Shown here: in pieces, positions 1 through 64,000 of the stretch | Numbering within the stretch: the stretch's first letter is position 1 | How the letters are laid out: each line of letters starts with the position of its first letter | Origin: Candidatus Nomurabacteria bacterium | Lineage (GTDB): Bacteria > Patescibacteriota > Minisyncoccia > Phycocordibacterales > UBA918 | DNA length: 64,000 nucleotides | Direction of reading: 5' to 3' | Assembly: GCA_023898525.1 (NCBI GenBank) | Contig: CP060227.1 | Location: 429,634-493,633, forward strand | Position numbers and translations under genes: made by a program | Notes under the pieces: model-generated | The model's input: the letters and a program-made list of their open reading frames with translations, nothing else | Database searches by the model: none | Told to the model about the DNA's origin: nothing

Positions 1-118
1 CTGCAGGTAGGCGGCATCTTTACCGCCATTGTATTTTCACCGAGCAGGTCCTCGAGACAGTTTCCCACTCGTTACGCCATTCGTGCACGTCGGAACTTAC
101 CCGACAAGGAAATACGCT

Positions 119-390
119 CTATATCTCCTTCTCCTACAAAATAAATTGTAGACATTTCACTATAGGACTCTATCTTCACCCTTCTGATATTTTGGTATAA
201 CTCCTTAGTTGAATAAGTATTTCATTCAACTAATTTGATATCCCATATCAAATTAGGGTGTGCAACATTTGGTCTCTTGTTGGTTGCATTTGGACAATCT
301 TACATTTCTGTAAGTAAGGTAACTATGGCTAGGCTGCTTAACCTACAATCGTTCTAGTCCGTTTGATGCACGTATTTCTACACGCACCAA
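119..390 (-). other. Intervening sequence 1 in 23S rRNA (~270 nt, no ORF) at the E. coli L1931-equivalent site; candidate small group I intron
   Basis: The conserved 23S sequence CCTAAGGT|AGCGAAATTCCTTGTCGGG is continuous in E. coli. Here CCTTAGAACG ends at 391-400, and cccgacaaggaaatacgctct ends at 120. The ~270 nt between them has no 23S counterpart and contains internal hairpins, for example ccctaatttgatatgggatatcaaattag. Confidence 0.55.
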
Positions 391-1147
391 ACCTTAGAAC
401 GATTATAGTTATCGCTGACATTTACTGGGGCTTATACAGTCCAGCAATACAATCCGAAGATCATATCACCCCCCGTATTTAACCTTCCAGCATAGGTCAG
501 GCGTCACCCTCTATACATGGACTTACGTCTTCGCAGAGAGCTGTGTTTTTGTTAAACAGTCGGCAGGAAATCTTTCGCTGCGGCCCTTACCCCGAAGGGT
601 TTGGGCGGACCTTATCCCTAAGTTACGGTCGCTTTTTTGCCGAGTTCCTTGAGGACCTCTCACTCGTTCGCCTTAGTCTTCTCGACTCTACCACCTGTGT
701 CGGTTTGCGGTACGGAACCACTATGTTTAACCCAAACGAAGTTTTTCTCGGAAGCGTGCTCCTCAAATCGGTTTGACGAATCTCCCCTTCAGACTCACCT
801 TGGAGTATTGCCATGCGGATTTGCCTACATGACCTCCTCAGTGCTCCAGCACCAATCCAATAAGATGCTTTGAGTACAACACTCCGTCCCTCCATAGGAA
901 CATAGCAGTGTGCAGGAATATTAACCTGCTATCCATCGAGTCCCCCTTTCGGGATTCCCTTAGGACCGACTAACCCTTCGCTGATCACCATCGCAAAGGA
1001 AACCTCGGTATTTCGGCGGACGGGGGTCTCACCCGTCTTGCGGTTACTTGTGCCGGCATTCTCACTCCTCCTCGCTCCATCTTGGCTCCCGCCTTGAGTT
1101 CATCGCAGAGAAGGACGCTCTCCTACCACTTGTAGGCTTCATTGAGG

Positions 1148-1425
1148 ATCCGAGGACGAATCCTCGGAAAATTATTTTAACGAAATGTTTTTCTCATACT
1201 TCAAATTTTGAGACAGAATATGGTATTTTTTTGATACTTCTTTCAATACTTCCTTTGCTTTATTAACCGCTTCATCATGTCCAAAAGCTTTTATTGGGGC
1301 CTTTTCACGTTTAATAGAATTCGTAAAGCCTACCATCCTTGAAAAGAAACTATCGTTTATATAAGAATAATATAAAAAATACCCTTCCTCTTCTTTACTC
1401 ATTTTTTCCTCCTGTTATTTTACTT
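1148..1425 (-). other. Intervening sequence 2 in 23S rRNA helix 45 (~278 nt), flanked by a 19-bp perfect inverted repeat, carrying a protein-coding ORF
   Basis: tgtaggcttcattgagg (1131-1147) and cctcaatgaagcctaca (1426-1442) form an extended helix-45 stem. Everything between is absent from E. coli 23S, whose corresponding hairpin is GCAGCGACGCUUAUGCGUUGUUG. Helix 45 is a classical site for RNase III-excised IVS. Confidence 0.65.
1172..1402 (-). CDS. 76-aa protein encoded inside 23S IVS2; N-terminus resembles small GIY-YIG nucleases (YhbQ/UPF0213-like: FLY...G.T......R)
   Basis: The ORF lies fully within the insertion. A strong SD, AGGAGGAAAAAATG, sits upstream (revcomp of 1403-1416). The motif GYFLYYSYINDSFFSRMVGFTNSIKRE parallels the [24 protein letters not shown] of GIY-YIG family members. 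Confidence 0.45.
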   Translation of the reverse strand: MSKEEEGYFLYYSYINDSFFSRMVGFTNSIKREKAPIKAFGHDEAVNKAKEVLKEVSKKYHILSQNLKYEKNISLK

Positions 1426-1526
1426 CCTCAATGAAGCCTACAAATCCGCAGTTTCGGTAATATGCTTGAGCCCCGATCATCTTCGGCGCAAGGACTCTCG
1501 ACCAGTGAGCTGTTACGCTTTCTTTA

Positions 1527-1561
<35 letters not shown>

Positions 1562-2128
1562 TAGAGAATCCTCACCTCCTCACTTTGCACTGAGCATATA
1601 TTTAGGGACCTTAACTGGCGATCTGGGCTGTTTCCCTTTCGACCAATGGAGCTTCTCCCCCATAGTCTAACTGCCGCGCTGTAACCTACTGGTATTCGGA
1701 GTTTGATAAGAAAAGCGAGATTTCTCCCTGTCTTTTCTTTCCAGTGCTCTACCCCCAGAGGGATCACGCGACGCCAACCCTAAAGCTGTTTCGGAGAGAA
1801 CCAGCTATTACGGAATTCGATAAGCTTTTCACTCCTTACCACAAGTCATCCGATGGTTTTGTACGGCCAACCGGTTCGGGCCTCCACGACCTTTTACAGT
1901 CGCTTCACCCTGCTCATGGCAAGCTCATCCCGCTTCGGGTCGTACCCCTGCCCTATATTCGCGCTATTAACGCTCGCTTTCACTGTGCCTACGTGGGATT
2001 ACCACTTAAACAAAGGACAAAGGTACACTCGCCGGCTCATTCTTCAATAGGCACGCCGTCACCCAAGTAAACTTGAGCTCCGACTCCTTGTAGGTGTATG
2101 GTTTCAGATCTATTTCACTCCCCTCTCC

Positions 2129-2174
<46 letters not shown>

Positions 2175-3473
2175 TTCAAGAATATTTAGCCTTACCAGTT
2201 AGTACTGGTGGATTCACCCGAGCTATTCATGTCTCGGGCTACTCAGGAACAAAAACCAAAGAGATGTATATATTTCGAATACAGGACTATTACCTTCTAG
2301 GGTCGTACTTTCCAGTACATTTTCCTATATATACATTTTGTAACTCTTCGCAACTAAATGCCGTTTTTGCCCTACAACCCCATACATATAAATACGTATG
2401 GTTTGGGCTCTTCCCGTTTCGCTCGCCGCTACTAAGAGAATCGCAAGAACCTTCTTCCTAAACGTAATGGCGCTCTCGCACCACAGTTCAGGAATTTCTC
2501 CCTGAACTGGATGCTAAAGCATCCGTTCAGAAAGAAAGTTCCACTATTGCTTTCTATTCCTACAGGTACTGAGATGTTTCACTTCCCTGCGTACGCCTCC
2601 TCATACAAGGATCACTGCCGATGACAGCGGGGTTTCCCCATTCAGACATTTCCGGGTCAAAGGTTGATTGGCACCTCACCGAAACTTATCGCAGCCATTC
2701 CACGTCTTTCTTCGCTTCTTGAAGCCTAGGCATCCACCATACACCCTTACATTCCTGTAAGGAACGCTATACACCGTTTGGCTTTACGTTCGCTTACCTT
2801 CATGCTGTGCACCGCTGCACAATTTTTGAGTGTGTGTCTCTGCTTGAAAAAATACAGTAATTCAAACAGAGACGTGTCTCATCTAAAAGATGAGACGTTG
2901 TGTTTGATTTGTCGTGGACGAAAAGACCCTGTCCGAAGACATAAAATCTTTACACGACAAATCGGTTTACCTACAGTGTGAAAATCACGAAGTGATTTTC
3001 ACACTATTGCCACGCGCGCGTCGAACACGCGTGGACTTTTCGGAACAGACCTTATCAATCTGTTCCTTTTAGAATATGCGATTGCGTGGTCTTTGCCACA
3101 CAACCCCCAATCACTTGATCAGGCGACAGAAAGTATGAACATGAATCATATTCGCACTTTCTGTCGCTCGACTTCAGTTCTTGAGAATTGTCAACGATCG
3201 CGTACCTCCGTAAGTTTAGTTTAAAAAAACCGCGTGACCGCGGGAAAGACGTAAAAACGAATTTCGCGCGATTAGCTATTTCTTGTTCCTAAACTCATAA
3301 ATACGTGAGCGCCATTGTATACGAATCAAAAATAAAGTCAAGCGTTTATTGTGGTTAAAAGTAGCCTACTTATGTACTTTTTATTCACAGTTTTATGCAC
3401 AATAAAAAATACCTTTGCGGTAGACCCTTTTTCAGCCACACAAACAAAATACAGCGCTTTTATTATTAGTAAA

Positions 3474-3509
3474 TAAAAAACCGCCGGTGTTAAATCCGGC
3501 GGTTTTTTA
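3474..3509. terminator. Rho-independent terminator hairpin (aaaaaaccgccgg...ccggcggtttttt), bidirectional
   Basis: Perfect GC stem flanked by A-run and T-run, immediately 3' of CDS 3524..4195 (minus). Confidence 0.7.
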
Positions 3510-3523
3510 AGAAAGTGTAACTA

Positions 3524-4195
3524 CTACCGTTTTGTAATAGAATCAATCACCCTACTAGCCGCCTCTTTTCCACCAAGACCAAAGGCCAAACCAAGAGCCA
3601 ATGAGATAGCGAAGACAATACCGGTAAATAGAGGTTGGATAAGCTCTGAGGCAATGTTTAGCTGATTTAGAGCTGCTAGTACCGCCATGGTTATGATGGC
3701 AACATAAGCAATCTTACCAAACAAATCCGGACGACTCATACCTGCGCTCTCAGTCGAAGCAACGATAGCTTTCTTAGCTATACGACCCACAACCGCTGCC
3801 ACCATCAAGATAAGAACAGCCACAATTACCCGTGGCAAATAGTCTACCACCACCTCACGCAAGAAAGTAGTAACTTCATCTAGCCTCAATATATCTAACG
3901 CCACAATAAAGAAGACTAGGAGAACAAACCACTTAACTAAAACAGCGATAAAAGCTCCCGCTCCTTCTTCAAAACCCATTCGTTTCGTGACTTCACTGAC
4001 ACCGGCAGCATCAAGCGCGGTATCAATACCAGTACGACTAAACAATTTCTCTACCACCTTCTTTATACCAGAAGCCACCATAACACCGACCGCGATGACT
4101 ATTATAGCCACCACAATGGTCGGTAGAAACTGAATCAGACTAGCCCACATATCCATAAAGGCTGATTGCAGTGAAGAAAAAATACTGTACTCCAT
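3524..4195 (-). CDS. Membrane protein with two TM-helix repeats (CmpX/MscS N-terminal-like)
   Basis: 223-aa ORF with repeated hydrophobic segments of similar pattern (LPTIVVAIIVIAVGVMVASGIKK / LPRVIVAVLILMVAAVVGRIAKK). Confidence 0.5.
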   Translation of the reverse strand: MEYSIFSSLQSAFMDMWASLIQFLPTIVVAIIVIAVGVMVASGIKKVVEKLFSRTGIDTALDAAGVSEVTKRMGFEEGAGAFIAVLVKWFVLLVFFIVALDILRLDEVTTFLREVVVDYLPRVIVAVLILMVAAVVGRIAKKAIVASTESAGMSRPDLFGKIAYVAIITMAVLAALNQLNIASELIQPLFTGIVFAISLALGLAFGLGGKEAASRVIDSITKR

Positions 4196-4264
4196 AAATG
4201 TAAGAATTAAATTATTAACAATTTAATTATACCATGAAAATGCAGTGTAAATAGGCAAATTGCC

Positions 4265-4304
4265 GATCAAAAGAGCCGCGTCCGAAGGACGCGGCTCTTT
4301 TGAT
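4265..4304. terminator. 19-bp perfect hairpin terminator (gatcaaaagagccgcgtcc gaa ggacgcggctcttttgatc)
   Basis: Perfect palindrome directly 3' of CDS 4305..4940 (minus). Confidence 0.6.
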
Positions 4305-4940
4305 CTACCCCCGATACGATCCGACATGCAACTCATCACGTACACCAATCCTATCTACCAGTATCTGATGCTTATAATCAAAAATGTCACGAGTTAATTT
4401 GTCATACATCCCTACTCGATACAAAAGGTCTTCTGATGTCATTGCAGCAAATCTTATCTCGATACCAATCTCTGCTTCAAGTGAACGGATAGCGCTTTCT
4501 ACTTTAGACTGAGACAGCTTTTTCATAGCGAGCAGAACATCCAATCGTTGCTCAAACTCCCGTACAAAAACCCCCGCCACCACCACAAAGTCCACCGGAC
4601 CAGCTTTACGCAAGTGCCGCAAAAGATTCTTTCCGTCTATCGGTGCTGTTTCAAATAAGAAAGTCTGAAGGGCTTGTAGTTCTGGGAATTTTTTATTTAG
4701 AGCGTAGCTTAAGACCTTTGTTTTTTTCGTTTTGCCCGGCAAAAGCGTCTGCGACATGCGAGAAGTTATGACTCCTGCTTTTTCTAAGGCCGAAATCTCA
4801 GTGCGCGCCGTTCGACGCACTAAACGCGCCCGCCGACACATATCATCAAAAGTAAATTCCTTAGACGGATTAAATAGAAAAAAACGTAGGAGTTTTACGC
4901 GAGCCGTACTACCAAACAGAATAGAAAGTGGGTCTGACAT
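4305..4940 (-). CDS. Hypothetical protein with N-terminal winged-HTH-like region
   Basis: 211-aa ORF with the N-terminal pattern ARVKLLRFFLFNP...ISALEKAGVITSR. No confident family assignment. Confidence 0.45.
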   Translation of the reverse strand: MSDPLSILFGSTARVKLLRFFLFNPSKEFTFDDMCRRARLVRRTARTEISALEKAGVITSRMSQTLLPGKTKKTKVLSYALNKKFPELQALQTFLFETAPIDGKNLLRHLRKAGPVDFVVVAGVFVREFEQRLDVLLAMKKLSQSKVESAIRSLEAEIGIEIRFAAMTSEDLLYRVGMYDKLTRDIFDYKHQILVDRIGVRDELHVGSYRG

Positions 4941-5015
4941 ATAGTGAAGTGGCGTGATTATAGCATAAATAACCTATAGTGAATCTGGACAAAAATGCGG
5001 GTGTGTTTCTAAGAA

Positions 5016-5046
5016 AATCAGCCATTAAAGCGCGCGCCTTCGGCGC
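5016..5046. terminator. Hairpin terminator (ttaaagcgcgcgcc ttcg gcgcgcgctttaa)
   Basis: 14-bp GC stem with TTCG loop, 3' of CDS 5061..6260 (minus). Confidence 0.6.
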
Positions 5047-5060
5047 GCGCTTTAATGCTT

Positions 5061-6260
5061 TTATAGAATATCCAACTGATTTAATATATCAATATGATCT
5101 TGATTAGTAGGATCATATTTACCAACCAAAAATCTTTCAACCTCTGGATCAGGACTCTCTATCAGATCTTTAACTCCCAAATAACCTGAAAAATAAATCA
5201 AATCACGAGTAAATGCCTCACCGGCACTTTGCCCAGTAGTCCCCCTGAAAGTTCTCATGCAACGTTTCCACGATTCATCTAGTATACGCTCTTTAGAAAC
5301 ACCTAGCATTTCATAATATTCTTTGGACAGATTAAATATCTGCCTGAAGTTAAACTTTTGCTTAGGATAAAGACCCATAATTAAACAGGTGTTAAAATAA
5401 TTTATAGTCCCCGGCATACTTTTATCTATGAATGACTGTCTGTAGGTAGCCAACCCCTCCTCTCCTTTTAAGTACTGACCCAACCCAACCGATAACAACA
5501 AAAGTGGGCTTTTAAGACCATTATAGTGTCTTGCTAAATGGACATTAATCTCATGCTCTACCAAAGCCCCAGCTTCTGTCTTTGTCACCTTCCTTGTTTC
5601 CGGTATCAACACAGACTTTCTACCGTAACTTAAGGTTATAACCAAAACAGTCGAATCAACCTGCACCTGCCACGGTATATTTTTTTCGACTAAAGCTTTT
5701 TTAAAAAACTCAACCAACTCATCAATTGTTAAATAATTTTGAACATCACTTGGTTTATATTCTATGTCAGAACCATCAGCCTCTACCTCAAAATAATCAG
5801 CTAAGTCGTTCCACTTTTCACTTAAAGCAAAGTTATGCCTTTCTGCCACATAAAGAGTAGCTGCTAAAGCCCGTCGCATGATTTCCTCGTCAGGAGCGCC
5901 GTAGATCTGTTTTGAAGCCTCTGTCACCGTTTTGTCCCCCTGCCTGACAATCGCCTCTAGCAAAGATACCTTATGTAGCTGACTCTCAATTTTTAGAGCA
6001 TAGGCTTTTTTAACCGCCAGGTGAGCAGAATTATCACTACTTACTATTTCTTGTAGTTCTAGCAGCTTGGTTTTATGATGTGATACTGCCTGTATATCAA
6101 CATTATATTTGAGAGTTGGCTCGTCGATAAGTCCGGCCAAAAATAACTCCTTTTGTCTAGCCATCTTAGCCTGATCAAACTTGATGTAGTCGATATCGTC
6201 AAAGGCACAGCCGTCTTTGTATATCTCAAACCAGTCTTTATCTAAAGCTTCCCTTTGCAT
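5061..6260 (-). CDS. DUF1704-like protein (QEGLA-motif family; HEINVH motif)
   Basis: 399-aa ORF containing ALVEHEINVHLARH and KGEEGLATY, reminiscent of the flavohemoglobin-expression-modulating QEGLA family. Confidence 0.5.
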   Translation of the reverse strand: MQREALDKDWFEIYKDGCAFDDIDYIKFDQAKMARQKELFLAGLIDEPTLKYNVDIQAVSHHKTKLLELQEIVSSDNSAHLAVKKAYALKIESQLHKVSLLEAIVRQGDKTVTEASKQIYGAPDEEIMRRALAATLYVAERHNFALSEKWNDLADYFEVEADGSDIEYKPSDVQNYLTIDELVEFFKKALVEKNIPWQVQVDSTVLVITLSYGRKSVLIPETRKVTKTEAGALVEHEINVHLARHYNGLKSPLLLLSVGLGQYLKGEEGLATYRQSFIDKSMPGTINYFNTCLIMGLYPKQKFNFRQIFNLSKEYYEMLGVSKERILDESWKRCMRTFRGTTGQSAGEAFTRDLIYFSGYLGVKDLIESPDPEVERFLVGKYDPTNQDHIDILNQLDIL

Positions 6261-6429
6261 ACGGTGATTGTATCACTTTTTTAATAACCCCATATTATCC
6301 TCATTTTCATTTTTTCTTTACATTTTTCGAAAACATGTTTTAATCTATCCAGGTTTTTTGATTAACTGTTTTTTATAGTTCGGAGGAACTTGAAAATGGA
6401 AGAAACATCCAAAAATTGGTATGAAAATG

Positions 6430-6985
6430 AACTACCCCGATGACAAGCATACGGGGTATCGGCGTTGGACTAGGTAGTAAACAGTGAAGTCTGAACCGGT
6501 GCGGAGTGTAGCTGTTGGTATTCGGGATAACCTTGGTTTTTAACGTAATTGGTAATAATATCCATACTGGCATTACCCACTGTATTTGCATAATAACCTT
6601 CAGTCCAGAACTTTCCTCCCCAGAGTTTTATTTTTAGTTCAGGGTGGATTTTAAAGAGATGATTGGAGGTGATGCTTTTTATTTTCTTTACCGTATCAGA
6701 GAAACGTATGTTTGGAATTGTTTGTATTAAAAAGTGTACATGATCTTCGTCTATTCCTATTTCAAGAAAGTATATCTCGTAAGCTGGACCAAATTCCAAA
6801 CATAAGTTTTTAAATGTTTTTGATATTGGTGGTGTAAATACATCTCTTCTGTATTTTACTGGGCATACCAGATGATAGATGAACAGAGTTTTGTTGTGTG
6901 GTTTTTTGATATGTTGTGGTTTACCTTTCATTACTGTTTAGTATGACAGTGTTTCCCCCGATGACAAGCATGCGGGGTAAAGATG
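6430..6985 (-). mobile_element. Minimal IS200/IS605-family insertion sequence (tnpA only) with matching subterminal hairpins
   Basis: Near-identical hairpin motifs ccccgatgacaagcatacgggg (6435-6456) and cccccgatgacaagcatgcgggg (6955-6977) flank a Y1 transposase gene. Confidence 0.7.
6470..6931 (-). CDS. tnpA: IS200-like Y1 (HuH) transposase TnpA
   Basis: 153 aa with LFIYHLVCPVKYRR..., an HxH motif (DHVHFLIQ) and a C-terminal GYYAN tyrosine region, typical of IS200 TnpA. Confidence 0.8.
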   Translation of the reverse strand: MKGKPQHIKKPHNKTLFIYHLVCPVKYRRDVFTPPISKTFKNLCLEFGPAYEIYFLEIGIDEDHVHFLIQTIPNIRFSDTVKKIKSITSNHLFKIHPELKIKLWGGKFWTEGYYANTVGNASMDIITNYVKNQGYPEYQQLHSAPVQTSLFTT

Positions 6986-6998
6986 GAATTTAAAAGTA

Positions 6999-7355
6999 TT
7001 GTTGATACAAACTATTCCTATCATGACTCGTCATACAACAGGAGGATTGGTATCTCTTGGCGTTAACATAGCCAATATTACTAGCGTAGACAATATAAAA
7101 AACGCTTTGGCTTTCATGCGAGAAAATCGGTGCGACCTGATAATTGTTGATACTAAAATTGTTGAGGATTTAAGCAACAACAGGATTTCAGACATCAGCT
7201 CTTCAGGTCAAAAAATTATTCTGATAATCGGCAATTACGATAAAAATAATCTGGCCAATGCAAAAAACAACGGTGTTTCTAAGTGCATTGTAAAACCATT
7301 CCAACCAGTAACACTGGGAGAAGTAATCGATAGTGTGTTTAACAAGACCACTTAA
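6999..7355 (+). CDS. Stand-alone CheY-like receiver-domain protein (atypical N-terminus; start possibly at 7023)
   Basis: DLIIVDTKI and a conserved KPF near the C-terminus suggest a REC fold, but the N-terminal acidic pocket residues are not evident. Confidence 0.45.
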   Translation: MLIQTIPIMTRHTTGGLVSLGVNIANITSVDNIKNALAFMRENRCDLIIVDTKIVEDLSNNRISDISSSGQKIILIIGNYDKNNLANAKNNGVSKCIVKPFQPVTLGEVIDSVFNKTT

Positions 7356-7363
7356 TAGACACA

Positions 7364-7426
7364 AAAAGCGCAGGATATGTGATGCCTGCGCTTTTTTTCA
7401 AAAAACCCCCCTTACGGGGTGTTTTT
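7364..7426. terminator. Two back-to-back hairpin terminators (agcgcagg...cctgcgcttttttt; aaaacccccc ttac ggggtgtttttt)
   Basis: GC stems with flanking T/A runs between a convergent gene pair (7355 + / 7450 -). Confidence 0.7.
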
Positions 7427-7449
7427 TGTCCTTATTTAGTCTAAGAAAC

Positions 7450-7968
7450 TTATTTCAAAGTCACTTTTGCGCCAGCCTCTTCAAGCTTAGCTTTCAAAGC
7501 TTCAGCGTCTTCCTTCTTCATTCCTTCCTTTACTACTGCTGGAGCGCCGTCTACCATCTCCTTAGCCTCTTTTAGACCAAGAGCTAGTACTTCCTTAACT
7601 GCCTTAATAACAGCAATCTTCTGTGCACCAGCATCAGTTAGCTCAACAGTGAACTCTGACTGTTCTTCAGCACCACCAGCTGCACCACCAGCTCCCGGAG
7701 CCGCTACCGCTACTGCAGCAGCTGATACACCAAAGCGCTTCTCTAACACCTTAACAAGCTCGTTAAGCTCTAGTACGCTCATTTTTTCTACCTTTTCAAC
7801 CAAGTCCTTGAACTCAGCCGGTACTTCAACTGATTCATCTACACCACTGTCAGTAGCTGTATCAGCTGCCGGAGTAGCTTCTTCTTTAGTTTCCTCAACT
7901 GGAGCAGCTTCTGCTGGAGTAGTAGTTTCTTCTACTGCCACGTCGTCTTTCTTTGTTTCTTCTGACAT
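7450..7968 (-). CDS. rplL: Ribosomal protein L7/L12; long ORF includes a 62-aa acidic N-terminal extension, alternative start at 7782
   Basis: C-terminal 110 aa ([19 protein letters not shown]...AGAKVTLK) is canonical bL12. The upstream in-frame 62 aa are E/T/A/P-rich low complexity. Confidence 0.85.
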
Positions 7969-8179
7969 ATTGTATTTAGTTACTTTACTGATTGATGTGT
8001 TCCAGGAATTTGCTCTAGGAAATGAGCAAATTCGGAACTAAATTCAGAATAGTCGCTTACGCTCCTTTCTTTATTTATTTTCATCACTCATATTAAATTC
8101 TATTAGTTTTGAATATTTAGTAATTTTAAATAAAAAATAATTAATTTCACTTTATATACTTTGTTAAATTAATTATTTC

Positions 8180-8665
8180 TTATGTTTTCTTCTCCGCAAT
8201 AGCGTTTAAAGATATAACCAAACCTTGAATTGGAGAGTTGATTACATTAACAAACATACCACGTAGTACTTGGAGAGGTGGGATTGAAGCAATTTCAATC
8301 ATCTCATCCTGGCTCTTATAAACTCCTTGGAATACTCCACCAACGATAGAGATATTCTTCTTGAATTTATCTGAAAAGTCTTTGATATTTTGGGCTGGCG
8401 CAATCGCATCAGTACTGTATGCTACCGCAATTTCTCCCTCAAGAGTCGGCATTTCACCAGTAAAGGTGTCACCGAAAGCTCGCTTCATCAGAGTCTTTTT
8501 GGCTACAAAATAACCAACTCCATTTTCACGCAACTCCTTTCTCATTGCGGTTGTATCTGCAACAGTTAATCCATTGTAGTGGACAAAAACAATTGACTCA
8601 GAATTGTCACGAACCTCCTCTAGTTTGGCCAGAATATCTTGCTTCTTGGCTTTTGAAATGGCCAT
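8180..8665 (-). CDS. rplJ: Ribosomal protein L10
   Basis: 161 aa, typical uL10 pattern, directly upstream of rplL. Confidence 0.9.
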   Translation of the reverse strand: MAISKAKKQDILAKLEEVRDNSESIVFVHYNGLTVADTTAMRKELRENGVGYFVAKKTLMKRAFGDTFTGEMPTLEGEIAVAYSTDAIAPAQNIKDFSDKFKKNISIVGGVFQGVYKSQDEMIEIASIPPLQVLRGMFVNVINSPIQGLVISLNAIAEKKT

Positions 8666-8993
8666 GATTTTCTATAAATAACTACACTAATAATTCTCAG
8701 GCCACGGATATTAAAAAGCTAATATCTATAGGCTTCGACCCCAAACTTTAAAATAGATTGGACCTCGGTCGGCTGATGTTAAGACATCAATTACCGCACT
8801 ACAGTGCGACCAACTGTCATGAGCCTGACGGGGTTCAATATAACAAATATATAAAAATAGTAAAGGTCCGGACTGCCTTGCATACAGCCGGACCCTTGGG
8901 CACCCACTAACCAGGAATGAAAGTGGTACTTTTATCCTATATGAAATGAAAATATAGTCAATACCTCCCCGCTTTAGTACAATAATGAAGTTT

Positions 8994-9067
8994 CGGGGTG
9001 TAGCATAGTGGTAGTGTGCACGCATGGGGTGCGTGTGGCCCGAGTTCGATTCTCGGCATCCCGACCA
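8994..9067 (+). tRNA. tRNA-Pro (anticodon GGG)
   Basis: Manual fold of the 74-nt sequence cggggtgtag...catcccgacca. The acceptor stem is CGGGGTG/CATCCCG with the C1:G72 pair typical of bacterial tRNA-Pro. The anticodon stem is CACGC/GCGTG with loop ATGGGGT. The T-arm is CCGAG TTCGATT CTCGG, followed by discriminator A plus encoded CCA. Confidence 0.8.
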
Positions 9068-9118
9068 CAAATAAGTAAATGAGGTGCGGCCTACGGCCGC
9101 ACCTCATTTACTTATTTG
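9068..9118. terminator. 24-bp perfect hairpin (caaataagtaaatgaggtgcggcc tac ggccgcacctcatttacttatttg)
   Basis: Perfect inverted repeat between tRNA-Pro (+) and the DoxX gene (-); candidate bidirectional terminator. Confidence 0.6.
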
Positions 9119-9128
9119 TGGTCACTCA

Positions 9129-9593
9129 TTAAACACTAGGCATAGTCACTGTTTCTCCTCTGTTTTTCAACTTTGCAGAAAGTGAGACCGCTCCCGGACC
9201 GGCAATCAGTAAAGCTATAGTCAGACCGAGCGCCAATACATCCAAATCACCCGCGGCCCCAATATTGAATGACTTAATTGTCCACCACGCCACAAAAGCA
9301 ATGATCGCTAACCACAAAGACCAAAAACGTGTCATTACCCCTAGTATCAAAGCGATACCACCAAAGAGCTCAGCAAAGGCTACCAAGAAAGCAAAAATAT
9401 CAACTATTGGAAAGCCGTGATTGGCCAGCATTCCAGCAAAGCCAGCCAAACCCGCTTCACCAAAGAATTTGCTATAACCATGCACAGTAAAAAATACACC
9501 AGTCGCAATTCTGGCTACCAATAAAGCGTAGTCTACGTCGCAAGCGGCAGGACGCACATCATCAAAAAATGTAAAAACTTTTTTAAACATCAT
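9129..9593 (-). CDS. DoxX-family membrane protein
   Basis: 154 aa with four TM segments and the DoxX-like pattern (GVFFTVHGYSKFFG...). Confidence 0.65.
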   Translation of the reverse strand: MMFKKVFTFFDDVRPAACDVDYALLVARIATGVFFTVHGYSKFFGEAGLAGFAGMLANHGFPIVDIFAFLVAFAELFGGIALILGVMTRFWSLWLAIIAFVAWWTIKSFNIGAAGDLDVLALGLTIALLIAGPGAVSLSAKLKNRGETVTMPSV

Positions 9594-9673
9594 AATATTT
9601 ATATTATTAGCAAACGATTAACCTCTATAAACATCTTATCAGTCAAAACAAGGTATGCCCAGCCACTAACTGT

Positions 9674-10162
9674 CTATTCTTTGTTCTTTTTATCTAAATA
9701 TTCTGCACTATTACCAACTAAAGTACCGACATTCTGCAAAAAAGTTGCCACTGCTGACACAGCCAGAATCACAACTGGTATCACCGCATATGATGTAAGC
9801 AGATAGAAGAACACAACCGTGGCCCCCATCCAGATACCCAAACAAGCTGGACAACCAAGCAAATCTGCCAGCGTACGTCTAGGGCCAGTGGTAGGTTTTA
9901 CCAACTCAAAACCTCTACCCACCTTCTTCAAATCCCAGAACTGTTCGCGAAAAAAACGCATGATTATGTCATAAGCAAAGAGCCGGATTAGTCGCCAAGT
10001 TGCTAATGTCATTAAAACATAATCAATCGGCTTAAGTTCCTCCTCCAAAAAACGTGACTCCGTTTGGAGTATAATTATCCCCATCACCACCAGTGCTAAA
10101 AAGAAAATGGAGAAAACAAAATTCCAAAAGTACTGATCAGTAATACGTATCATATACACCAA
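9674..10162 (-). CDS. Hypothetical membrane protein (DUF1360-like; CPAC motif)
   Basis: 162 aa with TM segments and LGCPACLGIWMG. Confidence 0.4.
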   Translation of the reverse strand: MVYMIRITDQYFWNFVFSIFFLALVVMGIIILQTESRFLEEELKPIDYVLMTLATWRLIRLFAYDIIMRFFREQFWDLKKVGRGFELVKPTTGPRRTLADLLGCPACLGIWMGATVVFFYLLTSYAVIPVVILAVSAVATFLQNVGTLVGNSAEYLDKKNKE

Positions 10163-10322
10163 TATTATACACTAGCCCCAACTACCATGATAAAAAATAA
10201 AGTCCCAGCAATCACTACCGCAAAACTGATCAGGAATTTATAAAATGTTTTATTGAACATTTGTTTATTATACACCACTCATACACAACCACGTTACAAC
10301 AAACACTCAGTCAAGTAATAAA

Positions 10323-10364
10323 CCAAGGGTAACCCTAGGCAAGTCTGCCTAGGGTTACCCTTGG
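10323..10364. repeat. REP-like perfect palindrome (ccaagggtaaccctaggca agtc tgcctagggttacccttgg)
   Basis: 19-bp perfect arms, 20 bp 3' of the RAYT-like transposase gene. A near-identical element occurs at 14054-14110. Confidence 0.7.
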
Positions 10365-10382
10365 TAAGTAATTTAATTACCC

Positions 10383-11135
10383 TTAAAATGCAAATAGATT
10401 GTCTTTGTAATTCAACCACTCAAACAACTCTTCCTTTATATTATCTTTTGTTTCAAAGTATTCCGGAAAAGAATCAGGATTTAAGATCATTTTTTCCGGT
10501 CTAGTGCTTCCTAAATAATCCTGCAAACTAGAATACTGAAAAGACGCACAAAAATCATATGATTTTTGTGCGTCTTTTATCCCCTCCTCTTTCCAAGTTG
10601 AGTCTATCAACTTTACCGGATTTAAATGGATATAAGCATATAGATATTTTAAATATTCATCTGTATCAGTATGTTCTGCTTTAAAAGTACCCTGAAATAA
10701 TGATCCGCTTCGATTATTTTTCTTATTGAAATACATTGAGTAACCAGTTGCTAACTTTTTCATAAAAGCAGTTACCCCACCATCAACCATTGGTGTTATC
10801 AAAATATGAAAATGATTAGGCATAAGACAATAAGCTCCGATGGATACAAGTTTGTTTTTACGATCAAATTCGTACACAGAAGCAAATCGTTCGCGAATGT
10901 CCCTGACACTAATATGAAGTGCTGAGTTTGAAAGAAACATAAGTTCTGTAAATCTGTTGTAATCTTGTGAGTCTAAGAAAATTGTACGCTTATCTACTCC
11001 TCGGTTGTAAACATGATAAAATTCATTTTCAACAAAACCTATAGTTCTTGTACTCATTACTAAATAATATAGCATGTCATCAAACCTACCCCGAGGAAAG
11101 ACCTCGGGGTAGGTTTGGTTGGTTTGGTTAAACAC
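10383..11135 (-). CDS. REP-associated tyrosine transposase (RAYT) / IS200-like Y1 transposase, long form
   Basis: 250 aa with YHVYNRGVDKRTIF and YCLMPNHFHILI (HuH motif), the classic COG1943 pattern. Confidence 0.8.
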   Translation of the reverse strand: MFNQTNQTYPEVFPRGRFDDMLYYLVMSTRTIGFVENEFYHVYNRGVDKRTIFLDSQDYNRFTELMFLSNSALHISVRDIRERFASVYEFDRKNKLVSIGAYCLMPNHFHILITPMVDGGVTAFMKKLATGYSMYFNKKNNRSGSLFQGTFKAEHTDTDEYLKYLYAYIHLNPVKLIDSTWKEEGIKDAQKSYDFCASFQYSSLQDYLGSTRPEKMILNPDSFPEYFETKDNIKEELFEWLNYKDNLFAF

Positions 11136-11219
11136 ACAACAAAACCCCGCTTATTAAGCGGGGTTTTGTCTGGTTTAGACTGAACTTTTACATTCACCTT
11201 TACCTATCTAGTCAATTAA

Positions 11220-13307
11220 CTAGTTAGTGATTAGGTATGTATTAGTTTCAAAGTCTTCCTCTGGCAGAGTTGAATCTGTCTGAGTAGGTGTTGCAGCAGA
11301 AGTGTCGTTAAATCCAACTGAAAGGATTTGTGCACGGAACTGTCCGCTAGCTACTGGGTCGTAGGTAACTGTCAACTTAAGTTTTGCAGTATCACCTTCT
11401 GAGATGTGTACATAGTTTCCTTCAATAGTACCACCGCTTACGCGCTGTACAGATTGAGTAACTGTACCAGTTGCAACAGAGGCACCAGTATCATCTTCAA
11501 TTTCGTAAGCAATACCTACTGTAGATGAAGCATTTCGGGTTGCTGTAAGAGGAACCCAAGCATCCTCACCAAAAGCAGTGACCTCTAACTCTACTACGTA
11601 ACTACCGTAATTCTTAGTAGAGTCATTAGCATCAACTGTTTGTGTTGATGGTGACTTGTCGTCTGACATAATGGTATCAATTCCAGATGTTCGTAGTGTA
11701 TGAGTATCACCAGCAGCTGATCCTCGTAACTGATCTGGAGCTGTGTTGTCAAGATCATCTCCACCTTCTGCTACGTTAGCATCAGCGTTAGCTGAAGTAA
11801 CTTCAGCCATAACTGTAGTACCTTCTAGAGCTACAGCTAGAGAGTTGAACTTAAGCTTAAGCGCTGCTTCAACACGATCACCAGCATCAATAGTAACATC
11901 CTTATCAACATTGAAGTTCAATGTTGCTGTCGCTGTACCACCGTTGGTAACAGTAACATCATCGATAGTTGTACCGTCAATAACAAGTTCTGCATCGTCA
12001 ACGATAGTGTTGTAAGTTGTTGAACTAACAGCAACAGTTACGTAGATGTTATCAAGTGCAATATCATTTACAGAATCATCTGTGTCGAGGTCGAAGATAA
12101 ATACTTCGTACCAGTCTGAATCAGCATCATCCTCTACTTCAAAAGTAGTGCTTGTTGGATCATTAGCTGAAGTCTTTACGATAAGCTCGTCATCATTTCC
12201 AGCTTCCTCTAGTGTAAAGTTCTCATTAACACCAAAGTCTTGTCCTGAGTTCTCAGTTGTTGAAACATCGTCAGCATCGAAGAAGCGAAGTGCTTCCATT
12301 GAAACATTCCATGTAGTCAATTCAGCTGCATCAAGGTTGTTTTGAACTGATCCAGCTAGTACAACATCGAACCGATCGTCCTCTGCACCGAAGATATCAA
12401 GACCGCTGAAACGGAATGTTCCAAGATCCTCATCTAGGTAATCATCTTCATTATCAGCATCCTCCTCAGCCACTTTCTCACCATCTACCCATAGAGATAG
12501 AGTATCAAAAGCGTCCCAAGGCTTAACTGTGTTTGTGTTTGATTGACCATCAGCTAAAAGCTGTACATCAATACGACTGATCAAAGCGTCACCGTCTGTG
12601 AATTCTAACTCAAATTCAGCTAGCTCAGCATCCTCTGAACCCTCTTCGATAGTATCATCAGCAGCGCTGTTGATGTTGAAGGTGTCAAGTGAAGCCTCTC
12701 CTGAAAGAGTTGTATCCTCTTCCTCCTCCTCATCCATGTCTTCGTCTTCATCCATGTCTTCGTCTTCGTCATCCGCTACTGGAGGAACAACTACTGTGTT
12801 AAGAGCGTTAGCCTTATTGCGAGTAGATGGACCAAAGTATCCAGTTGGATTAACTAGACCAGCTGGAGAAAGAATCTCTGAGCGGTACTTAACTTGGAAC
12901 TTAGATACTGCAGCTGCTGTAGCAGGACCGTAGTATTCAGTTTCCATTCCAGCAGATCCTACAGAACCAGCTGCTGCTACGCGAGTATCAGGGTCAGCGT
13001 TTAGGAACTTCTGTAGCTCCATTACATCTGCACCTGTTGAACCTGTTGAAAGGTCACGAGTCCAAGTGAAACCACTAGCTGTAGTAGAACCACCTTGACC
13101 AACTTGTGCTTGCAAAGAAGCAATCTGTGCTAGTAAATCATTAATCATCTTTTGCAAGTCTTCAGCTGACTGTGCCTGCGCAGCAGGAGCGTAAGCTGAG
13201 AAGATCATTGCGAGTGCCACAAGAGCCACACCGGCCTTTGCAGCGATATCTTTTACAATAGTCATAAATATAATTAAATAATATTTTTGCGTGGGGTTAG
13301 CACGCAC
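11220..13307 (-). CDS. Large acidic secreted protein with N-terminal peptidoglycan-binding-like domain (start uncertain; possibly 13265)
   Basis: Signal-peptide-like AKAGVALVALAMIFSAYAPAAQA; a PG_binding_1-like segment (GADVMELQKFLNADPD...YGPATAAAVSKFQ); then a long D/E/T-rich region. Confidence 0.6.
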   Translation of the reverse strand: MRANPTQKYYLIIFMTIVKDIAAKAGVALVALAMIFSAYAPAAQAQSAEDLQKMINDLLAQIASLQAQVGQGGSTTASGFTWTRDLSTGSTGADVMELQKFLNADPDTRVAAAGSVGSAGMETEYYGPATAAAVSKFQVKYRSEILSPAGLVNPTGYFGPSTRNKANALNTVVVPPVADDEDEDMDEDEDMDEEEEEDTTLSGEASLDTFNINSAADDTIEEGSEDAELAEFELEFTDGDALISRIDVQLLADGQSNTNTVKPWDAFDTLSLWVDGEKVAEEDADNEDDYLDEDLGTFRFSGLDIFGAEDDRFDVVLAGSVQNNLDAAELTTWNVSMEALRFFDADDVSTTENSGQDFGVNENFTLEEAGNDDELIVKTSANDPTSTTFEVEDDADSDWYEVFIFDLDTDDSVNDIALDNIYVTVAVSSTTYNTIVDDAELVIDGTTIDDVTVTNGGTATATLNFNVDKDVTIDAGDRVEAALKLKFNSLAVALEGTTVMAEVTSANADANVAEGGDDLDNTAPDQLRGSAAGDTHTLRTSGIDTIMSDDKSPSTQTVDANDSTKNYGSYVVELEVTAFGEDAWVPLTATRNASSTVGIAYEIEDDTGASVATGTVTQSVQRVSGGTIEGNYVHISEGDTAKLKLTVTYDPVASGQFRAQILSVGFNDTSAATPTQTDSTLPEEDFETNTYLITN

Positions 13308-14053
13308 GCACTCAATTTAATGAGCAGTTAATTTGATAACGACTGATAATATGAATTAATTCATATTTCGTAGACGGTTTATCACGTCATCTACGCAATA
13401 TCACTAACTCCAGACTAACGGATATTTTATTTATCCCTCAGGCCAGAGGTTAGCTGCAATACAAGTCTGAGTTTCAATCATTAGCCACCAATACGGAATC
13501 AAGTTAGTCAGAAACGTGTGTACTTGAATATTATAAGGAATAATAATGTACGTGACACACAAACGTTTTGTAAGATTAGATATATAAAAATTATGCAGCC
13601 TCCTACACAACCCTGCTTAACTAAAAACTATCAAAATTCAAGACTCTGAAATTTAGTCAGCACGTCTCTCAAAGAACATTCATACCTTATGTACTATTTC
13701 AAAAAAATGCTTGGTAAATTGTAGTCTATACAATACCCGAATGACACTTCCAGAAAAAGCGCACATAAGCGCATAAGAAATAGTATATCAGTTTCTTATA
13801 CATTTACTGTAAGGTTTAAACATTCCCATGTGGATTATTTGCAGAAACTATTAAAAGAAAGTTTATGCATATAAAAAATCTGTTTAAACTATTGACTTAC
13901 AGCTGACACGATACGTCAAAGTATAAAAAACGTCAACGAAAACTACTCTTCCTGTCTGCGTATGATGACGACCAATACTACCTCATCTTACCAAAGAAAA
14001 AACACTAAAAAACAAAAAAAGCTAAGTGACAAGACCTTCTTCATGTGGAGTCA

Positions 14054-14110
14054 AAAACGGTCAAGGGTAACCCTAGGCAAGCTTACCTAGGGTTACCCTT
14101 GACCGTTTTT
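14054..14110. repeat. REP-like palindrome, second copy (aaaaacggtcaagggtaaccctagg ... cctagggttacccttgaccgttttt)
   Basis: Shares the caagggtaaccctagg core with the element at 10323-10364. Confidence 0.7.
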
Positions 14111-14209
14111 ATTGTCCTAAAGAAGTTATCTAAATAAGTCCAGCCTATAGGATATAGTTAAGTGTGTATTGGAGTAAGCTGTCCTTATTATCGCGTGACT
14201 TTTTGTCCG

Positions 14210-14938
14210 TTATTTAATAACTGAATATTTAGACCATCTCCTCTCTCCTTGTCTTATTACTTGTCCTTTGTCTATTAAAGAATTGAGTTCGCGCTGAATG
14301 GTCTTCTCACTCACGTCTGTTATTACTTCTGCTATGTCTTTTATTGTCGCTTCAGGCTTTGCCTCTAAGACTGTCTTTATGCGCGTAGCCCGGTCAACCA
14401 ATTGACTGTAAACCATATGAGCATCTGAACTTATATCACCCTTGGGTATAGACACTCGAGAGGGTCTAGCAACTGAAGCGGAACGCATCGTCATAGATCG
14501 TTCGGTTGCCACCGGGGGAGTCTTAGGTCCATCCTCCTGTAGAGAAAGTGGGGTCTTATTGACGTAGTGATTCTTAATGTAACGCTGTACCAGATCAAGC
14601 TCAGTCAGTAGCATAGTGAGAACATCGTCAGTTATTATTCGGGCAGCGTTGGCAATTCTAAGGACACCTTCTAGAGACACTAGAGTTTGCTGAAAGATAA
14701 AGACCCTATCCTTGGCTTCGTACTCATAAAAAGACAGCGTGGTCAGCGACTCTTCATATACGTTCATAGCTCTGTCACTTAGTGTCTTTATATGAAAGTC
14801 TGACCTTTCGTCTTTTTCTATATGAGACAGTATGTAGAAAATGACTGACACGATTTTTTCTGTCCTTTTAAAAACATTACCATAGTAATCATTATCTGCA
14901 GCTAGTCTTTTTGTTGCATAAAGTTTGTCTTTGTCCAT
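14210..14938 (-). CDS. Hypothetical protein with C-terminal winged-HTH (DeoR-like)
   Basis: 242 aa ending in IKDIAEVITDVSEKTIQRELNSLIDKGQVIRQGERRWSKYSV. Confidence 0.45.
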   Translation of the reverse strand: MDKDKLYATKRLAADNDYYGNVFKRTEKIVSVIFYILSHIEKDERSDFHIKTLSDRAMNVYEESLTTLSFYEYEAKDRVFIFQQTLVSLEGVLRIANAARIITDDVLTMLLTELDLVQRYIKNHYVNKTPLSLQEDGPKTPPVATERSMTMRSASVARPSRVSIPKGDISSDAHMVYSQLVDRATRIKTVLEAKPEATIKDIAEVITDVSEKTIQRELNSLIDKGQVIRQGERRWSKYSVIK

Positions 14939-15181
14939 AACGTCTTTTTTCTATTTGTGTCTGTTAACCATCTGTCTTTTGTGTCTGTTATCTTCTGTTT
15001 AGGACACCTTCTTCGTCCTTACTACTATAAAGACATTTTGTTCTTTGGCAAGGTTTTTTTGTCTTGTCTTTAAGGAATTTTATTGCCTGTTTTTTCTCTT
15101 TTTTGCCGATTAAAACCAAAAGATATTCGTGGTTTCATGTTATTATTGGCGTATTCAAAGTTTAGAGTTTTTATTTTTGTT

Positions 15182-17392
15182 ATGTCTAGGAAAAAGAAAA
15201 ATACTGTCGAAAAAACACCAATGTTTGATGATTTGTCGCCACAGACAAAACAGGCAATTGGAGCTGTAGTAATTGGAATTCTGGGAATCTTTTTTCTCCT
15301 TTCTTTACTTGGTTTCGCTGGTCGAGTTGGCGGTTTCAGTGAATTAGCTTTGACCAAACTATTTGGTACCGGGGCCTGGCTGGCACCCATCGCTTGTGGC
15401 TTTTACATGTTTGCCATGATGCGTCCACGAGAGGATGAGCGGGTCAGTACTTCTAAAATTCTTGGCATCTCACTTATGTTCCTTTCCCTACTAGCCTTAC
15501 TCGAGCTCTATCAAGAAAATTTAGGCGGCTTGGCCGGCTTGGCCCTCAGTTACCCCCTATCTTTTCTGGTTGGCAATGTAGTAACTGGAATCCTCCTAGC
15601 TGGTTTTGTTTTGATTGGCATCTTCCTTACTTTCAACACTGGTCTCTCAATGCCAAAATTTGGTAAAAAAGACACCACTGGTCTTGAGGATATAGACGAA
15701 GATTTTGATCTAGAAGAACTCGACATACCAGAAGTTGAAGAAGCTAACGCCAGAAACGAAGAGTCTGGTAGCGGTGAAGACGACGATGAGACTGCTACTA
15801 AGAAAGGTCTACAATCCCTGACCAACAAAGTCAAAGAGACCCTAACCAAAGACGGAGACATGATGGTAAAGCACTTTAGTGGTCCTTATATCCCCCCTTC
15901 GCTGTCCCTCTTAAACAAAGACAAGGGTAAGGCGGTAGCTGGCGACGTGAAGGCCAACTCTCTCACGATAAAACGTACCCTTAAGGAATTCGGTATCAAT
16001 GTCGAAATGGATGCAGTCGAAAGTGGACCTGCCATCACCCGCTACTCCTTAAAGCCAGCTCAAGGTGTGCGAATCTCGCGTATCGTAGCTTTGCAACAAG
16101 AGCTACAGCTAGCACTTAAGGCCAGCACCATTCGTATAGAAGCTCCAATACCAGGTAAGTCATTGGTCGGTATTGAAGTACCTAATTCTGTTCGCTCAAC
16201 CGTTGGTCTAGCCTCTATCTTGCGTAACCCAGAATACACCGACTCACCACGACCATTGCTTGTAGCACTCGGTAAAGACGTGGCCGGAGGGGTTCACTTC
16301 GCCAACATCGCTCGTATGCCCCACGCCCTAATCGCCGGTACAACCGGATCAGGTAAGTCGGTCACGATACATAATATTATTGTGTCGCTACTGTTTAGAA
16401 ATTCACCAGACCAGCTTCGCTTTATTCTGGTAGACCCAAAGCGAGTGGAACTTACTCTATATAACGGAATCCCTCACCTCCTAACTCCGGTTATCACTGA
16501 ACCGAAAAAGGCACTAAAATCTCTAAGTTGGGCAGTGAAAGAAATGGCTAGACGTTATGACATCTTGCAAGCCGAAGGTATACAAGGTCTTGATCTCTAT
16601 CACAGCCAAGTCTATCAGCCGGCCAAGGAAGAATGGGAAGCTAACGGCAGTCCAGAGGAAGAGCGTGACAACCTACCTGAACCGCTACCTTATATTGTGA
16701 TCATTCTTGATGAGCTCAACGACCTAATGCAAGCCTACCCACGCGAGCTAGAAGCTCTGATTGTACGACTAGCGCAAATGAGCCGCGCAGTTGGTATACA
16801 CTTACTTTTGGCTACCCAAAGACCATCGGTGAACGTAATTACCGGTACCATTAAGGCCAATATTCCAACCCGTATTGCCCTCAATGTAGCTTCTCAAATT
16901 GACTCTCGCACTATTATTGATCAAATGGGAGCTGAAAAACTGCTCGGACAAGGTGACATGCTCTATCTATCCTCCGACAGTCCAAGACTAATCCGTATTC
17001 AGTCTGCTTTTATTTCGGGTGATGAAATCAAAAAGGTTGTCTCCTACCTAAAAGCTCAAGATGCGGACACTCTCGATACCATCGACTTTGAAGAAACAAA
17101 AGATGGTAACGCTAACTCCTTTATGGCTTCAATCGACGGAGAAAGCGACGACGAGGAAGACGAGCTGTTTGATGACGCTAAGCAAGCGGTTCTAGAGGCT
17201 GGAAAGGCTTCTACCTCATACCTACAAAGAAAGCTCCGCATTGGCTACTCTAGAGCAGCGCGGCTAATTGATATTCTTGAAGAAAGAGGAATTATCGGTC
17301 CAGCTGACGGTTCCAGACCGCGCGAAATACTTCTTGGTAAAGAAGAGGAGGCTGACGATGAAGAGAAAGAGGATCACTCGACCCACCAATAA
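15182..17392 (+). CDS. ftsK: DNA translocase FtsK/SpoIIIE (start chosen at MSRKKK; ORF opens at 15083)
   Basis: Has N-terminal TM helices, Walker A (GTTGSGKSV), a motor domain, and a C-terminal gamma wHTH (YLQRKLRIGYSRAARLIDILEERGIIG). Confidence 0.9.
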   Translation: MSRKKKNTVEKTPMFDDLSPQTKQAIGAVVIGILGIFFLLSLLGFAGRVGGFSELALTKLFGTGAWLAPIACGFYMFAMMRPREDERVSTSKILGISLMFLSLLALLELYQENLGGLAGLALSYPLSFLVGNVVTGILLAGFVLIGIFLTFNTGLSMPKFGKKDTTGLEDIDEDFDLEELDIPEVEEANARNEESGSGEDDDETATKKGLQSLTNKVKETLTKDGDMMVKHFSGPYIPPSLSLLNKDKGKAVAGDVKANSLTIKRTLKEFGINVEMDAVESGPAITRYSLKPAQGVRISRIVALQQELQLALKASTIRIEAPIPGKSLVGIEVPNSVRSTVGLASILRNPEYTDSPRPLLVALGKDVAGGVHFANIARMPHALIAGTTGSGKSVTIHNIIVSLLFRNSPDQLRFILVDPKRVELTLYNGIPHLLTPVITEPKKALKSLSWAVKEMARRYDILQAEGIQGLDLYHSQVYQPAKEEWEANGSPEEERDNLPEPLPYIVIILDELNDLMQAYPRELEALIVRLAQMSRAVGIHLLLATQRPSVNVITGTIKANIPTRIALNVASQIDSRTIIDQMGAEKLLGQGDMLYLSSDSPRLIRIQSAFISGDEIKKVVSYLKAQDADTLDTIDFEETKDGNANSFMASIDGESDDEEDELFDDAKQAVLEAGKASTSYLQRKLRIGYSRAARLIDILEERGIIGPADGSRPREILLGKEEEADDEEKEDHSTHQ

Positions 17393-17412
17393 TAGTTTGG
17401 AATAATACAACT

Positions 17413-17790
17413 ATGCCAGATTTTCCCCAGACGCTAGCACTAAGAAGTATTCTCAAGGTGTTAATAGTAGTTTTTTTTACCACTGTATTTGCGTCTTATG
17501 TTTTGTTCCAGGCCAGATTTGTTATTGCCGGACCGCAAATAACCCTGACTGAAGAACCAACTACTCAACATAACACCAGAGTGGTAGAATTAGTCGGTAC
17601 AACTAAGAATATTACCCATCTCTGGCTCAATGATCGACCTATTTTCACTGACGAAACAGGTAGATTTGACGAGACATTGGTACTAGAAAACGGATACACT
17701 ATAGCCACCCTGCGTGCCAAAGACAGATACGGAAGAGAAACAGAGTTGGTCAGATCATTTGTTTATACACCCGTTTCATTTATTCAATAA
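17413..17790 (+). CDS. Hypothetical membrane-anchored protein
   Basis: 125 aa with a single N-terminal TM. Confidence 0.4.
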   Translation: MPDFPQTLALRSILKVLIVVFFTTVFASYVLFQARFVIAGPQITLTEEPTTQHNTRVVELVGTTKNITHLWLNDRPIFTDETGRFDETLVLENGYTIATLRAKDRYGRETELVRSFVYTPVSFIQ

Positions 17791-17808
17791 TAATTAATAA
17801 TTAACATT

Positions 17809-18882
17809 ATGGTAAAGAAAAAGACGACAAAGAAAGTAAAGGAGGTAGCCACTGCTGAAACGGAAGAGCGAGGAGTTTCAAGTATTGCTGAAACCCTACG
17901 AGCCATTAAAACAAAGTTTGGTGACGAAGCCATCATGACACTGGACGAAAGCAAGAAAGTAGATATTGATGCAGTCCCAACCGGATCAATCGGCTTAGAT
18001 GATGCCCTTGGTATCGGCGGTTTTCCACGCGGCCGAATTATTGAAATCTTTGGCCCTGAATCATCTGGTAAAACTACCCTATCTCTGCATGCAGTAGCCG
18101 AAGCACAGAAAATGAACGGTATCTGCGCCTTCATTGATGCTGAACACGCCATGGATCCGGAATATGCAAGAAATATCGGTGTAAAACTGGATGAACTTCT
18201 TATTTCACAACCAGATAACGGTGAACAAGCCTTGGAGATCGTAGAGTCGTTGGTTCGCTCTGGTAAGATAGACGTTATTGTAATTGACTCAGTCGCTGCC
18301 CTAACCCCCCGTGATGAAATAGAAGGAGAAATGGGAGCACACCATGTTGGTAAGCAGGCTCGTCTGATGAGTCAGGCCCTGCGTAAACTTACCGGTATCG
18401 TAGCCAAAAGTAAGACAGTAGTAATCTTTATTAACCAAATTCGCATGCAGGTAGGAGTGATGTTTGGTAACCCAGAAACCACTCCCGGTGGAAAAGCTCT
18501 TAAATTCTACACTTCCGTCCGTCTAGACATAAGGCGTATAGCCCAAATCAAAAAAGGTGAAGAAGTGGTTGGTGGTAGACACCGCGTAAAAGTGGTCAAA
18601 AATAAGGTCGCTTCCCCTTTCCGCACCACTGAATTTGACTTAATTTACGGTGAAGGTATTTCTCGTGAAGGTGAACTATTGGCTCTGGGAGAAAAATACA
18701 AGCTAATCAAAAAAGCTGGAGCATCATATACTTATATACCACCAGGTGGCGACGAAAGCGCAGAAGTGAAACTAGGTCGCGGCTATGATGCAGCCAGAAC
18801 CAGCTTGCGTGAAGACAAAAAAGTACAAAAAGAACTACTTGGCCATATTAGAAAAGCACTGAAAGAAGAAGCGGCGGCTTAA
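17809..18882 (+). CDS. recA: Recombinase RecA
   Basis: 357 aa with GPESSGKTT Walker A and canonical RecA motifs throughout. Confidence 0.95.
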
Positions 18883-18883
18883 A

Positions 18884-18947
18884 GTGGTGGGTTTTTAAAT
18901 GGCCGGGCCGTGGCCGCGACCGGCCTTTTATAAACCACCACTTTACC
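18884..18947. terminator. Nested long palindrome (aagtggtggg...ggccgggccgtggccgcgaccggcc...aaaccaccactt)
   Basis: Sits between convergent recA (+) and the oxidoreductase gene (-). Confidence 0.6.
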
Positions 18948-18950
18948 CTC

Positions 18951-19664
18951 TTAATACCCTGAAAACTCCTCAAACCTTATAGAATCTGGGTCAACCTTAG
19001 CTTCTAAAAGCATTGACCGCATAGCCTGCACCATGCCCTGCGGCCCCGCCATATAATAAATAGCCTTATCAGTATCTGGTACATGACGCTTGACCATCGG
19101 CCAGTCAATATAACCCCGCTCGCCTGACCAGTCATCAGACTCGTCCAACTTAGTCATGGTGGGTATAAAATTTAGATTTAGAGCTTTTGAATTAGAAAGG
19201 TCGCTAAGCTCGGACAAAAAAGGGGCATCCTTGGGTTCGTTATTAGAATAGAATAAATATAGTTTGTGCGGTTTCTGGTTACTTTTAGCCTCTTTAATCA
19301 TGCTCATAAAGGGAGTGATTCCAATTCCGCCAACTAAAAAAACGGCTGATTTTTGTTCGTTTTGATGTAAAGCGAAAGAACCATAAGGCCCTTCTATCTC
19401 AACCAGATCGTCTGGAAGTAAATCATTTAAGGTATTTTTATAATCTGATCCGCGCATCCTAGTCGCTATCGCCAGGTCAGACTCAACCGGCTCTGTCACC
19501 AAAGAAAAAGTGTGAGCGTTGGATCCAGTTAACTTTGGTAAAATCAAGTCTATAGTTTGACCAGCTTGGTATTGAAAATTTTCCGGTTTTTCAAAACGAA
19601 ATAGTCTGGTACCCGCAGCGACTTCTTCTGCGCCTTTGAATTTAACCTGGTATTTAGCTGCCAT
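18951..19664 (-). CDS. FNR-family FAD/NAD(P)-binding oxidoreductase (ferredoxin-NADP reductase-like); start at MAAKYQ
   Basis: GGIGITPFMSM NAD-binding motif and an N-terminal FAD-binding beta-barrel pattern. Confidence 0.65.
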   Translation of the reverse strand: MAAKYQVKFKGAEEVAAGTRLFRFEKPENFQYQAGQTIDLILPKLTGSNAHTFSLVTEPVESDLAIATRMRGSDYKNTLNDLLPDDLVEIEGPYGSFALHQNEQKSAVFLVGGIGITPFMSMIKEAKSNQKPHKLYLFYSNNEPKDAPFLSELSDLSNSKALNLNFIPTMTKLDESDDWSGERGYIDWPMVKRHVPDTDKAIYYMAGPQGMVQAMRSMLLEAKVDPDSIRFEEFSGY

Positions 19665-19714
19665 AACGTAATTAATGTCGTAATTAAAAAATAGTGTTAT
19701 TAGCAACACGTTTG

Positions 19715-20050
19715 TTAAGCGTATTGCATTGGACTGGGACTGATTTTACCACGAAAGCGCAGACTGAGTAAGGAGAAGATTATCAGGCCAAGGGTTAGAA
19801 GTGTCAAAAATTCACCATGCTCTACAGCTTGAATAAAAGTCTGCCAAATATAAGCTGGTAGCAATCCTAATTGTACGCTAAGTAAATTGGTCCAGATATC
19901 AGGCAAAGACACCAGACTGACAAATAAAGCGCTGCTGACCCCAAAAATAAAGCCCAACGAAGTATAAAAATTAGTAGAAATACTGACCAAGTAACTATAC
20001 CAAACCCGTTTCATAACTACACTTCTTATTTTTGTATTGGTGTTTTCCAT
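19715..20050 (-). CDS. Small membrane protein downstream of the ECF sigma factor gene (candidate anti-sigma factor)
   Basis: 111 aa, 2-3 TM segments; operon position only. Confidence 0.35.
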   Translation of the reverse strand: MENTNTKIRSVVMKRVWYSYLVSISTNFYTSLGFIFGVSSALFVSLVSLPDIWTNLLSVQLGLLPAYIWQTFIQAVEHGEFLTLLTLGLIIFSLLSLRFRGKISPSPMQYA

Positions 20051-20099
20051 AGATTATTACTTTATTTATACTATATAACTAAACAATAAGCCCCTTAGG

Positions 20100-20690
20100 T
20101 TACATCAACCCCTCTATCTCCTCCTCTCGACTTTCCCTTCGAAACGCAATCTTAGCGCGATAAATTCGTACCTTGATAGTACCTACACTTTCTTTGGTGT
20201 GCTTGGCAATGTCCGCATGAGACCACCGCTCCAAATAATGCAAGCGCAAAACCTGAGCAAAGTGACCAGGTAACCTGGATAATATGCGCTCTACCCCGTC
20301 TTTTTTTTCGGACAAAGCACCATGCTCCTTCTGTTCGCTAATAAATTGCTCAAATTCTGGATCTAAAGAAGTGAAACGCTGCCCCTCTTTCAATAATTTT
20401 TGGTATCGCGTAAAAGCTGTATTCATCAAAATCTTGTACGCCCAAGAGGAAAACTTGGCCCCGTCCTGGGGTGAAAAAGATGCAGCATTAACATATATCT
20501 TAGTAAAAGTGTCCTGCACTACCTCTTCGGCATCACTTTTGTTAAAAATAATGCTCTGCGCTTTACGCAAAAAAGGTGTCTCATAGCGGTCAAGCAAGAT
20601 AGCAAACAGCCAAGGCTCATTAATTGACCGACGTAGCACCTCTTCATCGGTTAGCGAATGTCCTTTGTTGGTAGTTGTCAGTCCTAACAT
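20100..20690 (-). CDS. ECF-type RNA polymerase sigma-70 factor
   Basis: 196 aa with region 2 (DTFTKIY...) and a region 4 HTH (ADIAKHTKESVGTIKVRIYRAK). Confidence 0.8.
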   Translation of the reverse strand: MLGLTTTNKGHSLTDEEVLRRSINEPWLFAILLDRYETPFLRKAQSIIFNKSDAEEVVQDTFTKIYVNAASFSPQDGAKFSSWAYKILMNTAFTRYQKLLKEGQRFTSLDPEFEQFISEQKEHGALSEKKDGVERILSRLPGHFAQVLRLHYLERWSHADIAKHTKESVGTIKVRIYRAKIAFRRESREEEIEGLM

Positions 20691-20736
20691 ATATGGTAGT
20701 ATCTTCTTGCCTTTACTATAGCATTTTTAAATATTT

Positions 20737-21312
20737 ATGGCAGTCTTATCTTATAACGAAATTACCCCGAAAAAGGTTATCATTTTTAATGATGAGCCTT
20801 ATTTAGTGCTCTCTTACCACGTTTTTCGCAAACAACAACGTAAACCAGTAAACATCACTAAGCTTAAAAGCTTAAAATCAGGACGGGTGGTTGAAAATAC
20901 TTTTCATGTAAATGAAACCGCTGAAGAAGCTGATCTAGAGAATCGTAAAATTGTTTTTATCTACCGCAAAGGTGATGAATATTGGTTCCATAACTCAGGC
21001 CGACCCAGTGAACGCTTTGCTTTAACAGCTGATTTAATCGGTGATGCCGGCAAGTTTATCAAGGACCGTTCAGAACTTGAGGCTTTAGTTTACGAAGATG
21101 AAGTGATCGGCGTAAAAATACCGATCAAGATTGAACTAAAAGTCAAAGAAGCTATGGACGCTGTCAAAGGTAACACCTCCTCTGGTGCTCAGAAGGAAGT
21201 GACTCTAGAGACCGGGGCGACTTTGATGGTGCCAATGTTTATTGGTGAGGGTGATATGATTGCAATCAATACCGAGACCGGGGAGTATTCAGAGCGAGTA
21301 GAAAAGGCGTAA
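20737..21312 (+). CDS. efp: Elongation factor P
   Basis: 191 aa with typical EF-P three-domain pattern (KKVIIFNDEPYLVL..., GATLMVPMFIGEGD). Confidence 0.9.
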   Translation: MAVLSYNEITPKKVIIFNDEPYLVLSYHVFRKQQRKPVNITKLKSLKSGRVVENTFHVNETAEEADLENRKIVFIYRKGDEYWFHNSGRPSERFALTADLIGDAGKFIKDRSELEALVYEDEVIGVKIPIKIELKVKEAMDAVKGNTSSGAQKEVTLETGATLMVPMFIGEGDMIAINTETGEYSERVEKA

Positions 21313-21316
21313 ATAT

Positions 21317-21346
21317 GAAAAGCTCTCATAATTTGAGAGCTTTTTT
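21317..21346 (+). terminator. Rho-independent terminator (aaaagctctca taatt tgagagcttttttg)
   Basis: Hairpin plus T-run just after the efp stop. Confidence 0.7.
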
Positions 21347-21363
21347 GTTTTTTACAAGAGAAA

Positions 21364-21525
21364 TTACAGCCTCCAGGGCTCTTTTTTTCTTAATTCATTA
21401 TCTATTTCTCCATATCTAGGATCATCTGTAATAGTGCTATCTAAGAAACGTCTCCCCCAAGAAGTCCGAGACAGAATAGCAACTATAACCACAAACGCCA
21501 AAGCTGCACAAAGAAATATATTCAT
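21364..21525 (-). CDS. Small membrane protein (53 aa)
   Basis: ORF MNIFLCAALAFVVIVAILSR... with RBS aaaggaaaagaaaATG. Lies between two terminators and is not in the provided ORF track (<60 aa). Confidence 0.35.
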   Translation of the reverse strand: MNIFLCAALAFVVIVAILSRTSWGRRFLDSTITDDPRYGEIDNELRKKEPWRL

Positions 21526-21586
21526 TTTCTTTTCCTTTTGTTTAAAAAATTACTTATCTTGCCCACAACTTTATACTCTATAAAAA

Positions 21587-21626
21587 CAAAAAGGGCAAGA
21601 ACTGCGTTCTTGCCCTTTTTGTTTTT
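21587..21626. terminator. Hairpin terminator (aaaaagggcaagaactgcgttcttgccctttttgtttttt)
   Basis: Perfect stem plus T-run, 3' of rpsR. Confidence 0.7.
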
Positions 21627-21635
21627 TCTCTAAAC

Positions 21636-21839
21636 TTAGTGCTGAATATACGGCAGCAAAGCCATAAACCGTGCTCGTTTGATAGCGCGAGCAAAATCAC
21701 GCTGTGATTTAGCTGAAAAACCAGTTCGCTTGCGACCAAACATACGAGAGTGCGGATTTACATAAGCTCCAAGGCTAGTTATATCCTTGTAGTCAATGTG
21801 CTCCAAAGCAGCTTTTTTGTGTAGATTATGCTGTTCCAT
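21636..21839 (-). CDS. rpsR: Ribosomal protein S18
   Basis: 67 aa, conserved bS18 core. Confidence 0.9.
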   Translation of the reverse strand: MEQHNLHKKAALEHIDYKDITSLGAYVNPHSRMFGRKRTGFSAKSQRDFARAIKRARFMALLPYIQH

Positions 21840-21882
21840 AGTTGCTTTCTTAATTTTACTTATAAATTTCTTATTGTTTTAA

Positions 21883-22320
21883 TTAAAACGGAATGTCTTC
21901 AGGATTGATTTCTTCTTCTGGGTAATCTGGAAGAGCGGACTTTTGACTATCATCATCTGATTTACCACTTCCACCAGCTGAAACTGACGAACCTCCACCC
22001 TTAGGACCAAACTGTACTCGCTCTGCAATCACCTCTGTACGATACTGTTTTTGTCCATCCTTATCCCAAGACCGAGTTTGCATCCTACCTTCAACAAAAG
22101 CACTATTGCCTTTACTTAGATACTTGGCGCAATTTTCTGCCTGCTTACCAAATACCACAATATTGTGATAATCAGCCGCTTCTTGTCTCTTACCATCACG
22201 ATCATTAAAAACACGGTTGGTAGCAAGTGAAAATGAACACACTTGCATACCGCTAGGCAAAGATTTTAACTCTGGATCACGAGTCAAGTTGCCGTAGACC
22301 ATTGCTTTGTTGATATACAT
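21883..22320 (-). CDS. ssb: Single-stranded DNA-binding protein
   Basis: OB fold, glycine-rich linker, acidic C-terminal tail ending DIPF. Confidence 0.9.
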   Translation of the reverse strand: MYINKAMVYGNLTRDPELKSLPSGMQVCSFSLATNRVFNDRDGKRQEAADYHNIVVFGKQAENCAKYLSKGNSAFVEGRMQTRSWDKDGQKQYRTEVIAERVQFGPKGGGSSVSAGGSGKSDDDSQKSALPDYPEEEINPEDIPF

Positions 22321-22354
22321 AGAATTTTTATATAATTAGCTTATTATGAGCTCA

Positions 22355-22891
22355 TTATACCGTTTCTTCAGCCTCTTTGCTATTGTTGTCGTCTTTTGTT
22401 TCTCCTTCAGATTCCACCTCTTCTTCATTGATAGATTCTTCATCTTCCTCCAAATCCTCATCGTCTATAACCTGAACCTTCTTTTCAACAATCGCATCAT
22501 GGAAGCGAAATGGATTTTGCTCCTCAACTTTCGTTAACTTTATAAGCAAGAAGCGCAGTAATTCTTTACTCCCCTCAAAGGCTTCGGTCAACTTAGCAAT
22601 CTTAGCCGGCTCAAGACGAAAACGAACCCAGCCAAAATAGGCGCTGTTGAATTTTCGATTCTTACCTTCAAGGTACTTAAAGATGTCGTACGCTAAATCA
22701 AAGCGTTTTGGTGACTCTTCATCTATGAGCTCACCCCCGACTTTAGTAATATGGTTTTTGAGTTGATCAAAAACACTGGCTACTTCCCCTTCAGCAACTG
22801 TTGGAAGTACGTGGAAAGCAAATTCGTAGCTAACAAGCTCACGCTCATCGCCGGTCTTTGCTTCAGTCGCTGGCATTTTTGTGTCTGACAT
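22355..22891 (-). CDS. rpsF: Ribosomal protein S6 with acidic C-terminal tail
   Basis: YEFAFHVLP...RFDLAYDI core of bS6; lies in the conserved rpsF-ssb-rpsR arrangement. Confidence 0.8.
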   Translation of the reverse strand: MSDTKMPATEAKTGDERELVSYEFAFHVLPTVAEGEVASVFDQLKNHITKVGGELIDEESPKRFDLAYDIFKYLEGKNRKFNSAYFGWVRFRLEPAKIAKLTEAFEGSKELLRFLLIKLTKVEEQNPFRFHDAIVEKKVQVIDDEDLEEDEESINEEEVESEGETKDDNNSKEAEETV

Positions 22892-22976
22892 TTATACAGA
22901 ACTTAACCTAATAACTCGGCTACACTACCACAGATATCATCTGTGTTCAAGACCGCGACCATGCTAGAATTAGCTG

Positions 22977-23909
22977 ATGTCACAAGAGCCAAAAACAAAA
23001 TCAATTAAAATCGTAGTGTTAATACTGATTGTCATTCTAGTTGCCCTAACAGGATATTTATTCCTAGAGAACAGCAAAAAGACTGACCAAATATTGGCTC
23101 TAAATACTGAGCGAGACGAGCTCCAGATATCGTTGGAAAAACTTGGTTTTGAGAAAACTCAAATCGAAAACACTGCCGAAGAGCTCACAAAAGAGTTGAC
23201 TCTGACCAAAGAAACGCTGCAAGAAACCGAAGACGATCTGAGACACGAAAAAAACAAAAATGATGATTTTGAAGATCAGATTCGCTCTATTTCCGGTACG
23301 GTAAAAGATTTGGATAAGCTTTCTAAGACCGATGAGGAACTACTACAAAAATATTCTCGTACTTATTTCTTGAATGAAAACTTCATCCCACTCAAATTAA
23401 AGCAAATTGACGATAAATACATATTGCCGGGTAAGAAGGACCAATATTTTCACGGTGATGCAATTGGGTTTTTAGAAGACTTGCTTGATGCCGCTAAAAG
23501 GGCCGGTCACGACATAAAAATAGTTTCAGCTTATCGGTCTTTTGACGAGCAACAGGATCTGAAGGGCCAATATACACAAGTCTACGGTAGCGGCTCAAAC
23601 GCTTTCTCAGCTGATCAAGGCTACTCGGAACACCAGCTCGGTACTACAGTAGATTTGACCGACGAATCTACCAACGGCACCTATCAGTCTTTTGGCGAAA
23701 CTGAAGCTTATAAATGGTTGGTGGACAACGCCTATCGCTACGGATTCATTCTCTCCTACCCTGAGAATAATGAGTTTTATATTTATGAACCATGGCATTG
23801 GCGCTTTGTCGGTACTGACCTAGCTGGCGACCTTCATCGCAAAAATGCCCAATTTTACGAATGGGACCAAAGAAAGATTGACGAGTATTTAATTAAGATT
23901 TTTGATTAA
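22977..23909 (+). CDS. Membrane-anchored D-alanyl-D-alanine carboxypeptidase (VanY / peptidase M15B-like) with coiled-coil linker
   Basis: SAYRSFDEQ, SEHQLGTTVDL and EPWHWRF motifs of the LAS metallopeptidase family; N-terminal TM. Confidence 0.75.
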   Translation: MSQEPKTKSIKIVVLILIVILVALTGYLFLENSKKTDQILALNTERDELQISLEKLGFEKTQIENTAEELTKELTLTKETLQETEDDLRHEKNKNDDFEDQIRSISGTVKDLDKLSKTDEELLQKYSRTYFLNENFIPLKLKQIDDKYILPGKKDQYFHGDAIGFLEDLLDAAKRAGHDIKIVSAYRSFDEQQDLKGQYTQVYGSGSNAFSADQGYSEHQLGTTVDLTDESTNGTYQSFGETEAYKWLVDNAYRYGFILSYPENNEFYIYEPWHWRFVGTDLAGDLHRKNAQFYEWDQRKIDEYLIKIFD

Positions 23910-23937
23910 GATTTAAAAAATGATCGGTCAGATAATG

Positions 23938-23972
23938 AAAGGCCGGTCGCTTCGCGACCGGCCTTTCTTTTC
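23938..23972 (+). terminator. Hairpin terminator (aaaggccggtcgc ttcg gcgaccggccttt)
   Basis: Perfect stem plus T-rich tail. Confidence 0.7.
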
Positions 23973-24079
23973 TTTCTAAAACCAACTTTGTCGCCCACAA
24001 ACTTGTACGCTATACTGCACCCAACCTGCAGCTCGGTACTGCATGTTCTTTTACAACTTACATACATAAAGGAGTAATT

Positions 24080-27000
24080 ATGACAACTCTTACTGTAATC
24101 CCTGATGGTACCATCAGAGAAGGACAGAGCGCTATTTTTACGATCGTTCTCTCTGAACCTTTAACCGAAAGTGTTTTCTTTAGAGCCTCAACCATTACCA
24201 GTGGCGGAGCCTCCACAGCCGACGGTGATTATGAAGGATTTACCGACCGTATCTATGAAATACCAGCTGGTAAAACTAGTCTACAAATTGCCGTGTCGAC
24301 CTACCAAGCCGGAACTATCAATGAAGGAGTCGAAGCGATTGGTTTATGGGTAGACGATGTCTCTCCATCAAACATCAGTATTACTGATAGCGGTGTTGGT
24401 AGCGGTCGAGCTTTCGTCACTATTTTGGACCCCGTAGAAATACGAGTTAAGAATACCAACGGCTACGAAGGTGGCCAGGTGGGATTTATCGTAGAAGCGG
24501 AAAGTCCAGTACCTCACGACACTACCGTGTACCTACAGGTACAAGGCACAACTACCGCTGGCATAGCTAGTAATTCATGGTGGGTACAGGGTGTAATCAA
24601 AGCTGGTCAGACAGCAACCACCGTCAACATTAATACTGTGGAAGATGGTCAAACTTATGACACCCGCATTAATGTCAAATTATTCTCGTACCACGAAGAC
24701 GTTATGATCTTGGATGATACCGCCTATGGTACGGTATACAATACGACACAAGTACAAACCATACCCATTCTTGATATTTTCGCTGGGGGCGATGTAAACG
24801 AAGGTGATACAACAGTCTCGTACGCGAGATTGTCGACAGCCACCGACCATGATGTGACTTTTAGGGTCTCAACTTGGCTCGGCGATATGTCAGGTGACGC
24901 CAACCGAAATCCAGATAGTCCTGACTACGTTTCGTTTGTGAATCGTTCATTCACTATCAGAGCGGGCCAAACTACGGTACCAATACCGGTACAAACACTG
25001 CAAAATGACGACCCGACCGACTGGGCACAAGAAGTGTTTAGTATTCGAGTCGAACCAAACAGTGTTTCAGGTGCTACCTTAGGCCAAAGTCGCGCGGACA
25101 TCGTAATACATGATGTAGCAATCACGACAACACCGGATAACCAAAATTTAGAAGATTTGAGTATCTATAAAAATCTAATAAATACTCTTGTCGCTAAAGA
25201 AGGTATCTCAAAAACGGCTGACATAATCGCCGCTAGCAACACACTTAAGAGCGCCGCCCAATCACTTGAAGCCAGAGAATTGTTGGCAGCCGGTGTTTGG
25301 GATGCAACTGGCTTGGGTGCCATTGGTGGGATAGAAACTTATCTTGACTACCTTAGCCTATTCCCTAGCACACTAGCATTCTTGATTCGGCCGGCTTACA
25401 AAGCCGCAACCGGCCTAGATTTGTTTGATTCCATAAATTACAGTGAACTGGTTAATATTCCAGGAGCAGTTGCTCCCAGTGGCATTATATTTACCGGAAA
25501 CCAAGTATTATATGAAGGCAAACAAATCATTACCGATAACGATAGAGTAAACTGGACAGCTGACCAAGCCCTAGCGATAGCGAATGGAGAGCTGACTGAG
25601 ATACTTAAGGCTGGAGATTATGTTGATGGGAGGTTGGTGATACATCAGCCTGTAATAGCTTTCGATAGCTCTGGAAATTTGGTTAAACATACGAGTTATC
25701 AAGGTCGCTATGATCCTGAAAGAACCTCTGTTATGTCTGGCTCAAAGACCGATAACGTTTCACATTATGATGAAAATGCACAAAGTTTTGATTGGAGTGG
25801 AAATGTAGCTGATACAGTTTATATAGTAGCTCCATTTGATGGTTATGTAGTTTATTCCACTGATACGTACGCTTCTAAAGAAGTGAGTAACGGTGGATTA
25901 GGCAACGTAATTACTTTGCGAGCTGAACAAAAAACCACAGACGGCAAGGATGTGTTTGTAACCTTTGCTCACATAAAGCAAGGTAGTATAACAAGCAACC
26001 TTATCACAACACCTAAGAACCCTCCCGAAACAGATACTTCAATACCAGTAAAAGCCGGTCAAGTGTTGGGTATCGTTGGTGACACCGGTGGTAATTGGCC
26101 AGTGCATCTGCATATGTTGGCAGGTAACAACACATCAACCTATGGCACTATGACGGCTAAAGCTGGGCTGCGTGAAGGTCAAGTCGACACCCCTCCAGTC
26201 TTCATGCTTTTTGAAGGGGCAAAAATAGCTACCCGTAGTGAATTAAACTCGGGTATACGCGAGCGAGGAGGCGACTTTAAGCAAGACATTGGTTTCCCTA
26301 TAGGTGACACAGATACTTCTAGTGGAGCCTACAGCGAAATCGGATTATCTAGTGATGAACCATTGGTAGCAAAAAATATAAGCTCTACTTTTACCAAAGG
26401 TGAATTCTACGAAATAAACCCTACCTTTTCTTCAACAGACTCAGGAGGCCAAGGCGGCGACTTTCCCACCCCAGACCCAATCTGGAACGGAACGGACACC
26501 GCCGAAACCAACGAGTACTGGCAGGACAAAGTTTCAGCCGTCAATGAATTTATCTACGCCGGTGGCGGTTATGATTTCATTCTCGCCTCTGGTGGAGATG
26601 ATGTAATTGACGGACAAGGTGATGGTGGACAAGTCAACCTCTTTGGTCCGGGAGCTATTCGCGCCAACTTCTCCGTCACTACTACAGGTGATGGTGGATA
26701 CCGAGTACATAGTATCGATGGTTCTTTTGGTACTGATAAGTACTACAATATCGACGGTATGTGGTTTGGTGGTTACGGCAATATCCCTGGAGCTTGGCAT
26801 AATATGAATGACTTAGTCATAAACACCTTTAATGATGGTGACGGTACTTTACCTTCAGTAGCCGATCCTTACGATGAGTTATTTGCCGGTACTTCAGGCG
26901 ATGATCTCATAATAGGTGGTACTGGTATTGATTGGTTTACCGCTACACCGGGGAATGACATTCTCTATGGTGGAGACGGAAAGAACGTCGACCAAAGCTG

Positions 27001-27205
27001 GAACCAGGTTAATTTCACCACCGCTCCCTTCTATGAAATGCAGTGGGGTTATGACATCGCCAGCGACTTGTTATTTTCTCGTCACCCTAACCTCGATCTT
27101 GATTCATACAACCGTGACATCACCGACTTCTGGTTTCAAGATGGTGGCTGGCACGGTCGAGCTGAACTTATTGGTCTAGCGTCTCCTGACTTTGTATTTG
27201 TGTAG
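24080..27205 (+). CDS. 1041-aa multidomain protein: three Calx-beta-like repeats, an M23 (LytM-type) peptidase domain, and C-terminal RTX-like Ca-binding repeats; no N-terminal signal peptide
   Basis: Calx-beta-like repeats span ~24080-25115 (ADGDYEGF, ATDHDVTF). The M23 domain spans ~25750-26150 (HYDEN ... GDTGGNWPVHLHM). GGxGxD-type repeats span ~26550-26960 (GGTGIDWFTATPGNDILYGGDGKN). Confidence 0.8.
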   Translation: MTTLTVIPDGTIREGQSAIFTIVLSEPLTESVFFRASTITSGGASTADGDYEGFTDRIYEIPAGKTSLQIAVSTYQAGTINEGVEAIGLWVDDVSPSNISITDSGVGSGRAFVTILDPVEIRVKNTNGYEGGQVGFIVEAESPVPHDTTVYLQVQGTTTAGIASNSWWVQGVIKAGQTATTVNINTVEDGQTYDTRINVKLFSYHEDVMILDDTAYGTVYNTTQVQTIPILDIFAGGDVNEGDTTVSYARLSTATDHDVTFRVSTWLGDMSGDANRNPDSPDYVSFVNRSFTIRAGQTTVPIPVQTLQNDDPTDWAQEVFSIRVEPNSVSGATLGQSRADIVIHDVAITTTPDNQNLEDLSIYKNLINTLVAKEGISKTADIIAASNTLKSAAQSLEARELLAAGVWDATGLGAIGGIETYLDYLSLFPSTLAFLIRPAYKAATGLDLFDSINYSELVNIPGAVAPSGIIFTGNQVLYEGKQIITDNDRVNWTADQALAIANGELTEILKAGDYVDGRLVIHQPVIAFDSSGNLVKHTSYQGRYDPERTSVMSGSKTDNVSHYDENAQSFDWSGNVADTVYIVAPFDGYVVYSTDTYASKEVSNGGLGNVITLRAEQKTTDGKDVFVTFAHIKQGSITSNLITTPKNPPETDTSIPVKAGQVLGIVGDTGGNWPVHLHMLAGNNTSTYGTMTAKAGLREGQVDTPPVFMLFEGAKIATRSELNSGIRERGGDFKQDIGFPIGDTDTSSGAYSEIGLSSDEPLVAKNISSTFTKGEFYEINPTFSSTDSGGQGGDFPTPDPIWNGTDTAETNEYWQDKVSAVNEFIYAGGGYDFILASGGDDVIDGQGDGGQVNLFGPGAIRANFSVTTTGDGGYRVHSIDGSFGTDKYYNIDGMWFGGYGNIPGAWHNMNDLVINTFNDGDGTLPSVADPYDELFAGTSGDDLIIGGTGIDWFTATPGNDILYGGDGKNVDQSWNQVNFTTAPFYEMQWGYDIASDLLFSRHPNLDLDSYNRDITDFWFQDGGWHGRAELIGLASPDFVFV

Positions 27206-27296
27206 TATTTGTTCTTTTTAACAGATCGCCTAGAAATTAGGCGATCTTTTCTTTTACCTAAGGCTGTGGTACGGTACGAACATGAAAAAGATTATA
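27008..27296 (+). repeat. Repeat copy 1 (~290 bp): last ~65 codons of the giant gene, its terminator hairpin, and the RBS/start of the next gene
   Basis: ~99% identical to 27953-28243 (3 mismatches seen by eye). Confidence 0.85.
27223..27255 (+). terminator. Terminator hairpin inside the repeat unit (agatcgcct agaaatt aggcgatct tttctttt)
   Basis: Perfect 9-bp stem plus T-run, 15 nt after the giant-gene stop. Identical copy at 28168-28200. Confidence 0.65.
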
Positions 27297-27953
27297 ATGA
27301 TAACTTTAGTAGCGGTTTTAGCGATAGCTGTATCAGCTTTTATAATATCAGATAATAATCAAGAGACTGAAGTAAATACTGTTGTATCAAACCCTGTTGA
27401 GGAGACTAAGTCTTCACAAAAGTCTACTTATACCAGCAATGAAATAGGTATTACTTTTACTTACGATAAAAGGTTTGGGCAGCCGAAATTTTTAGATTTT
27501 TCTAAATATTGTACAGAAATAAAAGCATCTGATGATAGAATTTGCCAAAATTTTCAAATTTTGTTTGGGGGAGATAATTCAAATCTAGCAGATGTAGCAA
27601 TTTTTGCTGTCAATAAAGTTCGCCTTGAAAGCAATGAGTTGAGTCAAATTGGGAAAGAGGGAGTGGCATTCCCTTGGCCACCAACAGAATCAATGTCAAT
27701 GGATGATGAATGTTTTGTTCCGGGAGTACCTAATTACTCCAATGGTAAATGTGAGTATGTTACAAAAAATAATATCCTTATGCGACACACTTATTTAGAT
27801 GTGCAAAACACAATAAATGATTTTCCTCGTTATGAATATAGTTTTTATGTACCAGATAAAGACTTAGGAGTTGTTATTTACACAAAGGAACATGACTCTG
27901 AAAACCATATTGACTTTATAGAAAGAATAACAGAAAGTCTGAGTTTGAATTAG
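27282..27953 (+). CDS. Cassette gene A: signal-anchored, Cys-containing secreted protein (candidate immunity protein)
   Basis: 223 aa starting MKKIIMITLVAVLAIAVSAF. Preceded by repeat copy 1; its stop is followed immediately by repeat copy 2. Confidence 0.6.
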   Translation: MKKIIMITLVAVLAIAVSAFIISDNNQETEVNTVVSNPVEETKSSQKSTYTSNEIGITFTYDKRFGQPKFLDFSKYCTEIKASDDRICQNFQILFGGDNSNLADVAIFAVNKVRLESNELSQIGKEGVAFPWPPTESMSMDDECFVPGVPNYSNGKCEYVTKNNILMRHTYLDVQNTINDFPRYEYSFYVPDKDLGVVIYTKEHDSENHIDFIERITESLSLN

Positions 27954-28243
27954 ATTTCACCACCGCTCCCTTCTCTGAAATACAGTGGGGTTATGACATC
28001 GCCAGCGACTTGTTATTTTCTCGTCACCCTAACCTCGATCTTGATTCATACAACCGTGACATCACCGACTTCTGGTTTCAAGATGGTGGGTGGCACGGTC
28101 GAGCTGAACTTATTGGTCTAGCGTCTCCTGACTTTGTGTTTGTGTAGTATTTGTTCTTTTTAACAGATCGCCTAGAAATTAGGCGATCTTTTCTTTTACC
28201 TAAGGCTGTGGTACGGTACGAACATGAAAAAGTTAATACTTAT
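27953..28243 (+). repeat. Repeat copy 2 (~290 bp); encodes an orphan start-less C-terminal fragment (...DFTTAPFSEIQWGYD...GLASPDFVFV*) in a frame different from gene A
   Basis: Near-identical to 27008-27296. Confidence 0.85.
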
Positions 28244-28907
28244 AATCTTAGGTATAGTTATGTTAGTGACGGCAGGACTTTTGCTAAACAACACGCAATA
28301 TCAGATACAAGACGACCTTGATTTATCAGAATCAACTTCTACTATTGGTGTACTCGGTATACCAAAACCACTGACCTTAGCTTCGTTGGAAGCTAGAGAG
28401 GACTGGAACCCAACCATGGAAATAGAAGGTATGGTTAGGGTGGAAGATGGAGTGGCGGAATTGTCGGATAAAGAGAAAAAAATTAAAAAGCATAATATTC
28501 ATTTTTCACAATTAAACGATAGTTTTGTTACCGTTCTCCACTACGACGATGATTTTGAAAGTGAGTTTTGTGCCAAAGAAATGATGAGTGACCTACCAAA
28601 CGTACCGCTCAAGTGTCCACGATATAAACCATCTGAATACAATGAATTTATTATTCTTTCCAAAGATACCGGTGAGGTACTACATAAGTATAGGCTTAGA
28701 GAGGGGTATTCGATGACTACAACTGCCGCTGTATTACTTGGCAGTACAATATCACCCGGTTTTGGTAGCGACGAAAACCTATATTTTCATATAGGCCGAA
28801 TAGACATGGTAGAGAGAGAAGAGACCATTACTTCATCATTTAGCTACACTCTTAACGTTGTTACCGGTGAAATAACATTGGGTTATGATAGTAAAAGTGT
28901 GCGGTAA
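28224..28907 (+). CDS. Cassette gene B: signal-anchored secreted protein (candidate immunity protein), unrelated in sequence to gene A
   Basis: 227 aa starting MKKLILIILGIVMLVTAGLLL. Same upstream repeat, RBS and start context as gene A. Confidence 0.6.
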   Translation: MKKLILIILGIVMLVTAGLLLNNTQYQIQDDLDLSESTSTIGVLGIPKPLTLASLEAREDWNPTMEIEGMVRVEDGVAELSDKEKKIKKHNIHFSQLNDSFVTVLHYDDDFESEFCAKEMMSDLPNVPLKCPRYKPSEYNEFIILSKDTGEVLHKYRLREGYSMTTTAAVLLGSTISPGFGSDENLYFHIGRIDMVEREETITSSFSYTLNVVTGEITLGYDSKSVR

Positions 28908-28984
28908 CTTTTTTGATAGAGTCGTTTGTTTTTCCTAAAAATGTGATGTGTTGCTGGGTATAAAAAGTGAAATGACACAGATGT

Positions 28985-29082
28985 CTACAACCGTGACATC
29001 ACCGACTTCTGGTTTCAGGATGGTGGCTGGCACGGTCGGGCTGATTTGATTGGTTTAGCTGATAGCACCTTTTTTGTGTAGT
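28985..29082 (+). repeat. Repeat copy 3 (degraded, ~100 bp, ~85% identity): orphan fragment ...YNRDITDFWFQDGGWHGRADLIGLADSTFFV*
   Basis: Aligned by eye to 27110-27205. Confidence 0.7.
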
Positions 29083-29156
29083 TTTGGTTATTTGTTGTGG
29101 TTCTTTAGCTGTCACTTTCGAGCAACAGATGATGACACTTTGCTAACAGATAATAA

Positions 29157-30011
29157 TTATTTAATACCATACAACTTCTCTGCATTCTTCAGCAACTGCT
29201 CTCTTACCTCCTCTACCGGCAAATTCTTGATATCCGCAATCTTTTCTACCACCTCTTTCACATACATCGGCTCACAGCGCTTACCCCTATGCGGCACTGG
29301 TGCCACATACGGACTATCGGTCTCAGCATGCATTAGGTCTAGCGGTACCGCTCGTACTACCTCCTCATAAACCTTGGCAAAAGTAATTACTCCAGTGAAA
29401 GACACGGTAAACCCAAGTTCAAAAAGTTTCTTAGCCTGCTCATAGGTACCGGCATAAAAATGCACATTACCCGGCACTTTGGCGTATTTTTTCAATGTTT
29501 CGTACACATCTTCGTAGACACTACGCCCGGTCGGACTGACGCCACCCGGTTTTGGATCGCGAGTATGGATCATGAGCGGCAAACCAAGCTCATTGGCCAG
29601 TTCAATCTGCTTTATAAATGCTCGCTCCTGGATCTCATAAGTCTCCGGCCCACAATGGAAATAATCAAACCCGCATTCCCCAATCCCAACCACCTTATCA
29701 CTCTTGGCTAGCTCACAGTAGAACTCAGTATCGAACTCTTCACCTTTAGCGGTAAAAGGTTGACCATTTTCACCTACCGTTTCCTCATCGTGATGTCCGG
29801 GAGTAGTCTGGATTGGATGAAGACCAACAATCGCCCAAGCTCCGTCATTAGCTTCTGCTATCTCCACCGCTTTTTTACTAGTAGTGTCTTTGGTACCGAC
29901 ATTGATATGCGCCACCCCAGCCTCGCGAGTACGCTTCAAAACTTCCTCCAAGTCTTCCTTAAAAGCTGAGAGGTTGAGATGGGTATGGGTGTCAATGTGA
30001 GTGTATTTCAT
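29157..30011 (-). CDS. tatD: TatD-family metal-dependent deoxyribonuclease/hydrolase (start at MKYTHIDTHTHL)
   Basis: HxH N-terminal motif and TatD family pattern throughout. Confidence 0.8.
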   Translation of the reverse strand: MKYTHIDTHTHLNLSAFKEDLEEVLKRTREAGVAHINVGTKDTTSKKAVEIAEANDGAWAIVGLHPIQTTPGHHDEETVGENGQPFTAKGEEFDTEFYCELAKSDKVVGIGECGFDYFHCGPETYEIQERAFIKQIELANELGLPLMIHTRDPKPGGVSPTGRSVYEDVYETLKKYAKVPGNVHFYAGTYEQAKKLFELGFTVSFTGVITFAKVYEEVVRAVPLDLMHAETDSPYVAPVPHRGKRCEPMYVKEVVEKIADIKNLPVEEVREQLLKNAEKLYGIK

Positions 30012-30075
30012 AATTAAAGTAGAATACCACAATATCAATACCCTGAAAGTATCAAACTACCAGTTTAGATATTTA

Positions 30076-30708
30076 TCAAATAATCTTTTCTTCCTCCAAC
30101 ACCTCTTTTACTCTCTCATAAACAAGCCTATGCCCCTCAGCATTTGGGTGGATACCATCGGTAAAATAATCTTTAAAAGAGTCTACAAGTACATTAGATA
30201 CGTCTATTACTTTCACCGACTGTTTTTCTGCTACTAATTTAATAACCTCGTTATACTTATCTATATAATCCTGACTATAAGCATGAGTTGGTTTCCAGGG
30301 CATTGGCGATAATAACTCCTCATTTACTGGCAGTATAGTGAGTAGGAAAATTTTAGCCGTATATTTCTTGGCTTCTTCAATACAAAATATAAGGTTTTTC
30401 TCAAAATCCTCTGTAGACACTCGGTTTTTATTTGTTTTTATCTCATACTGACTATCATTTACTCCAATAGCCAACAAAACTGCTCCGTCTTGATCTGTCA
30501 ATCGGGCTTTTAACTCCACCTCGATTCTCTCGCGTAGGTCTTGAGAATTATCCCCTGAAATACCTAAGTTAAAAACAGAAGTACTATATTCATAATCTGA
30601 ATCTACAATCTTTTTATGTGCCAAAAGAGACAAACGGTTACACCACCCCCCAGCTTCACCATCATGATATCCAAAAGTATTACTATCACCAAAAACTAAG
30701 ATTCTCAT
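30076..30708 (-). CDS. SGNH/GDSL-family hydrolase
   Basis: FGDSNT, GVND and DGIHPN blocks. Confidence 0.75.
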   Translation of the reverse strand: MRILVFGDSNTFGYHDGEAGGWCNRLSLLAHKKIVDSDYEYSTSVFNLGISGDNSQDLRERIEVELKARLTDQDGAVLLAIGVNDSQYEIKTNKNRVSTEDFEKNLIFCIEEAKKYTAKIFLLTILPVNEELLSPMPWKPTHAYSQDYIDKYNEVIKLVAEKQSVKVIDVSNVLVDSFKDYFTDGIHPNAEGHRLVYERVKEVLEEEKII

Positions 30709-30723
30709 ATGTTTATTTGTATT

Positions 30724-30990
30724 TTAATCTAATATATTAACTGACTTATCTATATAGTTTTTAACCCACCACTTTTTTATCAGCGGCATAGACAACGTTG
30801 AAAGTAAATAACCACCGGTTGGCACAAAAGCGTTTATGAAAGGTGCGTTATTGTCAATAATAAACAGAAAGATACTGGCGGTGAAGTAAGTTATAAGGGC
30901 AATAATCACCTTTCTAGTCTTGCTAGTTTCCCAAGCTTTATCAAGCTCAACTCGACTATTTCTTTTTAAGATTTCTTCAACGCTTTGCAT
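30724..30990 (-). CDS. Small membrane protein, hypothetical
   Basis: 88 aa, two TM segments. Confidence 0.4.
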   Translation of the reverse strand: MQSVEEILKRNSRVELDKAWETSKTRKVIIALITYFTASIFLFIIDNNAPFINAFVPTGGYLLSTLSMPLIKKWWVKNYIDKSVNILD

Positions 30991-30992
30991 GT

Positions 30993-32438
30993 TTATTTTT
31001 CTAGTCGACCAAACAAATTCTCAGGTTTTTTGTTTGCCAAAACAGCTTCTTTAATTATTTTACTAGTTTCAGGCATAATAGGATTTAATAATCGGCCAAC
31101 TTTATATAATTCACTTACCAAATATTTTACCATTTCTATTCCCTTCTCTTTATCAGTCTTTATTACTTTAAACGGCTCGTTAATTGCTATATATTCATCT
31201 AGTTCACCAACTTTCTTCCAAACAAAGTCGCCAACAGCCTGAAAATTAAAATTTACAAAAGCTTCTTCATATTCAGTATCAAAGCCCACTGCTTCTGGTC
31301 TTTTTACAGGTTCTTCTAGATGCGTCTCCGCCATTTTCATCACCCGAGCCACCAAGTTACCAAGGCCATTTACCAAGTTGGCGGTATACCATTCGTCCAT
31401 TTTTTCCCAAGTTACGTCTGAATCATCAAATGGATGTACGTGACGAAGTAGAATATAACGAGTAGCGTCTACACCGTAACGCTCAATCATTTCATACGGA
31501 CTAATCACATTCCCTAGCGACTTACTCATTTTTTGTCCACCGCTATTGATAAAGCCATGATAAACCACTTTATCAGTCGCTTTTACTCCCGCGCTCCTCA
31601 GCATTGCTTGCCACATTATCGACTGAAAACGTACCTGGTCTTTTCCAGCTAGCTGCAACACCTCACCCTCTGTCCAGAATTTCTTGAAATCCCCTTCTTC
31701 ATCTGGCCAACCGAGCGTAGAAATATAGTTGGTCAAAGCATCAAACCACACGTACATAACCTGGTCTTCGTCATCCGGTACCGGTACTCCCCAATTCAAA
31801 CGCTTCTTTTCGCGCGAGATACTAAAGTCTTCTAGACCATTTTTTACAAAATTAAGCGCTTCTTGGCGTCGCCACTCCGGTAGCACCACTCCCTCTTTAG
31901 ACAAATATTCTTCCAAATATTCTTGGTAGTTAGATAGTTTGAAAAAATAGTTCTCCTCCTCTATTAGTTCAGGTTCTTGGTTGTGATCAGGACATTTTCC
32001 ATCCACCAAGTCTGACTCCACCTTAAAAGACTCACATCCCACACAATAAAGTCCCGAATACTTCTTCTTATAGATATCACCTTTCTCAGCACAACGTCGC
32101 CAGATCTCTTCTGTTGCTTTTTTGTGCCCTTCATCAGTGGTACGGATAAAATTATCAAAAGAAAGATTGAGACCAGTCTCAGGGTCGGCTAATTTCCTAA
32201 ACTCATTGGCATAGTGGTCAACATAAGCCTGCCTATCCTCCCCTTTTTCATCAGCCTTTTGAGCAATCTTTTGTCCATGTTCATCGGTACCAGTATTAAA
32301 AAACACCTCATGACCAAGCAAGCGATAATATCGCGCTAGAGCATCAGCTTGTACCACTTCAAGCCCAAAACCAATATGTGGATCGGAGTTTACATACGGT
32401 AAAGTGGTGGTGATATATTTAGCTTTTTTGTCTGACAT
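30993..32438 (-). CDS. metG: Methionyl-tRNA synthetase (short form without C-terminal tRNA-binding domain)
   Basis: PYVNSDPHIGF (HIGH-type), KMSKSLGN, and a Zn knuckle (CVGCESF...CPDHN). Confidence 0.9.
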   Translation of the reverse strand: MSDKKAKYITTTLPYVNSDPHIGFGLEVVQADALARYYRLLGHEVFFNTGTDEHGQKIAQKADEKGEDRQAYVDHYANEFRKLADPETGLNLSFDNFIRTTDEGHKKATEEIWRRCAEKGDIYKKKYSGLYCVGCESFKVESDLVDGKCPDHNQEPELIEEENYFFKLSNYQEYLEEYLSKEGVVLPEWRRQEALNFVKNGLEDFSISREKKRLNWGVPVPDDEDQVMYVWFDALTNYISTLGWPDEEGDFKKFWTEGEVLQLAGKDQVRFQSIMWQAMLRSAGVKATDKVVYHGFINSGGQKMSKSLGNVISPYEMIERYGVDATRYILLRHVHPFDDSDVTWEKMDEWYTANLVNGLGNLVARVMKMAETHLEEPVKRPEAVGFDTEYEEAFVNFNFQAVGDFVWKKVGELDEYIAINEPFKVIKTDKEKGIEMVKYLVSELYKVGRLLNPIMPETSKIIKEAVLANKKPENLFGRLEK

Positions 32439-32470
32439 AGTATGGTTACTTTAGCATAGGTTTCGGTGGT

Positions 32471-32509
32471 AAAAAAGCGGACGGCGCCTGTGGCGCCGTC
32501 CGCTTTTTT
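32471..32509. terminator. Hairpin terminator (aaaaaagcggacggcgcc tgt ggcgccgtccgctttttt)
   Basis: Perfect 15-bp stem flanked by A6/T6, between glyQS and metG. Confidence 0.7.
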
Positions 32510-32528
32510 AATACAACCTATACATCTA

Positions 32529-33920
32529 TTATTTATTTAGATACTCCACCAACTCGTCGATCTTCACCCTTGTCTGCTCGCCAGTATCACGGTCGCGTAC
32601 TGTCACAGTATCCTTTAGCTCTGGTTTTTCTTCTCCTAGAGTTTCGAAGTCAATCACCACACAAGCTGGTGTGCCGATTTCATCTTGCCTACGGTAACGC
32701 TTGCCAATATTACCGTTGTCATCAAAGGCAACGTTACCGAAGCTCTTTTTTAGGTGTTTAAATACTTCTCTAGCCTTCTCAACCAACTGAGGTTTATTTT
32801 TCAAAAGCGGTGAAACCGCTACCCGATATGGTGCCAGATCTTTATGTAGTTTTAAGACCGTTCGTACATTACCATCAATTTCATCTTCATAATACGCATC
32901 TGAAATAACAGCCATAAACATTCTACCCATACCAACAGATGTTTCTAGAATCCACGGAATATACTTCTCACCTGTCTCAGGGTCAGTATAGCGAAGATCA
33001 ACTCCGGAAAACTTCATATGTTGTGTAAGATCATAATCAGTACGATCGTGAATACCTTCAAGTTCATCAAAACCAAGACCTGGAAAATTATATTCTATAT
33101 CCCAAGCATCAGACGCATAAAAAACAAGGTTGTCATGTTGTTTAAAGCGAAGATTTTCTGGCTTTATACCGATAGAAAGATACCAATCCCAACGATCTTT
33201 TTTTACTTGCTCGTAGGCTTCTTTGTTTTCATGTGGTCTAACAAACAGTTGTGTGTCTGCTTGCTCCATTTCACGAGTACGAAAAAGAAAGTTGCGTGGT
33301 GAAATTTCGTTACGAAATGCCTTACCAATTTGCACAATACCAAACGGTAGCTTTGGTGACATGGTATCGAGAATGTTTTTGTAATTTAGATAAATACCTT
33401 GACAAGCTTCCCCTGGCAAATACACGGGATTATCTCCTTTTGAAGTAAAATCTCCAAGATTTGATTTTACAAGCAAATTGAACGCACGAGCTGGTGTAAA
33501 ATTTTTCTTACCACACTTAGGACACTGGATGTTATCACGGTTAGCATCAAAAAGTTGATTGATTTCCTCTTCCGACATTTTCTCATCTGCCGTTACACCA
33601 ATGGCTCCCAGTTCTTTGTCGACTCGAATCCGTGTATTACACTCACGGCACTCAGCTAAAGGATCAGAAAAACCTGACGTATGTCCGCTAGCATCCCATA
33701 CTTTTGGATGTTTAAACATTCCTGAATCAACCCCAAAATAATTTTCTTTATCGTAGACATTTGCCTTCCACCAAGCTCGCTTCAAATTATTCAGAAGTTC
33801 AACTCCATTTGGACCATAATCAAAAACCCCAGCCAACCCCCCATAAATCTCACTTCCTTGGAATACAAACCCTCGTCGCTTTGAAAGCGCTACTATCTTC
33901 TCCATTTTGTCGTTTTTCAT
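32529..33920 (-). CDS. glyQS: Glycyl-tRNA synthetase (alpha2 dimeric class II type)
   Basis: 463 aa with class II motifs and the typical GlyRS insertion domain with Cys cluster (CRECNTR...CPKCG). Confidence 0.85.
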   Translation of the reverse strand: MKNDKMEKIVALSKRRGFVFQGSEIYGGLAGVFDYGPNGVELLNNLKRAWWKANVYDKENYFGVDSGMFKHPKVWDASGHTSGFSDPLAECRECNTRIRVDKELGAIGVTADEKMSEEEINQLFDANRDNIQCPKCGKKNFTPARAFNLLVKSNLGDFTSKGDNPVYLPGEACQGIYLNYKNILDTMSPKLPFGIVQIGKAFRNEISPRNFLFRTREMEQADTQLFVRPHENKEAYEQVKKDRWDWYLSIGIKPENLRFKQHDNLVFYASDAWDIEYNFPGLGFDELEGIHDRTDYDLTQHMKFSGVDLRYTDPETGEKYIPWILETSVGMGRMFMAVISDAYYEDEIDGNVRTVLKLHKDLAPYRVAVSPLLKNKPQLVEKAREVFKHLKKSFGNVAFDDNGNIGKRYRRQDEIGTPACVVIDFETLGEEKPELKDTVTVRDRDTGEQTRVKIDELVEYLNK

Positions 33921-33938
33921 AATCTTCAGAAATTAACA

Positions 33939-35948
33939 CTACTCTGCCTGTACTCGACCGTTACCCTCAGAAAAACCTAGTTCTTCCGAAAGATTATTGT
34001 CCAACTTAATAGCCCTAGCTTTGAGACCGACTTCGGTAAACCGATCAGTGGCCCGAAAGTCCTGAGCTTCCAGCAGTGTCAATGTTTTACCAATATGTGT
34101 CACACTTGGCAAGAGCTTGATTTGCATCTTGATTTGCTTTTGCTGATGAGCTGACATATTCCCAACCCTCCAGCTAATTTGTTTAGAAACTGGATTAAAT
34201 TCAATTTCACCATCACCACTAGTTCTCTCTGCCCAGCTTACATACTGAGGTAAAGCAGTAGTCACCACTCCGCCTGATATATCGTTAACCCCAGCAGTCG
34301 CGACTAGTGTAATAGTGTAGTCAGTTGTCTGCCCAGCCACTGGTGGGACGGGTCCACCGTCACCAAACGGACTACTAGTATGGTTTATTTCTCCGGCAAT
34401 TTGTATTTCTGAAGAATACTTAGCTTCAGCCACCGCTGTTCCAACTAGATTTTCATTGGCATTAGCTTCATTTACCCGCCTGGCAAAGACCTTCACCGAC
34501 AAATCAAACGAGCCAGTGCTCTGTCCCTTGTCCGGCTTCACGGTAAATGAAAACTTACGACTTTCTCCAGGTGGTACTTCTGTCAAAGATTTCATTCCAG
34601 CAATTTCCCAATTGATTTTTTTGGTCACTGAATCATAAAATCCGCTGGAAATATCCAAATTGTCATCGCGGATTAAGTTCCCTCGTGGCACCAACTCTAC
34701 CCGCATATCATACAAAGTCTCGTTCATAGTATTGGCTACAAGAACTTCAACATTAGCATCTGCACCAGCCGCCAACACAGCCGCTCCATCGCGATCACCA
34801 CCAATACCAACGGTCACATCTATGAAAGGATTCTCAATTGTGTACCCTACTTTAGTCTGCGTCAAAACAGAACTTAATTCAGTTTGATTATCTGATTTTG
34901 GCGTACCAGCTTTAAGCTGTATCTCAGCCGCCTCGCTAGCTAGTCCGGTGACTAAACCTTTAAAAGTAATTGTATAGACAGTGTCAGGAAGAACTTCATC
35001 TAGAAGCCAACTATTTTGACCATAGGTTGTCTGTGGTACCGCATTCAAAAAGGAGAAGCTGTTGGGATAGTCAGCGGTTATCAATACATCATGCATTGGA
35101 TTTATAGCGTTAGATAAAAGAGTCAAAGTTACTTCAAGCTCCTGTCCGGAAGAAATTTTCTCAACCGCTTCAGTCCGAATCACAATGGGAGAAGAGTTTA
35201 TTTTAACCATAACCGGTTCTGCGTTCTTGTAGAAAGTACCGTTGGAATTTTTTACCCGATATTCAATTGTTGCCTTTATTTCCTTGTCTTCATTTTCTTC
35301 ACCAAACATTATGACCTTGATTGGTTTATTAACCACTCCACCCGCTTCAATATCTTCAAGCGGCAAACGATCTTCATACAAGTCGCGATTACCTTCCTCA
35401 ACCGACTTTGTTCCTGGCGGATAATTTAGAATCAAGGTAGCTGATTCAATCGGAATGGAGTTTTGGTTGGTAATACCCACCTGAATCGGAACTGTATCGC
35501 CACCCGCCACTGAAAATGGCGCTTCAATAGAAATGCTGATATTGTTGGCTGATATTTGATTACCACCCAACAATATATAAATAGCGGAACCGATAACCGA
35601 CAGCAGCAAAACTCCCAAACTAAAAAGAAGAATGATGGTTCGGTAAGTTCGGTTTTTCTTAGGAGGAGGAACGACAACATCTTTATCATTTTGAATAATT
35701 GTATCGGAGATTTGTGAAACTATACTCTCAGACTCATTTGGTGGCAGTTGGGTCACTGGTGGATTGTCGTGTGTACTTATATTTTCTTTAGCCGGAATTT
35801 GACTTGCGACTTCACTTCCCCAACCCCGCTTAACATCGATTGATGTTTTAGTAAGATCATGCCTTTTTACACTTTTATCTTGCCAACCACGATCGTAAAG
35901 ACGCTTTCGTAGCTCGTCGATATTTTCCTGATCTTTAATTCCCGACAT
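33939..35948 (-). CDS. Large hypothetical membrane protein (cytoplasmic N-terminus, one TM, ~540-aa beta-rich extracellular region)
   Basis: 669 aa; TM TIILLFSLGVLLLSVIGSAIYILLGG. Confidence 0.5.
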   Translation of the reverse strand: MSGIKDQENIDELRKRLYDRGWQDKSVKRHDLTKTSIDVKRGWGSEVASQIPAKENISTHDNPPVTQLPPNESESIVSQISDTIIQNDKDVVVPPPKKNRTYRTIILLFSLGVLLLSVIGSAIYILLGGNQISANNISISIEAPFSVAGGDTVPIQVGITNQNSIPIESATLILNYPPGTKSVEEGNRDLYEDRLPLEDIEAGGVVNKPIKVIMFGEENEDKEIKATIEYRVKNSNGTFYKNAEPVMVKINSSPIVIRTEAVEKISSGQELEVTLTLLSNAINPMHDVLITADYPNSFSFLNAVPQTTYGQNSWLLDEVLPDTVYTITFKGLVTGLASEAAEIQLKAGTPKSDNQTELSSVLTQTKVGYTIENPFIDVTVGIGGDRDGAAVLAAGADANVEVLVANTMNETLYDMRVELVPRGNLIRDDNLDISSGFYDSVTKKINWEIAGMKSLTEVPPGESRKFSFTVKPDKGQSTGSFDLSVKVFARRVNEANANENLVGTAVAEAKYSSEIQIAGEINHTSSPFGDGGPVPPVAGQTTDYTITLVATAGVNDISGGVVTTALPQYVSWAERTSGDGEIEFNPVSKQISWRVGNMSAHQQKQIKMQIKLLPSVTHIGKTLTLLEAQDFRATDRFTEVGLKARAIKLDNNLSEELGFSEGNGRVQAE

Positions 35949-35982
35949 GGTTACCAGCCATTATATCATTATCAAACAGTAA

Positions 35983-36561
35983 TTAGAGGTGGCTATTCGC
36001 AACTGCGTTGTCTATTAGTTTCTTCATTTTTTCAGCTGACAACTCAGATTCATATTCAGCCAAGGTACTGGCCGGGGCCACCTTGAAGTTTTTGGGAATA
36101 TCTTTTGAATCAACATAGCCAAGCTCGTCCAAAATCCTTAATTGCACCGCCAATTCCAGAAAGCTGCGCTTTTGACACTCACTAATCAAAAGACGCGAGG
36201 CACCAACACAGAAGTCAAAAAGTAAAGAGTGCGCCTCCTCACCATGGACAAACCGCCTTAAGGTCTTCATAAGCATGACCACACTACCACGAGCCTCACG
36301 ACTCTTAGCTGTAGCAAAATAGTTTGGCCCTGGAACAACACTACCGATTCGCCAACCTTGCTTACCTTTCACTAAAGAGACTCTGATTTGAGAAAACTCT
36401 TGCAAGGCCGGCCGCTGCTTCGACCGCTCTTCGCGCACACTACGGGCAGTAGCATAGAGCATGCCTGCCTCACGGGTAAAAAGCACAAATACCTTATCAG
36501 CGGTATTGTGCAAAAAACTACCGCAAACTATCGCCTCTGTGATGTAGGTTTGGTATGACAT
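35983..36561 (-). CDS. recO: DNA repair protein RecO-like
   Basis: N-terminal OB-fold pattern (TEAIVCGSF...VFVLFTREAGMLYATARSVRE), 192 aa; abuts ileS. Confidence 0.5.
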   Translation of the reverse strand: MSYQTYITEAIVCGSFLHNTADKVFVLFTREAGMLYATARSVREERSKQRPALQEFSQIRVSLVKGKQGWRIGSVVPGPNYFATAKSREARGSVVMLMKTLRRFVHGEEAHSLLFDFCVGASRLLISECQKRSFLELAVQLRILDELGYVDSKDIPKNFKVAPASTLAEYESELSAEKMKKLIDNAVANSHL

Positions 36562-39500
36562 TAAACCTTAACAATAGAAATTAGGTATGAATTATCACCA
36601 ATTTGGATTTCTTTTCCTTTGGTTGTGGTAAATGTGATTTCTTTCGCTCCAACCACTTTCTTGATTATATCTAGCTGTGCTTTTACCATCTCCTCACCAG
36701 CTGGTGATGTGGCTATGGTCAGAGTAATTACGTCCTGGGGCTTGAGACCAGACTCTTTACGCATATCCTGTATAACCCTAATCAATTCACGCGCCTCTCC
36801 CTCCTGTTTCAATTCGGTAGTAATATTAGTGTCGAGTACCACTACTTCAGACTGAGTTTCGTTGACTGTAACCGTCTTTACATTAACCTCGTCTGCAATC
36901 ACACTTAATAACTCTGAATCAACCGGTTTAGAGACCGACAAAGACGACAGTGGTTGTCGTACCTTTATTCCAGATCGTGTGCGCTGCTCCAAAGCCAAGG
37001 TCACTAATTCACGGGTAGTCCTCATACAATCAAGTAAAACTTCATTAACAGACCCGGTCTCTGGCCACTTAGCCAAGTGCACGCTCTCTGCCTCACTTTC
37101 ATCTCGCACTGCTCGGTATAGATATTCAGCGTAGAAAGGCATGGCCGGTGCCATTACCTTGGCTAATTCACGAAGGACATAGCGCAAGGTACCAAGCGCT
37201 AGCTTCTTGTCTTCCACATCCTCACCCTTGAGACGGTCACGTGAGCGGCGGAGATACCACACGGACAAATCATCAATAAAATCAGTAATTGGTCGCACGG
37301 CTTTATCGAGCTCATAAGCTTTGTAACCAGCAGTTGATTCGGCGATCAGTTGATTGAGGCGCGCCACGATCCAGCGATCTAAAACATTATTGGAATCGTG
37401 GCGCGGTTCGGAAGCCCCCCGGGCTTCCTCACCACCATCCGCAAACATTTCATACATCGCCAGTACATTATGAAGTCGTCCGATATTCTTCCGTTGTATT
37501 TCAAGCACGTCTTTTTCGGCGAAGCTCAAATCTTCACTATGCACTACCGGCGAAGACAAAAGATAATACCGCATCGAGTCTGCCCCCAAGCGACCCACGA
37601 GCTCCATCGGATCAGGATAGTTCTGCAATGACTTACTCATTTTCTTTCCATCCTCCGCCAAAACCAATCCGTTTACAATCACATTCTCATACGGCGACTT
37701 ACCAAAAAGCGCCACCCCTAAGACGAGCATGGAGTAAAACCACCCCCGAGTCTGATCTAGACCCTCAGCAATAAACTGCGCCGGGAAACGCTCTGCCTCG
37801 AACTTTTCCTTATTTTCAAACGGATAATGAAGCTGCCCATACGGCACCGACCCACTCTCAAACCAACAGTCAAAGACATCCGGCACTCGCTTTAATTCCT
37901 CCCCGTCTTCATACAACTTAATATCGTCGATATATGGTCGATGATAATCGAGTTCGTAGCTGTCGTTATGAGGAAATGGCACAAACGGCAAAGCTCTGAG
38001 CTCTGCGTTATTTAAGTCGTAGGTATTTTCCTCAATAATCTTTCCTAAAGTTTCAAAATCATCACCTTTGGCGACCGCTTGCAACATCTGCAAAGTCCCG
38101 TTATGAGAAACAAACAAAACATTCTTATCCTTATGCTTTGTTTCAATTTCATTCAACAATTCACCCGCTCGTCTTTTCACATCCGTCCAGTTTTCTCCTC
38201 CTTCTGGAGTTTTGGTCAAACGATCAGTTCCAGTCGTAAAAAAAGCGTGATATTCACTTACAGTCTTGCCATCAAATTCACCAAACCGTACTTCAAGCAA
38301 ACGTTCGTCCGCCACTAAAACCTCCTTAGACAAACCTAGTCCTTCCGCTACTTTCTCTGCCGTTTCTTTCGTGCGTTGTAGTGGAGAATAATAAATAAGA
38401 TCAATCTTTTCGGCTTTTAGTTTTTCTACCAACTCACTTACCTGCTCTTTACCTTTATCAGTAATACCATTCTCAACCGCCACATCCACATTTAAAGTCT
38501 CTTTGGTATTCAAAGCTGATTCAGCGTGACGGGTAATAAAGTATTTATTGCCACTTTTGGGCACAAATTCCTGCATCTCAGCCATGCTACCGAACACCTT
38601 ATATTCACCAGTCTTTTCATTTTTCCAGATCGGCAGTGGCGCACCCCAATAACGCTGCCTAGACACCGCCCAGTCGCGTGCCCCTTCCAGCCACTTGCCA
38701 AAGCGGTTTTGTCCGACATAATCCGGCACCCACTTCACTTTATTATTGGCGGCCACCAACTCATCTCTCATGTCAGTTACTTTCACAAACCACGATGTAG
38801 TCGCGTAATTTAAAAGCGGTGTGCTGTCGCGCCAACAATGCGGGTAACTGTGAGTGATATTTTCTTTCTTGAAAATCTTTCCAGCTGTTTGTAGGTGACG
38901 CAAGACTTCAATATCCGCATCCAAGTGCGACACCCGAGCTTCATCGTCATCTTTTGGCTTCACTAATTGCCCAGCAAAGTCAGTCACAAAATCCATAAAC
39001 CGCCCACCATAATCAACATGGTGTGCGATAGGAATATTATTTTCCTTAGCTACATTCATATCGTCCTCACCATAAGCCGGCGCCAAATGCACGACCCCAG
39101 TCCCCTCCTCACCAATTTCGACAAAATCCGCGTGGTAAATCTTCCAAGCTTTTTTTTCTTTTTCTTTCTCCTCATTAAAATCATCTATTCTTTTTGGGCC
39201 TCTAGGTGTTGCCCATAAATTTTCAAAGTAATTGAACGGTGGCTCGTATGACAGATCTAGCAAGTCTGAACCTTTCATTTCCTCTACCACCTCATAAGGC
39301 AAATCACCCAATTGAGCCAATCGACCTTTGGCTAAAATTACATTCTCGTATTTAATTTCCTTTTTTATTTCTCCATCAGCACCCACTCTGTCAGGAATAG
39401 TTGAGTTTAGAACAGAAACCTTCACATAATCCAACTCTTGATTGACCGCAATTGCCATATTACCTGGCAAAGTCCACGGGGTCGTCGTCCAAATCAAGAT

Positions 39501-40226
39501 ACTGGTATCAGTCTTATTACCGTTTTCATCCAGTAGTGGCATTTTGACCGTCACCGCGATATCCTTCACATCCTTATAACCTTGATTCACCTCAAAGTTA
39601 GACAAAGTCGTCCCACAGCGTGGACAAAGATGCATACTCTTAAATCCTTCATACACCAGCCCCTTTTCATGGAGTTGCTTAAATACCCACCACACACTTT
39701 CGGTGTAGTTTGAGTCCATGGTCTTGTAATCATTTTCCATGTCGACAAACCGACCAAGGCGCGGGATAATCTGTCGCCAATCATCCGCATACTCCAAGAC
39801 CGCCTCCCTAGCGGCTTCATTAAAATTCTTGATACCGTAGTCCTCGATATCTTTTTTGTTGGCTAGGCCAAGTTTTTTCTCAATCAAGTTCTCCAGGGGC
39901 AAACCATGACAATCCCAACCCCACTGCCGCCTTACGCGGTAGCCATTCATCGTCCAAAAACGCGGGATTGCATCTTTTATAGTGCCCGGCACTATATGAC
40001 CATAATGTGGCAAGCCAGTTGCAAACGGCGGTCCATCATAAAAAATATAATCTCCTTTAGGACTCTCTCCCGCCGGCTTCTCTACACTTTTATTAAAAAT
40101 ATCATTCTCCTCCCAAAAAGCCTGTACCTCTTCCTCCCGCAAAGCTACCTCAGACTTCTCTACTTCTTTCACCACCTCAACTGAATCGTTCTCACGACCG
40201 TGTACTTTTTTATCTTTCATATTCAA
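36561..40226 (-). CDS. ileS: Isoleucyl-tRNA synthetase with an embedded histidine-phosphatase (PGAM-like) domain (~170 aa insertion at 38037-38555)
   Basis: HYGH (LPHYGHIVPG) and KMSKSLQN class I motifs. Between the PIW block and HRPYIDD lies ITRHAES...SPLQRTKETA...VSHNGTL, matching histidine phosphatase signatures. Confidence 0.85.
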   Translation of the reverse strand: MNMKDKKVHGRENDSVEVVKEVEKSEVALREEEVQAFWEENDIFNKSVEKPAGESPKGDYIFYDGPPFATGLPHYGHIVPGTIKDAIPRFWTMNGYRVRRQWGWDCHGLPLENLIEKKLGLANKKDIEDYGIKNFNEAAREAVLEYADDWRQIIPRLGRFVDMENDYKTMDSNYTESVWWVFKQLHEKGLVYEGFKSMHLCPRCGTTLSNFEVNQGYKDVKDIAVTVKMPLLDENGNKTDTSILIWTTTPWTLPGNMAIAVNQELDYVKVSVLNSTIPDRVGADGEIKKEIKYENVILAKGRLAQLGDLPYEVVEEMKGSDLLDLSYEPPFNYFENLWATPRGPKRIDDFNEEKEKEKKAWKIYHADFVEIGEEGTGVVHLAPAYGEDDMNVAKENNIPIAHHVDYGGRFMDFVTDFAGQLVKPKDDDEARVSHLDADIEVLRHLQTAGKIFKKENITHSYPHCWRDSTPLLNYATTSWFVKVTDMRDELVAANNKVKWVPDYVGQNRFGKWLEGARDWAVSRQRYWGAPLPIWKNEKTGEYKVFGSMAEMQEFVPKSGNKYFITRHAESALNTKETLNVDVAVENGITDKGKEQVSELVEKLKAEKIDLIYYSPLQRTKETAEKVAEGLGLSKEVLVADERLLEVRFGEFDGKTVSEYHAFFTTGTDRLTKTPEGGENWTDVKRRAGELLNEIETKHKDKNVLFVSHNGTLQMLQAVAKGDDFETLGKIIEENTYDLNNAELRALPFVPFPHNDSYELDYHRPYIDDIKLYEDGEELKRVPDVFDCWFESGSVPYGQLHYPFENKEKFEAERFPAQFIAEGLDQTRGWFYSMLVLGVALFGKSPYENVIVNGLVLAEDGKKMSKSLQNYPDPMELVGRLGADSMRYYLLSSPVVHSEDLSFAEKDVLEIQRKNIGRLHNVLAMYEMFADGGEEARGASEPRHDSNNVLDRWIVARLNQLIAESTAGYKAYELDKAVRPITDFIDDLSVWYLRRSRDRLKGEDVEDKKLALGTLRYVLRELAKVMAPAMPFYAEYLYRAVRDESEAESVHLAKWPETGSVNEVLLDCMRTTRELVTLALEQRTRSGIKVRQPLSSLSVSKPVDSELLSVIADEVNVKTVTVNETQSEVVVLDTNITTELKQEGEARELIRVIQDMRKESGLKPQDVITLTIATSPAGEEMVKAQLDIIKKVVGAKEITFTTTKGKEIQIGDNSYLISIVKV

Positions 40227-40273
40227 ATTAGTTTTTATGTATATCAGACATATTACTTATTGAAGATTAAACC

Positions 40274-40358
40274 AAAGTAAAGAAAATAAAGGAGGTGCGA
40301 CCTTAAAGAGGAGCGATGAGCGACGAGAAAGGTCGTTCCTCAGTTATTTTCTTTACAA
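40274..40358. repeat. Long imperfect palindrome with conserved loop ttaaagaggagcgatgagcgacgagaaa; flanked by 18-bp direct repeats atgtATATCAGACATatt (40237-40255) and atgtGTATCAGACATgtt (40396-40413)
   Basis: Arms gtaaagaaaataaaggaggtgcgacc and ggtcgttcctcagttattttctttac. The loop is near-identical to the loop of the element at 50149-50218. Confidence 0.6.
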
Positions 40359-40547
40359 ATTAATAAGCTCAAATTTCAATAAATACTTAATAAACATGTG
40401 TATCAGACATGTTTTTACATACTATCATGAGTGGTGATTTTGGCTAGCCAAAAATATTGACATAAAAATATTTCTATTATATAAAAAAGGAGAAGTGTAC
40501 TTAAACAAAAACTTTCTAACACATTAAATCTATGTAAGGGAGAAAAA

Positions 40548-41126
40548 ATGGACATAGTAAATGATTGGTTTGATGCAAAAAATATCTTAACCTTAACAGG
40601 AGCAATAACCTCAGAAAAAACTAGCAACTTAGCCAGCAAAATGCTGGAGTTTCAAATTAAATCTGAATTAAAAGAAACTACAACAGAACCATTAGTATTA
40701 CTTATAAACAGTGGTGGTGGCGATATCATTTCAGCTTTAAAACTTTGTGACGTAATTAAATATGTTATTAAAAAACCTGTCAAAGGTATCGTAGTTGGCA
40801 GTTGTCATTCTGCAGCTACTTTGATTTTGCTGAGCTGTGAAATCAAAGTATGTCTACCTTATTCAGATTTTTTACTTCATTCCAACAGCGTAGCAAGAGT
40901 TACCGCCAGTACAGAAGAAGAATTAAGTCAACTACGAGAAGATTTGATTCTTACACGCAAAACCATTCTTTCGTATTACGAAAAAACCCTGAAGCTTAAT
41001 GTTGTTGAAATTGAAAAGTTGATGAATAAAGGAGATCAGACCTTTAATCGCTATATTTCACCCACAGAGGCGCTAAGTATAGGATTTATTGATGTAATTC
41101 AGCATGAAAACATCAATATATTTTGA
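40548..41126 (+). CDS. ClpP-family serine peptidase-like protein (orphan, divergent)
   Basis: INSGGGD (oxyanion region) and GSCHSAATLIL resemble ClpP/TepA-like folds; 192 aa, no adjacent clpX. Confidence 0.55.
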   Translation: MDIVNDWFDAKNILTLTGAITSEKTSNLASKMLEFQIKSELKETTTEPLVLLINSGGGDIISALKLCDVIKYVIKKPVKGIVVGSCHSAATLILLSCEIKVCLPYSDFLLHSNSVARVTASTEEELSQLREDLILTRKTILSYYEKTLKLNVVEIEKLMNKGDQTFNRYISPTEALSIGFIDVIQHENINIF

Positions 41127-41478
41127 TCAAGGTTATAAAAATATAACACCCCACCAAAACATCGGTGGGGTTGTTTTTATTTTAAGACAAGTAAACAAAG
41201 TGGTTATGCTCAGAAAATTTTTTGGGAATAAAATTGGTATTTTAGATTTACTTGGCGACTACATATTCATTTTCTCCCTTGTAGGTCGAAAATTTCATTG
41301 TGTCTGCCTAAGTAAAACATAGTGGTTGTGCTCCGAAAAATTCCGAAGGAAAGGAATTTTTTCGGAGAAAATTCGCAATAGTTAAGTAAAATTAAGGAGT
41401 GTAACGACTATAATTTACTTATGTCAGAATTTGTTCTGCCCTTGGGCAAATTCTGACCGCTATGCTCGTTTGCTCATT

Positions 41479-43181
41479 TTACATTCTCTCCGGGGCTTTG
41501 ATACCCAAGACCCAAAGACCGTTTTTGAGAGTAGTTTTTACCGCTTTAGCTAAAGCGATCTTGTACGGAGCATGCTCGTCGGTCGTGTCAGCAATTTTTT
41601 CTTTGCCGTAGAAAGAGTTGAATTCACCAGCTAGTTCGGTCAAATACCCCACTACTTTATGCGGCGCTCGCTCTTGTAGCGCTATCTCAATCACTTCTGG
41701 GAATTGGTAAATAATTCGCTCAACTTGATACGGAGTATCAGGTGCATTAGCGATATTTTCTGCCAAGCCAGCCGTTTCAGCTTTTTCCAAGACACTTGCA
41801 ATACGCGCGTGTGTGTATTGCAAGTACGGACCAGAATCCCCTTCAAAAGACAGAGCTTTTTCTTTATCAAAAATTGAGTCCTGCAAAATACTTCCTCGCA
41901 AAGTACTGTATTTAATAGCCGCGATAGCAACGTCTTTAGCTAGCTCTCCATTTGGCTCAGTTTTTCCTTCGGCTATTTTTGCCAAAGCAGTTTCTGTTAC
42001 ATCATCAATAAAATCATTGGCCGCTATCACATCTCCAGTCCGAGAAGACATTTTTCCAGTCGTTAGGCGTACCATCCCATGCCCTATATGCTCAGTCTTT
42101 TCAGCTAAGTCTGGATAAATAAAACTTAGAGCTTTTTTCAAAACCTTGAAATATTCATTTATCTCATTGGCAGTACTAACCACCGATAGATCATATTCAC
42201 CTAGTCGATCTTCCTTAAGTTTTGCTAAGGCCAATTCTTTGGCTTCATAAGTCGGCAAACCTTCTTTATTTAAAAACACCCGAGTGTGAAGACCGTGATC
42301 TTCACCTCTAAAGATTCTCGCCCCATCACTTTCGGGAAATATTTCAGGGTGAGATACTACAATCTCCTTCCCTAACGGACCGGTTTCGCTTTCAAAAAAA
42401 TAACTATCGAACTTAGTACCTAAAGTCTGGTAAATAGTTTCAAAATACTCTAGAGACACACGTCGTCCAGCGTCATATAACTTATTTATTTCTTCATCAG
42501 ACCGTTCGTAGACTTTTTTATTGATATCACGAATTTCTGCTTGAGCTGTCTCATCTTCCTTATATGCGGTTGCCCCGAGAGCATAAGCCTGACCAAGCTC
42601 GCGAGCCGAAAATTCTTGATCTCTATCAATACCAATTTTCTTCATTCCCCAGATGGCGTTGGCTACATGAAGTCCAACATCCCCTTGGTAGTTCACACAC
42701 TTGGTGTCAGCCCCGTTCATCATAAATAAACGAGCAATACTTTCACCTACCGCATTGGTAAACATATGTCCAATATGAAATTCTTTAAAAGGGTTGGGGT
42801 CAGTGTATTCCACTAGCACCTTCTTACCAGCCCATGAATCACTCTTCCCCCACTCTTCCGGTGAGTTATTGATACGAGCGATTTCCGCTGTGAAAAAATC
42901 GCGACTTAAATAGAAGTTTAGAAAACCAGGACCAGCGATCTCGATTCGGTCGACGTACTCGATTTGACCTTCGAGCGCCGCGGGGAAATGGGCCCCCAAA
43001 TTCCGCGCGGCGCTTTCCCCACCTGCTTCGCCACCACCATCGCCACATTACAAGCATAGTCACCATGGGTCATATCAGCCGGATGCTCCACCACAAAATC
43101 AGCTGAGTCCAACCCCAGCCCATTTAAAACATCATCAATAGCCACTTCAATTACTCCTTTCATAAACCACAGAATACCCAA
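41479..43181 (-). CDS. argS: Arginyl-tRNA synthetase, interrupted by a 1-nt frameshift in a T-run near 42999-43005
   Basis: N-terminal domain is in ORF 42918..43181 (MKGVIEVAIDDVLNGLG...HGDYACNVAMVVAKQ). Catalytic and anticodon-binding domains are in ORF 41479..42999 (IEIAGPGFLNF, HIGH-type FHIGHMF, C-terminal LGIKAPERM). The two frames join if tttt replaces ttt in ggaatttggggg. Confidence 0.8.
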
Positions 43182-43188
43182 TTATTTG

Positions 43189-44295
43189 TCATTCTACAAC
43201 TGTCACTAATCCTTGCGGTGACTTTGTACTATCAATCACGAAAGTTTTCTTACCCAACACTTGTCCCCGCTTATTCTCCACTATACAGCGCCACTTGCCA
43301 TCATGAACCGAAGTCACGGTTGTATAGCCACGATAGCCGTTCTTATTCTCTCCGGTTATTTTGTACGACCGACTAAAATGCTCCTGCCAGTCTCCATTTT
43401 TATCTACGTATTCCCAACGATGTACAATCTCAGTTGTCAACTTTGTCGGCGCATAGACCCGAGCAAAACAAGTCGCCCCCTGCCCTGCAACCGGATGAAA
43501 ATAATCGGGCACAAATGGTAGATACTCAAACCAAGACTGCTTCTCCTTGGTGATGCGATAATCACCCAGACTGCTTCTATCTACCGATTGATAAATATTA
43601 AGTTCGGTCAGCGACAACGGAATCGGTGGAATGATGTTTAAAAAATAAAATCCATTAAATACCGCATACAAACTGGCAATAGTGAAGACCAACAATCTTT
43701 TTTGAAGGTTTATAAAATTTGGAATAATCCTTGACAGAGTGTGTATGGTTAAACTTACATCCAACAGAGCCAACAACCCACTACCAAAAAAGATTAAATT
43801 ACTCATCTCACCAACCAAGACTGGCACTACCAAAACAAAATAAGAAAAAACTCCAACAAAGTAGACAGCCAGATTATAAACAAGTCGTTCTGATTGTTTC
43901 TTTACCAACTCATTAACAGCAATTACTCCAATAATCAAAGCAAAGAAAGGAGCACTGGAAATAAAGTCACCGCTTCGACCGTAGAAGATCAACATACCAG
44001 ACAAAAGTCCACCAAAGGAATATTGCATCAACATCGGCATGTAGTGCCTAAGCTTTGCGGTCCACCAGTCACCAAGACGCCCGGCTACACCAAGATAAAA
44101 AAGCAAGAGTGAAGCCGTGGCCAACACCACATAAGTTAGTAGAATAAAATTATCCAACTTATCATCAATCCGATTTAGAAGTAGATAATCGGTTACAAAA
44201 CCAAAAAGAAAGACCACTGTTAACCAGTGCGATTTTGCAAAACGCGCAAGGCGGCCAGTTTTTGGCTCAATTAATTTCTCATCAAAATTCTCCAT
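43189..44295 (-). CDS. Hypothetical polytopic membrane protein with C-terminal soluble domain
   Basis: 368 aa, ~6 TM segments then a ~110-aa C-terminal domain. Confidence 0.45.
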   Translation of the reverse strand: MENFDEKLIEPKTGRLARFAKSHWLTVVFLFGFVTDYLLLNRIDDKLDNFILLTYVVLATASLLLFYLGVAGRLGDWWTAKLRHYMPMLMQYSFGGLLSGMLIFYGRSGDFISSAPFFALIIGVIAVNELVKKQSERLVYNLAVYFVGVFSYFVLVVPVLVGEMSNLIFFGSGLLALLDVSLTIHTLSRIIPNFINLQKRLLVFTIASLYAVFNGFYFLNIIPPIPLSLTELNIYQSVDRSSLGDYRITKEKQSWFEYLPFVPDYFHPVAGQGATCFARVYAPTKLTTEIVHRWEYVDKNGDWQEHFSRSYKITGENKNGYRGYTTVTSVHDGKWRCIVENKRGQVLGKKTFVIDSTKSPQGLVTVVE

Positions 44296-44773
44296 TGTTA
44301 AATCTATTGTGCCATATTATAAAAAAGAGAACCTACACAGTTATAGTCAAATAAAGCAAGACCATAACCGCGTAGGTTGTAAAAAGAGAAGTAGTTCGAC
44401 GCACCATGCGTCAATTTTAATGATGACACACGGCCAAAAAGTTGTAAATGTGTCAAAGTTTAATAAAGAACCTCTTGCCCCAGTAAGTTTGGGGCAAGAG
44501 GAAAAATACTTCCGCAACAACATGACGGTCCTAGGGTCATGTTTAATAATCAGAATACCACAAATATCTAAAAAAGAAACAAAAACCTGCACATTGCGTC
44601 TTACACAAAGGCAGGGATAGAGTGGCTACTTCTCACGAATAAACCTATCAGAACAAGAAAAATGAAGCAACCACTCCAGAAGACGGTGTTTATTTCGATA
44701 AATCTTTATAATTAAAAGATGTCACCACCTCCGCCACAAAAGTAGCATACAGCACCGAATAAAGCAACGGTTT

Positions 44774-46042
44774 CTAAACAAACCGCTCTGGCACCGGAAA
44801 GGCTTCACATATTTCTTCCACCTCTTGCCTGAATTCAACCTTTTTCTTCTTATCATCTTTAGCATGCAAAACTTCAACCATTATCTCAGCCAGTCTAGTC
44901 GCTTCCCTTTCTTTCATAAGACGCGTGGTCATAGCCGGTGTACCAAAGCGAATACCAGACGGATCAAGAGCGGTACGGGACTCATCTGCAATCATATTTT
45001 TATTTAAAGTGATACCCACTTCATCAAGAGCTGTCTCCGCTTCTTGTCCGGTCACTCCAAGGGAGTCGTAAACATCAGCCAGAAGCAAGTGGTTGTCTGT
45101 ACCACCACCCAAAAGCCTAATACCAGCCGACTTAAACACCAACTCCATCGCCTTGGCATTTTTTAAGATCTGCTTACTGTATTCTTGAAACGCGGGAGTG
45201 AGAGCTTCACCAAAAGCCACCGCCTTGGCTGCTATGATGTGCATATGTGGCCCACCTTGCATCCCTGGAAAGACTGACCGGTTGATCTTCTTGGCAATTT
45301 CTTCATCTTCCCTCACCAATATCATTCCGCCTCGTGGCCCGCGCAGCGTCTTGTGCGTAGTAGTGGTAATAACATCAAAGCCGACATCAAACGGATTTTT
45401 AGCTACCCCACCAGCGATTAGTCCCGCAATGTGCGCCATGTCAGCCACCGTATAAGCACCCACTTCTTTAGCAATATCTACAAACTTAGCGTAGTCAAGC
45501 TCACGACTATAAGCGGAAAAACCGGCCAAAATAATCTTCGGTTTTTCTCTAAGCGCCACTTCACGAAGCTCGTCATAATCAATCTCGCCGGTATCGACAT
45601 TTTTCATCTTGTAGCGTACGAAGTTGAAGACTTTATTAATGGTAGTAGTTGGATGACCGTGGGTAAGATGTCCGCCGTGACCCAGATCCATACCCAAAAC
45701 CGTATCCCCCGGCTCCATTAGAGCAAAGTACATCGCTACGTTAGCATTAGCTCCGCCCAAAGGTTGTACGTTGGCAAACTTGGCGTTAAATAATTTTTTA
45801 GCTCGCTCAATGGCAATCGTCTCGACGATGTCAGTAAATTCCTGACCGCCGTAGTAACGACGTCCCGGGTACCCTTCTGAGTATTTGTTGGTAAAAATAG
45901 AACCAGCCGCTTCGCGCACAGCTCGTGAAGCATAATTTTCGCTTGGGATCATTTCTACCCCCTTACGTTCTCGCTCCTCCTCACCCTCTAGCGCACGATA
46001 GACTTCTTCGTCTTGGTCTTTGATAAATTTGTATTCGTTCAT
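44774..46042 (-). CDS. glyA: Serine hydroxymethyltransferase (start at MNEYKF; upstream in-frame TTG is less likely)
   Basis: PLP-lysine region (TTTTHKTLRGPRGG) and overall SHMT pattern. Confidence 0.9.
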   Translation of the reverse strand: MNEYKFIKDQDEEVYRALEGEEERERKGVEMIPSENYASRAVREAAGSIFTNKYSEGYPGRRYYGGQEFTDIVETIAIERAKKLFNAKFANVQPLGGANANVAMYFALMEPGDTVLGMDLGHGGHLTHGHPTTTINKVFNFVRYKMKNVDTGEIDYDELREVALREKPKIILAGFSAYSRELDYAKFVDIAKEVGAYTVADMAHIAGLIAGGVAKNPFDVGFDVITTTTHKTLRGPRGGMILVREDEEIAKKINRSVFPGMQGGPHMHIIAAKAVAFGEALTPAFQEYSKQILKNAKAMELVFKSAGIRLLGGGTDNHLLLADVYDSLGVTGQEAETALDEVGITLNKNMIADESRTALDPSGIRFGTPAMTTRLMKEREATRLAEIMVEVLHAKDDKKKKVEFRQEVEEICEAFPVPERFV

Positions 46043-46145
46043 GATAAATAGCTTAAAAGTAATAATCTGCCTCAACTGAATTTTTTGAACGAGTTAATTT
46101 AGATCATGGTAATTTAGCTTATTGGTAAAAATTATAGCATAGAGA

Positions 46146-46199
46146 GAGGTAAAAGGTCGCCCAGCCCTCGCAAGCGAGGGCTGGGCGACCTTTTACCTC
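46146..46199. terminator. 26-bp perfect GC-rich hairpin (gaggtaaaaggtcgcccagccctcgc aa gcgagggctgggcgaccttttacctc)
   Basis: Perfect inverted repeat in the glyA upstream region; candidate bidirectional terminator or REP. Confidence 0.5.
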
Positions 46200-46262
46200 T
46201 ATACAAGATCCCTTTTTCATACTATAATAAACACTTTCTAAATACGTTCTTTGAGGAGAAAT

Positions 46263-46421
46263 ATGAAAACAATCGTCGCCGCACTAAGCGCAATAGTCAT
46301 GGTAGTGACAGTAGCATTTTTAGCTGGCACTCCCGAACCGGTAAATTTGTTGGCTGTAATAGCTGCTGTAAGTTCATTTTTTATTGGTTTAGCAGCTCTA
46401 TCGCGGTCATTACCTGGATAA
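46263..46421 (+). CDS. Small membrane protein (52 aa)
   Basis: MKTIVAALSAIVMVVTVAFLAG... with SD gaggagaaatATG; not in the ORF track (<60 aa). Confidence 0.4.
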   Translation: MKTIVAALSAIVMVVTVAFLAGTPEPVNLLAVIAAVSSFFIGLAALSRSLPG

Positions 46422-46457
46422 GTAATTTGTTTTTTAAATCTTTAGGGGAGAATTGCA

Positions 46458-46784
46458 ATGAAAATAGACGATATCATTGTTGATAATATACTTAACAACA
46501 ACAACTGCTTATCATTGTTACTATTTTCAATCTTTTTTGTGGGAGTAAGTATGCTTATTTGGCTACTTGCCCACAAAAAAGAAAGTTCTACTATGTTGGA
46601 TTTTTCTTGGTTCTTTCTGCTATTATCGGTAATGTCCCTTGTGGTCTTACTTACAGAAATTGGACTAAATCCAGTTTCTTTGGCTCTTATTTTGTTTGCG
46701 ATCTTAGGCGGTACAACAATTTATCTAGCACATTTAGAATACCCAGACCCGGTTCGGCACGAAGAAGAAACCGTGGAAATCTAA
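46458..46784 (+). CDS. Small membrane protein (108 aa)
   Basis: Three predicted TM segments; SD aggggagaattgcaATG. Confidence 0.5.
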   Translation: MKIDDIIVDNILNNNNCLSLLLFSIFFVGVSMLIWLLAHKKESSTMLDFSWFFLLLSVMSLVVLLTEIGLNPVSLALILFAILGGTTIYLAHLEYPDPVRHEEETVEI

Positions 46785-46800
46785 CATTAACTAATAGTGT

Positions 46801-46843
46801 AACAACCTCGCTGGTATTAATACCTACGAGGTTGTGTTTTTAT
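46801..46843 (+). terminator. Hairpin terminator (aacctcgctggtattaatacctacgaggtt + T-run)
   Basis: Stem-loop followed by tgtgtttttat after the stop at 46784. Confidence 0.65.
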
Positions 46844-46862
46844 AAATTTTATAGCTTCAATT

Positions 46863-47828
46863 TTAATCCCCCTCAATCTTATGATCTACTCCCCCTACCA
46901 CTGCCATTTGAGCTTTTATCGGAGGATGTGACTCATAATTATTTAGTGTCACATGTTCTGGTCTGAAATCATCTAAAGAAGTCATCTCATCACTAAGGAT
47001 AACAGTTGGGAATTTCATCGGCTCACGAGACATTTGTTCTTTAGCCTGTTCTTTGTGATTTTCATAAATGTGCACATCACCAAAAGTATGAATAAACTCC
47101 CCTGGTTCATAACCAGTAATCTTCGCTAAAAGCATAGTCAAAAGTGAGTAACTAGCGATATTAAAAGGCACTCCAAGGAAGATGTCGGCTGAACGCTGGT
47201 AAAGCTGCAGACAAAGTCGACCGTTTTTTATATTCACCTGATACATATTGTGACAAATCGGAAACTGACTAGCCTCGCTTGGCTTAGCCATGCTATACAA
47301 ATATTCAGGATTCCAACTATTTACCAAGGTATTGTGAGCATGTGGATCTTTCTTGATTTCGTCTACCACCCACTGCAATTGATCAATTCCTCGACCGTCT
47401 TTGGTTGGCCATTTGCGCCACATTTCACCGTATATGCGCGGTAGCTCCCCATGCTTGGTCGCATACTCATCATCAGTCGCAATCTTTTCAATAAATTCTT
47501 CTTTAGTCATTTCCGGCCAACCTTCTTTTTCACGCTTGTTGTTGTAGATACGGAAAGGATAATCGTCCCAAATATGCACGTTATTATCTACCAAATACTT
47601 TATATTGGTCTGCCCAGACATAAACCAATACAGTTCATGCAACACTCCTTTCCAGTAAACTTTCTTAGTGGTCAAAAGTGGTAAACCTTCGCTGAGGTCG
47701 AAGCGCAGCTGCCGACCAAACAAACTATGAGTTACATCTCCTGTCATTAAATCTTCTTGCCGATCACCTTTTTCTAAAAGCTCCTGCATTAAATCTAAGT
47801 ATTGGTATTCTGGATGTTTGTTTGACAT
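46863..47828 (-). CDS. thyA: Thymidylate synthase (ThyA, long form with insertion)
   Basis: PICHNMYQVNIKNGRLCLQLYQRSADIFLGVPFNIASYSLL matches the ThyA active-site region. Confidence 0.9.
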   Translation of the reverse strand: MSNKHPEYQYLDLMQELLEKGDRQEDLMTGDVTHSLFGRQLRFDLSEGLPLLTTKKVYWKGVLHELYWFMSGQTNIKYLVDNNVHIWDDYPFRIYNNKREKEGWPEMTKEEFIEKIATDDEYATKHGELPRIYGEMWRKWPTKDGRGIDQLQWVVDEIKKDPHAHNTLVNSWNPEYLYSMAKPSEASQFPICHNMYQVNIKNGRLCLQLYQRSADIFLGVPFNIASYSLLTMLLAKITGYEPGEFIHTFGDVHIYENHKEQAKEQMSREPMKFPTVILSDEMTSLDDFRPEHVTLNNYESHPPIKAQMAVVGGVDHKIEGD

Positions 47829-47834
47829 GATTTT

Positions 47835-48308
47835 TTAATTATTATTGTTAAAGTAATCCTTCAATTTAGTAGCGAACTCTGCTCTAGAAACTGGGTCTGA
47901 CGAAAAGCTTTGTTTATGTAGTGAATACAAATCATCTCCTTCATATCTTGGAAAGACATGTAGATGATAGTGCCACACCTCTTGGTTTCCAGCTGGTTCG
48001 TTATGCTGCCGAATACTAACACCGTCACATTTATAAAGTTCCTTCATAGCAATAGCTACCTTTTTGGAAAAAATATGAATTTTAGCTAATAGATTATCTG
48101 GTATATCGTAAATATTCTCATAATCTGTGTTTGGAATAATAATTACATTACCAGGATTGTTTGGCCATTGCTTAGAAGAAATAAAAGCTGAAATATCGTT
48201 ATCTTGATAAAAAATGTCCTCCTTATTGGTATGGATGCTATCAAAATTTCCGTTATCTATAATAGCTTGAAAAGGATTTTTGTATTCTGCGGATTTATGG
48301 CTGTACAT
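47835..48308 (-). CDS. HIT-family nucleotide hydrolase (start at MYSHKS)
   Basis: Histidine triad HYHLHVFPR. The longer ORF upstream of MYSHKS lacks homology and would overlap dcd. Confidence 0.75.
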   Translation of the reverse strand: MYSHKSAEYKNPFQAIIDNGNFDSIHTNKEDIFYQDNDISAFISSKQWPNNPGNVIIIPNTDYENIYDIPDNLLAKIHIFSKKVAIAMKELYKCDGVSIRQHNEPAGNQEVWHYHLHVFPRYEGDDLYSLHKQSFSSDPVSRAEFATKLKDYFNNNN

Positions 48309-48318
48309 TTTTTTATAA

Positions 48319-48864
48319 TTACTTCTTCGGCTCTGCGAAGTGGTTTGAATTCTCGCTGTCATAGCGCCCAACATCTTCGTAAGACTTGCTAGTTGGAGAG
48401 GAAAGCTTGGCAAACAATAACTGCGCGATCTGCATCCCCGGACGAAGAATGATCGGAATATTGCTGGCATTCACGAGCTCAAAGGTCGGGTAGAATTTGT
48501 GTCCCGGATTAAAAAGCATAGCGGTGTTGTGCACCACCAGCCCAATCCGTGCCAAGCTACTTTTACCGGAAAGCAAGATCAAGTGCTCATTGTCGACCCC
48601 AATAAACTCCCGTTGCTTCCCTAGCACATTCTCTCCCGGATGAAGTACAAACTCATCATCATCCTCGATACGAAACTTACGGGTAGAAGGATAAACCTTC
48701 CTGGCCGGATCAGACGCTTGTACCAAATGTCTATCGACTACTTCAAACTCATTACCTAAAGTCACATCGTAGCTAGCGAGCTGCAACTGTTCTTCACGAA
48801 AAGGCTCGATAATAAGCGCCCCCCTTTTTACCCCATTCATGATGTCGACGTCAGACAAAAACAT
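48319..48864 (-). CDS. dcd: dCTP deaminase
   Basis: 181 aa, dUTPase-fold Dcd pattern (MFLSDVDIMNGVKRGALIIEPF..., LSGKSSLARIGL). Confidence 0.85.
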   Translation of the reverse strand: MFLSDVDIMNGVKRGALIIEPFREEQLQLASYDVTLGNEFEVVDRHLVQASDPARKVYPSTRKFRIEDDDEFVLHPGENVLGKQREFIGVDNEHLILLSGKSSLARIGLVVHNTAMLFNPGHKFYPTFELVNASNIPIILRPGMQIAQLLFAKLSSPTSKSYEDVGRYDSENSNHFAEPKK

Positions 48865-48867
48865 ATT

Positions 48868-49542
48868 TTATTTAACAACAAAAGTCTTATCGGTGCCGTA
48901 ATAATCCGTCCAGTTTTCATTATAAAAAGCAAACATACGCGCCAGACGATCCTGCGATAATTCTTCTACTTCTAATTCGGCCATCAATTTCTCCAGATTA
49001 GCTCGTACCTGATCAAGACCAGACTCATCGTCGGTGACCGTTTCAAATTCAGCCAAGTAACCATAACCAGCGTTTTTATCTAAACAAACATTGATATCTT
49101 TATAAGCATACTCTACCCGCTCCCTAGACCACTTGGCCTCATATTCATAGCCAACCGAAAGAATCAGAGCATCGAGTTCAAGTAGCGACAAAGCCACCGT
49201 TTCTTCAAATTCCAACCTGGAGACAGTGTTGCTACTACTACCACCGTCAACAGCAGCCTTCACAACCAAAAGTACCTGATCATCTTTTTGTCTAGTACGA
49301 ACCGAAAAGTCAGTACCCCGCTCGGCAATCATTTTGAACTTATCGTGTTGATCATCAATAAAAAGATGCTCTACTTTGTCATAGAGGTCATGAATGTCCC
49401 CGCCGATAAAATAATGATTGAGCTGTTTATTTTCGCCAATTACCTTCAAATCCGGATCTAGCTTTCGCATTTTTTCGACTAAATTATCAGCTTGCTCTTT
49501 TTCTCCCAAGAGACTTTTAATTTCAATTTCAAAGTTGGCCAT
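48868..49542 (-). CDS. CYTH-domain protein (triphosphate tunnel metalloenzyme)
   Basis: N-terminal EIEIK motif and alternating acidic beta-strand pattern typical of CYTH. Confidence 0.65.
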   Translation of the reverse strand: MANFEIEIKSLLGEKEQADNLVEKMRKLDPDLKVIGENKQLNHYFIGGDIHDLYDKVEHLFIDDQHDKFKMIAERGTDFSVRTRQKDDQVLLVVKAAVDGGSSSNTVSRLEFEETVALSLLELDALILSVGYEYEAKWSRERVEYAYKDINVCLDKNAGYGYLAEFETVTDDESGLDQVRANLEKLMAELEVEELSQDRLARMFAFYNENWTDYYGTDKTFVVK

Positions 49543-49619
49543 AGTCTAAGCATTATAGCAGACTGATTTTGCTAAAAAATCACGACAGTATTTGAAATCT
49601 ATGCCATAATCAGTGCACT

Positions 49620-50135
49620 ATGAAAAAACCAAACGTACCGGTAGTAATAGTAGCCGCCATGAGCCGAAAAAACCGAGTGGTTGGTAAGGAAAATAAGCTA
49701 CTTTGGCACGTACCGGAAGATCTAAAACACTTTAAATCCCTTACCCTTGGTCACCCCGTTATTATGGGTCGCAAGACCTTTGAATCGATTGTTCAGATAC
49801 TTGGTAAGCCTCTACCCGGTCGCACCAACATAATAGTCACCAGAAATTCTGACTATCAGCATGAAGGTGTAAAAACTGCGACATCTTTAGAAAAAGCTTT
49901 TACCATTGCCCAAGAAGAAAACCCGACCGAAATCCACATCGGTGGCGGTGAAGAAATTTGGCGACTATCTTTTCCTTACGTAGACCGACTTCACTTAACT
50001 TTTTTTGATGATGAACCGGAAGGCGACGCCTACTTCCCCGACTTTACCCAAGATTTTGTTGAAATAAAGAAACACCCTCCGCAAGAATACGGAGAGCTTA
50101 GATACCAGTGGGTAGATTTTAAGAGAAAACCTTAA
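49620..50135 (+). CDS. folA: Dihydrofolate reductase
   Basis: VVIVAAMSRKNRVVGKENKLLWHVPEDLKHFKSLTLGHPVIMGRKTFESI is the canonical DHFR N-terminal region. Confidence 0.9.
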   Translation: MKKPNVPVVIVAAMSRKNRVVGKENKLLWHVPEDLKHFKSLTLGHPVIMGRKTFESIVQILGKPLPGRTNIIVTRNSDYQHEGVKTATSLEKAFTIAQEENPTEIHIGGGEEIWRLSFPYVDRLHLTFFDDEPEGDAYFPDFTQDFVEIKKHPPQEYGELRYQWVDFKRKP

Positions 50136-50148
50136 CTAATTTGTATAG

Positions 50149-50218
50149 AAAACAACCAAGGGTAGACCTTAAAGAGGAGCGACTAGCGACGGGAAAGGTC
50201 TACCCTTGGTTGTTTTTT
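50149..50218. repeat. Long palindrome with conserved loop (aaaacaaccaagggtagacc ttaaagaggagcgactagcgacgggaaa ggtctacccttggttgtttttt); also acts as the folA terminator
   Basis: 16-20 bp perfect arms. The loop is ~90% identical to that of the element at 40274-40358, and the arm core aaccaagggta is shared with the REPs at 10323 and 14054. Confidence 0.65.
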
Positions 50219-50248
50219 GTTTTGGTTAACTTTAATTAGCACAGATGC

Positions 50249-51294
50249 CCCTATCTTGAATCACCACCCTAATTGCACAGACCATCACTTCCAAAATATC
50301 TGATGTGGAGACTTGAAATTATGTCTCTTTCTAGGACGATGATTTATACGACGAACCGCTTCAGAAAGTTCTTGTGGAGTAATGGTGTTGAAATCCAAGT
50401 CTTTCGGAAAATATTGTCGAAGTAGCCCGTTAGTATTTTCATTGGTACCACGCTCCCAAGAGTGGTATGGATAAGCAAAGTACACAGTCATACTCGTTTG
50501 TTTCTCAAACCGTTCCCAGTCACTGAACTCGGTACCGTTATCAAAGGTAGCGGTCTTTCGTTTGTTTTTGGGTATACGCCTGAATTTTTCCACCGCCAGT
50601 TTAGTGAGTAAAGTAGCATTTAATTTTGGCAGAAGATACGCAATTAGATACCCGCTTCTGCGATCAACGAAGGTGACAATACGTACTCGTTTGTCTCTTC
50701 CCAGCATAGTATCTCCCTCCCAATCTCCCAAACGGGAGCGACGTTCAATAATGGGCGGTCGTTCATCAATACGACGTTTCTTGGCTCTTTCACGAACTTT
50801 TTCACGTATTTTGGTGCCTCGTTTGCGCCGATACTTGCCTTTCTGAGAACGAAGAAATTGTTTAAGGTGTGGAGCTCGTTCGTTAATGTATCGGTAGATA
50901 GTGCTCGCAGAGATGTCATCACGTACTCCGACTATCTGTTCCGGTGAGTAGTGTTGTTTTAATAATCGTTTCACTTCTCGTAATAATACTCCTTTGAGTA
51001 TTCTAGTACCTTCCATAGCAATGATACGTGCCTGTTTTTTCTTTCTGCGAACCTCGCGAGCATCGTATCTATCCCGACCACCATACGCTTTAATATGTCT
51101 ATTAACCGCACTTGGATCTTTGTTGATAATGTGCGCAATCTCCACTCCTGAGTATCCCGCTTTGAGCATACGTGAAATAACCGGCCAGTCTTCCGGTCCT
51201 ATTTGTTTGTGTGACATACAAAAGCAGTATGTATGTCATCTTGACCTGTGCAATTAGGGTGCAAAGGATTGTGCAATTAGGGTGAGAATTCAGG
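50249..51294 (-). mobile_element. IS30-family insertion sequence (~1.05 kb)
   Basis: Terminal inverted repeats are cctatcttgaatcaccaccctaattgcacagacc (left) and the revcomp of ggattgtgcaattagggtgagaattcagg (right). The right end has an extra tandem copy of tgtgcaattagggtg. Confidence 0.7.
50285..51217 (-). CDS. IS30-family DDE transposase
   Basis: RSRLGDWEGDTMLG, NGTEF and ENTNGLLRQYFPK signature blocks, plus an N-terminal HTH. Confidence 0.85.
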   Translation of the reverse strand: MSHKQIGPEDWPVISRMLKAGYSGVEIAHIINKDPSAVNRHIKAYGGRDRYDAREVRRKKKQARIIAMEGTRILKGVLLREVKRLLKQHYSPEQIVGVRDDISASTIYRYINERAPHLKQFLRSQKGKYRRKRGTKIREKVRERAKKRRIDERPPIIERRSRLGDWEGDTMLGRDKRVRIVTFVDRRSGYLIAYLLPKLNATLLTKLAVEKFRRIPKNKRKTATFDNGTEFSDWERFEKQTSMTVYFAYPYHSWERGTNENTNGLLRQYFPKDLDFNTITPQELSEAVRRINHRPRKRHNFKSPHQIFWK

Positions 51295-51317
51295 TAAATA
51301 TTTTGCACCTTGTCAAA

Positions 51318-51362
51318 AATATGTTATAAACATTCATTCAAATTAATTAAATATTAATTTGA
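51318..51362. promoter_or_regulatory. 45-bp perfect palindrome (aaacattcattcaaattaat taaat attaatttgaatgaatgttt) between IS30 and the lipoprotein gene
   Basis: 20-bp perfect arms; AT-rich; 45 bp upstream of the lipoprotein RBS. Confidence 0.4.
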
Positions 51363-51406
51363 ATGAATGTTTGTTTGTCATTTCTACTTTACAAAAGGAG
51401 AAGAAA

Positions 51407-51832
51407 GTGAGAAGTTTTTTGATCTTCATCTTGATACTTACAATTTTGTTTACCGCTTCATGCGCCTCTGTATCTGACAGAAAAAATGCGCTGGTAGAAC
51501 CCTTTAAGTCCGAAAGAGCTCTAGCTGTTTTGGGTACAGAAAACTTACGGGAAATAGGACTGAAAAAGGACGACGGTATCGCCCTTGAAACTTTTATCCA
51601 AAACCATCTATCTATAGGTGAACAAGGTGGATTTGTAACAAAGAGTTTTAATGTAAGCAACAACAAAGATCCGTTAACCTTGTTCTTACTTACAAAGAGA
51701 ATGGATCGAGAGACAAGCTGCATACCATTAGTACTGGGAATAAACTTAGGTAACGGAGACTCTTTCCAAGGGGAAGGTACGGTATGCCCTAAACTCACCA
51801 AACAAGGTGTGATCTGGAAAAGATCGGTGTAA
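51407..51832 (+). CDS. Putative lipoprotein (GTG start; lipobox FTASC)
   Basis: SD aaaaggagaagaaaGTG; signal peptide VRSFLIFILILTILFTASC. Confidence 0.55.
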   Translation: MRSFLIFILILTILFTASCASVSDRKNALVEPFKSERALAVLGTENLREIGLKKDDGIALETFIQNHLSIGEQGGFVTKSFNVSNNKDPLTLFLLTKRMDRETSCIPLVLGINLGNGDSFQGEGTVCPKLTKQGVIWKRSV

Positions 51833-51872
51833 AAAAACACAGGCTGGTAAAATTATTTACCAGCCTATTTGT
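51830..51872 (+). terminator. Hairpin terminator (caggctggtaaa atta tttaccagcctatttgtt)
   Basis: Immediately after the lipoprotein gene stop. Confidence 0.6.
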
Positions 51873-52311
51873 TATTATCTTTAAACTCAGGGTTAATTAT
51901 GCAAAATGCTAAATGAGTAATAAGAAGACCCCTTTCTTTGACCACTATCTCTTGACGGACTAAGTAAGAATAAGTCATTAGAAACGTAAGAAAATCTTAA
52001 AAGAATATTCCTTTTAATACATTTTACTATAAAAACACCCTTTTCATAATCGACAAGACATAAGACCCACACGTCTGGAGAAACCTTGTCCTCGTCACGG
52101 CACAAACCTAGTCTTGTGCCAACAGATAAACCTGGTACATAAGTCGTTTACTATCTCTCCCCCTATATAAATAATGAATTAAATTAACCTACAACAAGCA
52201 CTTCTCTAAGCGATGATTCTGCCACATTTATATCAAAATAGCAACACCAAAAGACCAGCGCGAAGCGCCGGCCTTTTGGTGTTTTTATTTCGTTTCTTAT
52301 TCTAGACAAGA

Positions 52312-52737
52312 TTACCCCTCAATCTTTACCCCCATAGAATAAGCAGTTCCCTCTACAATCTTCATTGCGGCTTCGATTGAAGCAGCATTTAGATCAGGCA
52401 TTTTTTCTTCCGCAATTTCTTTAACCTGAGCTTTGGTTAGAGAACCGGCTCTTGATACTTTGTTTTTGCTTGAGCCTTTTGGTTTACCAAGTTTCTTTAG
52501 AATCAAGCGAGACATTGGTGACACTTTGGTAATAAAAGTAAAAGAACGATCATCATAAACAGAAAGTTCTACCGGTACCACCTCACCCATCCTCTCTCGA
52601 GTCTGTTCATTAAACTGGTTTACAAACTCTCCGATATTGATACCAGCCTGTCCCAGTACCGGACCCAAAGGTGGAGCCGGAGTAGCTTTACCACCCACGG
52701 CTTGCACCTTGATCTTTTTTACTAATTTCTTTGCCAT
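52312..52737 (-). CDS. rplK: Ribosomal protein L11
   Basis: 141 aa; KVQAVGGKATPAPPLGPVLGQAGINIGEFVNQFN is canonical uL11. Confidence 0.95.
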   Translation of the reverse strand: MAKKLVKKIKVQAVGGKATPAPPLGPVLGQAGINIGEFVNQFNEQTRERMGEVVPVELSVYDDRSFTFITKVSPMSRLILKKLGKPKGSSKNKVSRAGSLTKAQVKEIAEEKMPDLNAASIEAAMKIVEGTAYSMGVKIEG

Positions 52738-52896
52738 GTTTTTATTAAAATTAAGAATTTATTGTTATTTTGAGCAGCCTGTTCCATATCCAGACTTCTC
52801 AGTAGAAGCTCGCGTATCGTACAAGAAAAACCAGCTTTTTGCAAGAAAAAGAGGCCAAAAATATTCTGGCCCCATATTTTTAAATCATTTCTTCTG

Positions 52897-52986
52897 TCAG
52901 CCATGAATAGCTGACCCAATAGGCAACAATGCCGAGATTACAATGAAAACTACAAAGGCTAGTACTATAACTGGTTTTGGGATCAT
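52897..52986 (-). CDS. Micro-ORF (29 aa, hydrophobic) with strong SD
   Basis: aaggagacaggaaATG then MIPKPVIVLAFVVFIVISALLPIGSAIHG; speculative. Confidence 0.25.
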   Translation of the reverse strand: MIPKPVIVLAFVVFIVISALLPIGSAIHG

Positions 52987-53060
52987 TTCCTGTCTCCTTT
53001 TTTGAGTGAAATGTCCTTACACATTAAATAATTTTTTTGAGCTTGTAAACATCCGCGTAT

Positions 53061-53090
53061 GAAAAGCGCCGAGCGAAGCTCGGCGCTGAT
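53061..53090 (-). terminator. Hairpin terminator (agcgccgagc gaa gctcggcgct + T-run on minus strand)
   Basis: 3' of CDS 53164..53676. Confidence 0.6.
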
Positions 53091-53163
53091 TTACTGTATA
53101 AGACTAAAGGTTGCTCTTGGTTATTTTGCTTGATTTTAATTAGCGTAGGTGCCGTTAACACTG

Positions 53164-53676
53164 TTATGGTTTAGTGTTGTCTACATCACCATGATTCAAA
53201 TTACACAATTTCAGACACTTATCTCTAAAGTAGATTGCACCAATTCTTCTAATTGTTTCCATATTCATCCCTTTCGAAAAAGCATAGTCCTTAAACTTCT
53301 TATCTGTATCTTTATCAAACTCTATGCCATCAAACATATCAAATACATTTTCTTGTATCTCGTAGGCTGAAATATCGCAGTTATGACCACACTTATTATG
53401 TAACTCACTTTCATGTGAATCAATATATTCTTTCATCCCGCTAGCCTCTAGCACCCTCTCGCCCTCCGGCTTCAATCTTAGCGGAGATGCGTTGCCTATC
53501 AAATTTAATCTTTTATTATCTTTGGCAATACTTTGATTATTAGCAATATCCTTAACTGTTTCTTTCAACCAATCAATATTTGTTTCAATCGTTCCTATTC
53601 TTTCACCTCCTTTCCAAACAATAGCCATTATCGCTAGAAAATTCCCCAAACCAATTACTGTAAGTAGTGTTTCCAT
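53164..53676 (-). CDS. Hypothetical N-terminally anchored protein inserted between nusG and rplK
   Basis: 170 aa; no recognisable family. Confidence 0.5.
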   Translation of the reverse strand: METLLTVIGLGNFLAIMAIVWKGGERIGTIETNIDWLKETVKDIANNQSIAKDNKRLNLIGNASPLRLKPEGERVLEASGMKEYIDSHESELHNKCGHNCDISAYEIQENVFDMFDGIEFDKDTDKKFKDYAFSKGMNMETIRRIGAIYFRDKCLKLCNLNHGDVDNTKP

Positions 53677-53810
53677 ATCTATATGATACAGGTGATGTCA
53701 AATTAAAACAGTTTTTATCGACGATGGTTATCGTGTTATCATTGAATTATATACATGTAAGACCAAGGTCTGCCCTTGGTCTTATTAGTCTTAATAGTTA
53801 GTTTTACTCA

Positions 53811-54356
53811 CTAAACTTTCTTAACCTGCAAGAAGTCTAGCTCGACTGGAGTTTCGCGACCAAACATCGGCACCAAGACCTTAACCTTACCGCTCTTTTC
53901 ATCAATCTCACCCACTCTACCCTCTAGGTCTTTGAATGGTCCGTCAACAATTCCCACAATGTCGCCGGTTGATAGATCAACTTTGTGTTTGATGGTATCG
54001 GTAGACATCTGCTTCATGAGGGCATTGTACTCTTCTTCAGTCAGTGGTACCGGCTGAGTTCCACTACCCACAAAACCGGTCACTCGTGGGGTATTTCGCA
54101 CCACATACCAAGACTCATCGTCCACGATCATCTCTACCAATACATATCCTGGGTAGATACGCTCCTCTTCCATGACTCGCTTGCCACCTTTCACGCGAAT
54201 CTTTTTTTCGGTTGGAACAACAACATTGAATATCTTGTCATTCATACCAAGAGAATCAATACGCTGTTTTAGGTTACGGGTTACCGCATTTTCATATCCG
54301 GAATAGGTATGAATAGCGTACCAGTGCCTCTCACCTGTATTTGCTTGTTTGGCCAT
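53811..54356 (-). CDS. nusG: Transcription antitermination factor NusG
   Basis: NGN domain (RHWYAIHTYSGYENAV) and a C-terminal KOW. Confidence 0.9.
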   Translation of the reverse strand: MAKQANTGERHWYAIHTYSGYENAVTRNLKQRIDSLGMNDKIFNVVVPTEKKIRVKGGKRVMEEERIYPGYVLVEMIVDDESWYVVRNTPRVTGFVGSGTQPVPLTEEEYNALMKQMSTDTIKHKVDLSTGDIVGIVDGPFKDLEGRVGEIDEKSGKVKVLVPMFGRETPVELDFLQVKKV

Positions 54357-54383
54357 ATAAATTTAAATAATTAAAACGATGGT

Positions 54384-54572
54384 TTATATGCGGTTAATAA
54401 TTGTGTCGATGCCGAGTTGGAAGACGTAGTCAAAAGCTCCCAAAAACAGCGAAACAAGAGCCGAAATAACGATAACCAGAATAGTATACAAAAACGCTTG
54501 TTTTTGTGTCGGCCAACTCACCTGCTTCATTTCAGCGGCCGTATCTCGTAAGTAGTTCCCAAAATTGCTCAT
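54384..54572 (-). CDS. secE: Preprotein translocase subunit SecE
   Basis: 62 aa with a single TM, immediately upstream of nusG. Confidence 0.8.
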   Translation of the reverse strand: MSNFGNYLRDTAAEMKQVSWPTQKQAFLYTILVIVISALVSLFLGAFDYVFQLGIDTIINRI

Positions 54573-54643
54573 AATAATAAGTTTACCAAAATAAAAACGC
54601 CTCTGCGGCGACTTGCTGACATTATACGCTTAATTGAAATAAT

Positions 54644-54685
54644 GTCAAAGGCCGGCGCTTCGCGCCGGCCTTTGACACAAAAAAC
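54644..54685. terminator. Perfect hairpin terminator (tgtcaaaggccggcgc ttcg gcgccggcctttgaca + A-run)
   Basis: 3' of the SIMPL gene on the minus strand. Confidence 0.7.
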
Positions 54686-54698
54686 TCTAGAGAGCCAA

Positions 54699-55499
54699 CT
54701 ACCGTACTTGGTAAGTAATAGTCACGCGACTGGAAATGGTATTTTCTCCGGTTGGTAACTCTGGTGCCTCAAAAGACTTAGCGGCCGATTCTATAGCCAT
54801 ATCACCACCGATTCCATAGTACGGCCGTGGACCACTTTCGTCTTCATAGTAACCAACCATCTTAACTACTCTAACTCCGAGTTCGTTAGCCAAAACTCTA
54901 GCCTTAGCCTTAGCATCAGCAATTGCTTGAGCTCTGGCTTCTATCTTTAAGTTATCAGTGTCATCAATCTTAAACTGAAGTCCACTTATATTGGTTGCCC
55001 CTAGGTCACCCACCCCAGCTATCAGACTGCCCGCCGTATCAATATCCCGCACCTTTACTGTAATCATCTGACTAACTTCGTAACCATCAGGTACCCGCTT
55101 CTGTGGACAAAGACTTCCTTCCGGACACACTTCTGCTTCATAGCGGTATTTTTGATACAGGTTGTAATTTTCGGTTTTGATGTCTTTTTCCTCTACCCCA
55201 CTATCTTTCAAATAAGCTATGATACTGTTTATCTTAGAACCAGACGCTTCTTGAGCCGCCGCCGCATCATCTCCTTTAGCGGTTACAGAAAAATTAAACC
55301 AACCCAGATCCGGCACCGCTGCTACCTCACCTACTCCAGAGACTGAAATTGTGACCGGACCGGTATAAAGATATTTAGATTGTTTCAGAGTGTAGGTAGC
55401 GTAAGAAGCTAAAGCAATGACCAAAGCAACCAAAGCAACCGTACCCAAAAAACGATTACCTTTTGAACTAAAAAATGAATTATTTATATTGTTCTCCAT
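54699..55499 (-). CDS. SIMPL-domain (DUF541/YggE-like) periplasmic protein
   Basis: N-terminal TM plus SIMPL-family pattern (AAVPDLGWFNFSV...). Confidence 0.7.
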   Translation of the reverse strand: MENNINNSFFSSKGNRFLGTVALVALVIALASYATYTLKQSKYLYTGPVTISVSGVGEVAAVPDLGWFNFSVTAKGDDAAAAQEASGSKINSIIAYLKDSGVEEKDIKTENYNLYQKYRYEAEVCPEGSLCPQKRVPDGYEVSQMITVKVRDIDTAGSLIAGVGDLGATNISGLQFKIDDTDNLKIEARAQAIADAKAKARVLANELGVRVVKMVGYYEDESGPRPYYGIGGDMAIESAAKSFEAPELPTGENTISSRVTITYQVR

Positions 55500-55511
55500 A
55501 TTAATTTGTTA

Positions 55512-56456
55512 TTAAAAGTAAGCTAATAAACCACGAATCATTTGTCTTGTTCTTTGAGAGACCTCCGTCCCTTCCCCACAAGTTTCCACCAAAGCTTCTT
55601 TATCTTCATCCGTTAAAACAACCAAACCAGACTGTTCTTTAGTTAAATAATACATTACTGAAGTTTCACCTTCAACATGATTAATACCAAGAGCGTGGCC
55701 AAACTCGTGCGCTAATACTTTTTTTAATTCTTCATTATTCGAGAATTTGTATATATTTATGCGTTCACGCTTAAAATCACCCTGCGTGAAAGTATCTGAT
55801 CGGCCAAAGATTTCATTATAACGAAGTACATTAGCATTGTACCGCTCAATTATCTCACTACTTTCTTCTCCCAAAGCGTTTATTCTGTTGGCCGTATCAT
55901 TTAAATCTTTTTCGGCCTCAAGTAATTTCTTTAATAATCCAGACAAGTACTCTTGTTCTTTTTTTAACTCGGTAAAGATTTCGCTCGGCGCCCCTCCTTC
56001 AGCGTTATATCTTTCAACTTGTTGGTTGTACTTATTAAGACGATCCTCATAAGTATCACGTTGTTTTAAGTAATCTGCCTCTAGGTTCTTGTATTCACTC
56101 CTTAATTGATCAACCCGGTCTGACACTTCTTGACTCTCTCTTTCCTGCTGATCTAAATCTTGACGCCATTCTTCCTCTGTTCGAGCCAACTGTTGTCGCT
56201 CATCATAAATAAAATTAACCGTAAAAGTCGTATCTTCATCATAGACAAATAGCTCGCGCTCTCCAGCCGCTTCCCACACATCTTCCGCTTCTAGAAGGAC
56301 GGCTTTTGCTTGTTCCGCCGAAAAATTAAATCGTGGGTCTATGTCCCCCAACTTATACTTGATCGGTACGGGGCAGATATGAGCGGAGCTGGTGTACCAA
56401 TAGCTGCCGCCAAATACAAGCACAAACAACAAACTGATAATAAGAAAAAAGCGCAT
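55512..56456 (-). CDS. Secreted metzincin-type zinc metalloprotease with coiled-coil insertion
   Basis: HEFGHALGINH extended zinc-binding motif; signal/TM at the N-terminus. Confidence 0.75.
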   Translation of the reverse strand: MRFFLIISLLFVLVFGGSYWYTSSAHICPVPIKYKLGDIDPRFNFSAEQAKAVLLEAEDVWEAAGERELFVYDEDTTFTVNFIYDERQQLARTEEEWRQDLDQQERESQEVSDRVDQLRSEYKNLEADYLKQRDTYEDRLNKYNQQVERYNAEGGAPSEIFTELKKEQEYLSGLLKKLLEAEKDLNDTANRINALGEESSEIIERYNANVLRYNEIFGRSDTFTQGDFKRERINIYKFSNNEELKKVLAHEFGHALGINHVEGETSVMYYLTKEQSGLVVLTDEDKEALVETCGEGTEVSQRTRQMIRGLLAYF

Positions 56457-56679
56457 ACTGATTTTATATCATAGCAATTTTTAATCGCCGATACTAATAA
56501 AGGCAGATAGCGGGGACTGCGTTGTCGCGAAACGTAGTCCCTGCCATCTGCCCTTTAAGAATCTTGGCTGGTACGTATACATAATACACTGTCCGTGAAA
56601 GTAAAAGGTTGAGCTTTCAACAGGAATAATTAAAAGCCGTGGTTAATAATCACGGCCCCCTTTATAATAAGTGTGAGTT

Positions 56680-56808
56680 TCAAGAATGAACTTTCAGCTC
56701 ACCAGTCGGTTTAAATTTGAGCTTTTTCCAGCCCACTGGTATCATGCGAGCAATCTTATTAAGTCTCAATATTCTTTGATTAGCGTTTGTATTTTTTTTA
56801 AGCTTCAT
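56680..56808 (-). CDS. Small basic protein (42 aa) with own SD and terminator
   Basis: aaaaggggagaggacATG; MKLKKNTNANQRILRLNKIARMIPVGWKKLKFKPTGELKVHS; hairpin ccgtgattattaaccacgg + T-run 3'. Confidence 0.4.
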   Translation of the reverse strand: MKLKKNTNANQRILRLNKIARMIPVGWKKLKFKPTGELKVHS

Positions 56809-56920
56809 GTCCTCTCCCCTTTTAATTTTTCGAGTTAGAAAATAAACGCTTTTGTACAACAGACCCTAAAATAACGAAATCACTCTAATATGTCAATGAA
56901 GATTGAACACAGTTCGAACA

Positions 56921-56959
56921 AAAAAATAACCACCGGTTTTTAGGCCGGTGGTTTTTATG
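56921..56959. terminator. Hairpin terminator (aaaaaaataaccaccggttttt aggccggtggtttttat)
   Basis: Perfect stem with flanking A/T runs. Confidence 0.65.
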
Positions 56960-56971
56960 TACGATAATTAA

Positions 56972-57139
56972 TCATGAACGACGCAATCTAGAACGTCGCT
57001 TATTAGTCTTAGGTCTTGTATAGCATTTTGGTTTAAGTTTCAATACGCTTTGAAGACTTGACCAAAAATGATATAAAAATGATGTTGCTGAAATGGCCAG
57101 GATTTCCATTCTTTCTATTTGTGGTTCTCTTTTTCTCAT
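56972..57139 (-). CDS. Small protein (55 aa), basic C-terminus
   Basis: SD aaaaaggggatgcaaATG; MRKREPQIERMEILAISATSFLYHFW...KRRSRLRRS; terminator directly 3'. Confidence 0.35.
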   Translation of the reverse strand: MRKREPQIERMEILAISATSFLYHFWSSLQSVLKLKPKCYTRPKTNKRRSRLRRS

Positions 57140-57160
57140 TTGCATCCCCTTTTTCTAAGA

Positions 57161-57346
57161 TTAATCAGAATCTTCGTTTACAGCTTTCTTTTCATCATCA
57201 ACATTATGTATATGACCATTAAGATAATAAGGATTACAAATTTTATCCTCAGGATCAACATACTCTTGACAGGTAACCCTTGTACCAACCAGTCTAGGAT
57301 CAGCATTCGCTAGTTCCGTCTCAGACGGTCCATCTCTATCATCCAT
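57161..57346 (-). CDS. Small acidic protein (61 aa; internal start of an 83-aa ORF)
   Basis: SD gaaaggggaaagttcattATG; MDDRDGPSETELANADPRLVGTRVTCQEYVDPEDKICNPYY... Confidence 0.35.
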   Translation of the reverse strand: MDDRDGPSETELANADPRLVGTRVTCQEYVDPEDKICNPYYLNGHIHNVDDEKKAVNEDSD

Positions 57347-57484
57347 AATGAACTTTCCCCTTTCGTGTACAAAAACAGATGAAACTGTAACAATATTCTT
57401 TAGTGATGTCAAATTTAAAAATAAAACACCCTCCTCGCCATAATGGCTCGGAGGGCAAATACTTATTTTATCCTGATATCATTA

Positions 57485-59452
57485 TTAAACGTTTTCTGAA
57501 AACAGGTCAATATCTTTTGCTAATTCATCTATTTCACCAGTTCCTATGCCTTCAGTTATTTTTCTGGTGCTTCTATCGATATTAAGCGATATTAGACCAC
57601 TCCGCTCAAGGCGTTTAACTAGTTCAGTTATTTGTGTAGAAAAAACAACTGAACAACCGCTGTCGGCGAGTGTTTTTAGTACTTTGTCGGAAAGCTCTAT
57701 TCCTTGTGCTTCTTGAGTACCACCCCCCAACTCGTCAATGATGGTTATACATTGTGAAGGCTTACTCTCTTTTGCTTTATCGAGTAATGCCTTAAGCTTT
57801 CTGAGCAGTAACTCAGCAGTTGAGCCAGATCCTCGTTCAATGAATACTAGCCCCATGGCTTGTTTGGCGTTGAATTTTACATTTGTTCCAAATACAGGTA
57901 GTCCGCATTGAGCCAAATATAAGGAAGTTGCTATTGTCTCCAAAACCACAGTTTTACCGCCAGCATTGTGTCCTGTTATACTGATTATGTTATCAGCAAT
58001 ATCAGGTAATTTTCCAACAGGAATAATATTTGACGGATCGACGTCTACAGCTAAGTGAAAAGGAAAAAGATTGTCCGAAGAAAATACGTGATTATTGTCA
58101 TCAAGTATCTCTGGAAAAGACAGTGTAGTCTTCCAGTCCTTTGACTTGATATCAAGTGACCGGATTATCTTTGTCATATCAATCAACTGGTTAAACAAGC
58201 CGCTGATGTACTGACGACAGGCATTGGCTTCATTAAACATATCGCCTACACCTTTTTCAACTTGACCTGAGCATAATGCAGTAATTGAGTTGTAAGCGAA
58301 TCGGCTAGAAAGATCATCTGAAGAAACTTCAACCCCGCTCTTTGAGAAAAAGTGTTTAGTTTTTTCATCAGAAAACAGATTTGCCAATAACTTAGCTTTT
58401 TTTACGTTTGCCAGGTGATCCCTTGTAGAGGCTTCTTTTAGTGCTTCAACTTCTCTCAAAAAACGTTGTGTGTTTTTTTGAGAATAACCAGGAAAGTCTC
58501 TATCACATTTGATCTGTAGTGATTGACTTTCATATTCGTCTTTCTGGTCTTTGTGTTTAATACCACTCAGTTGAAGTTGTATGTCTACAATCTTAACAAA
58601 AAGCCTTCCATACTCATATGTTAAACCTAGTTTTACATCCCAGGTGTGATTTGATTCATTGCGTACGTTTTTAAATAGCTCACCTACCACATCAGCCACA
58701 ATTTTTTTAAGAGACTCTGGAGTCTCGTCAATGACTTGTGGTCCGTATGCACTCTGATCATTGCTTTTGTTTAATCGTTCAACTACCCACTGCTTCCATT
58801 TGCGAGGGAGTGGAATTTTTGGAAAAAAACCACTGTCAATTGTCCATGGTTTGTAATCCAGGGGAGCGTATCCATATAGATGATACCCAAGAGTGTTATC
58901 TTCAAGTAACTTTACATCCCTTTTGTCTACAGTCAAAGATATAATGCTATTAAAGGAGACGGTAGTCCTTGATAGGTCAACCACCTGCTTTGAGAAGTTT
59001 TTCTCTAGCTCACTTATAGTTCCAAAATTTTCATTCAGAAATTTTATAAGTTTTTTAACTTCAGGTGGTACGTCTCCTTCTGCGGTACGCTGCAATGCAG
59101 TGTGGTACTCATGCAAGATTTCCAAGAATAAGGACGGCTGTTCTCTATCTGGATGAAAATCGTGCAAAAAAAGCTTGTCCTTAGTAGGTATGTCTGAAGG
59201 TAGGTTGAGTTCCAGTAATTTGTCCATAAAATCTGGATTTTGTTGTAACCATCTGAATATAGACTGCCTTGATAAAATTTCATTGCGATCACTGGTTGCA
59301 ATGAGGTCTACCAACCCAGTCTTCTCAATACCCAAAATTTTCAGTACAGGTTTAAGTCGAAGGTCACCTTCGTTGATAACTTCTAATGGAGGCACTTCTT
59401 TATTCCAGAAGGTTATTACAGGATAATTATTTGTTGTACATGCATCGGTCAT
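57485..59452 (-). CDS. MutS-family ATPase-domain (domain V) protein with large unrelated N-terminal region; lacks mismatch-binding and Smr domains
   Basis: ITGHNAGGKTVVLETIATSLYLAQCG parallels the MutS motif [26 protein letters not shown]. Walker B IIDELGGGT parallels MutS DEIGRGT. Confidence 0.7.
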   Translation of the reverse strand: MTDACTTNNYPVITFWNKEVPPLEVINEGDLRLKPVLKILGIEKTGLVDLIATSDRNEILSRQSIFRWLQQNPDFMDKLLELNLPSDIPTKDKLFLHDFHPDREQPSLFLEILHEYHTALQRTAEGDVPPEVKKLIKFLNENFGTISELEKNFSKQVVDLSRTTVSFNSIISLTVDKRDVKLLEDNTLGYHLYGYAPLDYKPWTIDSGFFPKIPLPRKWKQWVVERLNKSNDQSAYGPQVIDETPESLKKIVADVVGELFKNVRNESNHTWDVKLGLTYEYGRLFVKIVDIQLQLSGIKHKDQKDEYESQSLQIKCDRDFPGYSQKNTQRFLREVEALKEASTRDHLANVKKAKLLANLFSDEKTKHFFSKSGVEVSSDDLSSRFAYNSITALCSGQVEKGVGDMFNEANACRQYISGLFNQLIDMTKIIRSLDIKSKDWKTTLSFPEILDDNNHVFSSDNLFPFHLAVDVDPSNIIPVGKLPDIADNIISITGHNAGGKTVVLETIATSLYLAQCGLPVFGTNVKFNAKQAMGLVFIERGSGSTAELLLRKLKALLDKAKESKPSQCITIIDELGGGTQEAQGIELSDKVLKTLADSGCSVVFSTQITELVKRLERSGLISLNIDRSTRKITEGIGTGEIDELAKDIDLFSENV

Positions 59453-59601
59453 AAGACCTCCTCTTATACGTAACGTTAAAGAAACAGAATGATATTAATA
59501 AGTAAAATATCATGTCTGTTGGTATTAAAACAGAAATATTTTAAAAGTCAAGCCATGAAAAAAGCGGAACGGCTTTCGGCCGCCCTGCTTTTCCCCTCTT
59601 T

Positions 59602-61278
59602 CTACTTCTTCTCCGTCAACTTCTTCCTTACCATCTGCTGCGCGGCGTTCATACTATGCTGGTAATAGAGAGATTTAATTCCCTGCTTCCAAGCTTGGAT
59701 GTAAAGCTGGTTGATATCTTTGACGGGTGTGTCCGGCGCCACCATTACATTAAGTGACTGTCCTTGGTCGATGTGTTTTTGTCGATCAGCCGCTTGCTTA
59801 ATAATGGCAGATTGATCAATCTCGGCGAAAGTACGGTAAACTTCTTTTTCTTCGGCTGTTAAGAAGTCCAAGTGCTGTACCGAACCATCGTGATCACGGA
59901 TACTGTCCCAAGTCTCTTTACTATCCTTACCCTTCTCTTCCAACAAGGTCTTTAGGTTGGGGTTTTTAATCGTAACTTTCATTTTGGCTACATCCTTGAT
60001 GTAGCAATTAGACCAAATTGGCTCAATACCCTGTGATACTTGACCAAGAATAAAGGCTGAAGAAGTATTAGGGGCAATCGCTAAAAGAGTGGTGTTGCGA
60101 CGTCCGTAACCCTTCAATATTTCTGGCTCACCTAATTCTTTAGCTAATTCTTTAGTTGCCACGACAGCTCGTTCATTTATGTGTTTAAAAACTTCAACAT
60201 TAATCTTTTGTGCTTCTTCACTTTCAAAAGAAAGTTTTTTGGCTTGCAAAAGCGAGTGCCAACCTAAAGCTCCAAGACCCAGCGCTCGGTTGGCTTTAGC
60301 AAAGTTATAAGCTCGTTCCATAAAAGTAAACGCTAGACGTTTTTCTTTTTCTTTGCTATCTCGCATCTCCTCCAACTTTTGAATAAAATCTTCCATTACG
60401 GCGTCTAAAAAGGCAACCATTACCTCAACCAAATCTGTATCTTTCCAGTCGTCATAATGCCTAAGATTAATTGAAGAAAGACAACATACAAACGACCAAT
60501 CGTCGTGTGACGGTAGCATAATCTCACTACACATATTACTAGCGTAAATCCTTAGTTTTTTATCTTTGTAGACATCGACCGTGTTGTTGTTGGCGGCATC
60601 CTGAAACATGATGTACGGATATCCCATCTCCCCCCGACGCTGAATCACTCTGGCCCAAATGGCTCGTTTCTCTTCGTCCCCTTCAATCATTGATTCCATC
60701 CACTTGTCTGTCACGGTTACACCGTGAGTTAGTTTTTGGATTGGATTGCCCTCGGTTCCAATATCGAGAAACTCTAGAATATCAGGGTGTTCAATTGGTA
60801 AATATGGAGACAGGTGCCCGCGACGAACCGAACCCTGGCTCACCACATCAACCAAAGTTTCAAACAGCTGCATAAAATGAACCGCTCCTGATGAATGTCC
60901 ATTGTCACCAGAAATACGAGCTCCTCGTTCTCGCAAATCTCCAAAATATCCAGAGCATCCTCCACCAAACTTACTCATCATTCCCACTTCAGCATTAGTG
61001 TAAAGAATACTACCCATATTGTCGGCCACATAAGAACCAAAACAGCTGATTGGCAATCCTTTATCAATCCCAAAGTTAGACCAAACCGGCGAAGCTAGAG
61101 AAATCCACCCCTTACTCATGTAATCTACGAATTTATCAGCAAAACCAGGACGCTTCAAAAATTTCTCAGCTGCTTTAGCTATAACTTCTATTCTCTCTTC
61201 CGCTGTCTGTCCTTCTGCCAAATAACCTCTGGCCAAAAAACCGCGACTGTTTTCGTTCAACCAATACCATGACTCCAT
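59602..61278 (-). CDS. nrdA: Class I ribonucleotide reductase alpha subunit, short form without ATP-cone
   Basis: SNMCSEI thiyl-radical motif; C-terminal SLYY. At 558 aa it starts directly with the catalytic barrel. Confidence 0.85.
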   Translation of the reverse strand: MESWYWLNENSRGFLARGYLAEGQTAEERIEVIAKAAEKFLKRPGFADKFVDYMSKGWISLASPVWSNFGIDKGLPISCFGSYVADNMGSILYTNAEVGMMSKFGGGCSGYFGDLRERGARISGDNGHSSGAVHFMQLFETLVDVVSQGSVRRGHLSPYLPIEHPDILEFLDIGTEGNPIQKLTHGVTVTDKWMESMIEGDEEKRAIWARVIQRRGEMGYPYIMFQDAANNNTVDVYKDKKLRIYASNMCSEIMLPSHDDWSFVCCLSSINLRHYDDWKDTDLVEVMVAFLDAVMEDFIQKLEEMRDSKEKEKRLAFTFMERAYNFAKANRALGLGALGWHSLLQAKKLSFESEEAQKINVEVFKHINERAVVATKELAKELGEPEILKGYGRRNTTLLAIAPNTSSAFILGQVSQGIEPIWSNCYIKDVAKMKVTIKNPNLKTLLEEKGKDSKETWDSIRDHDGSVQHLDFLTAEEKEVYRTFAEIDQSAIIKQAADRQKHIDQGQSLNVMVAPDTPVKDINQLYIQAWKQGIKSLYYQHSMNAAQQMVRKKLTEKK

Positions 61279-61307
61279 ATGCGTTGTATCTTTAATTAGT
61301 ATATTAA

Positions 61308-62621
61308 TCAGAATAAATCATCACTAGTCACACTAGCACTGCGCTTATTATAGTTGATAGAGCGCTTATTGAAAAAGTCCACATGCTTAGTCGCAATCAC
61401 CTCGTTGTCAAACCAGTCAGTTTCTTCAAGCAAGGCTTCGCTCACTTCAAAGATGCGTGGTAGACCAATCGAAGCCAAAGAATTATTAAGACGATTTTTA
61501 ACAAACTCTTTCACGTTTGCTGCTGGTAAAAAGTCCAACTCACCCGCTTCATAGATCCAGTCAATTATTTCACTCTCAGCCTCGTAGGCTTCTTCGCAAG
61601 CCCTAATAATCATTGCCTTGCAGTCTTCATCAAACCATTCTGGGTGTTCTTTTTTTATGGTATTAATCACATCAATACCAAACATACCGTGAATCTGCTC
61701 CTCTTTTGAGGTGGCTTCTACGGCGTTACTGATTCCTTTCAACAAATTTCTATGTTTATTGAAAGACATGATAATTAGAAATTGTGAGAACAGTGACACG
61801 TGCTCAATAAACAAAGAAAATAGCAAAACAGAATGCATGTACTGACGATTTTCGTCTGTCTTTGACAGGGTGATTGTTTTTTCCAAATAAGCAATTCTTT
61901 TTTTGATAACCGGTACACTGGTGATTTTTTCAAACTCAGCATTTAGTCCCAAAATTTCCAACAAGTGAGAGTAGGCGTCCATGTGCCTCGCTTCACTCTC
62001 GGCAAAAGTCACACCAACCGCACTGATTTCTGGTTTTGGCATTTTTTTGTAAATATCTCCCCAGAAGGTTTTTACCGCCACCTCTATTTGAGCAATTGCC
62101 AACATAGCATTTTTAATTGCATTTCGTTCTGACGGGGTAACGTTAACGTGGAAATCGTTGATATCACTGGTGTAATTGAACTCGGTGTGAATCCAGTATG
62201 AGTGACGAATAGAATTAACGTATTCATACAACTCTGGATATTCGTAAGGTTTTAGGTTGGTACGCTTTTGGAATATGTCACGCTCACGGAGTTTTTTGCG
62301 GGCATTACGGTAGATAATGTAGGCTTTGGCTGTATCGAAATAATCAAGCTCCATCAGAGATTGCTCCACCAGGTCTTGAATCTCCTCTACCGCCGGGTAA
62401 CCATCAATACACTTCTTGGATTTGCTGCTCTCAGGGTCAGCGGTAGCCGCCTGGACACACATATCGATAGTTTTTTTATGAACCAACTCGGCTACTTTTT
62501 TGGCATCTACCACTTCTCCCTCTTCAGTCTCAAAAAGTGCTTTTAAGATAGCGCTTTCAACCTTAGCAATATCAAAAGACTGTACTGAACCGTCTCTTTT
62601 ACGAATCTGCTTAATCTCCAT
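61308..62621 (-). CDS. nrdB: Ribonucleotide reductase beta (R2) subunit with N-terminal ATP-cone fusion
   Basis: N-terminal ~100 aa are an ATP-cone (IKQIRKRDGSVQSFDIAKVESAILKA...). The rest is a ferritin-like R2 with the di-iron/tyrosyl signatures ExxHxxxY (EARHMDAY) and EEQIH. Confidence 0.8.
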   Translation of the reverse strand: MEIKQIRKRDGSVQSFDIAKVESAILKALFETEEGEVVDAKKVAELVHKKTIDMCVQAATADPESSKSKKCIDGYPAVEEIQDLVEQSLMELDYFDTAKAYIIYRNARKKLRERDIFQKRTNLKPYEYPELYEYVNSIRHSYWIHTEFNYTSDINDFHVNVTPSERNAIKNAMLAIAQIEVAVKTFWGDIYKKMPKPEISAVGVTFAESEARHMDAYSHLLEILGLNAEFEKITSVPVIKKRIAYLEKTITLSKTDENRQYMHSVLLFSLFIEHVSLFSQFLIIMSFNKHRNLLKGISNAVEATSKEEQIHGMFGIDVINTIKKEHPEWFDEDCKAMIIRACEEAYEAESEIIDWIYEAGELDFLPAANVKEFVKNRLNNSLASIGLPRIFEVSEALLEETDWFDNEVIATKHVDFFNKRSINYNKRSASVTSDDLF

Positions 62622-62979
62622 AAAATTATCTGAAATAAATAATACTTAATAAACCTAAATATCTCTCACAAACTTAATTGCTGGTGTTGTATACAATTAA
62701 GTCTAAGAAAGATCGTCGCTACAAACCGCGTGTGTTATAAGCCTTGGATGTCAAAACACACGGTGGAGAATTCGTGCGTACCCACATGATACCATTTTTT
62801 GAAAACGCCCATTTTTCGTACTAATGGCTAAAATAAAGGCTATTAATAAGCAAAAAAATCAAAAGTGTTTATAAAAATGTGGATAACTTAAGACCCTTAG
62901 ACAGTTATGATAAGGAATTCTTGTTTTGTGTAGTTTGCAAAGTGCGAAAATGTTCTGTGGTTGGAGAGGGTGAAAAATT

Positions 62980-63018
62980 AATTAAAGGGGTGGCCACGAA
63001 GTGACCACCCCTTTAATT
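62980..63018 (-). terminator. Hairpin terminator (aaagggg tggccac gaa gtgaccac ccctttaatt)
   Basis: 3' of mscL on the minus strand, followed by a T-rich stretch. Confidence 0.6.
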
Positions 63019-63030
63019 AATTTTTCACCC

Positions 63031-63414
63031 CTACTTCTGCAAAGAATCCCTGATTTCCCGAAGCAACTTTATATCTTCAGGTATCTCTTTGGGCTTTTCT
63101 TCTTTTTTCTCCTCCTCCTTTCGCTGCATCTTCTTCAGAGTCTTAACTGCGATAAAAATAGCAAAAGCGATAATGATAAAGTCAAAAACACTTTGCACAA
63201 ACACTCCATACTTGATTTCAGCATCACCAATAGCCACTGATAGGCCGGTAAAATCCACCCCTCCCATCAGCATACCTATGAGTGGAGTTACTATGTTTTC
63301 TACAAGTGATGAGACGATTTTCCCAAAAGCGGCTCCGATAACTACCGCTACCGCTAAATCGATAACATTACCCTTCATGGCAAAGGCTTTAAATTCTTTA
63401 ACGAAGTCTTTCAT
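63031..63414 (-). CDS. mscL: Large-conductance mechanosensitive channel MscL
   Basis: 127 aa; [31 protein letters not shown] is canonical MscL TM1. Confidence 0.9.
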
Positions 63415-63462
63415 ACATTATATTTAATATTAACCAACTAATTATAACACTTTTTTTGTTAA

Positions 63463-64000
63463 TTAATGTGAATGTTGGTGGTGATCAGCGCAAGTGTGTA
63501 AACCATCTTCATCAATACATTTATCTTTAAAATACCAAGCCGCTAAAGTAGTGGTCAACGGTACAGCTAGTACCAGGCCAATACTACCAACCACGATGCG
63601 TAATATTTCAGCTGCTATCACTTCTTGATTAAGAGTAATGAGAATTGATGATTCGGACAGTGAGTAAAGCAGTATGAGAGGCAGTGCCGCTCCCACATAG
63701 GCAAAAGCCAATGTATTAACAAGTGAACCAACATGATCTCGACCGACCTTTATCGCACTTGAATACAACTCCTTAAATCCAAGATTGTGATTGGCACCCT
63801 TTAATTGTTGCACCACAGAAGCTTGGGTAATAGAAACGTCATCCAGTACACCGAGTAGTCCAATAATAATACTACCGAGTAAAAGTCCAGTTAGATCCAG
63901 CGTACCATCGGTGGCAAAATTCAAATACACCGCCGCGTCATCACTAAAGCCGGTAAAACGCATCCACTCCACCCAAATCCACGCCATCAAACAAGTCACC
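63463..64000 (-). CDS. YibE/F-like membrane protein, C-terminal part (N-terminus beyond window end); His-rich tail
   Basis: Polytopic membrane ORF open at the window edge; ends HHQHSH. Confidence 0.45.
   Translation of the reverse strand, partial: VTCLMAWIWVEWMRFTGFSDDAAVYLNFATDGTLDLTGLLLGSIIIGLLGVLDDVSITQASVVQQLKGANHNLGFKELYSSAIKVGRDHVGSLVNTLAFAYVGAALPLILLYSLSESSILITLNQEVIAAEILRIVVGSIGLVLAVPLTTTLAAWYFKDKCIDEDGLHTCADHHQHSH

What the first reader, a model, noticed from the sequence alone, without database searches (positions are those of the whole stretch)
24080..27205. 1041-aa protein combining Calx-beta-like repeats, M23 peptidase and RTX Ca-binding repeats, with no signal peptide
The domain order Calx-like x3, then M23 (HYDEN...VHLHM), then GGxGxD repeats suggests a T1SS-secreted, Ca-dependent peptidoglycan hydrolase. 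In a small-genome, possibly episymbiotic bacterium this could be a host-attack or attachment effector rather than a housekeeping autolysin.
Basis: partly seen in the sequence, partly recalled or inferred. Interest (0 to 1): 0.6.

Follow-up and report, generated by a model that had tools for sequence, protein, structure and literature searches.

The report
Swappable cell-wall-cutting effector in CPR bacterium
A tiny-genome (CPR) bacterium encodes a large calcium-binding enzyme predicted to cut bacterial cell walls; its cutting module is swapped between strains, and a row of small membrane-anchored proteins that look like antidotes follows it, so it looks like a weapon rather than a housekeeping enzyme.

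Summary
The ORF (24080-27205, +, 1041 aa) is real and identical to an unannotated hypothetical protein of a Candidatus Nomurabacteria MAG. All four observed elements hold up. There are three Calx-beta-like beta-sandwich modules, supported through relatives and fold but not by the window sequence alone. There is a divergent M23 peptidase domain with a complete active site (H562-x8-D571, H631, H676-x-H678). There are two short RTX blocks (Pfam 35.9 bits, above threshold). There is no signal peptide or TM segment, no Cys, and pI 4.2.

The T1SS and host-attack reading is only partly supported. The protein looks like a T1SS substrate, but no ABC/MFP/TolC gene lies in the 64-kb window or in seven related loci, and CPR bacteria are thought to lack an outer membrane.

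In eight loci the gene is followed by 1-6 small N-terminally anchored paralogous ORFs found only in CPR. In four loci these are interleaved with orphan copies of the big gene's 3' end (window 27954-28251, 97% identical). Between strains the M23 domain is a swapped cassette: DNA identity runs about 90-95%, then 31-52%, then 90-95%, with sharp breakpoints and catalytic residues kept.

Best reading: a polymorphic secreted peptidoglycan-hydrolase effector with an immunity-like gene array. All evidence is in silico.

The parts
23937..23967 (+). Strong intrinsic-terminator-like hairpin (14-bp stem, 10 GC) ending the upstream VanY gene. It isolates the target gene as its own transcription unit.
23988..24016 (+). 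Sigma-70-like promoter candidate (TTGTCG-17-TATACT), 64 nt upstream of the ATG. This is a consensus match only; promoter-like sites are not enriched over shuffles.
   Evidence: DNA homology between the L001 and L002 loci begins about 130 nt upstream of the ATG.
24080..27205 (+). The whole gene, encoding the 1041-aa Calx-like x3 / linker / M23 / RTX protein (H6779_01990).
24080..24430 (+). Calx-beta-like beta-sandwich module 1 (aa 1-117).
24431..24766 (+). Calx-beta-like module 2 (aa 118-229). It is the most divergent module and lacks the DY motif.
24767..25117 (+). Calx-beta-like module 3 (aa 230-346).
25118..25714 (+). Family-specific linker (aa 347-545). It has a helical hairpin at aa ~357-398 (pLDDT ~75); the rest is modelled at low confidence. 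No homologs exist outside the family. It may be a latency or pro-region, which is inference only.
25715..26215 (+). Divergent M23 (LytM-type) zinc endopeptidase domain, aa 546-712. Putative Zn ligands are H562 (25763-25765), D571 (25790-25792) and H678 (26111-26113). Catalytic histidines are H631 (25970-25972) and H676 (26105-26107).
   Evidence: motif definition from PMC9662197
25625..26449 (+). Approximate window equivalent (aa ~516-790) of the recombining variable cassette, covering M23 plus ~80 aa after it, as mapped between the P0002 and P0003 alleles.
   Evidence: register
26558..26638 (+). RTX block 1: three nonapeptides (AGGGYDFIL ASGGDDVID GQGDGGQVN).
26888..26995 (+). RTX block 2: four nonapeptides (GTSGDDLII GGTGIDWFT ATPGNDILY GGDGKNVDQ).
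27012..27309 (+). Repeat copy 1. It comprises the last 194 nt of the gene (C-terminal tail ...YNRDITDFWFQDGGWHGRAELIGLASPDFVFV*), the stop codon, the terminator hairpin at 27223-27247 and the first 28 nt of ORF-A.
27282..27953 (+). ORF-A, 223 aa. It has an N-terminal membrane anchor (KD19 3.03) and 4 Cys, with no Pfam or PDB match. A distant homolog sits in the L010 array. Candidate immunity or partner protein.
27954..28251 (+). Repeat copy 2, 97% identical to copy 1. It carries an orphan 3' fragment at 27956-28147 (63 codons open to the stop, 2 aa changes, no start codon), an identical terminator at 28165-28189, and the start of ORF-B.
28224..28907 (+). ORF-B (H6779_02005), 227 aa, with an N-terminal membrane anchor (KD19 2.72) and 2 Cys. 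It belongs to a CPR-only family of 26 proteins found downstream of the big gene in 6 of the 8 loci with the gene. Candidate immunity protein.
28986..29081 (+). Orphan 3' fragment, copy 3. It has 31 codons plus a stop (YNRDITDFWFQDGGWHGRADLIGLADSTFFV*), and the reading frame is kept despite a 3-nt deletion.

Best explanation
The gene encodes an exported, calcium-dependent M23 zinc endopeptidase that cleaves peptide cross-links of peptidoglycan. It is built like a polymorphic effector.

Anatomy. A conserved N-terminal stalk of three Calx-beta-like modules plus a helical linker carries a swappable M23 catalytic cassette. Two short RTX beta-roll blocks and a conserved ~60-residue C-terminal tail follow.

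Proposed mechanism.
1. The protein is made without a signal peptide and stays loosely folded in the low-Ca cytoplasm.
2. It is exported through its C-terminal RTX and tail module by an ABC-type exporter encoded elsewhere in the genome. TolC would not be needed in an organism without an outer membrane.
3. Outside the cell, Ca2+ folds the RTX and Calx modules.
4. The M23 site (Zn ligands H562, D571, H678; catalytic H631, H676) cuts the wall of a neighbouring bacterium, either a host or a rival CPR strain.
5. The small N-in/C-out membrane-anchored proteins encoded directly downstream (ORF-A, ORF-B) protect the producer's own wall by binding the enzyme, as immunity proteins do.
6. Strains exchange M23 cassettes and collect extra '3' end + small ORF' modules by homologous recombination. 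This leaves orphan 3' fragments behind.

Shown here: the domain identities, the intact catalytic motif set, the absence of a signal peptide or TM segment, the conserved gene linkage, the orphan repeats, the mosaic cassette with sharp breakpoints, and one case of module import between allele types.

Inferred only: export and its route, Ca dependence, enzymatic activity and bond specificity, the target organism, and the immunity function.
For: M23 identity and active site. The family profile retrieves 678 proteins and 42/42 sampled are Pfam M23. A PDB profile search hits DipM, zoocin A and lysostaphin. Foldseek ranks 1-29 are LytM, EnpA, lysostaphin, Csd, ShyA and similar, plus two cyanophage virion entries. 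D571, H631, H676 and H678 are invariant in the 6-member alignment, and their equivalents are kept wherever the region is present in 14 members. H562-x8-D571 matches the commonest spacing among the nearest M23 relatives, 15/42 against 11/42 for HxxxD. The family is defined by H(x)nD with variable n (PMC9662197).

Export-type features. RTX passes Pfam. There is no signal peptide or TM segment and no Cys, and the pI is 4.2, matching the 4.0-4.6 given for RTX proteases (PMC3034196). The nearest outside relatives include signal-peptide-less M23+RTX proteins ending ...DF[IV][LF], as this one ends ...DFVFV.

Effector-like evolution. P0002-P0005 have Calx regions 93-97% identical but M23 domains only 22-42% identical. 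P0002 and P0003 are 94% / 35% / 91% identical across N-terminus / M23 / C-terminus. At the DNA level identity is 85-98% up to codon ~480, 31-52% over codons ~490-745, and 90-95% afterwards. Catalytic residues are kept throughout.

Immunity-like arrays. In all 8 loci, 1-6 small ORFs follow the gene. All those of >=176 aa have an N-terminal anchor (KD19 2.2-3.4) and nearly all have 2 or 4 Cys. Most belong to one paralog family at 24-64% identity. That family has only 26 members, all from CPR where named.

Orphan fragments. Orphan 3' fragments occur in 4 loci. The L002 orphan is closer to the L001 allele (90.7% against 85.3% to its own gene), and the next small ORF is 92% identical to L001's first small ORF, so a module was imported as a unit.

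Precedents. M23 effectors with immunity proteins exist in T6SS systems (PMC6833914). RTX bacteriocins are also known (PMC3034196).

Accessory nature. The gene has its own terminators and a promoter-like site. It lies in different neighbourhoods in different genomes.
Against: No exporter genes (ABC, HlyD-type MFP, TolC) were found in the 64-kb window or beside the gene in the other loci. One strain group has an RND+MFP pair, which is not a T1SS.

I found no paper in the library attributing a T1SS to CPR bacteria.

The central AF2 model is poor (mean pLDDT 49), so active-site geometry was not verified in three dimensions.

The window sequence alone is below the Pfam M23 threshold.

Two family members (P0005, P0006) have F at the first-His position, and a few others have His at -3 instead, so not every allele need be active.

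The variable domain is internal rather than C-terminal as in classical polymorphic toxins. The orphan fragments carry only the conserved tail, not alternative toxin domains.

The protein is strongly acidic, whereas characterised M23 bacteriolysins are usually cationic (PMC9662197).

The small ORFs have no detectable homology to any known immunity protein, and no structure or complex prediction could be run for them.

The window (M23 allele 73% identical to P0002's) has a different first small ORF from P0002, so strict pairing of allele and neighbour is not perfect.
Confidence: 0.55

Rival explanations
1. Surface-retained attachment or feeding device. The protein stays on the CPR cell surface. 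The Calx-beta and RTX modules act as a Ca-stiffened adhesin stalk of the LapA type. The M23 domain opens the host wall locally at the episymbiotic contact site. The small anchored ORFs are docking or anchor proteins that hold it on the membrane rather than inhibitors.
For: Calx-beta and RTX modules are typical of large adhesins, and weak LapA-domain Pfam hits occur in family members. The small ORFs are membrane-anchored with extracytoplasmic domains. One ORF-B member lies next to type IV pilus genes (L009). Peptidase and lysozyme homologues are reported as essential for epibiotic growth of a cultivated CPR strain (PMC12102498).
Against: An anchor function does not explain why strains accumulate up to six divergent paralogs. 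It does not explain why a '3' end + small ORF' module of another allele type is imported. It also does not explain why the M23 cassette in particular is hypervariable while the stalk is 93-97% conserved. The stalk is short, with three modules and ~7 RTX nonapeptides, compared with true RTX adhesins.
Confidence: 0.2
2. Housekeeping autolysin. The M23 endopeptidase remodels the organism's own wall for growth or division, and the neighbouring VanY carboxypeptidase is part of the same wall-maintenance function.
For: VanY (PF02557, E=6e-33) lies directly upstream on the same strand. The organism has peptidoglycan-related genes: a PG_binding_1 protein and a Mur ligase in the related locus L003. Many M23 proteins are autolysins (PMC9662197).
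Against: VanY is separated from the gene by a strong terminator and is not linked to it in any other locus. The family is very rare: about 10 full-length representatives among 1.84 billion, and 2 loci in 185,579 species genomes. It sits in variable neighbourhoods, lacks Sec targeting, and has a recombining hypervariable catalytic cassette. None of this fits a core housekeeping enzyme.
Confidence: 0.07
3. Catalytically inactive LytM-type factor. The M23-like domain only binds peptidoglycan or activates another hydrolase, as EnvC, NlpD and DipM do.
For: The best PDB sequence hit is DipM, a non-catalytic LytM domain. The Pfam score is below threshold. The canonical HxxxD motif is absent. Members P0005 and P0006 lack the first His.
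Against: The window protein has every catalytic residue (H562, D571, H631, H676, H678). The H-x8-D spacing is the commonest among its closest bona fide M23 relatives and is within the documented family range, with n=7 in gp13 and n=12 in LasA. D, H and HxH stay invariant despite 22-42% identity between alleles, which argues for selection on catalysis.
Confidence: 0.06
4. Phage-derived lysin or assembly artefact. The gene is a prophage tail or ejection-associated M23 lysin, or the repeats and mosaics are metagenome mis-assemblies of strain mixtures.
For: The top Foldseek hit is a cyanophage pre-ejectosome protein with an M23 domain. PDB profile hits include phage internal proteins. Several related contigs come from bulk metagenome assemblies.
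Against: The protein has no PHROG match. Flanking genes are housekeeping (EF-P, SSB, S6, TatD, MetRS), with no phage genes nearby. The window belongs to a 1.09-Mb contig. The same orphan-repeat architecture appears independently in four assemblies.
Confidence: 0.02

Closest known systems
Uncharacterised proteobacterial M23-RTX proteins (for example Maritimibacter sp. MCB1338895.1, 'peptidoglycan DD-metalloendopeptidase family protein'; JGI 'Ca2+-binding RTX toxin-like protein')
   Same: They have an M23 domain of the H-x8-D subtype ('SHxGxLxxxxDF'), no signal peptide, RTX nonapeptides C-terminal to M23, and a C-terminus ending in an acidic residue followed by hydrophobics (...SADFIL...SMDFVL against ...SPDFVFV here).
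   Different: They are short (345-560 aa) with M23 at the very N-terminus and no Calx-like stalk or helical linker. They come from diderm bacteria that normally have a T1SS. No downstream array of anchored small ORFs was seen in the two loci inspected. M23 identity is only about 20-30% (A4 pairwise identities).
Class III bacteriocins / bacteriolysins of the M23 family (lysostaphin, zoocin A, enterolysin A)
   Same: They are secreted M23 zinc endopeptidases used to lyse related bacteria, with a self-protection gene next to the toxin gene. They match by sequence profile and fold (PMC9662197).
   Different: Those enzymes use Sec signal peptides and pro-peptides and have SH3b-type wall-targeting domains. 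They are cationic, and their immunity is enzymatic, through FemABX-like cross-bridge modification (my own knowledge of the field). Here there is no signal peptide, the accessory modules are RTX and Calx, the pI is 4.2, and the candidate immunity genes are small membrane-anchored proteins of unknown fold.
Polymorphic toxin systems with orphan modules (CDI CdiA-CT/CdiI, Rhs; RTX-linked polymorphic toxins)
   Same: They combine a conserved delivery part with a variable toxic domain exchanged by recombination at sharp breakpoints. A small protective gene lies immediately downstream. Arrays of extra protective genes are each preceded by a fragment of the main gene.
   Different: The variable domain here is internal and always an M23 peptidase, not diverse C-terminal nucleases or deaminases. 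The orphan fragments carry only the conserved C-terminal tail, not alternative toxin tips. The target is extracellular (the cell wall). No T5, T6 or T7 machinery is involved.
T6SS peptidoglycan-hydrolase effector-immunity pairs, including Acinetobacter M23 'Tpe' effectors
   Same: An M23 peptidoglycan hydrolase is used as an antibacterial effector, with cognate immunity genes adjacent (PMC6833914). In T6SS systems generally, immunity proteins act in the compartment where the wall is, which is my own knowledge of the field.
   Different: Those effectors are delivered by T6SS in diderm bacteria and carry LysM or VgrG-associated domains. CPR bacteria have no T6SS as far as I know (not checked here), and this protein carries RTX and Calx modules instead.
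T1SS-secreted RTX enzymes (serralysin-type proteases, RTX lipases) and RTX bacteriocins
   Same: An N-terminal or central hydrolase is followed by C-terminal RTX repeats and an uncleaved tail, with an acidic pI (4.0-4.6) and no signal peptide (PMC3034196).
   Different: No linked ABC, MFP or OMP genes were found. The organism probably lacks an outer membrane. There are only ~7 nonapeptides, split into two blocks.

Membership tests
Peptidase family M23 (Pfam PF01551 / MEROPS M23) | Significant match to the family profile | tested here: inconclusive
   The window protein alone scores 19.6 bits, below the 28.7 cutoff. However, 6/6 family members hit PF01551 and relative P0011 passes at 36.4 bits. 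The family profile retrieves 42/42 Pfam-M23 proteins.
Peptidase family M23 (Pfam PF01551 / MEROPS M23) | H(x)nD motif supplying two Zn ligands | tested here: met
   H562-x8-D571 ('SHYDENAQSFDW'). This spacing is the commonest among the nearest M23 relatives (15/42). The review gives n as variable, 7 in gp13 and 12 in LasA (PMC9662197).
Peptidase family M23 (Pfam PF01551 / MEROPS M23) | HxH motif, plus an additional catalytic His some 30 or more residues upstream | tested here: met
   H676-L-H678 and H631. All are invariant in the 6-member alignment and present in every member that covers the region.
Peptidase family M23 (Pfam PF01551 / MEROPS M23) | M23 beta-sheet core fold | tested here: met
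   Foldseek against the PDB gives LytM, EnpA, lysostaphin, Csd1-3, zoocin A, ShyA, DipM and EnvC among ranks 1-29, at E 1e-5 to 4e-3. Caveat: the model core has pLDDT of only 55-73.
Peptidase family M23 (Pfam PF01551 / MEROPS M23) | Zn-dependent peptidoglycan endopeptidase activity | not testable with these tools
   Requires biochemistry.
RTX repeat proteins (Pfam PF00353) | Tandem GGxGxDxUx nonapeptides reaching the curated threshold | tested here: met
   35.9 bits against a cutoff of 23, E=7e-9. There are 7 nonapeptides in two blocks. The region matches CyaA RTX in the PDB at E=5.5e-4. All 6 members are positive.
Type I secretion system substrates | No N-terminal signal peptide, RTX repeats near the C-terminus, an uncleaved C-terminal tail, and an acidic pI | tested here: met
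   The tail ends ...SPDFVFV, resembling the tails of proteobacterial M23-RTX proteins. Feature list from PMC3034196.
Type I secretion system substrates | A cognate ABC exporter, membrane-fusion protein and outer-membrane channel, mostly in the same locus | tested here: not met
   None is present in the 64-kb window or next to the gene in L001-L003, L005, L007, L010 or L011. Diderm M23-RTX genes also lack linked T1SS genes.
Calx-beta domain (Pfam PF03160) | Significant match to the family profile | tested here: inconclusive
   The window protein gets no hit at E<=1. Homologous modules in relatives pass: P0009 35.2, P0015 35.8 and the L005 protein 40.6 bits, against a cutoff of 27, and they align to the window modules. 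A 14-module profile against the PDB gives NCX1 CBD1 at E 0.1-0.9.
Calx-beta domain (Pfam PF03160) | Ig-like beta-sandwich fold resembling the NCX1 CBD domains | tested here: met
   The AF2 model shows three sandwiches at pLDDT 71. NCX1 structures rank 2-4 in Foldseek at E~1e-9, but complement MG and transglutaminase Ig-like domains score similarly, so the fold match is not specific.
Calx-beta domain (Pfam PF03160) | Ca2+ binding by acidic loop residues | not tested
   Loop residues were not mapped, and the model confidence in the loops is low.
Polymorphic toxin / effector-immunity loci | Conserved delivery region plus a variable toxic domain exchanged by recombination | tested here: met
   The N-terminus is 93-97% identical against 22-42% for M23. 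The DNA breakpoints are sharp.
Polymorphic toxin / effector-immunity loci | A small cognate protective gene immediately downstream, and orphan modules carrying fragments of the main gene | tested here: met
   Small anchored ORFs follow the gene in 8/8 loci, and orphan 3' fragments occur in 4/8. One module import is documented, from an L001-type locus into L002. The protective function itself was not tested.
Polymorphic toxin / effector-immunity loci | The toxin domain forms the extreme C-terminus, and orphans carry alternative toxin tips | tested here: not met
   The M23 cassette is internal (aa ~516-790). The C-terminal RTX and tail region is conserved (91% between P0002 and P0003), and the orphans contain only that tail.
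M23 bacteriolysins (lysostaphin / zoocin A type) | Sec signal and pro-peptide, an SH3b-type wall-binding domain, and FemABX-like immunity | tested here: not met
   There is no signal peptide. No SH3 or other wall-binding Pfam domain is found in the protein. No FemABX-type gene is present in the window.

The most novel reading that the evidence does not exclude
This is the first effector-immunity ('polymorphic toxin'-style) system recognised in CPR/Patescibacteria. It would be a signal-peptide-less, RTX-tailed M23 peptidoglycan hydrolase exported by an outer-membrane-independent type-I-like route, with a catalytic cassette shuffled between strains. Its antidotes would form a new family of membrane-anchored inhibitors that strains collect in arrays by recombination at copies of the effector's 3' end. 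That would mean ultra-small episymbionts wage cell-wall warfare against each other, against their hosts, or both.
Probability: 0.4. Interest if true: 0.78.

Novelty: new variant of a known kind. Interest (0 to 1): 0.62.

Why it matters
How CPR/Patescibacteria interact with hosts and with each other is largely unknown. These bacteria make up a large share of bacterial diversity, have tiny genomes and mostly live as epibionts.

A rare accessory locus that combines four features gives a concrete hypothesis for antagonism in this group: an intact wall-cutting enzyme, a strain-swappable catalytic cassette, export-type features without a signal peptide, and arrays of CPR-specific membrane-anchored partner proteins.

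The hypothesis can be tested with standard assays: toxicity and rescue in E. coli, zymography, and binding.

The locus also raises the question of how an RTX-type protein is exported by a cell thought to lack an outer membrane. If the small proteins are inhibitors, they would be a new family of M23 inhibitors.

The domain composition itself (M23 + RTX) is not unprecedented. Similar but shorter proteins exist unstudied in Proteobacteria.

Tried and rejected
- Exact look-up of the window protein in the contig index: not on record.
- Profile search of the central region in the word-indexed database: no scored hits, so one capped search was wasted.
- N-terminal region profile (whole 350 aa) against the PDB: only obscurin noise.
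- NCBIfam on the protein: nothing meaningful.
- Single-sequence PDB search of the whole protein: nothing.
- PHROGs: no phage family for the protein or ORF-B, so a phage origin was rejected.
- Search for T1SS genes: negative in the window and in all related loci. The RND+MFP pair upstream in L001 and L010 was considered as a possible exporter. It was rejected as a conserved partner because it occurs in one strain group only (L001 and L010 share the same neighbourhood) and RND pumps are not protein exporters.
- VanY as a functional partner: rejected because of the intervening terminator and because the linkage is not conserved.
- Literature searches for T1SS, RTX or polymorphic toxins in CPR: no relevant report.
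- PDB searches for ORF-A and ORF-B: nothing.
- Checking diderm M23-RTX loci for adjacent T1SS genes to validate the class: none adjacent, so this neither supports nor refutes export by T1SS.
- The GTDB genome scan found only 2 loci and did not return the window's own genome, so the rest of the genome could not be examined.

Full report
OBSERVATION

The ORF at 24080-27205 (+) is real, starts with ATG and encodes 1041 aa. It is 100% identical to 'MAG: hypothetical protein H6779_01990 [Candidatus Nomurabacteria bacterium]' on a 1,087,875-bp contig, so the window comes from a small-genome CPR/Patescibacteria organism.

The surrounding genes are housekeeping: 23S rRNA, L7/L12, L10, L11, NusG, FtsK, RecA, EF-P, SSB, S6, TatD, and the Met-, Pro-, Ile- and Arg-tRNA synthetases, among others.

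The gene is its own transcription unit. A strong terminator follows the upstream VanY gene at 23937-23967, a promoter-like site lies at 23988-24016, and another terminator at 27223-27247 sits directly after the stop codon.

DOMAINS

RTX. Pfam HemolysinCabind scores 35.9 bits against a curated cutoff of 23. About seven nonapeptides lie in two blocks, aa 827-853 and 937-972. The region matches the CyaA RTX domain in the PDB at E=5.5e-4.

M23. On its own the window sequence scores only 19.6 bits against PF01551 (cutoff 28.7), and the alignment misses the first motif. The assignment is nevertheless solid, for these reasons.
- All six family members hit PF01551, and a more distant member passes the cutoff at 36.4 bits.
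- A profile of the central region searched exhaustively against 1.84 billion representatives finds 678 proteins. These match only the ~145 profile positions that correspond to the M23 core. All 42 of the 42 sampled are Pfam M23 proteins.
- The same profile against the PDB lists DipM, zoocin A, lysostaphin, Csd3 and ShyA.
- The AF2 model of this region is poor overall (mean pLDDT 49; 55-73 in the core). Even so, Foldseek ranks 1-29 are M23 structures apart from two cyanophage virion entries.

Active site. D571, H631, H676 and H678 are invariant in the six-member alignment, and their equivalents are kept in every one of 14 members that covers the region. The canonical HxxxD is absent. However, H562 lies nine residues before D571 ('SHYDENAQSFDW'). 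This H-x8-D spacing ('SHxGxLxxxxDF') is the commonest among the 42 nearest outside M23 proteins, at 15 against 11 with HxxxD. The M23 review defines the family by H(x)nD plus HxH with variable n, 12 in LasA and 7 in phage phi29 gp13 (PMC9662197). The catalytic set is therefore complete in the window protein. Two relatives (P0005, P0006) have Phe at the first-His position, and a few others have His at -3 instead.

Calx-beta. The window sequence gets no Pfam hit. The N-terminal 346 residues consist of three homologous ~115-aa modules. Equivalent modules in more distant family members pass the Calx-beta cutoff of 27 bits: P0009 at 35.2, P0015 at 35.8 and the L005 protein at 40.6. These align to the window modules. 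The AF2 model (pLDDT 71) shows three beta-sandwiches. NCX1, which contains the founding Calx-beta domains, ranks 2-4 in Foldseek at E~1e-9, but generic Ig-like tandem domains score similarly. A 14-module profile picks out NCX1 CBD1 three times among six weak PDB hits, aligned through the DY / G-x-T / E-x-F motifs. 'Calx-beta-like' is therefore justified at the superfamily level.

Signal peptide. There is none. The ORF is already maximal. The N-terminus (MTTLTV / MPILTV) is conserved in all homologs and runs directly into the first beta-strand. There is no TM segment and no cysteine, and the pI is 4.2.

Linker. The 200 residues between the Calx modules and M23 (aa 347-545) have no homologs outside the family and are modelled as a helical hairpin followed by low-confidence sequence.

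A 298-nt segment at 27012-27309 comprises the last 194 nt of the gene, its stop codon, the terminator and the first 28 nt of the next ORF. It recurs at 27954-28251 with 97% identity, and a third, more diverged copy lies around 28868-29093.

The second copy encodes an orphan C-terminal fragment of 63 codons, open to the stop, with only two amino-acid changes and no start codon. The third copy encodes 31 codons, and its reading frame is kept despite a 3-nt deletion.

Between the copies lie ORF-A (27282-27953, 223 aa) and ORF-B (28224-28907, 227 aa). They are only ~16% identical to each other even though their flanks are nearly identical.

The same architecture appears elsewhere.
- In every related locus recovered, the big gene is followed by one to six small ORFs. 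These loci are L001, L002, L003, L005, L007, L010 and L011; L006 duplicates L003's contig and L004 carries the same protein on a shorter contig.
- Every small ORF of 176 aa or more has a strongly hydrophobic N-terminal segment (Kyte-Doolittle 19-mer 2.2-3.4), too long for a typical cleaved signal. That implies an N-in/C-out membrane anchor.
- Nearly all have 2 or 4 cysteines.
- Most belong to one diversified paralog family with 24-64% pairwise identity.
- That family has only 26 members among 5.8 billion clusters. All are unannotated, and those with a source name come from CPR MAGs.
- It accompanies the big gene even where the big protein is only 34% identical to the window's (L005).
- L009 holds another member at a contig end, next to type IV pilus genes; whether a big gene lies upstream there cannot be seen.

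Orphan C-terminal fragments of the big gene occur in four loci: the window (two), L001, L002 and L007. In L002 the orphan resembles the L001 allele (90.7%) more than its own gene (85.3%). The small ORF that follows it is 92% identical to the first small ORF of L001. A '3' end + adjacent small ORF' module was therefore imported as a unit from another allele type.

MOSAIC ALLELES

Among P0002-P0005 the Calx region is 93-97% identical, while the M23 regions are only 22-42% identical. P0002 and P0003 are 94% identical upstream and 91% downstream of M23 but 35% identical within it.

At the DNA level, identity between these two genes is 85-98% from about -90 nt to codon ~480. It drops abruptly to 31-52% over codons ~490-745 and returns to 90-95% from codon ~755. 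The M23 domain is thus a cassette exchanged by recombination, and the catalytic residues are preserved in every allele.

Homology between the two loci ends about 130 nt upstream of the ATG, and the gene sits in a different neighbourhood in each lineage. It is therefore an accessory gene. It is also rare, with about ten full-length representatives and two loci among 185,579 species genomes.

INTERPRETATION

These features are the signature of effector-immunity (polymorphic-toxin-like) loci: a conserved scaffold, a hypervariable but catalytically intact enzymatic cassette, a small exported or anchored protein gene immediately downstream, arrays of divergent paralogs of that gene, and orphan fragments of the main gene marking module acquisition.

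I therefore read the protein as an exported M23 peptidoglycan endopeptidase used against other bacteria, with the small anchored proteins as candidate immunity proteins protecting the producer's own wall. The organism does make peptidoglycan-related proteins: VanY, a PG_binding_1 protein, and a Mur ligase in the related locus L003.

Precedents for the parts exist. M23 bacteriolysins such as lysostaphin and zoocin A are described in PMC9662197. M23 T6SS effectors with immunity genes are described in PMC6833914. RTX bacteriocins are described in PMC3034196.

The need for self-protection, and the exchange of modules among related strains, suggests that kin are targets. Attack on a host is not excluded.

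EXPORT

The protein has the hallmarks listed for T1SS substrates: C-terminal RTX repeats, an uncleaved tail, an acidic pI and no signal peptide (PMC3034196). Its nearest outside relatives include short, signal-less M23+RTX proteins from Proteobacteria, for example Maritimibacter. Their C-termini (...SADFIL...SMDFVL) resemble ...SPDFVFV here.

However, no ABC exporter, HlyD-type adaptor or TolC is encoded in the 64-kb window or beside the gene in any related locus. An RND+MFP pair upstream in one strain group (L001 and L010) is not a protein exporter and is not conserved.

Linked T1SS genes are also missing next to two diderm M23-RTX genes, so non-linkage is uninformative. Patescibacteria are proposed to lack an outer membrane (PMC12102498). 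The RTX review notes RTX proteins in Gram-positive genomes, some without any T1SS genes and one with HlyB- and HlyD-like genes only.

A TolC-less ABC route is thus plausible but unproven, and I could not read the rest of the genome.

ALTERNATIVES

- A surface-retained adhesin or feeding device, with the small ORFs as anchors, remains possible. It explains the arrays, the module import and the cassette hypervariability less well.
- A housekeeping autolysin is unlikely given the rarity, the variable context, the lack of Sec targeting and the recombining cassette. VanY is separated from the gene by a terminator and is not linked to it elsewhere.
- An inactive LytM-type regulator is unlikely for the window allele, because all catalytic residues are present and conserved.
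- A phage origin is not supported: there is no PHROG hit and the flanks are housekeeping genes.
- An assembly artefact is unlikely, because the same architecture recurs in four independent assemblies and the window lies on a 1.09-Mb contig.

LIMITS

Everything is computational. The central structural model is of low confidence, so active-site geometry is inferred from motifs. No structure or complex prediction was possible for the small ORFs. Activity, Ca dependence, export, target and immunity are all inferences.

VERDICT

The locus is best described as a new variant of a known kind, a polymorphic M23 peptidoglycan-hydrolase effector with an immunity-like array, in a lineage where I found no description of such systems in the searched literature.

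Noticed in passing
window 36561-40226 (-): The 1221-aa isoleucyl-tRNA synthetase ORF carries a histidine-phosphatase domain (PF00300 His_Phos_1, E=1e-32) at aa 562-730, inside the class-I catalytic domain region. This looks like an unusual insertion or fusion.
   Followed up: no
window 1-2760 (-): The 23S rRNA gene is cut by the window start. 2760 nt cover only model positions 1-2075, which leaves about 685 nt of extra sequence. That suggests an insertion or intervening sequence of the kind reported for CPR rRNAs (the latter from my own knowledge).
   Followed up: no
window 6470-6931 (-) and 10383-11135 (-): Two IS200-like Y1 transposase ORFs (PF01797, E=9e-35 and 1e-9) lie in the window, and an rve-integrase ORF lies at 50285-51217. 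Mobile elements are therefore present in an otherwise housekeeping region.
   Followed up: no
L001 2659-7300 (-) and L010 1-3945 (-): An RND transporter (ACR_tran, 1032 aa) and a CzcB/YknX-type membrane-fusion protein (513-515 aa) are transcribed divergently, immediately upstream of the big M23-RTX gene, in one strain group. The pair is not present in the window or in other lineages.
   Followed up: partly
L009 412-6643: An ORF-B family member and a second small ORF sit directly upstream of type IV pilus / T2SS-like genes (T2SSE ATPase, T2SSF, an N_methyl pilin-like protein) at the start of a contig. This may hint at a link to surface or contact machinery, or it may be coincidence.
   Followed up: no
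L002 10100-10345: The orphan fragment in L002 begins 'GVWFDG|QSDDP...'. It joins the end of the first RTX-associated module directly to the second RTX block. That implies an internal deletion by recombination between the two repeated C-terminal modules.
   Followed up: partly
window 22977-23909 (+): The upstream VanY-type D-Ala-D-Ala carboxypeptidase (310 aa) has an N-terminal ~125-aa region with weak PHROG matches to Sie-like and Rz-like spanin families, and a catalytic part matching phage tape-measure and endolysin families. It is followed by a very strong terminator.
   Followed up: no
window 11220-13307 (-) and 33939-35948 (-): Two other large probable surface or wall proteins are present: a 695-aa protein with a PG_binding_1 domain and a 669-aa protein with DUF11 and CARDB domains.
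   Followed up: no
window 28860-28907 vs 27030-27060: The last codons of ORF-B (...VTGEITLGYDSKSVR*) align at the DNA level with the big gene's '...FYEMQWGYDIASD' segment. Homologs of ORF-B in L002 end at '...VTGEITLE*'. The ORF-B 3' end therefore seems to be a recombination junction with the third orphan copy.
   Followed up: partly

What the first reader, a model, noticed from the sequence alone, without database searches (positions are those of the whole stretch)
36561..40226. Isoleucyl-tRNA synthetase with an inserted histidine-phosphatase domain
Between the conserved WGAPLPIW and HRPYIDD blocks, which are normally ~40 aa apart, lies a ~170-aa segment carrying all three histidine-phosphatase (PGAM/SixA-like) signatures: RHAES...N, SPLQRTKETA and VSHNGTL. 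RHA replaces RHG, but the catalytic His is kept. The ORF is continuous, so it is a true domain insertion and not a gene-fusion artefact. An aaRS carrying a phosphatase domain could hydrolyse a phosphorylated nucleotide or alarmone, or act as a regulatory module.
Basis: partly seen in the sequence, partly recalled or inferred. Interest (0 to 1): 0.65.

Follow-up and report, generated by a model that had tools for sequence, protein, structure and literature searches.

The report
IleRS carrying a nested histidine phosphatase
This candidate-phyla-radiation bacterium's isoleucyl-tRNA synthetase has a complete, apparently active histidine-phosphatase enzyme spliced into a surface loop of its catalytic domain; relatives either share this or encode the same phosphatase as a separate gene directly upstream of ileS, which ties an undescribed phosphatase activity to the enzyme that charges tRNA-Ile.

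Summary
The ORF lies on the minus strand (36561-40226). It is a type-2 IleRS (TIGR00392, 872 bits) whose CP3 loop holds a 198-aa histidine-phosphatase domain (Pfam His_Phos_1, E=1.3e-32; AlphaFold pLDDT 92).

The catalytic residues R566, H567, N573, R618, E645 and H708 are invariant in 120 homologues. RHA is a minority variant of RHG.

The insert is not unique to this genome and not common to type-2 IleRS. It occurs only in candidate-phyla-radiation (CPR) lineages: Paceibacteria, some Saccharibacteria and Peribacteria.

Three new results:
- A free-standing ~189-aa version with the same limits sits between argS and an insert-less ileS in other CPR genomes (6 of 6 contexts).
- All 80 best metagenome loci of this phosphatase subfamily are inside ileS (69), directly upstream of it (10), or one gene away (1).
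- Some IleRS carry two copies, a few ValRS carry one to four, and sister domains are fused to TsaC and to ATP sulfurylase.

So this is an IleRS-dedicated, probably active phosphohydrolase. Its substrate is unknown. My best inference (about 0.4) is pyrophosphate or a nucleotide by-product of adenylate formation.

I found no paper describing it and no dedicated NCBIfam model. It is a new variant of known kinds.

The parts
36561..40226 (-). ileS ORF: type-2 isoleucyl-tRNA synthetase with a nested phosphatase. 1221 codons from TTG 40226; the likely start is ATG at 40220, giving 1219 aa. The stop codon is 36563-36561.
   Evidence: TIGR00392 872 bits against cut-off 621; 100% identical to P0001
39996..40007 (-). 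HIGH signature (HYGH, residues 74-77) of the synthetic site
38625..38648 (-). WGAPLPIW block (residues 527-534). This is the last core strand before CP3 and is invariant in homologues.
37971..38564 (-). Inserted histidine-phosphatase domain (residues 555-752, 198 aa) in the CP3 loop
   Evidence: Pfam PF00300 E=1.3e-32 at residues 563-731; AlphaFold pLDDT 92 and pTM 0.89 when folded alone and 85-95 within the full-length model; Foldseek TM 0.77 to PspA 4IJ5; its limits equal those of the free-standing homologues
38523..38531 (-). RHA motif (R566, H567, A568). H567 is the predicted phospho-accepting nucleophile.
   Evidence: R and H are invariant in 120/120; G/A at the third position is 77/43
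38508..38510 (-). N573, phosphate-pocket Asn
   Evidence: 120/120 invariant
38373..38375 (-). R618 (SPLQR motif), the second phosphate-binding Arg
   Evidence: 120/120 invariant
38292..38294 (-). E645, the predicted general acid/base
   Evidence: 120/120 invariant; E, or more rarely D, in the more distant copies
38103..38105 (-). H708 (VSHNG motif), the second catalytic His
   Evidence: 120/120 invariant
37923..37943 (-). HRPYIDD block (residues 762-768), where the IleRS core resumes. It is preceded by the conserved junction PHNDxYELD.
37629..37643 (-). KMSKS signature (residues 862-866)
36945..37379 (-). Anticodon-binding domain (Pfam Anticodon_1, residues 950-1094)
36564..36887 (-). Type-2 C-terminal domain (Pfam DUF5915, residues 1114-1221)
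35983..36561 (-). recO-like gene. Its ATG overlaps the ileS stop (TAATG). It is part of the conserved argS-ileS-recO synteny.
41479..42999 (-). argS (ArgRS). In relatives with a split arrangement the free-standing phosphatase gene lies between argS and ileS.

Best explanation
Shown by the evidence. The gene encodes a functional type-2 IleRS. A whole PhoE/PspA-like histidine phosphatase of about 190 aa is nested in the CP3 surface loop of its catalytic domain. The phosphatase keeps every catalytic residue, folds as an independent domain, and belongs to a CPR-specific subfamily that is always physically tied to ileS. It is either inserted, or encoded as a separate gene immediately upstream and apparently translationally coupled.

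Inferred. The domain is an active phosphohydrolase that works for the synthetase. It most likely removes a phosphorylated by-product or inhibitor of the ATP-dependent activation step. Pyrophosphate is my first candidate, and an adenine nucleotide such as pAp, AMP or an alarmone is second. Removing it would pull or protect Ile-AMP formation locally.

Reasoning for the inference:
- Every independently acquired partner of this phosphatase subfamily (IleRS, ValRS, TsaC, ATP sulfurylase) attacks the alpha-phosphate of ATP and releases PPi.
- Copy number (1-4) and insertion site vary. This argues for a need for local dose or proximity rather than a precisely docked macromolecular substrate.
For: Domain identity and integrity:
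- Pfam E=1.3e-32.
- Closest PDB sequences are PhoE 1EBB/1H2E (E=4e-15) and PspA 4IJ5.
- AlphaFold pLDDT 92, and Foldseek TM 0.77 to PspA, GpgP, riboflavin-pathway HFP, PhoE and CobC, all small-molecule phosphomonoesterases.
- R566, H567, N573, R618, E645 and H708 are invariant in 120 homologues, although the insert is only 47% identical on average against 76-79% for the core.
- The same residues are kept in nearly all of about 160 copies from 150 representative proteins, including multi-copy ones.

IleRS integrity: TIGR00392 above cut-off; HIGH, KMSKS and the editing motifs are present.

Coupling to IleRS:
- A free-standing family has the same N- and C-limits as the insert.
- It sits argS-HisPhos-ileS in 6 of 6 contexts, with gaps of 1-25 nt or overlaps in 4 of them and one gene between in 2 (L078, L081). 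The ileS there is insert-less and has a short Zn-knuckle loop.
- All 80 best metagenome loci are embedded in ileS (69), within 150 nt upstream of it (10), or one gene away (1).

Partner pattern:
- ValRS with 1-4 copies at other sites.
- A TsaC fusion and an ATP-sulfurylase fusion that nest inside the same subfamily.
- IleRS with two copies at two sites, on contigs up to 1.06 Mb.
- Tandem copies in Peribacteria.

Chemical precedent, from my own knowledge of the superfamily and not tested here: E. coli AppA and the Vip1/Asp1 phosphatase domains hydrolyse phosphoanhydrides.
Against: - No activity or substrate has been measured.
- All aaRS release PPi, yet the domain is overwhelmingly tied to IleRS. 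PPi removal alone does not explain that specificity. The linkage could be historical: one ancient insertion, then inheritance.
- The nearest characterised relatives are phosphomonoesterases, not pyrophosphatases.
- At least some CPR bacteria are reported to encode an inorganic pyrophosphatase (Peregrinibacteria, PMC4736985), so a tethered one might be redundant.
- The TsaC fusion is a single sequence on a 3.7-kb contig, the ATP-sulfurylase fusion is a 3-member cluster, and the ValRS examples are fragments.
- I could not obtain inter-domain geometry. The full-length model has pTM 0.55 and a poorly resolved core.
- I could not check whether this genome has ppa, a PGM, or a second ileS.
Confidence: 0.4

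Rival explanations
1. tRNA-directed phosphatase. [quoted passage not shown]
For: Three of the four partner enzymes are tRNA-related: IleRS, ValRS and TsaC (t6A synthesis). The domain sits on the catalytic domain of an enzyme that binds A76. Another His_Phos fusion to a nucleic-acid enzyme is known: the RNase H/acid phosphatase model NF005567 is among the NCBIfam matches.
Against: The closest relatives all act on small molecules. The variable insertion sites and the 1-4 copies are odd for an enzyme that must reach one defined RNA end. The ATP-sulfurylase fusion does not fit. TsaC itself does not bind tRNA (my own knowledge). CP3 is not reported as a tRNA contact in the IleRS structure papers I read. 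There are no defence or toxin family matches.
Confidence: 0.15
2. Hitch-hiking housekeeping enzyme. The domain is a general metabolic phosphatase or mutase, for example the cell's phosphoglycerate mutase or phosphoserine phosphatase. It was trapped in ileS by one ancient insertion, and its linkage to ileS is a frozen accident rather than functional coupling.
For: The best NCBIfam match of the insert is the short archaeal-type dPGM model (NF038349, 82 bits), followed by CobC and PspA. The top structural match is a phosphoserine phosphatase. Jaffe et al. 2020 report PGM as undetectable in several shallow Parcubacteria clades (PMC7304191). Fission by tandem duplication plus reciprocal deletion would leave the gene next to ileS without any functional reason (inference).
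Against: All those NCBIfam scores are far below the family cut-offs: 82 against 225, 78 against 163, 73 against 350. Repeated, independent acquisition by IleRS at second and third sites, and by ValRS, TsaC and ATP sulfurylase, is not expected for a generic metabolic enzyme. Linkage is kept in 80 of 80 loci at 35-47% identity.
Confidence: 0.15
3. Regulatory module. The domain senses or turns over a phosphorylated signal (an alarmone or a glycolytic intermediate), or dephosphorylates IleRS or another protein, and thereby tunes charging of tRNA-Ile to cell state.
For: Members of the superfamily act as protein or phospho-His phosphatases (SixA, PGAM5, Sts; my own knowledge). The short, conserved linkers and the conserved junction PHNDxYELD suggest a fixed docking onto the core that could transmit conformational change.
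Against: A split, separately translated version works in many genomes. Multi-copy and multi-site variants are hard to reconcile with a specific allosteric relay. There is no kinase partner in the conserved neighbourhood. SixA is not among the window protein's family matches.
Confidence: 0.12
4. Inactive structural filler. The domain is a pseudoenzyme that merely replaces the CP3 zinc knuckle.
For: The window protein has lost the four Cys of the CP3 Zn motif that T. thermophilus IleRS has (PMC7191050).
Against: The catalytic residues are invariant while the rest of the domain drifts to 47% identity. Deeper-branching insert-bearing IleRS keep the CxxC...CxC knuckle around the insert. A free-standing form exists.
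Confidence: 0.03
5. Assembly or gene-calling artefact: a chimeric contig or a read-through fusion.
For: None found.
Against: The same architecture appears in hundreds of independent assemblies from NCBI, JGI, ENA and Logan, including contigs of 0.6-1.09 Mb. The reading frame is continuous, with conserved junctions on both sides.
Confidence: 0.005

Closest known systems
Type-2 (eukaryote-like) bacterial IleRS, e.g. Priestia megaterium IleRS2 (PDB 8C8V), Thermus thermophilus IleRS (1ILE), yeast IleRS (8WND)
   Same: Overall fold and domain order; HIGH and KMSKS signatures; CP1 editing domain; type-2 C-terminal domain. These are the best structural matches of the full-length model. The insertion point lies in CP3, the subdomain that carries a Zn motif in TtIleRS (PMC7191050).
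   Different: None of the solved or sampled non-CPR IleRS has anything but a 36-43-residue loop at this point. Here the loop holds a 198-aa enzyme domain, and the Zn ligands are lost.
PhoE (Geobacillus stearothermophilus broad-specificity phosphatase, 1EBB/1H2E) and PspA (Hydrogenobacter thermophilus phosphoserine phosphatase, 4IJ5)
   Same: Size of about 190-210 aa; no dPGM-type C-terminal tail; the same catalytic residues; best sequence matches (E=4e-15 and 3e-14) and best structural matches (TM 0.69-0.77).
   Different: Only 24-29% identity. Those are free-standing metabolic enzymes. The NCBIfam PspA, CobC and dPGM models all score far below their cut-offs. The substrate here is unknown.
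IleRS with an N-acetyltransferase domain (NCBIfam NF040702, ileS_w_GNAT)
   Same: Another curated case of an IleRS decorated with an extra catalytic domain. One relative (P0202) carries both a His_Phos insert and a C-terminal GNAT.
   Different: A different added domain and position. The window protein scores 327 bits against a cut-off of 1999. No equivalent curated model for the His_Phos form appeared among the matches.
CP1 editing domain of class Ia synthetases
   Same: A precedent for a hydrolytic domain nested inside the Rossmann fold of the same enzyme. With the insert the polypeptide would have three active sites.
   Different: CP1 is universal in IleRS, ValRS and LeuRS, and hydrolyses mis-acylated tRNA. 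The His_Phos insert is lineage-restricted, lies in CP3, and is a phosphoryl-transfer enzyme.
Bifunctional proteins containing a His_Phos_1 domain: RNase H/acid phosphatase (Rv2228c type, NF005567) and PFK-2/FBPase-2
   Same: A branch-1 histidine phosphatase joined to a second enzyme. NF005567 matches the insert region at 78 bits.
   Different: Those are end-to-end fusions, not nested insertions, and have different partners. The score is below the cut-off of 326.

Membership tests
Isoleucyl-tRNA synthetase (isoleucine--tRNA ligase) | Curated equivalog model TIGR00392 at or above its cut-off | tested here: met
   872.3 bits against 621.4; the match is split in two around the insert
Isoleucyl-tRNA synthetase (isoleucine--tRNA ligase) | Class I signatures HIGH and KMSKS, and the CP1 editing motifs (Thr-rich TTTPWT; GTGxVHxAPxxGxxD) | tested here: met
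   HYGH at 74 and KMSKS at 862; WTTTPWTLPGN and GTGVVHLAPAYGEDD are read in the translation and are invariant in homologues
Isoleucyl-tRNA synthetase (isoleucine--tRNA ligase) | Type-2 C-terminal architecture (Anticodon_1 plus the DUF5915/ARD-type domain, no C-terminal Zn-binding domain) | tested here: met
   Pfam Anticodon_1 at 950-1094 and DUF5915 at 1114-1221; best structures are type-2 IleRS
Isoleucyl-tRNA synthetase (isoleucine--tRNA ligase) | Charges tRNA-Ile with isoleucine | not testable with these tools
   Needs an enzyme assay. I also could not check whether the genome has a second ileS.
Histidine phosphatase superfamily, branch 1 (PGAM-like) | Pfam PF00300 above the gathering threshold | tested here: met
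   113.5 bits against 21.7, E=1.3e-32, profile positions 2-170 of 194
Histidine phosphatase superfamily, branch 1 (PGAM-like) | Catalytic set: RH(G) nucleophile motif, pocket Asn, second Arg, acid Glu, second His | tested here: met
   R566, H567, N573, R618, E645 and H708 are all present and 120/120 invariant; the third motif residue is A (43/120) or G (77/120)
Histidine phosphatase superfamily, branch 1 (PGAM-like) | Alpha/beta PGAM fold as an autonomous domain | tested here: met
   AlphaFold pLDDT 92 and pTM 0.89; Foldseek prob 1.00 and TM 0.69-0.78 to PspA, GpgP, PhoE, CobC and dPGMs
Histidine phosphatase superfamily, branch 1 (PGAM-like) | Phosphoryl transfer through a phospho-histidine intermediate | not testable with these tools
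   Needs biochemistry
Cofactor-dependent phosphoglycerate mutase (dPGM) | Equivalog models at cut-off (NF038349 dPGM_arch; other dPGM/GpmB equivalog models) | tested here: not met
   NF038349 scores 82.1 bits against 225. The other dPGM-type models either score far below cut-off (GpmB NF002901, 31 against 261) or are not among the listed matches. The domain is about 190 aa without the dPGM C-terminal tail.
PspA-type phosphoserine phosphatase | NF045917 at cut-off | tested here: not met
   73.4 bits against 350, although it is the best structural neighbour
Alpha-ribazole phosphatase CobC | TIGR03162 at cut-off | tested here: not met
   77.8 bits against 162.9
Mupirocin-resistant IleRS MupA/MupB | NF000257 / NF000258 at cut-off | tested here: not met
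   643 and 659 bits against 1900. This is generic type-2 similarity only.
IleRS with GNAT domain (NF040702) | Model at cut-off; GNAT domain present | tested here: not met
   327 bits against 1999; no acetyltransferase Pfam match
Anti-phage defence system components (PADLOC) | Any PADLOC model match for the insert | tested here: not met
   0 families at E<=0.01

The most novel reading that the evidence does not exclude
The IleRS-linked histidine phosphatase is a previously unrecognised third catalytic module of a class Ia aminoacyl-tRNA synthetase. It is a CPR-wide accessory enzyme, inserted, tandemly multiplied, or split off as an operon partner. Its chemistry is integral to tRNA-Ile charging: either it hydrolyses PPi or a nucleotide in cis to drive or protect amino-acid activation, or it repairs a phosphorylated tRNA 3' end. 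This would be a new principle of aaRS accessory function in ultra-small bacteria.
Probability: 0.3. Interest if true: 0.85.

Novelty: new variant of a known kind. Interest (0 to 1): 0.68.

Why it matters
Aminoacyl-tRNA synthetases are among the most conserved enzymes. New catalytic domains nested in their cores are rare, and they usually mark new biology; the editing domains and the eukaryotic appended domains are examples.

Here an intact phosphatase has been kept inside, or right next to, IleRS across deeply divergent CPR lineages. It has been duplicated within IleRS, and it has been acquired again by ValRS, TsaC and ATP sulfurylase. That pattern says a phosphate-hydrolysing step is important for ATP-dependent activation, or for tRNA-Ile handling, in these minimal, host-dependent cells.

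If the function is found, it would:
- assign a role to a large family of 'PhoE-like' CPR proteins;
- explain why automated pipelines call these genes only 'class I tRNA ligase family protein';
- possibly reveal a metabolic constraint, such as PPi or nucleotide homeostasis, peculiar to CPR bacteria.

The split form (separate phosphatase plus insert-less IleRS) gives a ready-made experimental system.

Tried and rejected
- **Wrong strand.** Translating the + strand of the given coordinates gives only stops. The gene is on the minus strand.
- **Paralogue in the window.** I searched the six-frame translation for a second His_Phos copy and found none.
- **Literature.** Seven of the eight searches combined IleRS, aaRS, histidine phosphatase, PGAM, CPR, Parcubacteria and Patescibacteria, and none found a description. 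A 2026 survey of 96,219 IleRS does not mention it.
- **Missing pyrophosphatase in CPR.** The literature search was uninformative. One paper reports a PPase in Peregrinibacteria. No ppa or PGM lies in the 64-kb window. I could not scan the whole genome.
- **CYTH (triphosphatase) as a recurrent neighbour.** One lies between the phosphatase gene and ileS in L078/L079, and one lies about 9 kb away in the window. It is absent from all other loci. I dropped this as evidence.
- **ValRS generality.** The ValRS examples are fragments. One locus (L084) is broken across four reading frames, and translating it with code 25 in a single frame did not give a continuous ORF. Paceibacteria ValRS lack the domain. 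So this is a rare variant, not a general class Ia feature.
- **Geometry.** The full-length AlphaFold model has low confidence in the core (pTM 0.55), and coordinates are not exposed. I could not measure distances between active sites.
- **Trees.** The neighbour-joining trees have no support values and show non-CPR sequences nested among CPR ones. I use them only to say that the states are interleaved.
- **Defence association.** No PADLOC match for the insert.

Full report
**1. The observation**

The finding's coordinates enclose one uninterrupted ORF, but it lies on the minus strand (36561..40226). The plus-strand translation is full of stops. It is 1221 codons from a TTG. An ATG two codons in gives a 1219-aa product that is 100% identical to a deposited protein named 'MAG: class I tRNA ligase family protein [Candidatus Nomurabacteria bacterium]' from a 1.09-Mb contig.

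- HYGH 74
- WGAPLPIW 527
- RHAES 566
- SPLQRTKETA 614
- VSHNGTL 706
- HRPYIDD 762
- KMSKS 862

- Pfam splits the class I catalytic-domain match in two.
- Pfam places His_Phos_1 (PF00300) at residues 563-731, with E=1.3e-32 and 113.5 bits against a 21.7-bit threshold.
- NCBIfam's IleRS equivalog TIGR00392 scores 872 bits against a cut-off of 621.

The window is 41% G+C and starts inside a bacterial 23S rRNA gene.

**2. Anatomy of the insert**

In insert-less CPR IleRS the RxRxWGxPxP and HRPxID blocks are 36-43 residues apart. The stretch between them is a short hairpin, often a CxxC...CxC zinc knuckle. Here they are 239 residues apart by the same measure.

The hairpin after WGAPLPIW and the segment from HRPYIDD onward are both still present. 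The extra sequence is a single block, residues about 555-752 (198 aa; window 37971-38564). According to the Candida and Thermus IleRS structure paper, this region is the CP3 subdomain, which carries the zinc motif in T. thermophilus IleRS (PMC7191050).

The window protein has lost the four cysteines. Deeper-branching insert-bearing IleRS keep them on both sides of the insert. So the insert sits in the loop of the knuckle rather than replacing it.

Insert length is tightly constrained at 194-204 aa in 120 homologues.

**3. Is the inserted domain a working enzyme?**

Sequence conservation:
- In 120 homologues that are 62-74% identical overall, the insert has drifted to 47% mean pairwise identity. 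The two halves of the catalytic core are at 76-79%.
- Despite that drift, R566, H567, N573, R618, E645 and H708 are invariant. These are the canonical branch-1 histidine-phosphatase set.
- The same pattern holds in almost all of about 160 domain copies taken from 150 representatives clustered at 50% identity. Exceptions are truncated sequences or E-to-D changes.

Structure:
- Folded alone with an alignment of free-standing relatives, the domain gives pLDDT 92 and pTM 0.89.
- Inside the full-length model it is the best-resolved part, at pLDDT 85-95.

Nearest solved relatives, by sequence and by structure, are small-molecule phosphomonoesterases of about 200 aa:
- PhoE
- PspA phosphoserine phosphatase
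- Mycobacterial glucosyl-3-phosphoglycerate phosphatase
- A riboflavin-pathway phosphatase
- CobC

It reaches none of the curated cut-offs for dPGM, PspA or CobC. I conclude that it is a catalytically competent phosphohydrolase of unassigned specificity. That it is active is an inference from conservation.

The IleRS part also looks fully functional. It has the HIGH and KMSKS signatures, the editing motifs, the anticodon-binding domain and the type-2 C-terminal domain.

**4. Distribution**

Close relatives:
- All 120 best homologues carry PF00300.
- Where they are named they are Nomurabacteria, Paceibacteria/Paceibacterota, Pacebacteria or 'Patescibacteria group'.
- One hit, P0076, is instead labelled 'Candidatus Azotimanducaceae bacterium'. 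I did not check whether this is a mis-binned contig.

Representative search:
- I searched the insert alone against 1.84 billion cluster representatives.
- It returned 1,051 proteins at E<=1e-10.
- Of the best 150, 95 are IleRS, full-length or fragments, with the domain at the same place. The other 55 have no IleRS flank.

Genome sample:
It is therefore a small, possibly unrepresentative sample of 75 type-2 IleRS loci.
- In that sample the insert is present only in CPR genomes. There are two Saccharibacteria, one 'Patescibacteria group', and four Peribacteria, three of which have two tandem copies.
- It is absent from Doudnabacteria, another Saccharibacterium and another Patescibacterium.
- It is absent from about 60 non-CPR bacteria and archaea.

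So the insert is CPR-restricted, widespread but patchy. It is neither unique to this genome nor general to type-2 IleRS.

**5. The split form, which is the key result**

The free-standing family:
- One of the flank-less hits, P0159 (189 aa, on a 626-kb contig), defines a family of more than 120 free-standing CPR proteins. Their source names are 'histidine phosphatase family protein' or 'PhoE'.
- They begin MKLNNKYY(I/L)LRHGEA and end GELRELN. These are exactly the limits of the insert, which runs SGNKYFITRHAES ... NAELRALP.

Genomic context:
- In all six contexts I fetched, the gene lies between argS and ileS on the same strand.
- In four of the six contexts the gaps are 1-25 nt or the genes overlap by 7 nt. 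In the other two (L078, L081) one extra gene lies between.
- The ileS there is insert-less (818-965 aa as called). Where I read it, it has the short Zn-knuckle loop, for example ...ELGIDEKFDLHRPYID... in L080.
- Downstream come recO and a large surface protein, and in one locus (L076) a class II aaRS as well. This matches the gene order in the window. argS and recO are frequent neighbours of ileS across these loci.

Metagenome sample:
- A metagenome scan with this family kept the 80 loci most similar to the window insert.
- 69 are embedded in IleRS.
- 10 lie within 150 nt upstream of ileS.
- 1 has one gene between.
- That is 80 of 80 linked to ileS.

This is a classical fusion/fission ('Rosetta-stone') pattern.

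Crude neighbour-joining trees, without support values, show the inserted, adjacent and absent states interleaved. The free-standing family forms one cluster nested among inserts. A simple route to the split form would be tandem duplication of an insert-bearing ileS followed by reciprocal deletions. That would explain why the free gene sits immediately upstream. This route is my inference.

**6. Variants that bear on function**

| Variant | Evidence |
|---|---|
| IleRS of 1419 aa with two copies at two different sites: CP3, and the junction before the anticodon-binding domain. One cluster has six members on contigs up to 1.06 Mb. | |
| IleRS with the insert shifted to just after the HRPYID block (P0265) | |
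| Peribacterial IleRS with tandem copies | |
| A ValRS fragment with four copies (P0122) | |
| A ValRS fragment with one copy at a different site, before the WWGHxIP block (P0402); its relatives are named Gracilibacteria or Peregrinibacteria | |
| A TsaC (threonylcarbamoyl-AMP synthase) with the domain at its C-terminus; the junction SGNKYFLMRHAEA is nearly identical to the window's | |
| An ATP sulfurylase with the domain at its N-terminus (3-member cluster, contigs up to 114 kb) | |

Both non-aaRS fusions nest inside the CPR subfamily in the domain tree. Every copy examined keeps the catalytic residues.

**7. Mechanism**

Shown:
- An intact phosphatase is obligatorily co-located or co-expressed with IleRS.
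- Its position and copy number are flexible.
- A non-covalent version exists.

Inferred: the enzyme services the synthetase reaction.

The four independently chosen partners are IleRS, ValRS, TsaC and ATP sulfurylase. All four transfer the adenylyl group of ATP and release pyrophosphate. This is established enzymology, not something I tested.

The simplest common denominator is hydrolysis of PPi, or of an adenine-nucleotide by-product or inhibitor, close to the activation site. Phosphoanhydride hydrolysis by histidine phosphatases has precedent in E. coli AppA and the Vip1/Asp1 phosphatase domains. This is from memory and was not tested.

I put about 0.4 on this class of explanation. Its main weaknesses are:
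- PPi release is common to all synthetases, whereas the linkage is almost exclusively with IleRS. That may simply reflect one ancient insertion.
- The closest characterised relatives are monoesterases.

Rival explanations:

| Rival | Confidence | Comment |
|---|---|---|
| tRNA 3'-end dephosphorylation | 0.15 | Three of the four partners are tRNA-related, but the multiple sites and copies, the ATP-sulfurylase fusion and the small-molecule relatives argue against it |
| A hitch-hiking metabolic enzyme such as the PGM | 0.15 | HMM searches fail to find PGM in some Parcubacteria (PMC7304191), but all family scores are far below cut-off and repeated re-acquisition by adenylating enzymes is unexpected |
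| A regulatory or sensor module, or a protein phosphatase | 0.12 | |
| An inert structural filler | 0.03 | Contradicted by the conservation pattern |
| An assembly artefact | <0.01 | |

**8. Comparison with what is known, and novelty**

Both component families are textbook families, and membership of each was tested and met (see the membership table).

The combination is what is unusual. No solved IleRS has the insert. No dedicated NCBIfam model appeared among the matches, although one exists for a GNAT-bearing IleRS.

Seven of the eight full-text searches looked for this architecture and returned nothing on it. A 2026 preprint that annotated the domain architectures of 96,219 IleRS does not mention a phosphatase or CPR.

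The architecture is of course visible in precomputed Pfam annotations of public proteins. So it is known to databases, but as far as I could search it has not been described or explained.

I class it as a new variant of known kinds and score interest at 0.68.

**9. Limits**

- I could not see the rest of the genome. A second ileS, ppa, gpm or serB could be present or absent.
- I could not extract inter-domain geometry.
- I had only neighbour-joining trees.
- The 80-locus metagenome set is biased towards close relatives of the window insert.
- Substrate identity rests entirely on inference.

Noticed in passing
window 1-2760 (-): The 23S rRNA match covers only model positions 1-2075 but spans 2760 nt. 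The gene therefore carries roughly 700 nt of extra sequence. Large rRNA insertions are a known CPR trait (my own knowledge).
   Followed up: no
window 6470-6931 (-) and 10383-11135 (-); related protein P0202: The window holds two IS200-like Y1 transposase genes. Separately, one related IleRS (P0202, JGI, 11-kb contig) has a Y1_Tnp domain nested in its N-terminal half, in addition to the His_Phos insert and a C-terminal GNAT domain. CPR IleRS seems to be a hot spot for domain acquisition.
   Followed up: partly
window 61308-62621 (-): The ribonucleotide reductase small subunit carries an N-terminal ATP-cone domain, which is normally found on the large subunit. The large subunit is next door at 59602-61278.
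   Followed up: no
window 46863-50135: A nucleotide-metabolism cluster: thymidylate synthase, a HIT-domain protein (47835-48470), a dCTP-deaminase-like protein (48319-48864, whose ORF overlaps the HIT ORF by about 150 nt, so one start is probably miscalled), a CYTH triphosphate-tunnel protein (48868-49542) and DHFR. A CYTH gene sits between the free-standing phosphatase and ileS in L078/L079, but nowhere else among the loci.
   Followed up: partly
window 30993-42999: Four aminoacyl-tRNA synthetase genes lie within 12 kb: a short MetRS (481 aa), a class II aaRS (32529-33920), IleRS and ArgRS. They are interleaved with recO, a 669-aa surface protein and a ClpP-like gene on the opposite strand (40548-41126). 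That ClpP-like gene occupies the argS-ileS gap where relatives have the free phosphatase gene.
   Followed up: partly
window 36559-36563: The ileS stop and the recO start overlap (TAATG), which suggests translational coupling.
   Followed up: yes
L003, L004, L005 (Peribacteria); P0236, P0251 (1419 aa); P0122, P0402 (ValRS); P0213 (TsaC fusion); P0259 (ATP-sulfurylase fusion): Multi-copy, alternative-site and alternative-partner versions of the same phosphatase domain. Every partner is an ATP alpha-phosphate (adenylyl-transfer) enzyme.
   Followed up: partly
L084 5498-9317: A ValRS gene with His_Phos segments is broken into four called genes in different reading frames. Translating it with code 25 in a single frame did not give a continuous ORF. 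It is either a frameshifted assembly or a pseudogene.
   Followed up: partly
window 24080-27205 (+) and 5061-6260 (-): A 1041-aa protein whose only family match is an RTX calcium-binding repeat near its C-terminus, and a 399-aa protein matching the MATCAP/DUF1704 carboxypeptidase family.
   Followed up: no
L138 3487-4854; L081 5814-6806: In two split-form loci an unannotated gene of about 245-330 aa, with no family match, lies between the free-standing phosphatase gene and ileS.
   Followed up: no

Follow-up and report, generated by a model that had tools for sequence, protein, structure and literature searches.

The intergenic region between ileS (36561..40220, minus strand, with its ATG at 40220) and a divergent clpP-like gene (40548-41126, plus strand), part of the 64,000-nt stretch of DNA analysed here (the window), is in our view, with a probability of about 60%, an ileS leader that carries two mimics of the tRNA-Ile anticodon arm and, in this lineage, a 131-bp palindrome inserted between them. 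The initial annotation had described a palindrome bracketed by 18-bp direct repeats; judging by the leaders of related genomes, these repeats are two conserved RNA hairpins of the ileS leader, the right-hand one being the distal and the left-hand one the proximal hairpin. We consider the chance slightly better than even that a clade of Patescibacteria (CPR) autoregulates IleRS through such paired mimics, a proposal built on analogy with the thrS operator of E. coli.

That bacterial aminoacyl-tRNA synthetases (aaRSs) can autoregulate their translation through tRNA mimicry is textbook knowledge. A 2023 identity review gives essentially a single bacterial case for it, E. coli thrS, in which two anticodon-arm mimics, a linker and the ribosome-binding region make up an operator through which ThrRS represses its own translation (PMC9976931).

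Two conserved stem-loops in the ileS leader

On the ileS-sense (minus) strand, each of the two 18-bp repeats (40237-40254 and 40396-40413, identical at 16 of 18 positions) forms a stem-loop with the 7-nt loop CUGAUA(C/U). The repeats had been correctly recognized, and their spacing, given as 140 bp, is 141 bp between the copies or 159 bp from start to start. The distal anticodon-arm-like stem-loop (40392..40414, minus strand) presents the loop CUGAUAC (40406 to 40400) on a core stem of 5 bp, extended here to 8 bp; the proximal one (40236..40252, minus strand) presents CUGAUAU (40247 to 40241) on the stem UAUGU/ACAUA and ends 15 nt before the ileS AUG.

For comparison we collected the ileS upstream regions of three relatives recovered through protein hits (L008-L010) and of 80 metagenome loci whose IleS N-terminus is 72-85% identical. 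The relatives are labelled Candidatus Paceibacterota or Saccharibacteria, which places them in the Patescibacteria/CPR; the organisms of this clade are uncultured. The clpP-like protein has a single close homologue, at 94% identity, which pointed to a syntenic sister genome (L005, GCA_041389025.1). The hairpin pair, and with it the layout of two arms and a linker domain that defines a thrS-type operator, is found in 79 of 85 ileS leaders of related Patescibacteria. Across these 79 leaders the distal loop reads CTGATAC in 52 and CTGATAT in 27; its first six bases, CUGAUA, are invariant, and the stem beneath it varies freely (70 distinct distal hairpins). The proximal loop is CTGATAT in 59 leaders, CTGATAC in 14, CTGATTT in 5 and CTGATAA in 1, which amounts to CUGAUA(U/C) in 73 of 79.

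The inner five pairs of the distal stem are 100% paired, with three to six pair types each; hairpins were selected with a filter of at least 4 pairs, a choice that raises the percentage paired and has no such effect on how many pair types are seen. Cells changed on both sides of this stem number 201, against 72.8 in shuffles (reached in 0 of 500), and the covariation score is 0.92, against 0.31 (again 0 of 500). Controls in which the distal stem was slid along the sequence pair in only 22-52% of cells. Past the fifth pair, pairing drops to 53-70%; what is conserved is therefore 5 bp of stem under a loop of 7 nt, as in an anticodon arm. Because one position of the distal stem is a G-U pair in 22 sequences, we assign the pairing to RNA of the ileS-sense strand.

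The proximal hairpin is nearly invariant in sequence (AUGUCUGAUAUACAU), yet five of six pairs still show compensatory changes (0 of 500 shuffles). Its stem is weak and does not appear in minimum-energy folds, and its variants track base pairing rather than codon synonymy. A reading of the proximal hairpin as a uORF (AUG UCU GAU AUA CAU) was rejected, since the variants are compensatory and not synonymous, and include loss of the AUG.

The hairpin is highly specific to its location. It occurs 143 times in 539 kb, always in the ileS sense and in leaders with one exception, which lies in the window; permuted-loop controls gave 0-3. Hairpins are also present at loci that lack a clpP-like gene and have ileS behind argS in the same orientation, and they therefore belong to ileS and not to the divergent region, to which the initial annotation had attached them. 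The motif is absent from two more distant IleS relatives (52-55% identity) and, on this sequence sampling, is clade-limited. The linker between the hairpins is short in 43 loci (20-28 nt from loop to loop) and holds a variable hairpin in 34 (34-68 nt). With a loop-to-loop spacing of 159 nt, the window is an extreme outlier; its nearest counterpart, L015, has 150 nt.

Putative promoter and ribosome-binding region of ileS

A putative ileS promoter lies at 40419..40446 on the minus strand, with the -35 element TAGCCA (40446 to 40441), a 16-nt spacer and the extended -10 element TGATAGTAT (40427 to 40419), and transcription is predicted to start near 40412. The extended -10, TGnTAnnnT, is present in 73 of 73 distinct related leaders. 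In 71 the distance from its end to the distal loop is fixed at 11-13 nt, and the distal hairpin is therefore expected at the 5' end of the mRNA. Both hairpins are located between this conserved -10 and the ileS ATG, that is, given the predicted start, in the 5' leader.

At the other end of the leader, the distance from proximal stem to ATG is 4-18 nt in 63 of 66 leaders. The sequence between stem and ATG has an A+T content of 76%, and only 2 of the 66 leaders contain an SD-like 4-mer; the ileS gene of the window likewise has no Shine-Dalgarno sequence upstream. Gene callers at times misplace the ileS start at the AUG inside the proximal hairpin (for example in L009). Back to back with the ileS promoter stands a putative promoter of the clpP-like gene (40457..40485, plus strand; TTGACA, 17 nt, TATAAA), which was read from the sequence and is identical in L005; it is absent from the output of a strict consensus promoter scan.

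A candidate thrS-type operator for IleRS

The loop C-U-G-A-U-A-Y corresponds to U33, the tRNA-Ile anticodon G34-A35-U36, and A37. GAU is the anticodon of the major tRNA-Ile. Each hairpin thus has the makeup of an anticodon arm (5-bp stem, 7-nt loop, U33, cognate anticodon, purine at 37), and its loop fits the rule Y-U-GAU-R-N on a 5-bp stem, which by our own calculation a random heptamer would do with a chance of about 1/1000. The anticodon bases and position 37 are strong identity determinants for IleRS (PMC9976931).

We read the leader hairpins as a translational operator of the E. coli thrS type, by which IleRS would repress its own mRNA. Structurally, membership in the thrS class of synthetase operators is well supported; the function would follow by analogy. 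The anticodon-like loops and the thrS-like layout lead us to propose that surplus IleRS binds the mimics and blocks the 30S subunit. In this scheme the ileS mRNA would start at the conserved extended -10 promoter with the distal hairpin at its 5' end, and the proximal hairpin would lie in A/U-rich sequence devoid of a Shine-Dalgarno motif, 4-18 nt ahead of the AUG. Binding of surplus IleRS to the anticodon-arm mimics would then block 30S binding, and tRNA-Ile, by competing for IleRS, would relieve the repression. Several observations count against an operator. IleRS is a monomer, as opposed to the dimeric ThrRS, so the model gives no reason for two mimics. Position 38 of the loop is C or U, where E. 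coli tRNA-Ile has A. Minimum-energy folding misses the proximal stem, which is too weak. No tRNA-Ile gene of these organisms was found for comparison with the hairpins.

The resemblance to thrS extends to location in the 5' leader of the synthetase's own gene, to two stem-loops with a cognate anticodon-like loop and a linker domain between them, and to an arm nearest the AUG that adjoins the ribosome-binding region (PMC9976931). The differences are a class I monomeric IleRS here versus a class II dimeric ThrRS, no sequence homology, an ileS leader without a Shine-Dalgarno sequence, a distal arm predicted at the very 5' end of the mRNA, and restriction to one clade of Patescibacteria. The ileS T-box riboswitches of Firmicutes and Actinobacteria are likewise ileS leader RNAs that read the tRNA-Ile system, but a T-box binds tRNA by a codon-like specifier together with a T-box/NCCA contact, whereas the hairpin loops described here carry the anticodon, and the leader consists of two minimal hairpins to which T-box models have no match. 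In keeping with this, the Stem I specifier, T-box sequence and antiterminator of a T-box were not found by the Rfam covariance model, and Rfam as a whole gave nothing relevant, whether at the gathering threshold for the whole window and 12 related loci or at E<=10 for 40150-40600 and one compact leader. Yeast AspRS, HisRS and other aaRS mRNAs share the principle of an anticodon mimic, placed in the mRNA of a synthetase and recognised by that enzyme (PMC9976931; see also PMC6542539), but they are eukaryotic and differ in the position of the mimic in the mRNA and in architecture. Neither an ileS anticodon-mimic leader nor the hairpin family treated below is described in the literature covered by our search, outside which most subscription-journal papers lie.

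We note in passing that anticodon mimics do not appear to be a general feature of the aaRS genes of this genome, an idea that we considered and dropped: the metG leader is short and without an analogue, and argS and a class II gene have almost no upstream spacer (judged from coordinates).

The most serious competitor accepts the CUGAUAY hairpins as real leader RNA and assigns them a ligand other than IleRS, be it another protein (a nuclease, a ribosomal protein or a tRNA-modifying enzyme), direct contact with tRNA, or a role as a 5'-end stabiliser. We regard it as unlikely, though the least so of the alternatives. The predicted place of the distal hairpin, right at the 5' end, is the classic one for a stabiliser, but a stabiliser has no need of six invariant loop bases that recur in both hairpins. 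Within the loop there is also AUA, an Ile codon, and there are two hairpins although IleRS is a monomer; against this, the loop matches the Y-U-GAU-R-N anticodon-loop rule on a 5-bp stem, the hairpins occur at ileS only (metG has no comparable structure), T-box features are absent, and Rfam has no match.

Far less probable is that the palindromic repeats are DNA operators, bound by a transcription factor that serves the divergent promoters of ileS and the clpP-like gene. Both repeats are indeed inverted, with arms of 5-8 bp and 7 bp between them, and the pair lies in a divergent intergenic region; however, the arms vary freely yet stay complementary around a 7-nt centre that alone is invariant, G-U is tolerated on the ileS-sense strand only (where the other strand would have A-C mismatches), the sites lie downstream of the conserved -10 box of ileS, and they persist where ileS follows argS on the same strand and the clpP-like gene is absent. 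The earlier suggestion of paired operators therefore survives in spirit, as a candidate regulatory pair, but not in kind, the pair being made of RNA stem-loops of the ileS leader rather than DNA sites.

Some IS30-type elements duplicate long inverted-repeat targets. The suggestion that the 18-bp repeats are the target-site duplication of a MITE can nevertheless be dismissed, because, although they directly flank the palindrome, are identical at 16 of 18 positions and have an IS30-family element in the same window (50257-51292), the empty site of L005 already refutes it by holding both repeats 25 bp apart, about 79 related genomes carry both upstream of ileS without the element, and the IS30 ends are unrelated to the ends of the element.

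Should the operator reading prove true, the ileS leader would, as far as we have found, bring the bacterial aaRS operators of the thrS type to two, and no class I monomeric synthetase would have had one before; an independently evolved second example would show that such a solution evolves readily and is general. It would add an example from a different enzyme class, from reduced-genome, uncultured CPR bacteria, and with dozens of covarying sequences; it would offer a compact natural RNA ligand, a 17-nt hairpin, with which to probe anticodon recognition by IleRS; and it would explain how an essential gene that has no Shine-Dalgarno sequence is controlled in this clade. For annotation, the case is a warning that a conserved palindrome beside an aaRS gene need not be a DNA site or a transposon scar and may be an operator made of RNA.

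A palindrome inserted between the stem-loops

The sister genome L005 offers an empty site. Upstream of its ileS gene the sequence reads ATGTATATCAGACATATT-AATAAAC-ATGTGTATCAGACATGCT, so that both repeats are present, 25 bp apart, and the palindrome is absent. The initial annotation had proposed a check of related genomes for such a site with a single copy of the repeat; the element is indeed missing from L005, but two copies are kept there, not one. By BLAST, window positions 40228-40255 align with L005 7606-7633 at 100% identity, and positions 40387-40452 with L005 7631-7696 at 94%. The single TTA at L005 7631-7633 thus aligns both with a left copy (40253..40255) and with a right copy (40387..40389) in the window, and the 131-bp segment between them (40256..40386; given on the plus strand and here called E1) is therefore bracketed by a 3-bp duplication. 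A TTA at both junctions that occurs once in L005 is the combination of target-site duplication and empty site expected of a MITE; in A/T-rich DNA, a 3-bp TTA could also be due to chance or to deletion microhomology.

In L005 the short linker, GTTTATTAATATGTC, can be aligned base for base with those of the outgroup loci L010 and L074. The short state is therefore ancestral and the window carries the insertion, and we propose that a 131-bp palindrome with a TTA duplication entered the short linker between the mimics in the lineage of the window. The converse, that the long hairpin is an ancestral linker domain lost from L005 by deletion between TTA repeats, seems to us quite improbable. Linker hairpins do stand at the same position in 34 relatives, a 3-bp repeat can mediate deletion, and about 20 nt by a third copy of the promoter module in L005 loosely resemble the outer arm of E1 (not significant by BLAST). 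Set against these points are the base-for-base match of the L005 linker to the outgroups, the occurrence of the E1 core in copies at unrelated loci, and the 159-nt spacing that makes the window so extreme an outlier.

E1 has a core hairpin of about 80 nt, flanked by outer arms that pair imperfectly. Its outer 11-nt inverted repeat (40254-40264 and 40375-40385) is 91% complementary, as in the terminal inverted repeats of a MITE. The core (40277..40356, plus strand; 105.8 bits with our covariance model) is the only part common to other copies of the family treated below. It has a folding energy of -37.4 kcal/mol (z = -7.9), and its tip bears a conserved 28-nt apical loop, TTAAAGAGGAGCGATGAGCGACGAGAAA (40303..40330, plus strand), closed by GACC/GGTC. 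The palindrome reported earlier is real, with arms at 40277-40304 and 40329-40356, 28 nt long and 86% complementary, and 24 nt between them.

On the plus strand, which is antisense to ileS, the core folds 8 kcal/mol better. Within the ileS mRNA, E1 pairs with itself (-44 kcal/mol) without disturbing the distal hairpin, and the two mimics are therefore predicted to stay close, as with the linker hairpins of about 34 relatives. Most likely E1 is a tolerated passenger insertion. Against this, on the ileS-sense strand it is a strong hairpin followed by a U-rich tract, and it could terminate transcription of the essential ileS gene. If the operator reading holds, E1 would amount to a natural "linker expansion" experiment, in which the mimics tolerate separation by a self-folding domain.

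A small family of loop-bearing hairpins

The loop of E1 is shared, as had been noticed, with an element near 50 kb (40303-40330 versus 50169-50196, 25 of 28 positions identical), and the loop consensus matches exactly these two places in the window and none in shuffles. This sister hairpin, E2 (50143..50222, plus strand; loop 50169-50196), starts 8 nt past the stop codon of folA and has a T-run behind it. The two copies had been described as having different but perfectly paired arms; perfect pairing applies to E2 (22 of 22), while the E1 arms have 4 mismatches in 28, and the copies are not dissimilar, with 77% identity over 74 nt. The covariation signature claimed for the palindrome family comes down to compensatory changes at 5 of 26 stem pairs across three aligned copies, which is suggestive only.

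Extending the loop-motif search that the initial annotation had proposed added two further family copies to those of the window, both in another MAG (L001). L001a lies downstream of a GDSL-lipase gene, a position that it retains in a relative with 94% protein identity; L001b, a fourth and diverged copy with the loop TTAAAGAGGAGTGGTCAGTGACGAAAAAA, was found by the covariance model. The family as found thus has four distinct copies in two organisms. A loop-motif scan of 185,579 species genomes gave 1 match, in L001; the motif had 0 matches in JGI metagenomes and is absent from the 80 related loci, and in IMG/VR it gave 0, 1 and 0 matches, the single one lying inside a coding region and due to chance. 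Sub-motif matches in L034, L043 and L044, in or near coding regions, were likewise set aside as chance.

In each of the four copies, folding on the strand with the loop sequence UUAAAGAGGAG is favoured by 4-11 kcal/mol. Read in this stronger-folding orientation, E2 and L001a lie behind genes and have T-runs at their ends, and are therefore terminator-like; E1 has no upstream gene on its stronger-folding strand. With their position after stop codons, A-rich 5' flank, G+C-rich stem and T-run, E2 and the L001 copies resemble bidirectional intrinsic terminators (A-tract, G+C stem, U-tract), but the family loop of 24-28 nt is conserved in sequence and far above terminator loop size, and a terminator consensus scan that requires loops of 3-8 nt does not call the family hairpins, E1 included. 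The window holds many other long, perfect terminator-like hairpins. L005 has no hairpin after folA; the region is rearranged there and so is not a clean empty site.

Like the bacterial MITEs and palindromic repeats (Correia/CREE, ERIC, REP/BIME, RUP), E1 is short, non-coding, palindromic and intergenic, has a filled and an empty site with a short flanking duplication, and belongs to a family placed in transcribed leaders or as a terminator. In those families, however, the termini are conserved, whereas the E1 family shares only apical loop and core stem, with differing arms, very low copy number and no partner transposase found. Specifically, the copies have in common a core hairpin of about 75-80 nt, beyond which the flanks do not align, so that shared termini of the MITE kind are lacking; in the window we found no autonomous element with matching terminal repeats, the only IS there being the IS30-family element, whose inverted repeats are unrelated. 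The description as MITE-like is thus weak: it stands for an inserted palindrome with a clean empty site and a loop-bearing hairpin that forms a small repeat family, and not for shared element ends or a transposase that fits them. An IS30-derived MITE, or a long IS30-type target duplication, was also considered and rejected, as the inverted repeats mismatch and the empty site contradicts it.

Several hairpins resemble E1 and E2 in their stems, and the apex alone could be the shared mobile unit. A loop-less hairpin after tRNA-Pro (9059..9126, plus strand; 39.7 bits) has an inner stem, GAGGTGCGGCC, that resembles E1, and the stem of E2 resembles palindromes at 10324 and 14062. One account holds that the copies are ordinary, independent terminators that share only an apex of about 36 bp (GACC, the 28-nt loop, GGTC), acquired by gene conversion or through a cassette that targets the apex; we think this improbable, if a shade less so than an ancestral linker. 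In its favour, the inner stem of E1 matches the loop-less hairpin at 9063-9123 at 14 of 16 positions and E2 at only 9 of 16 (counted by eye), the E2 stem is like the palindromes at 10324 and 14062 (CAAGGGTA), the covariance model gives loop-less hairpins 30-40 bits, and homology between copies stops at the hairpin base. Yet it is the whole 131-bp hairpin, not the apex alone, that is missing at the ileS empty site, the two L001 copies share their stem sequence too (ATAACGGAGGG), and no hairpin was seen with and without the loop at one locus. That the 28-nt loop is itself a small cassette moving between hairpin tips is similarly doubtful. The E1 family would be of minor importance unless its loop proves functional. 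A small ORF in the loop was considered and rejected, since the SD-like GAGGAG of E1 is followed by an AUG that is absent in the other copies. The loop is purine-rich and built of near-tandem heptamers, with GAGCGAY occurring twice.

Repeated acceptance of extra DNA by the ileS leader

The ileS leader, which carries two anticodon-arm-like hairpins (distal, after the extended -10 box, and proximal, near the ATG), accepts extra DNA repeatedly across relatives. In the syntenic sister genome L005, a 63-nt module combining the ileS promoter with the distal hairpin occurs in three copies (7634-7696, 8503-8565, and 9844-9906; 81-84% identity), and copies of this module flank approximately 2.2 kb of extra DNA. 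Because the second copy adjoins the predicted start of a 271-aa ORF (for which there was no Pfam match), the module may have been co-opted, or else the leader could be a hot spot for insertions. The leaders of L018, L036, L038, L087, and L015 have large insertions of their own; the distance from the proximal hairpin to the ATG is 80-136 nt in the first four of these relatives, and the spacing between the two hairpins is 150 nt in L015.

Coding sequences of ileS and its divergent neighbour

The IleRS of this group (window 36561-40220, minus strand; also L005, L008, L094, and L095) contains a histidine-phosphatase domain (His_Phos_1) within the class I catalytic domain, as well as DUF5915 at the C-terminus. 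Gene calling splits ileS into two overlapping ORFs in several relatives, and in L009 the called start (4001) is an AUG lying within the proximal hairpin, the loop of which is degenerate in this leader (CUGACAGC). A start call of this type is an annotation artefact, and one to be expected in the clade.

On the other side of the divergent region, the ORF at 40548-41126 (plus strand) matches Pfam CLP_protease with E = 1e-18. Among 5.8 billion proteins, it has a single homologue cluster at E<=1e-10, and it is missing from the argS-ileS interval of the outgroups L008 and L009, which makes it a highly divergent ClpP-like gene of recent acquisition.

Upstream of metG (window 32439-32528, minus strand), we observed a terminator hairpin with perfect pairing, together with an extended -10 box, and found no anticodon-like hairpin. 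The box lies only ~12 nt from the ATG, and metG is essentially leaderless.

Mobile and repeated elements elsewhere in the window

Hairpin E2, the terminator-like hairpin after folA, lies 40 bp from an IS30-family insertion sequence (50257-51292) with 23-nt inverted repeats (87% complementary) and a transposase gene (50285-51217, minus strand) whose product has HTH domains as well as a Pfam rve domain. We saw no clear duplication of the target around this element, which is absent from L005, where the folA-rplK interval holds a different gene.

The stem of E2 is similar to that of a 40-nt perfect palindrome (CAAGGGTAACCCTAGGCAAG...) present in two copies (10324-10363 and 14062-14101; 93% identical), which constitute a further family of small palindromic repeats. 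Two short-read (Logan) contigs, L004 (end 3593) and L091 (end 988), stop within the hairpin of the E2 family or within the loop conserved in it, suggesting that such palindromes break assemblies. Three tandem units spaced ~940 bp apart (27012-29059; 92-99% identity over 74-298 nt) adjoin or overlap the end of a 1041-aa ORF (24080-27205).

Finally, the 23S rRNA match at 1-2760 (minus strand) spreads model positions 1-2075 over 2760 nt; the surplus of ~685 nt over the matched model span suggests that this gene holds an insertion or intron.
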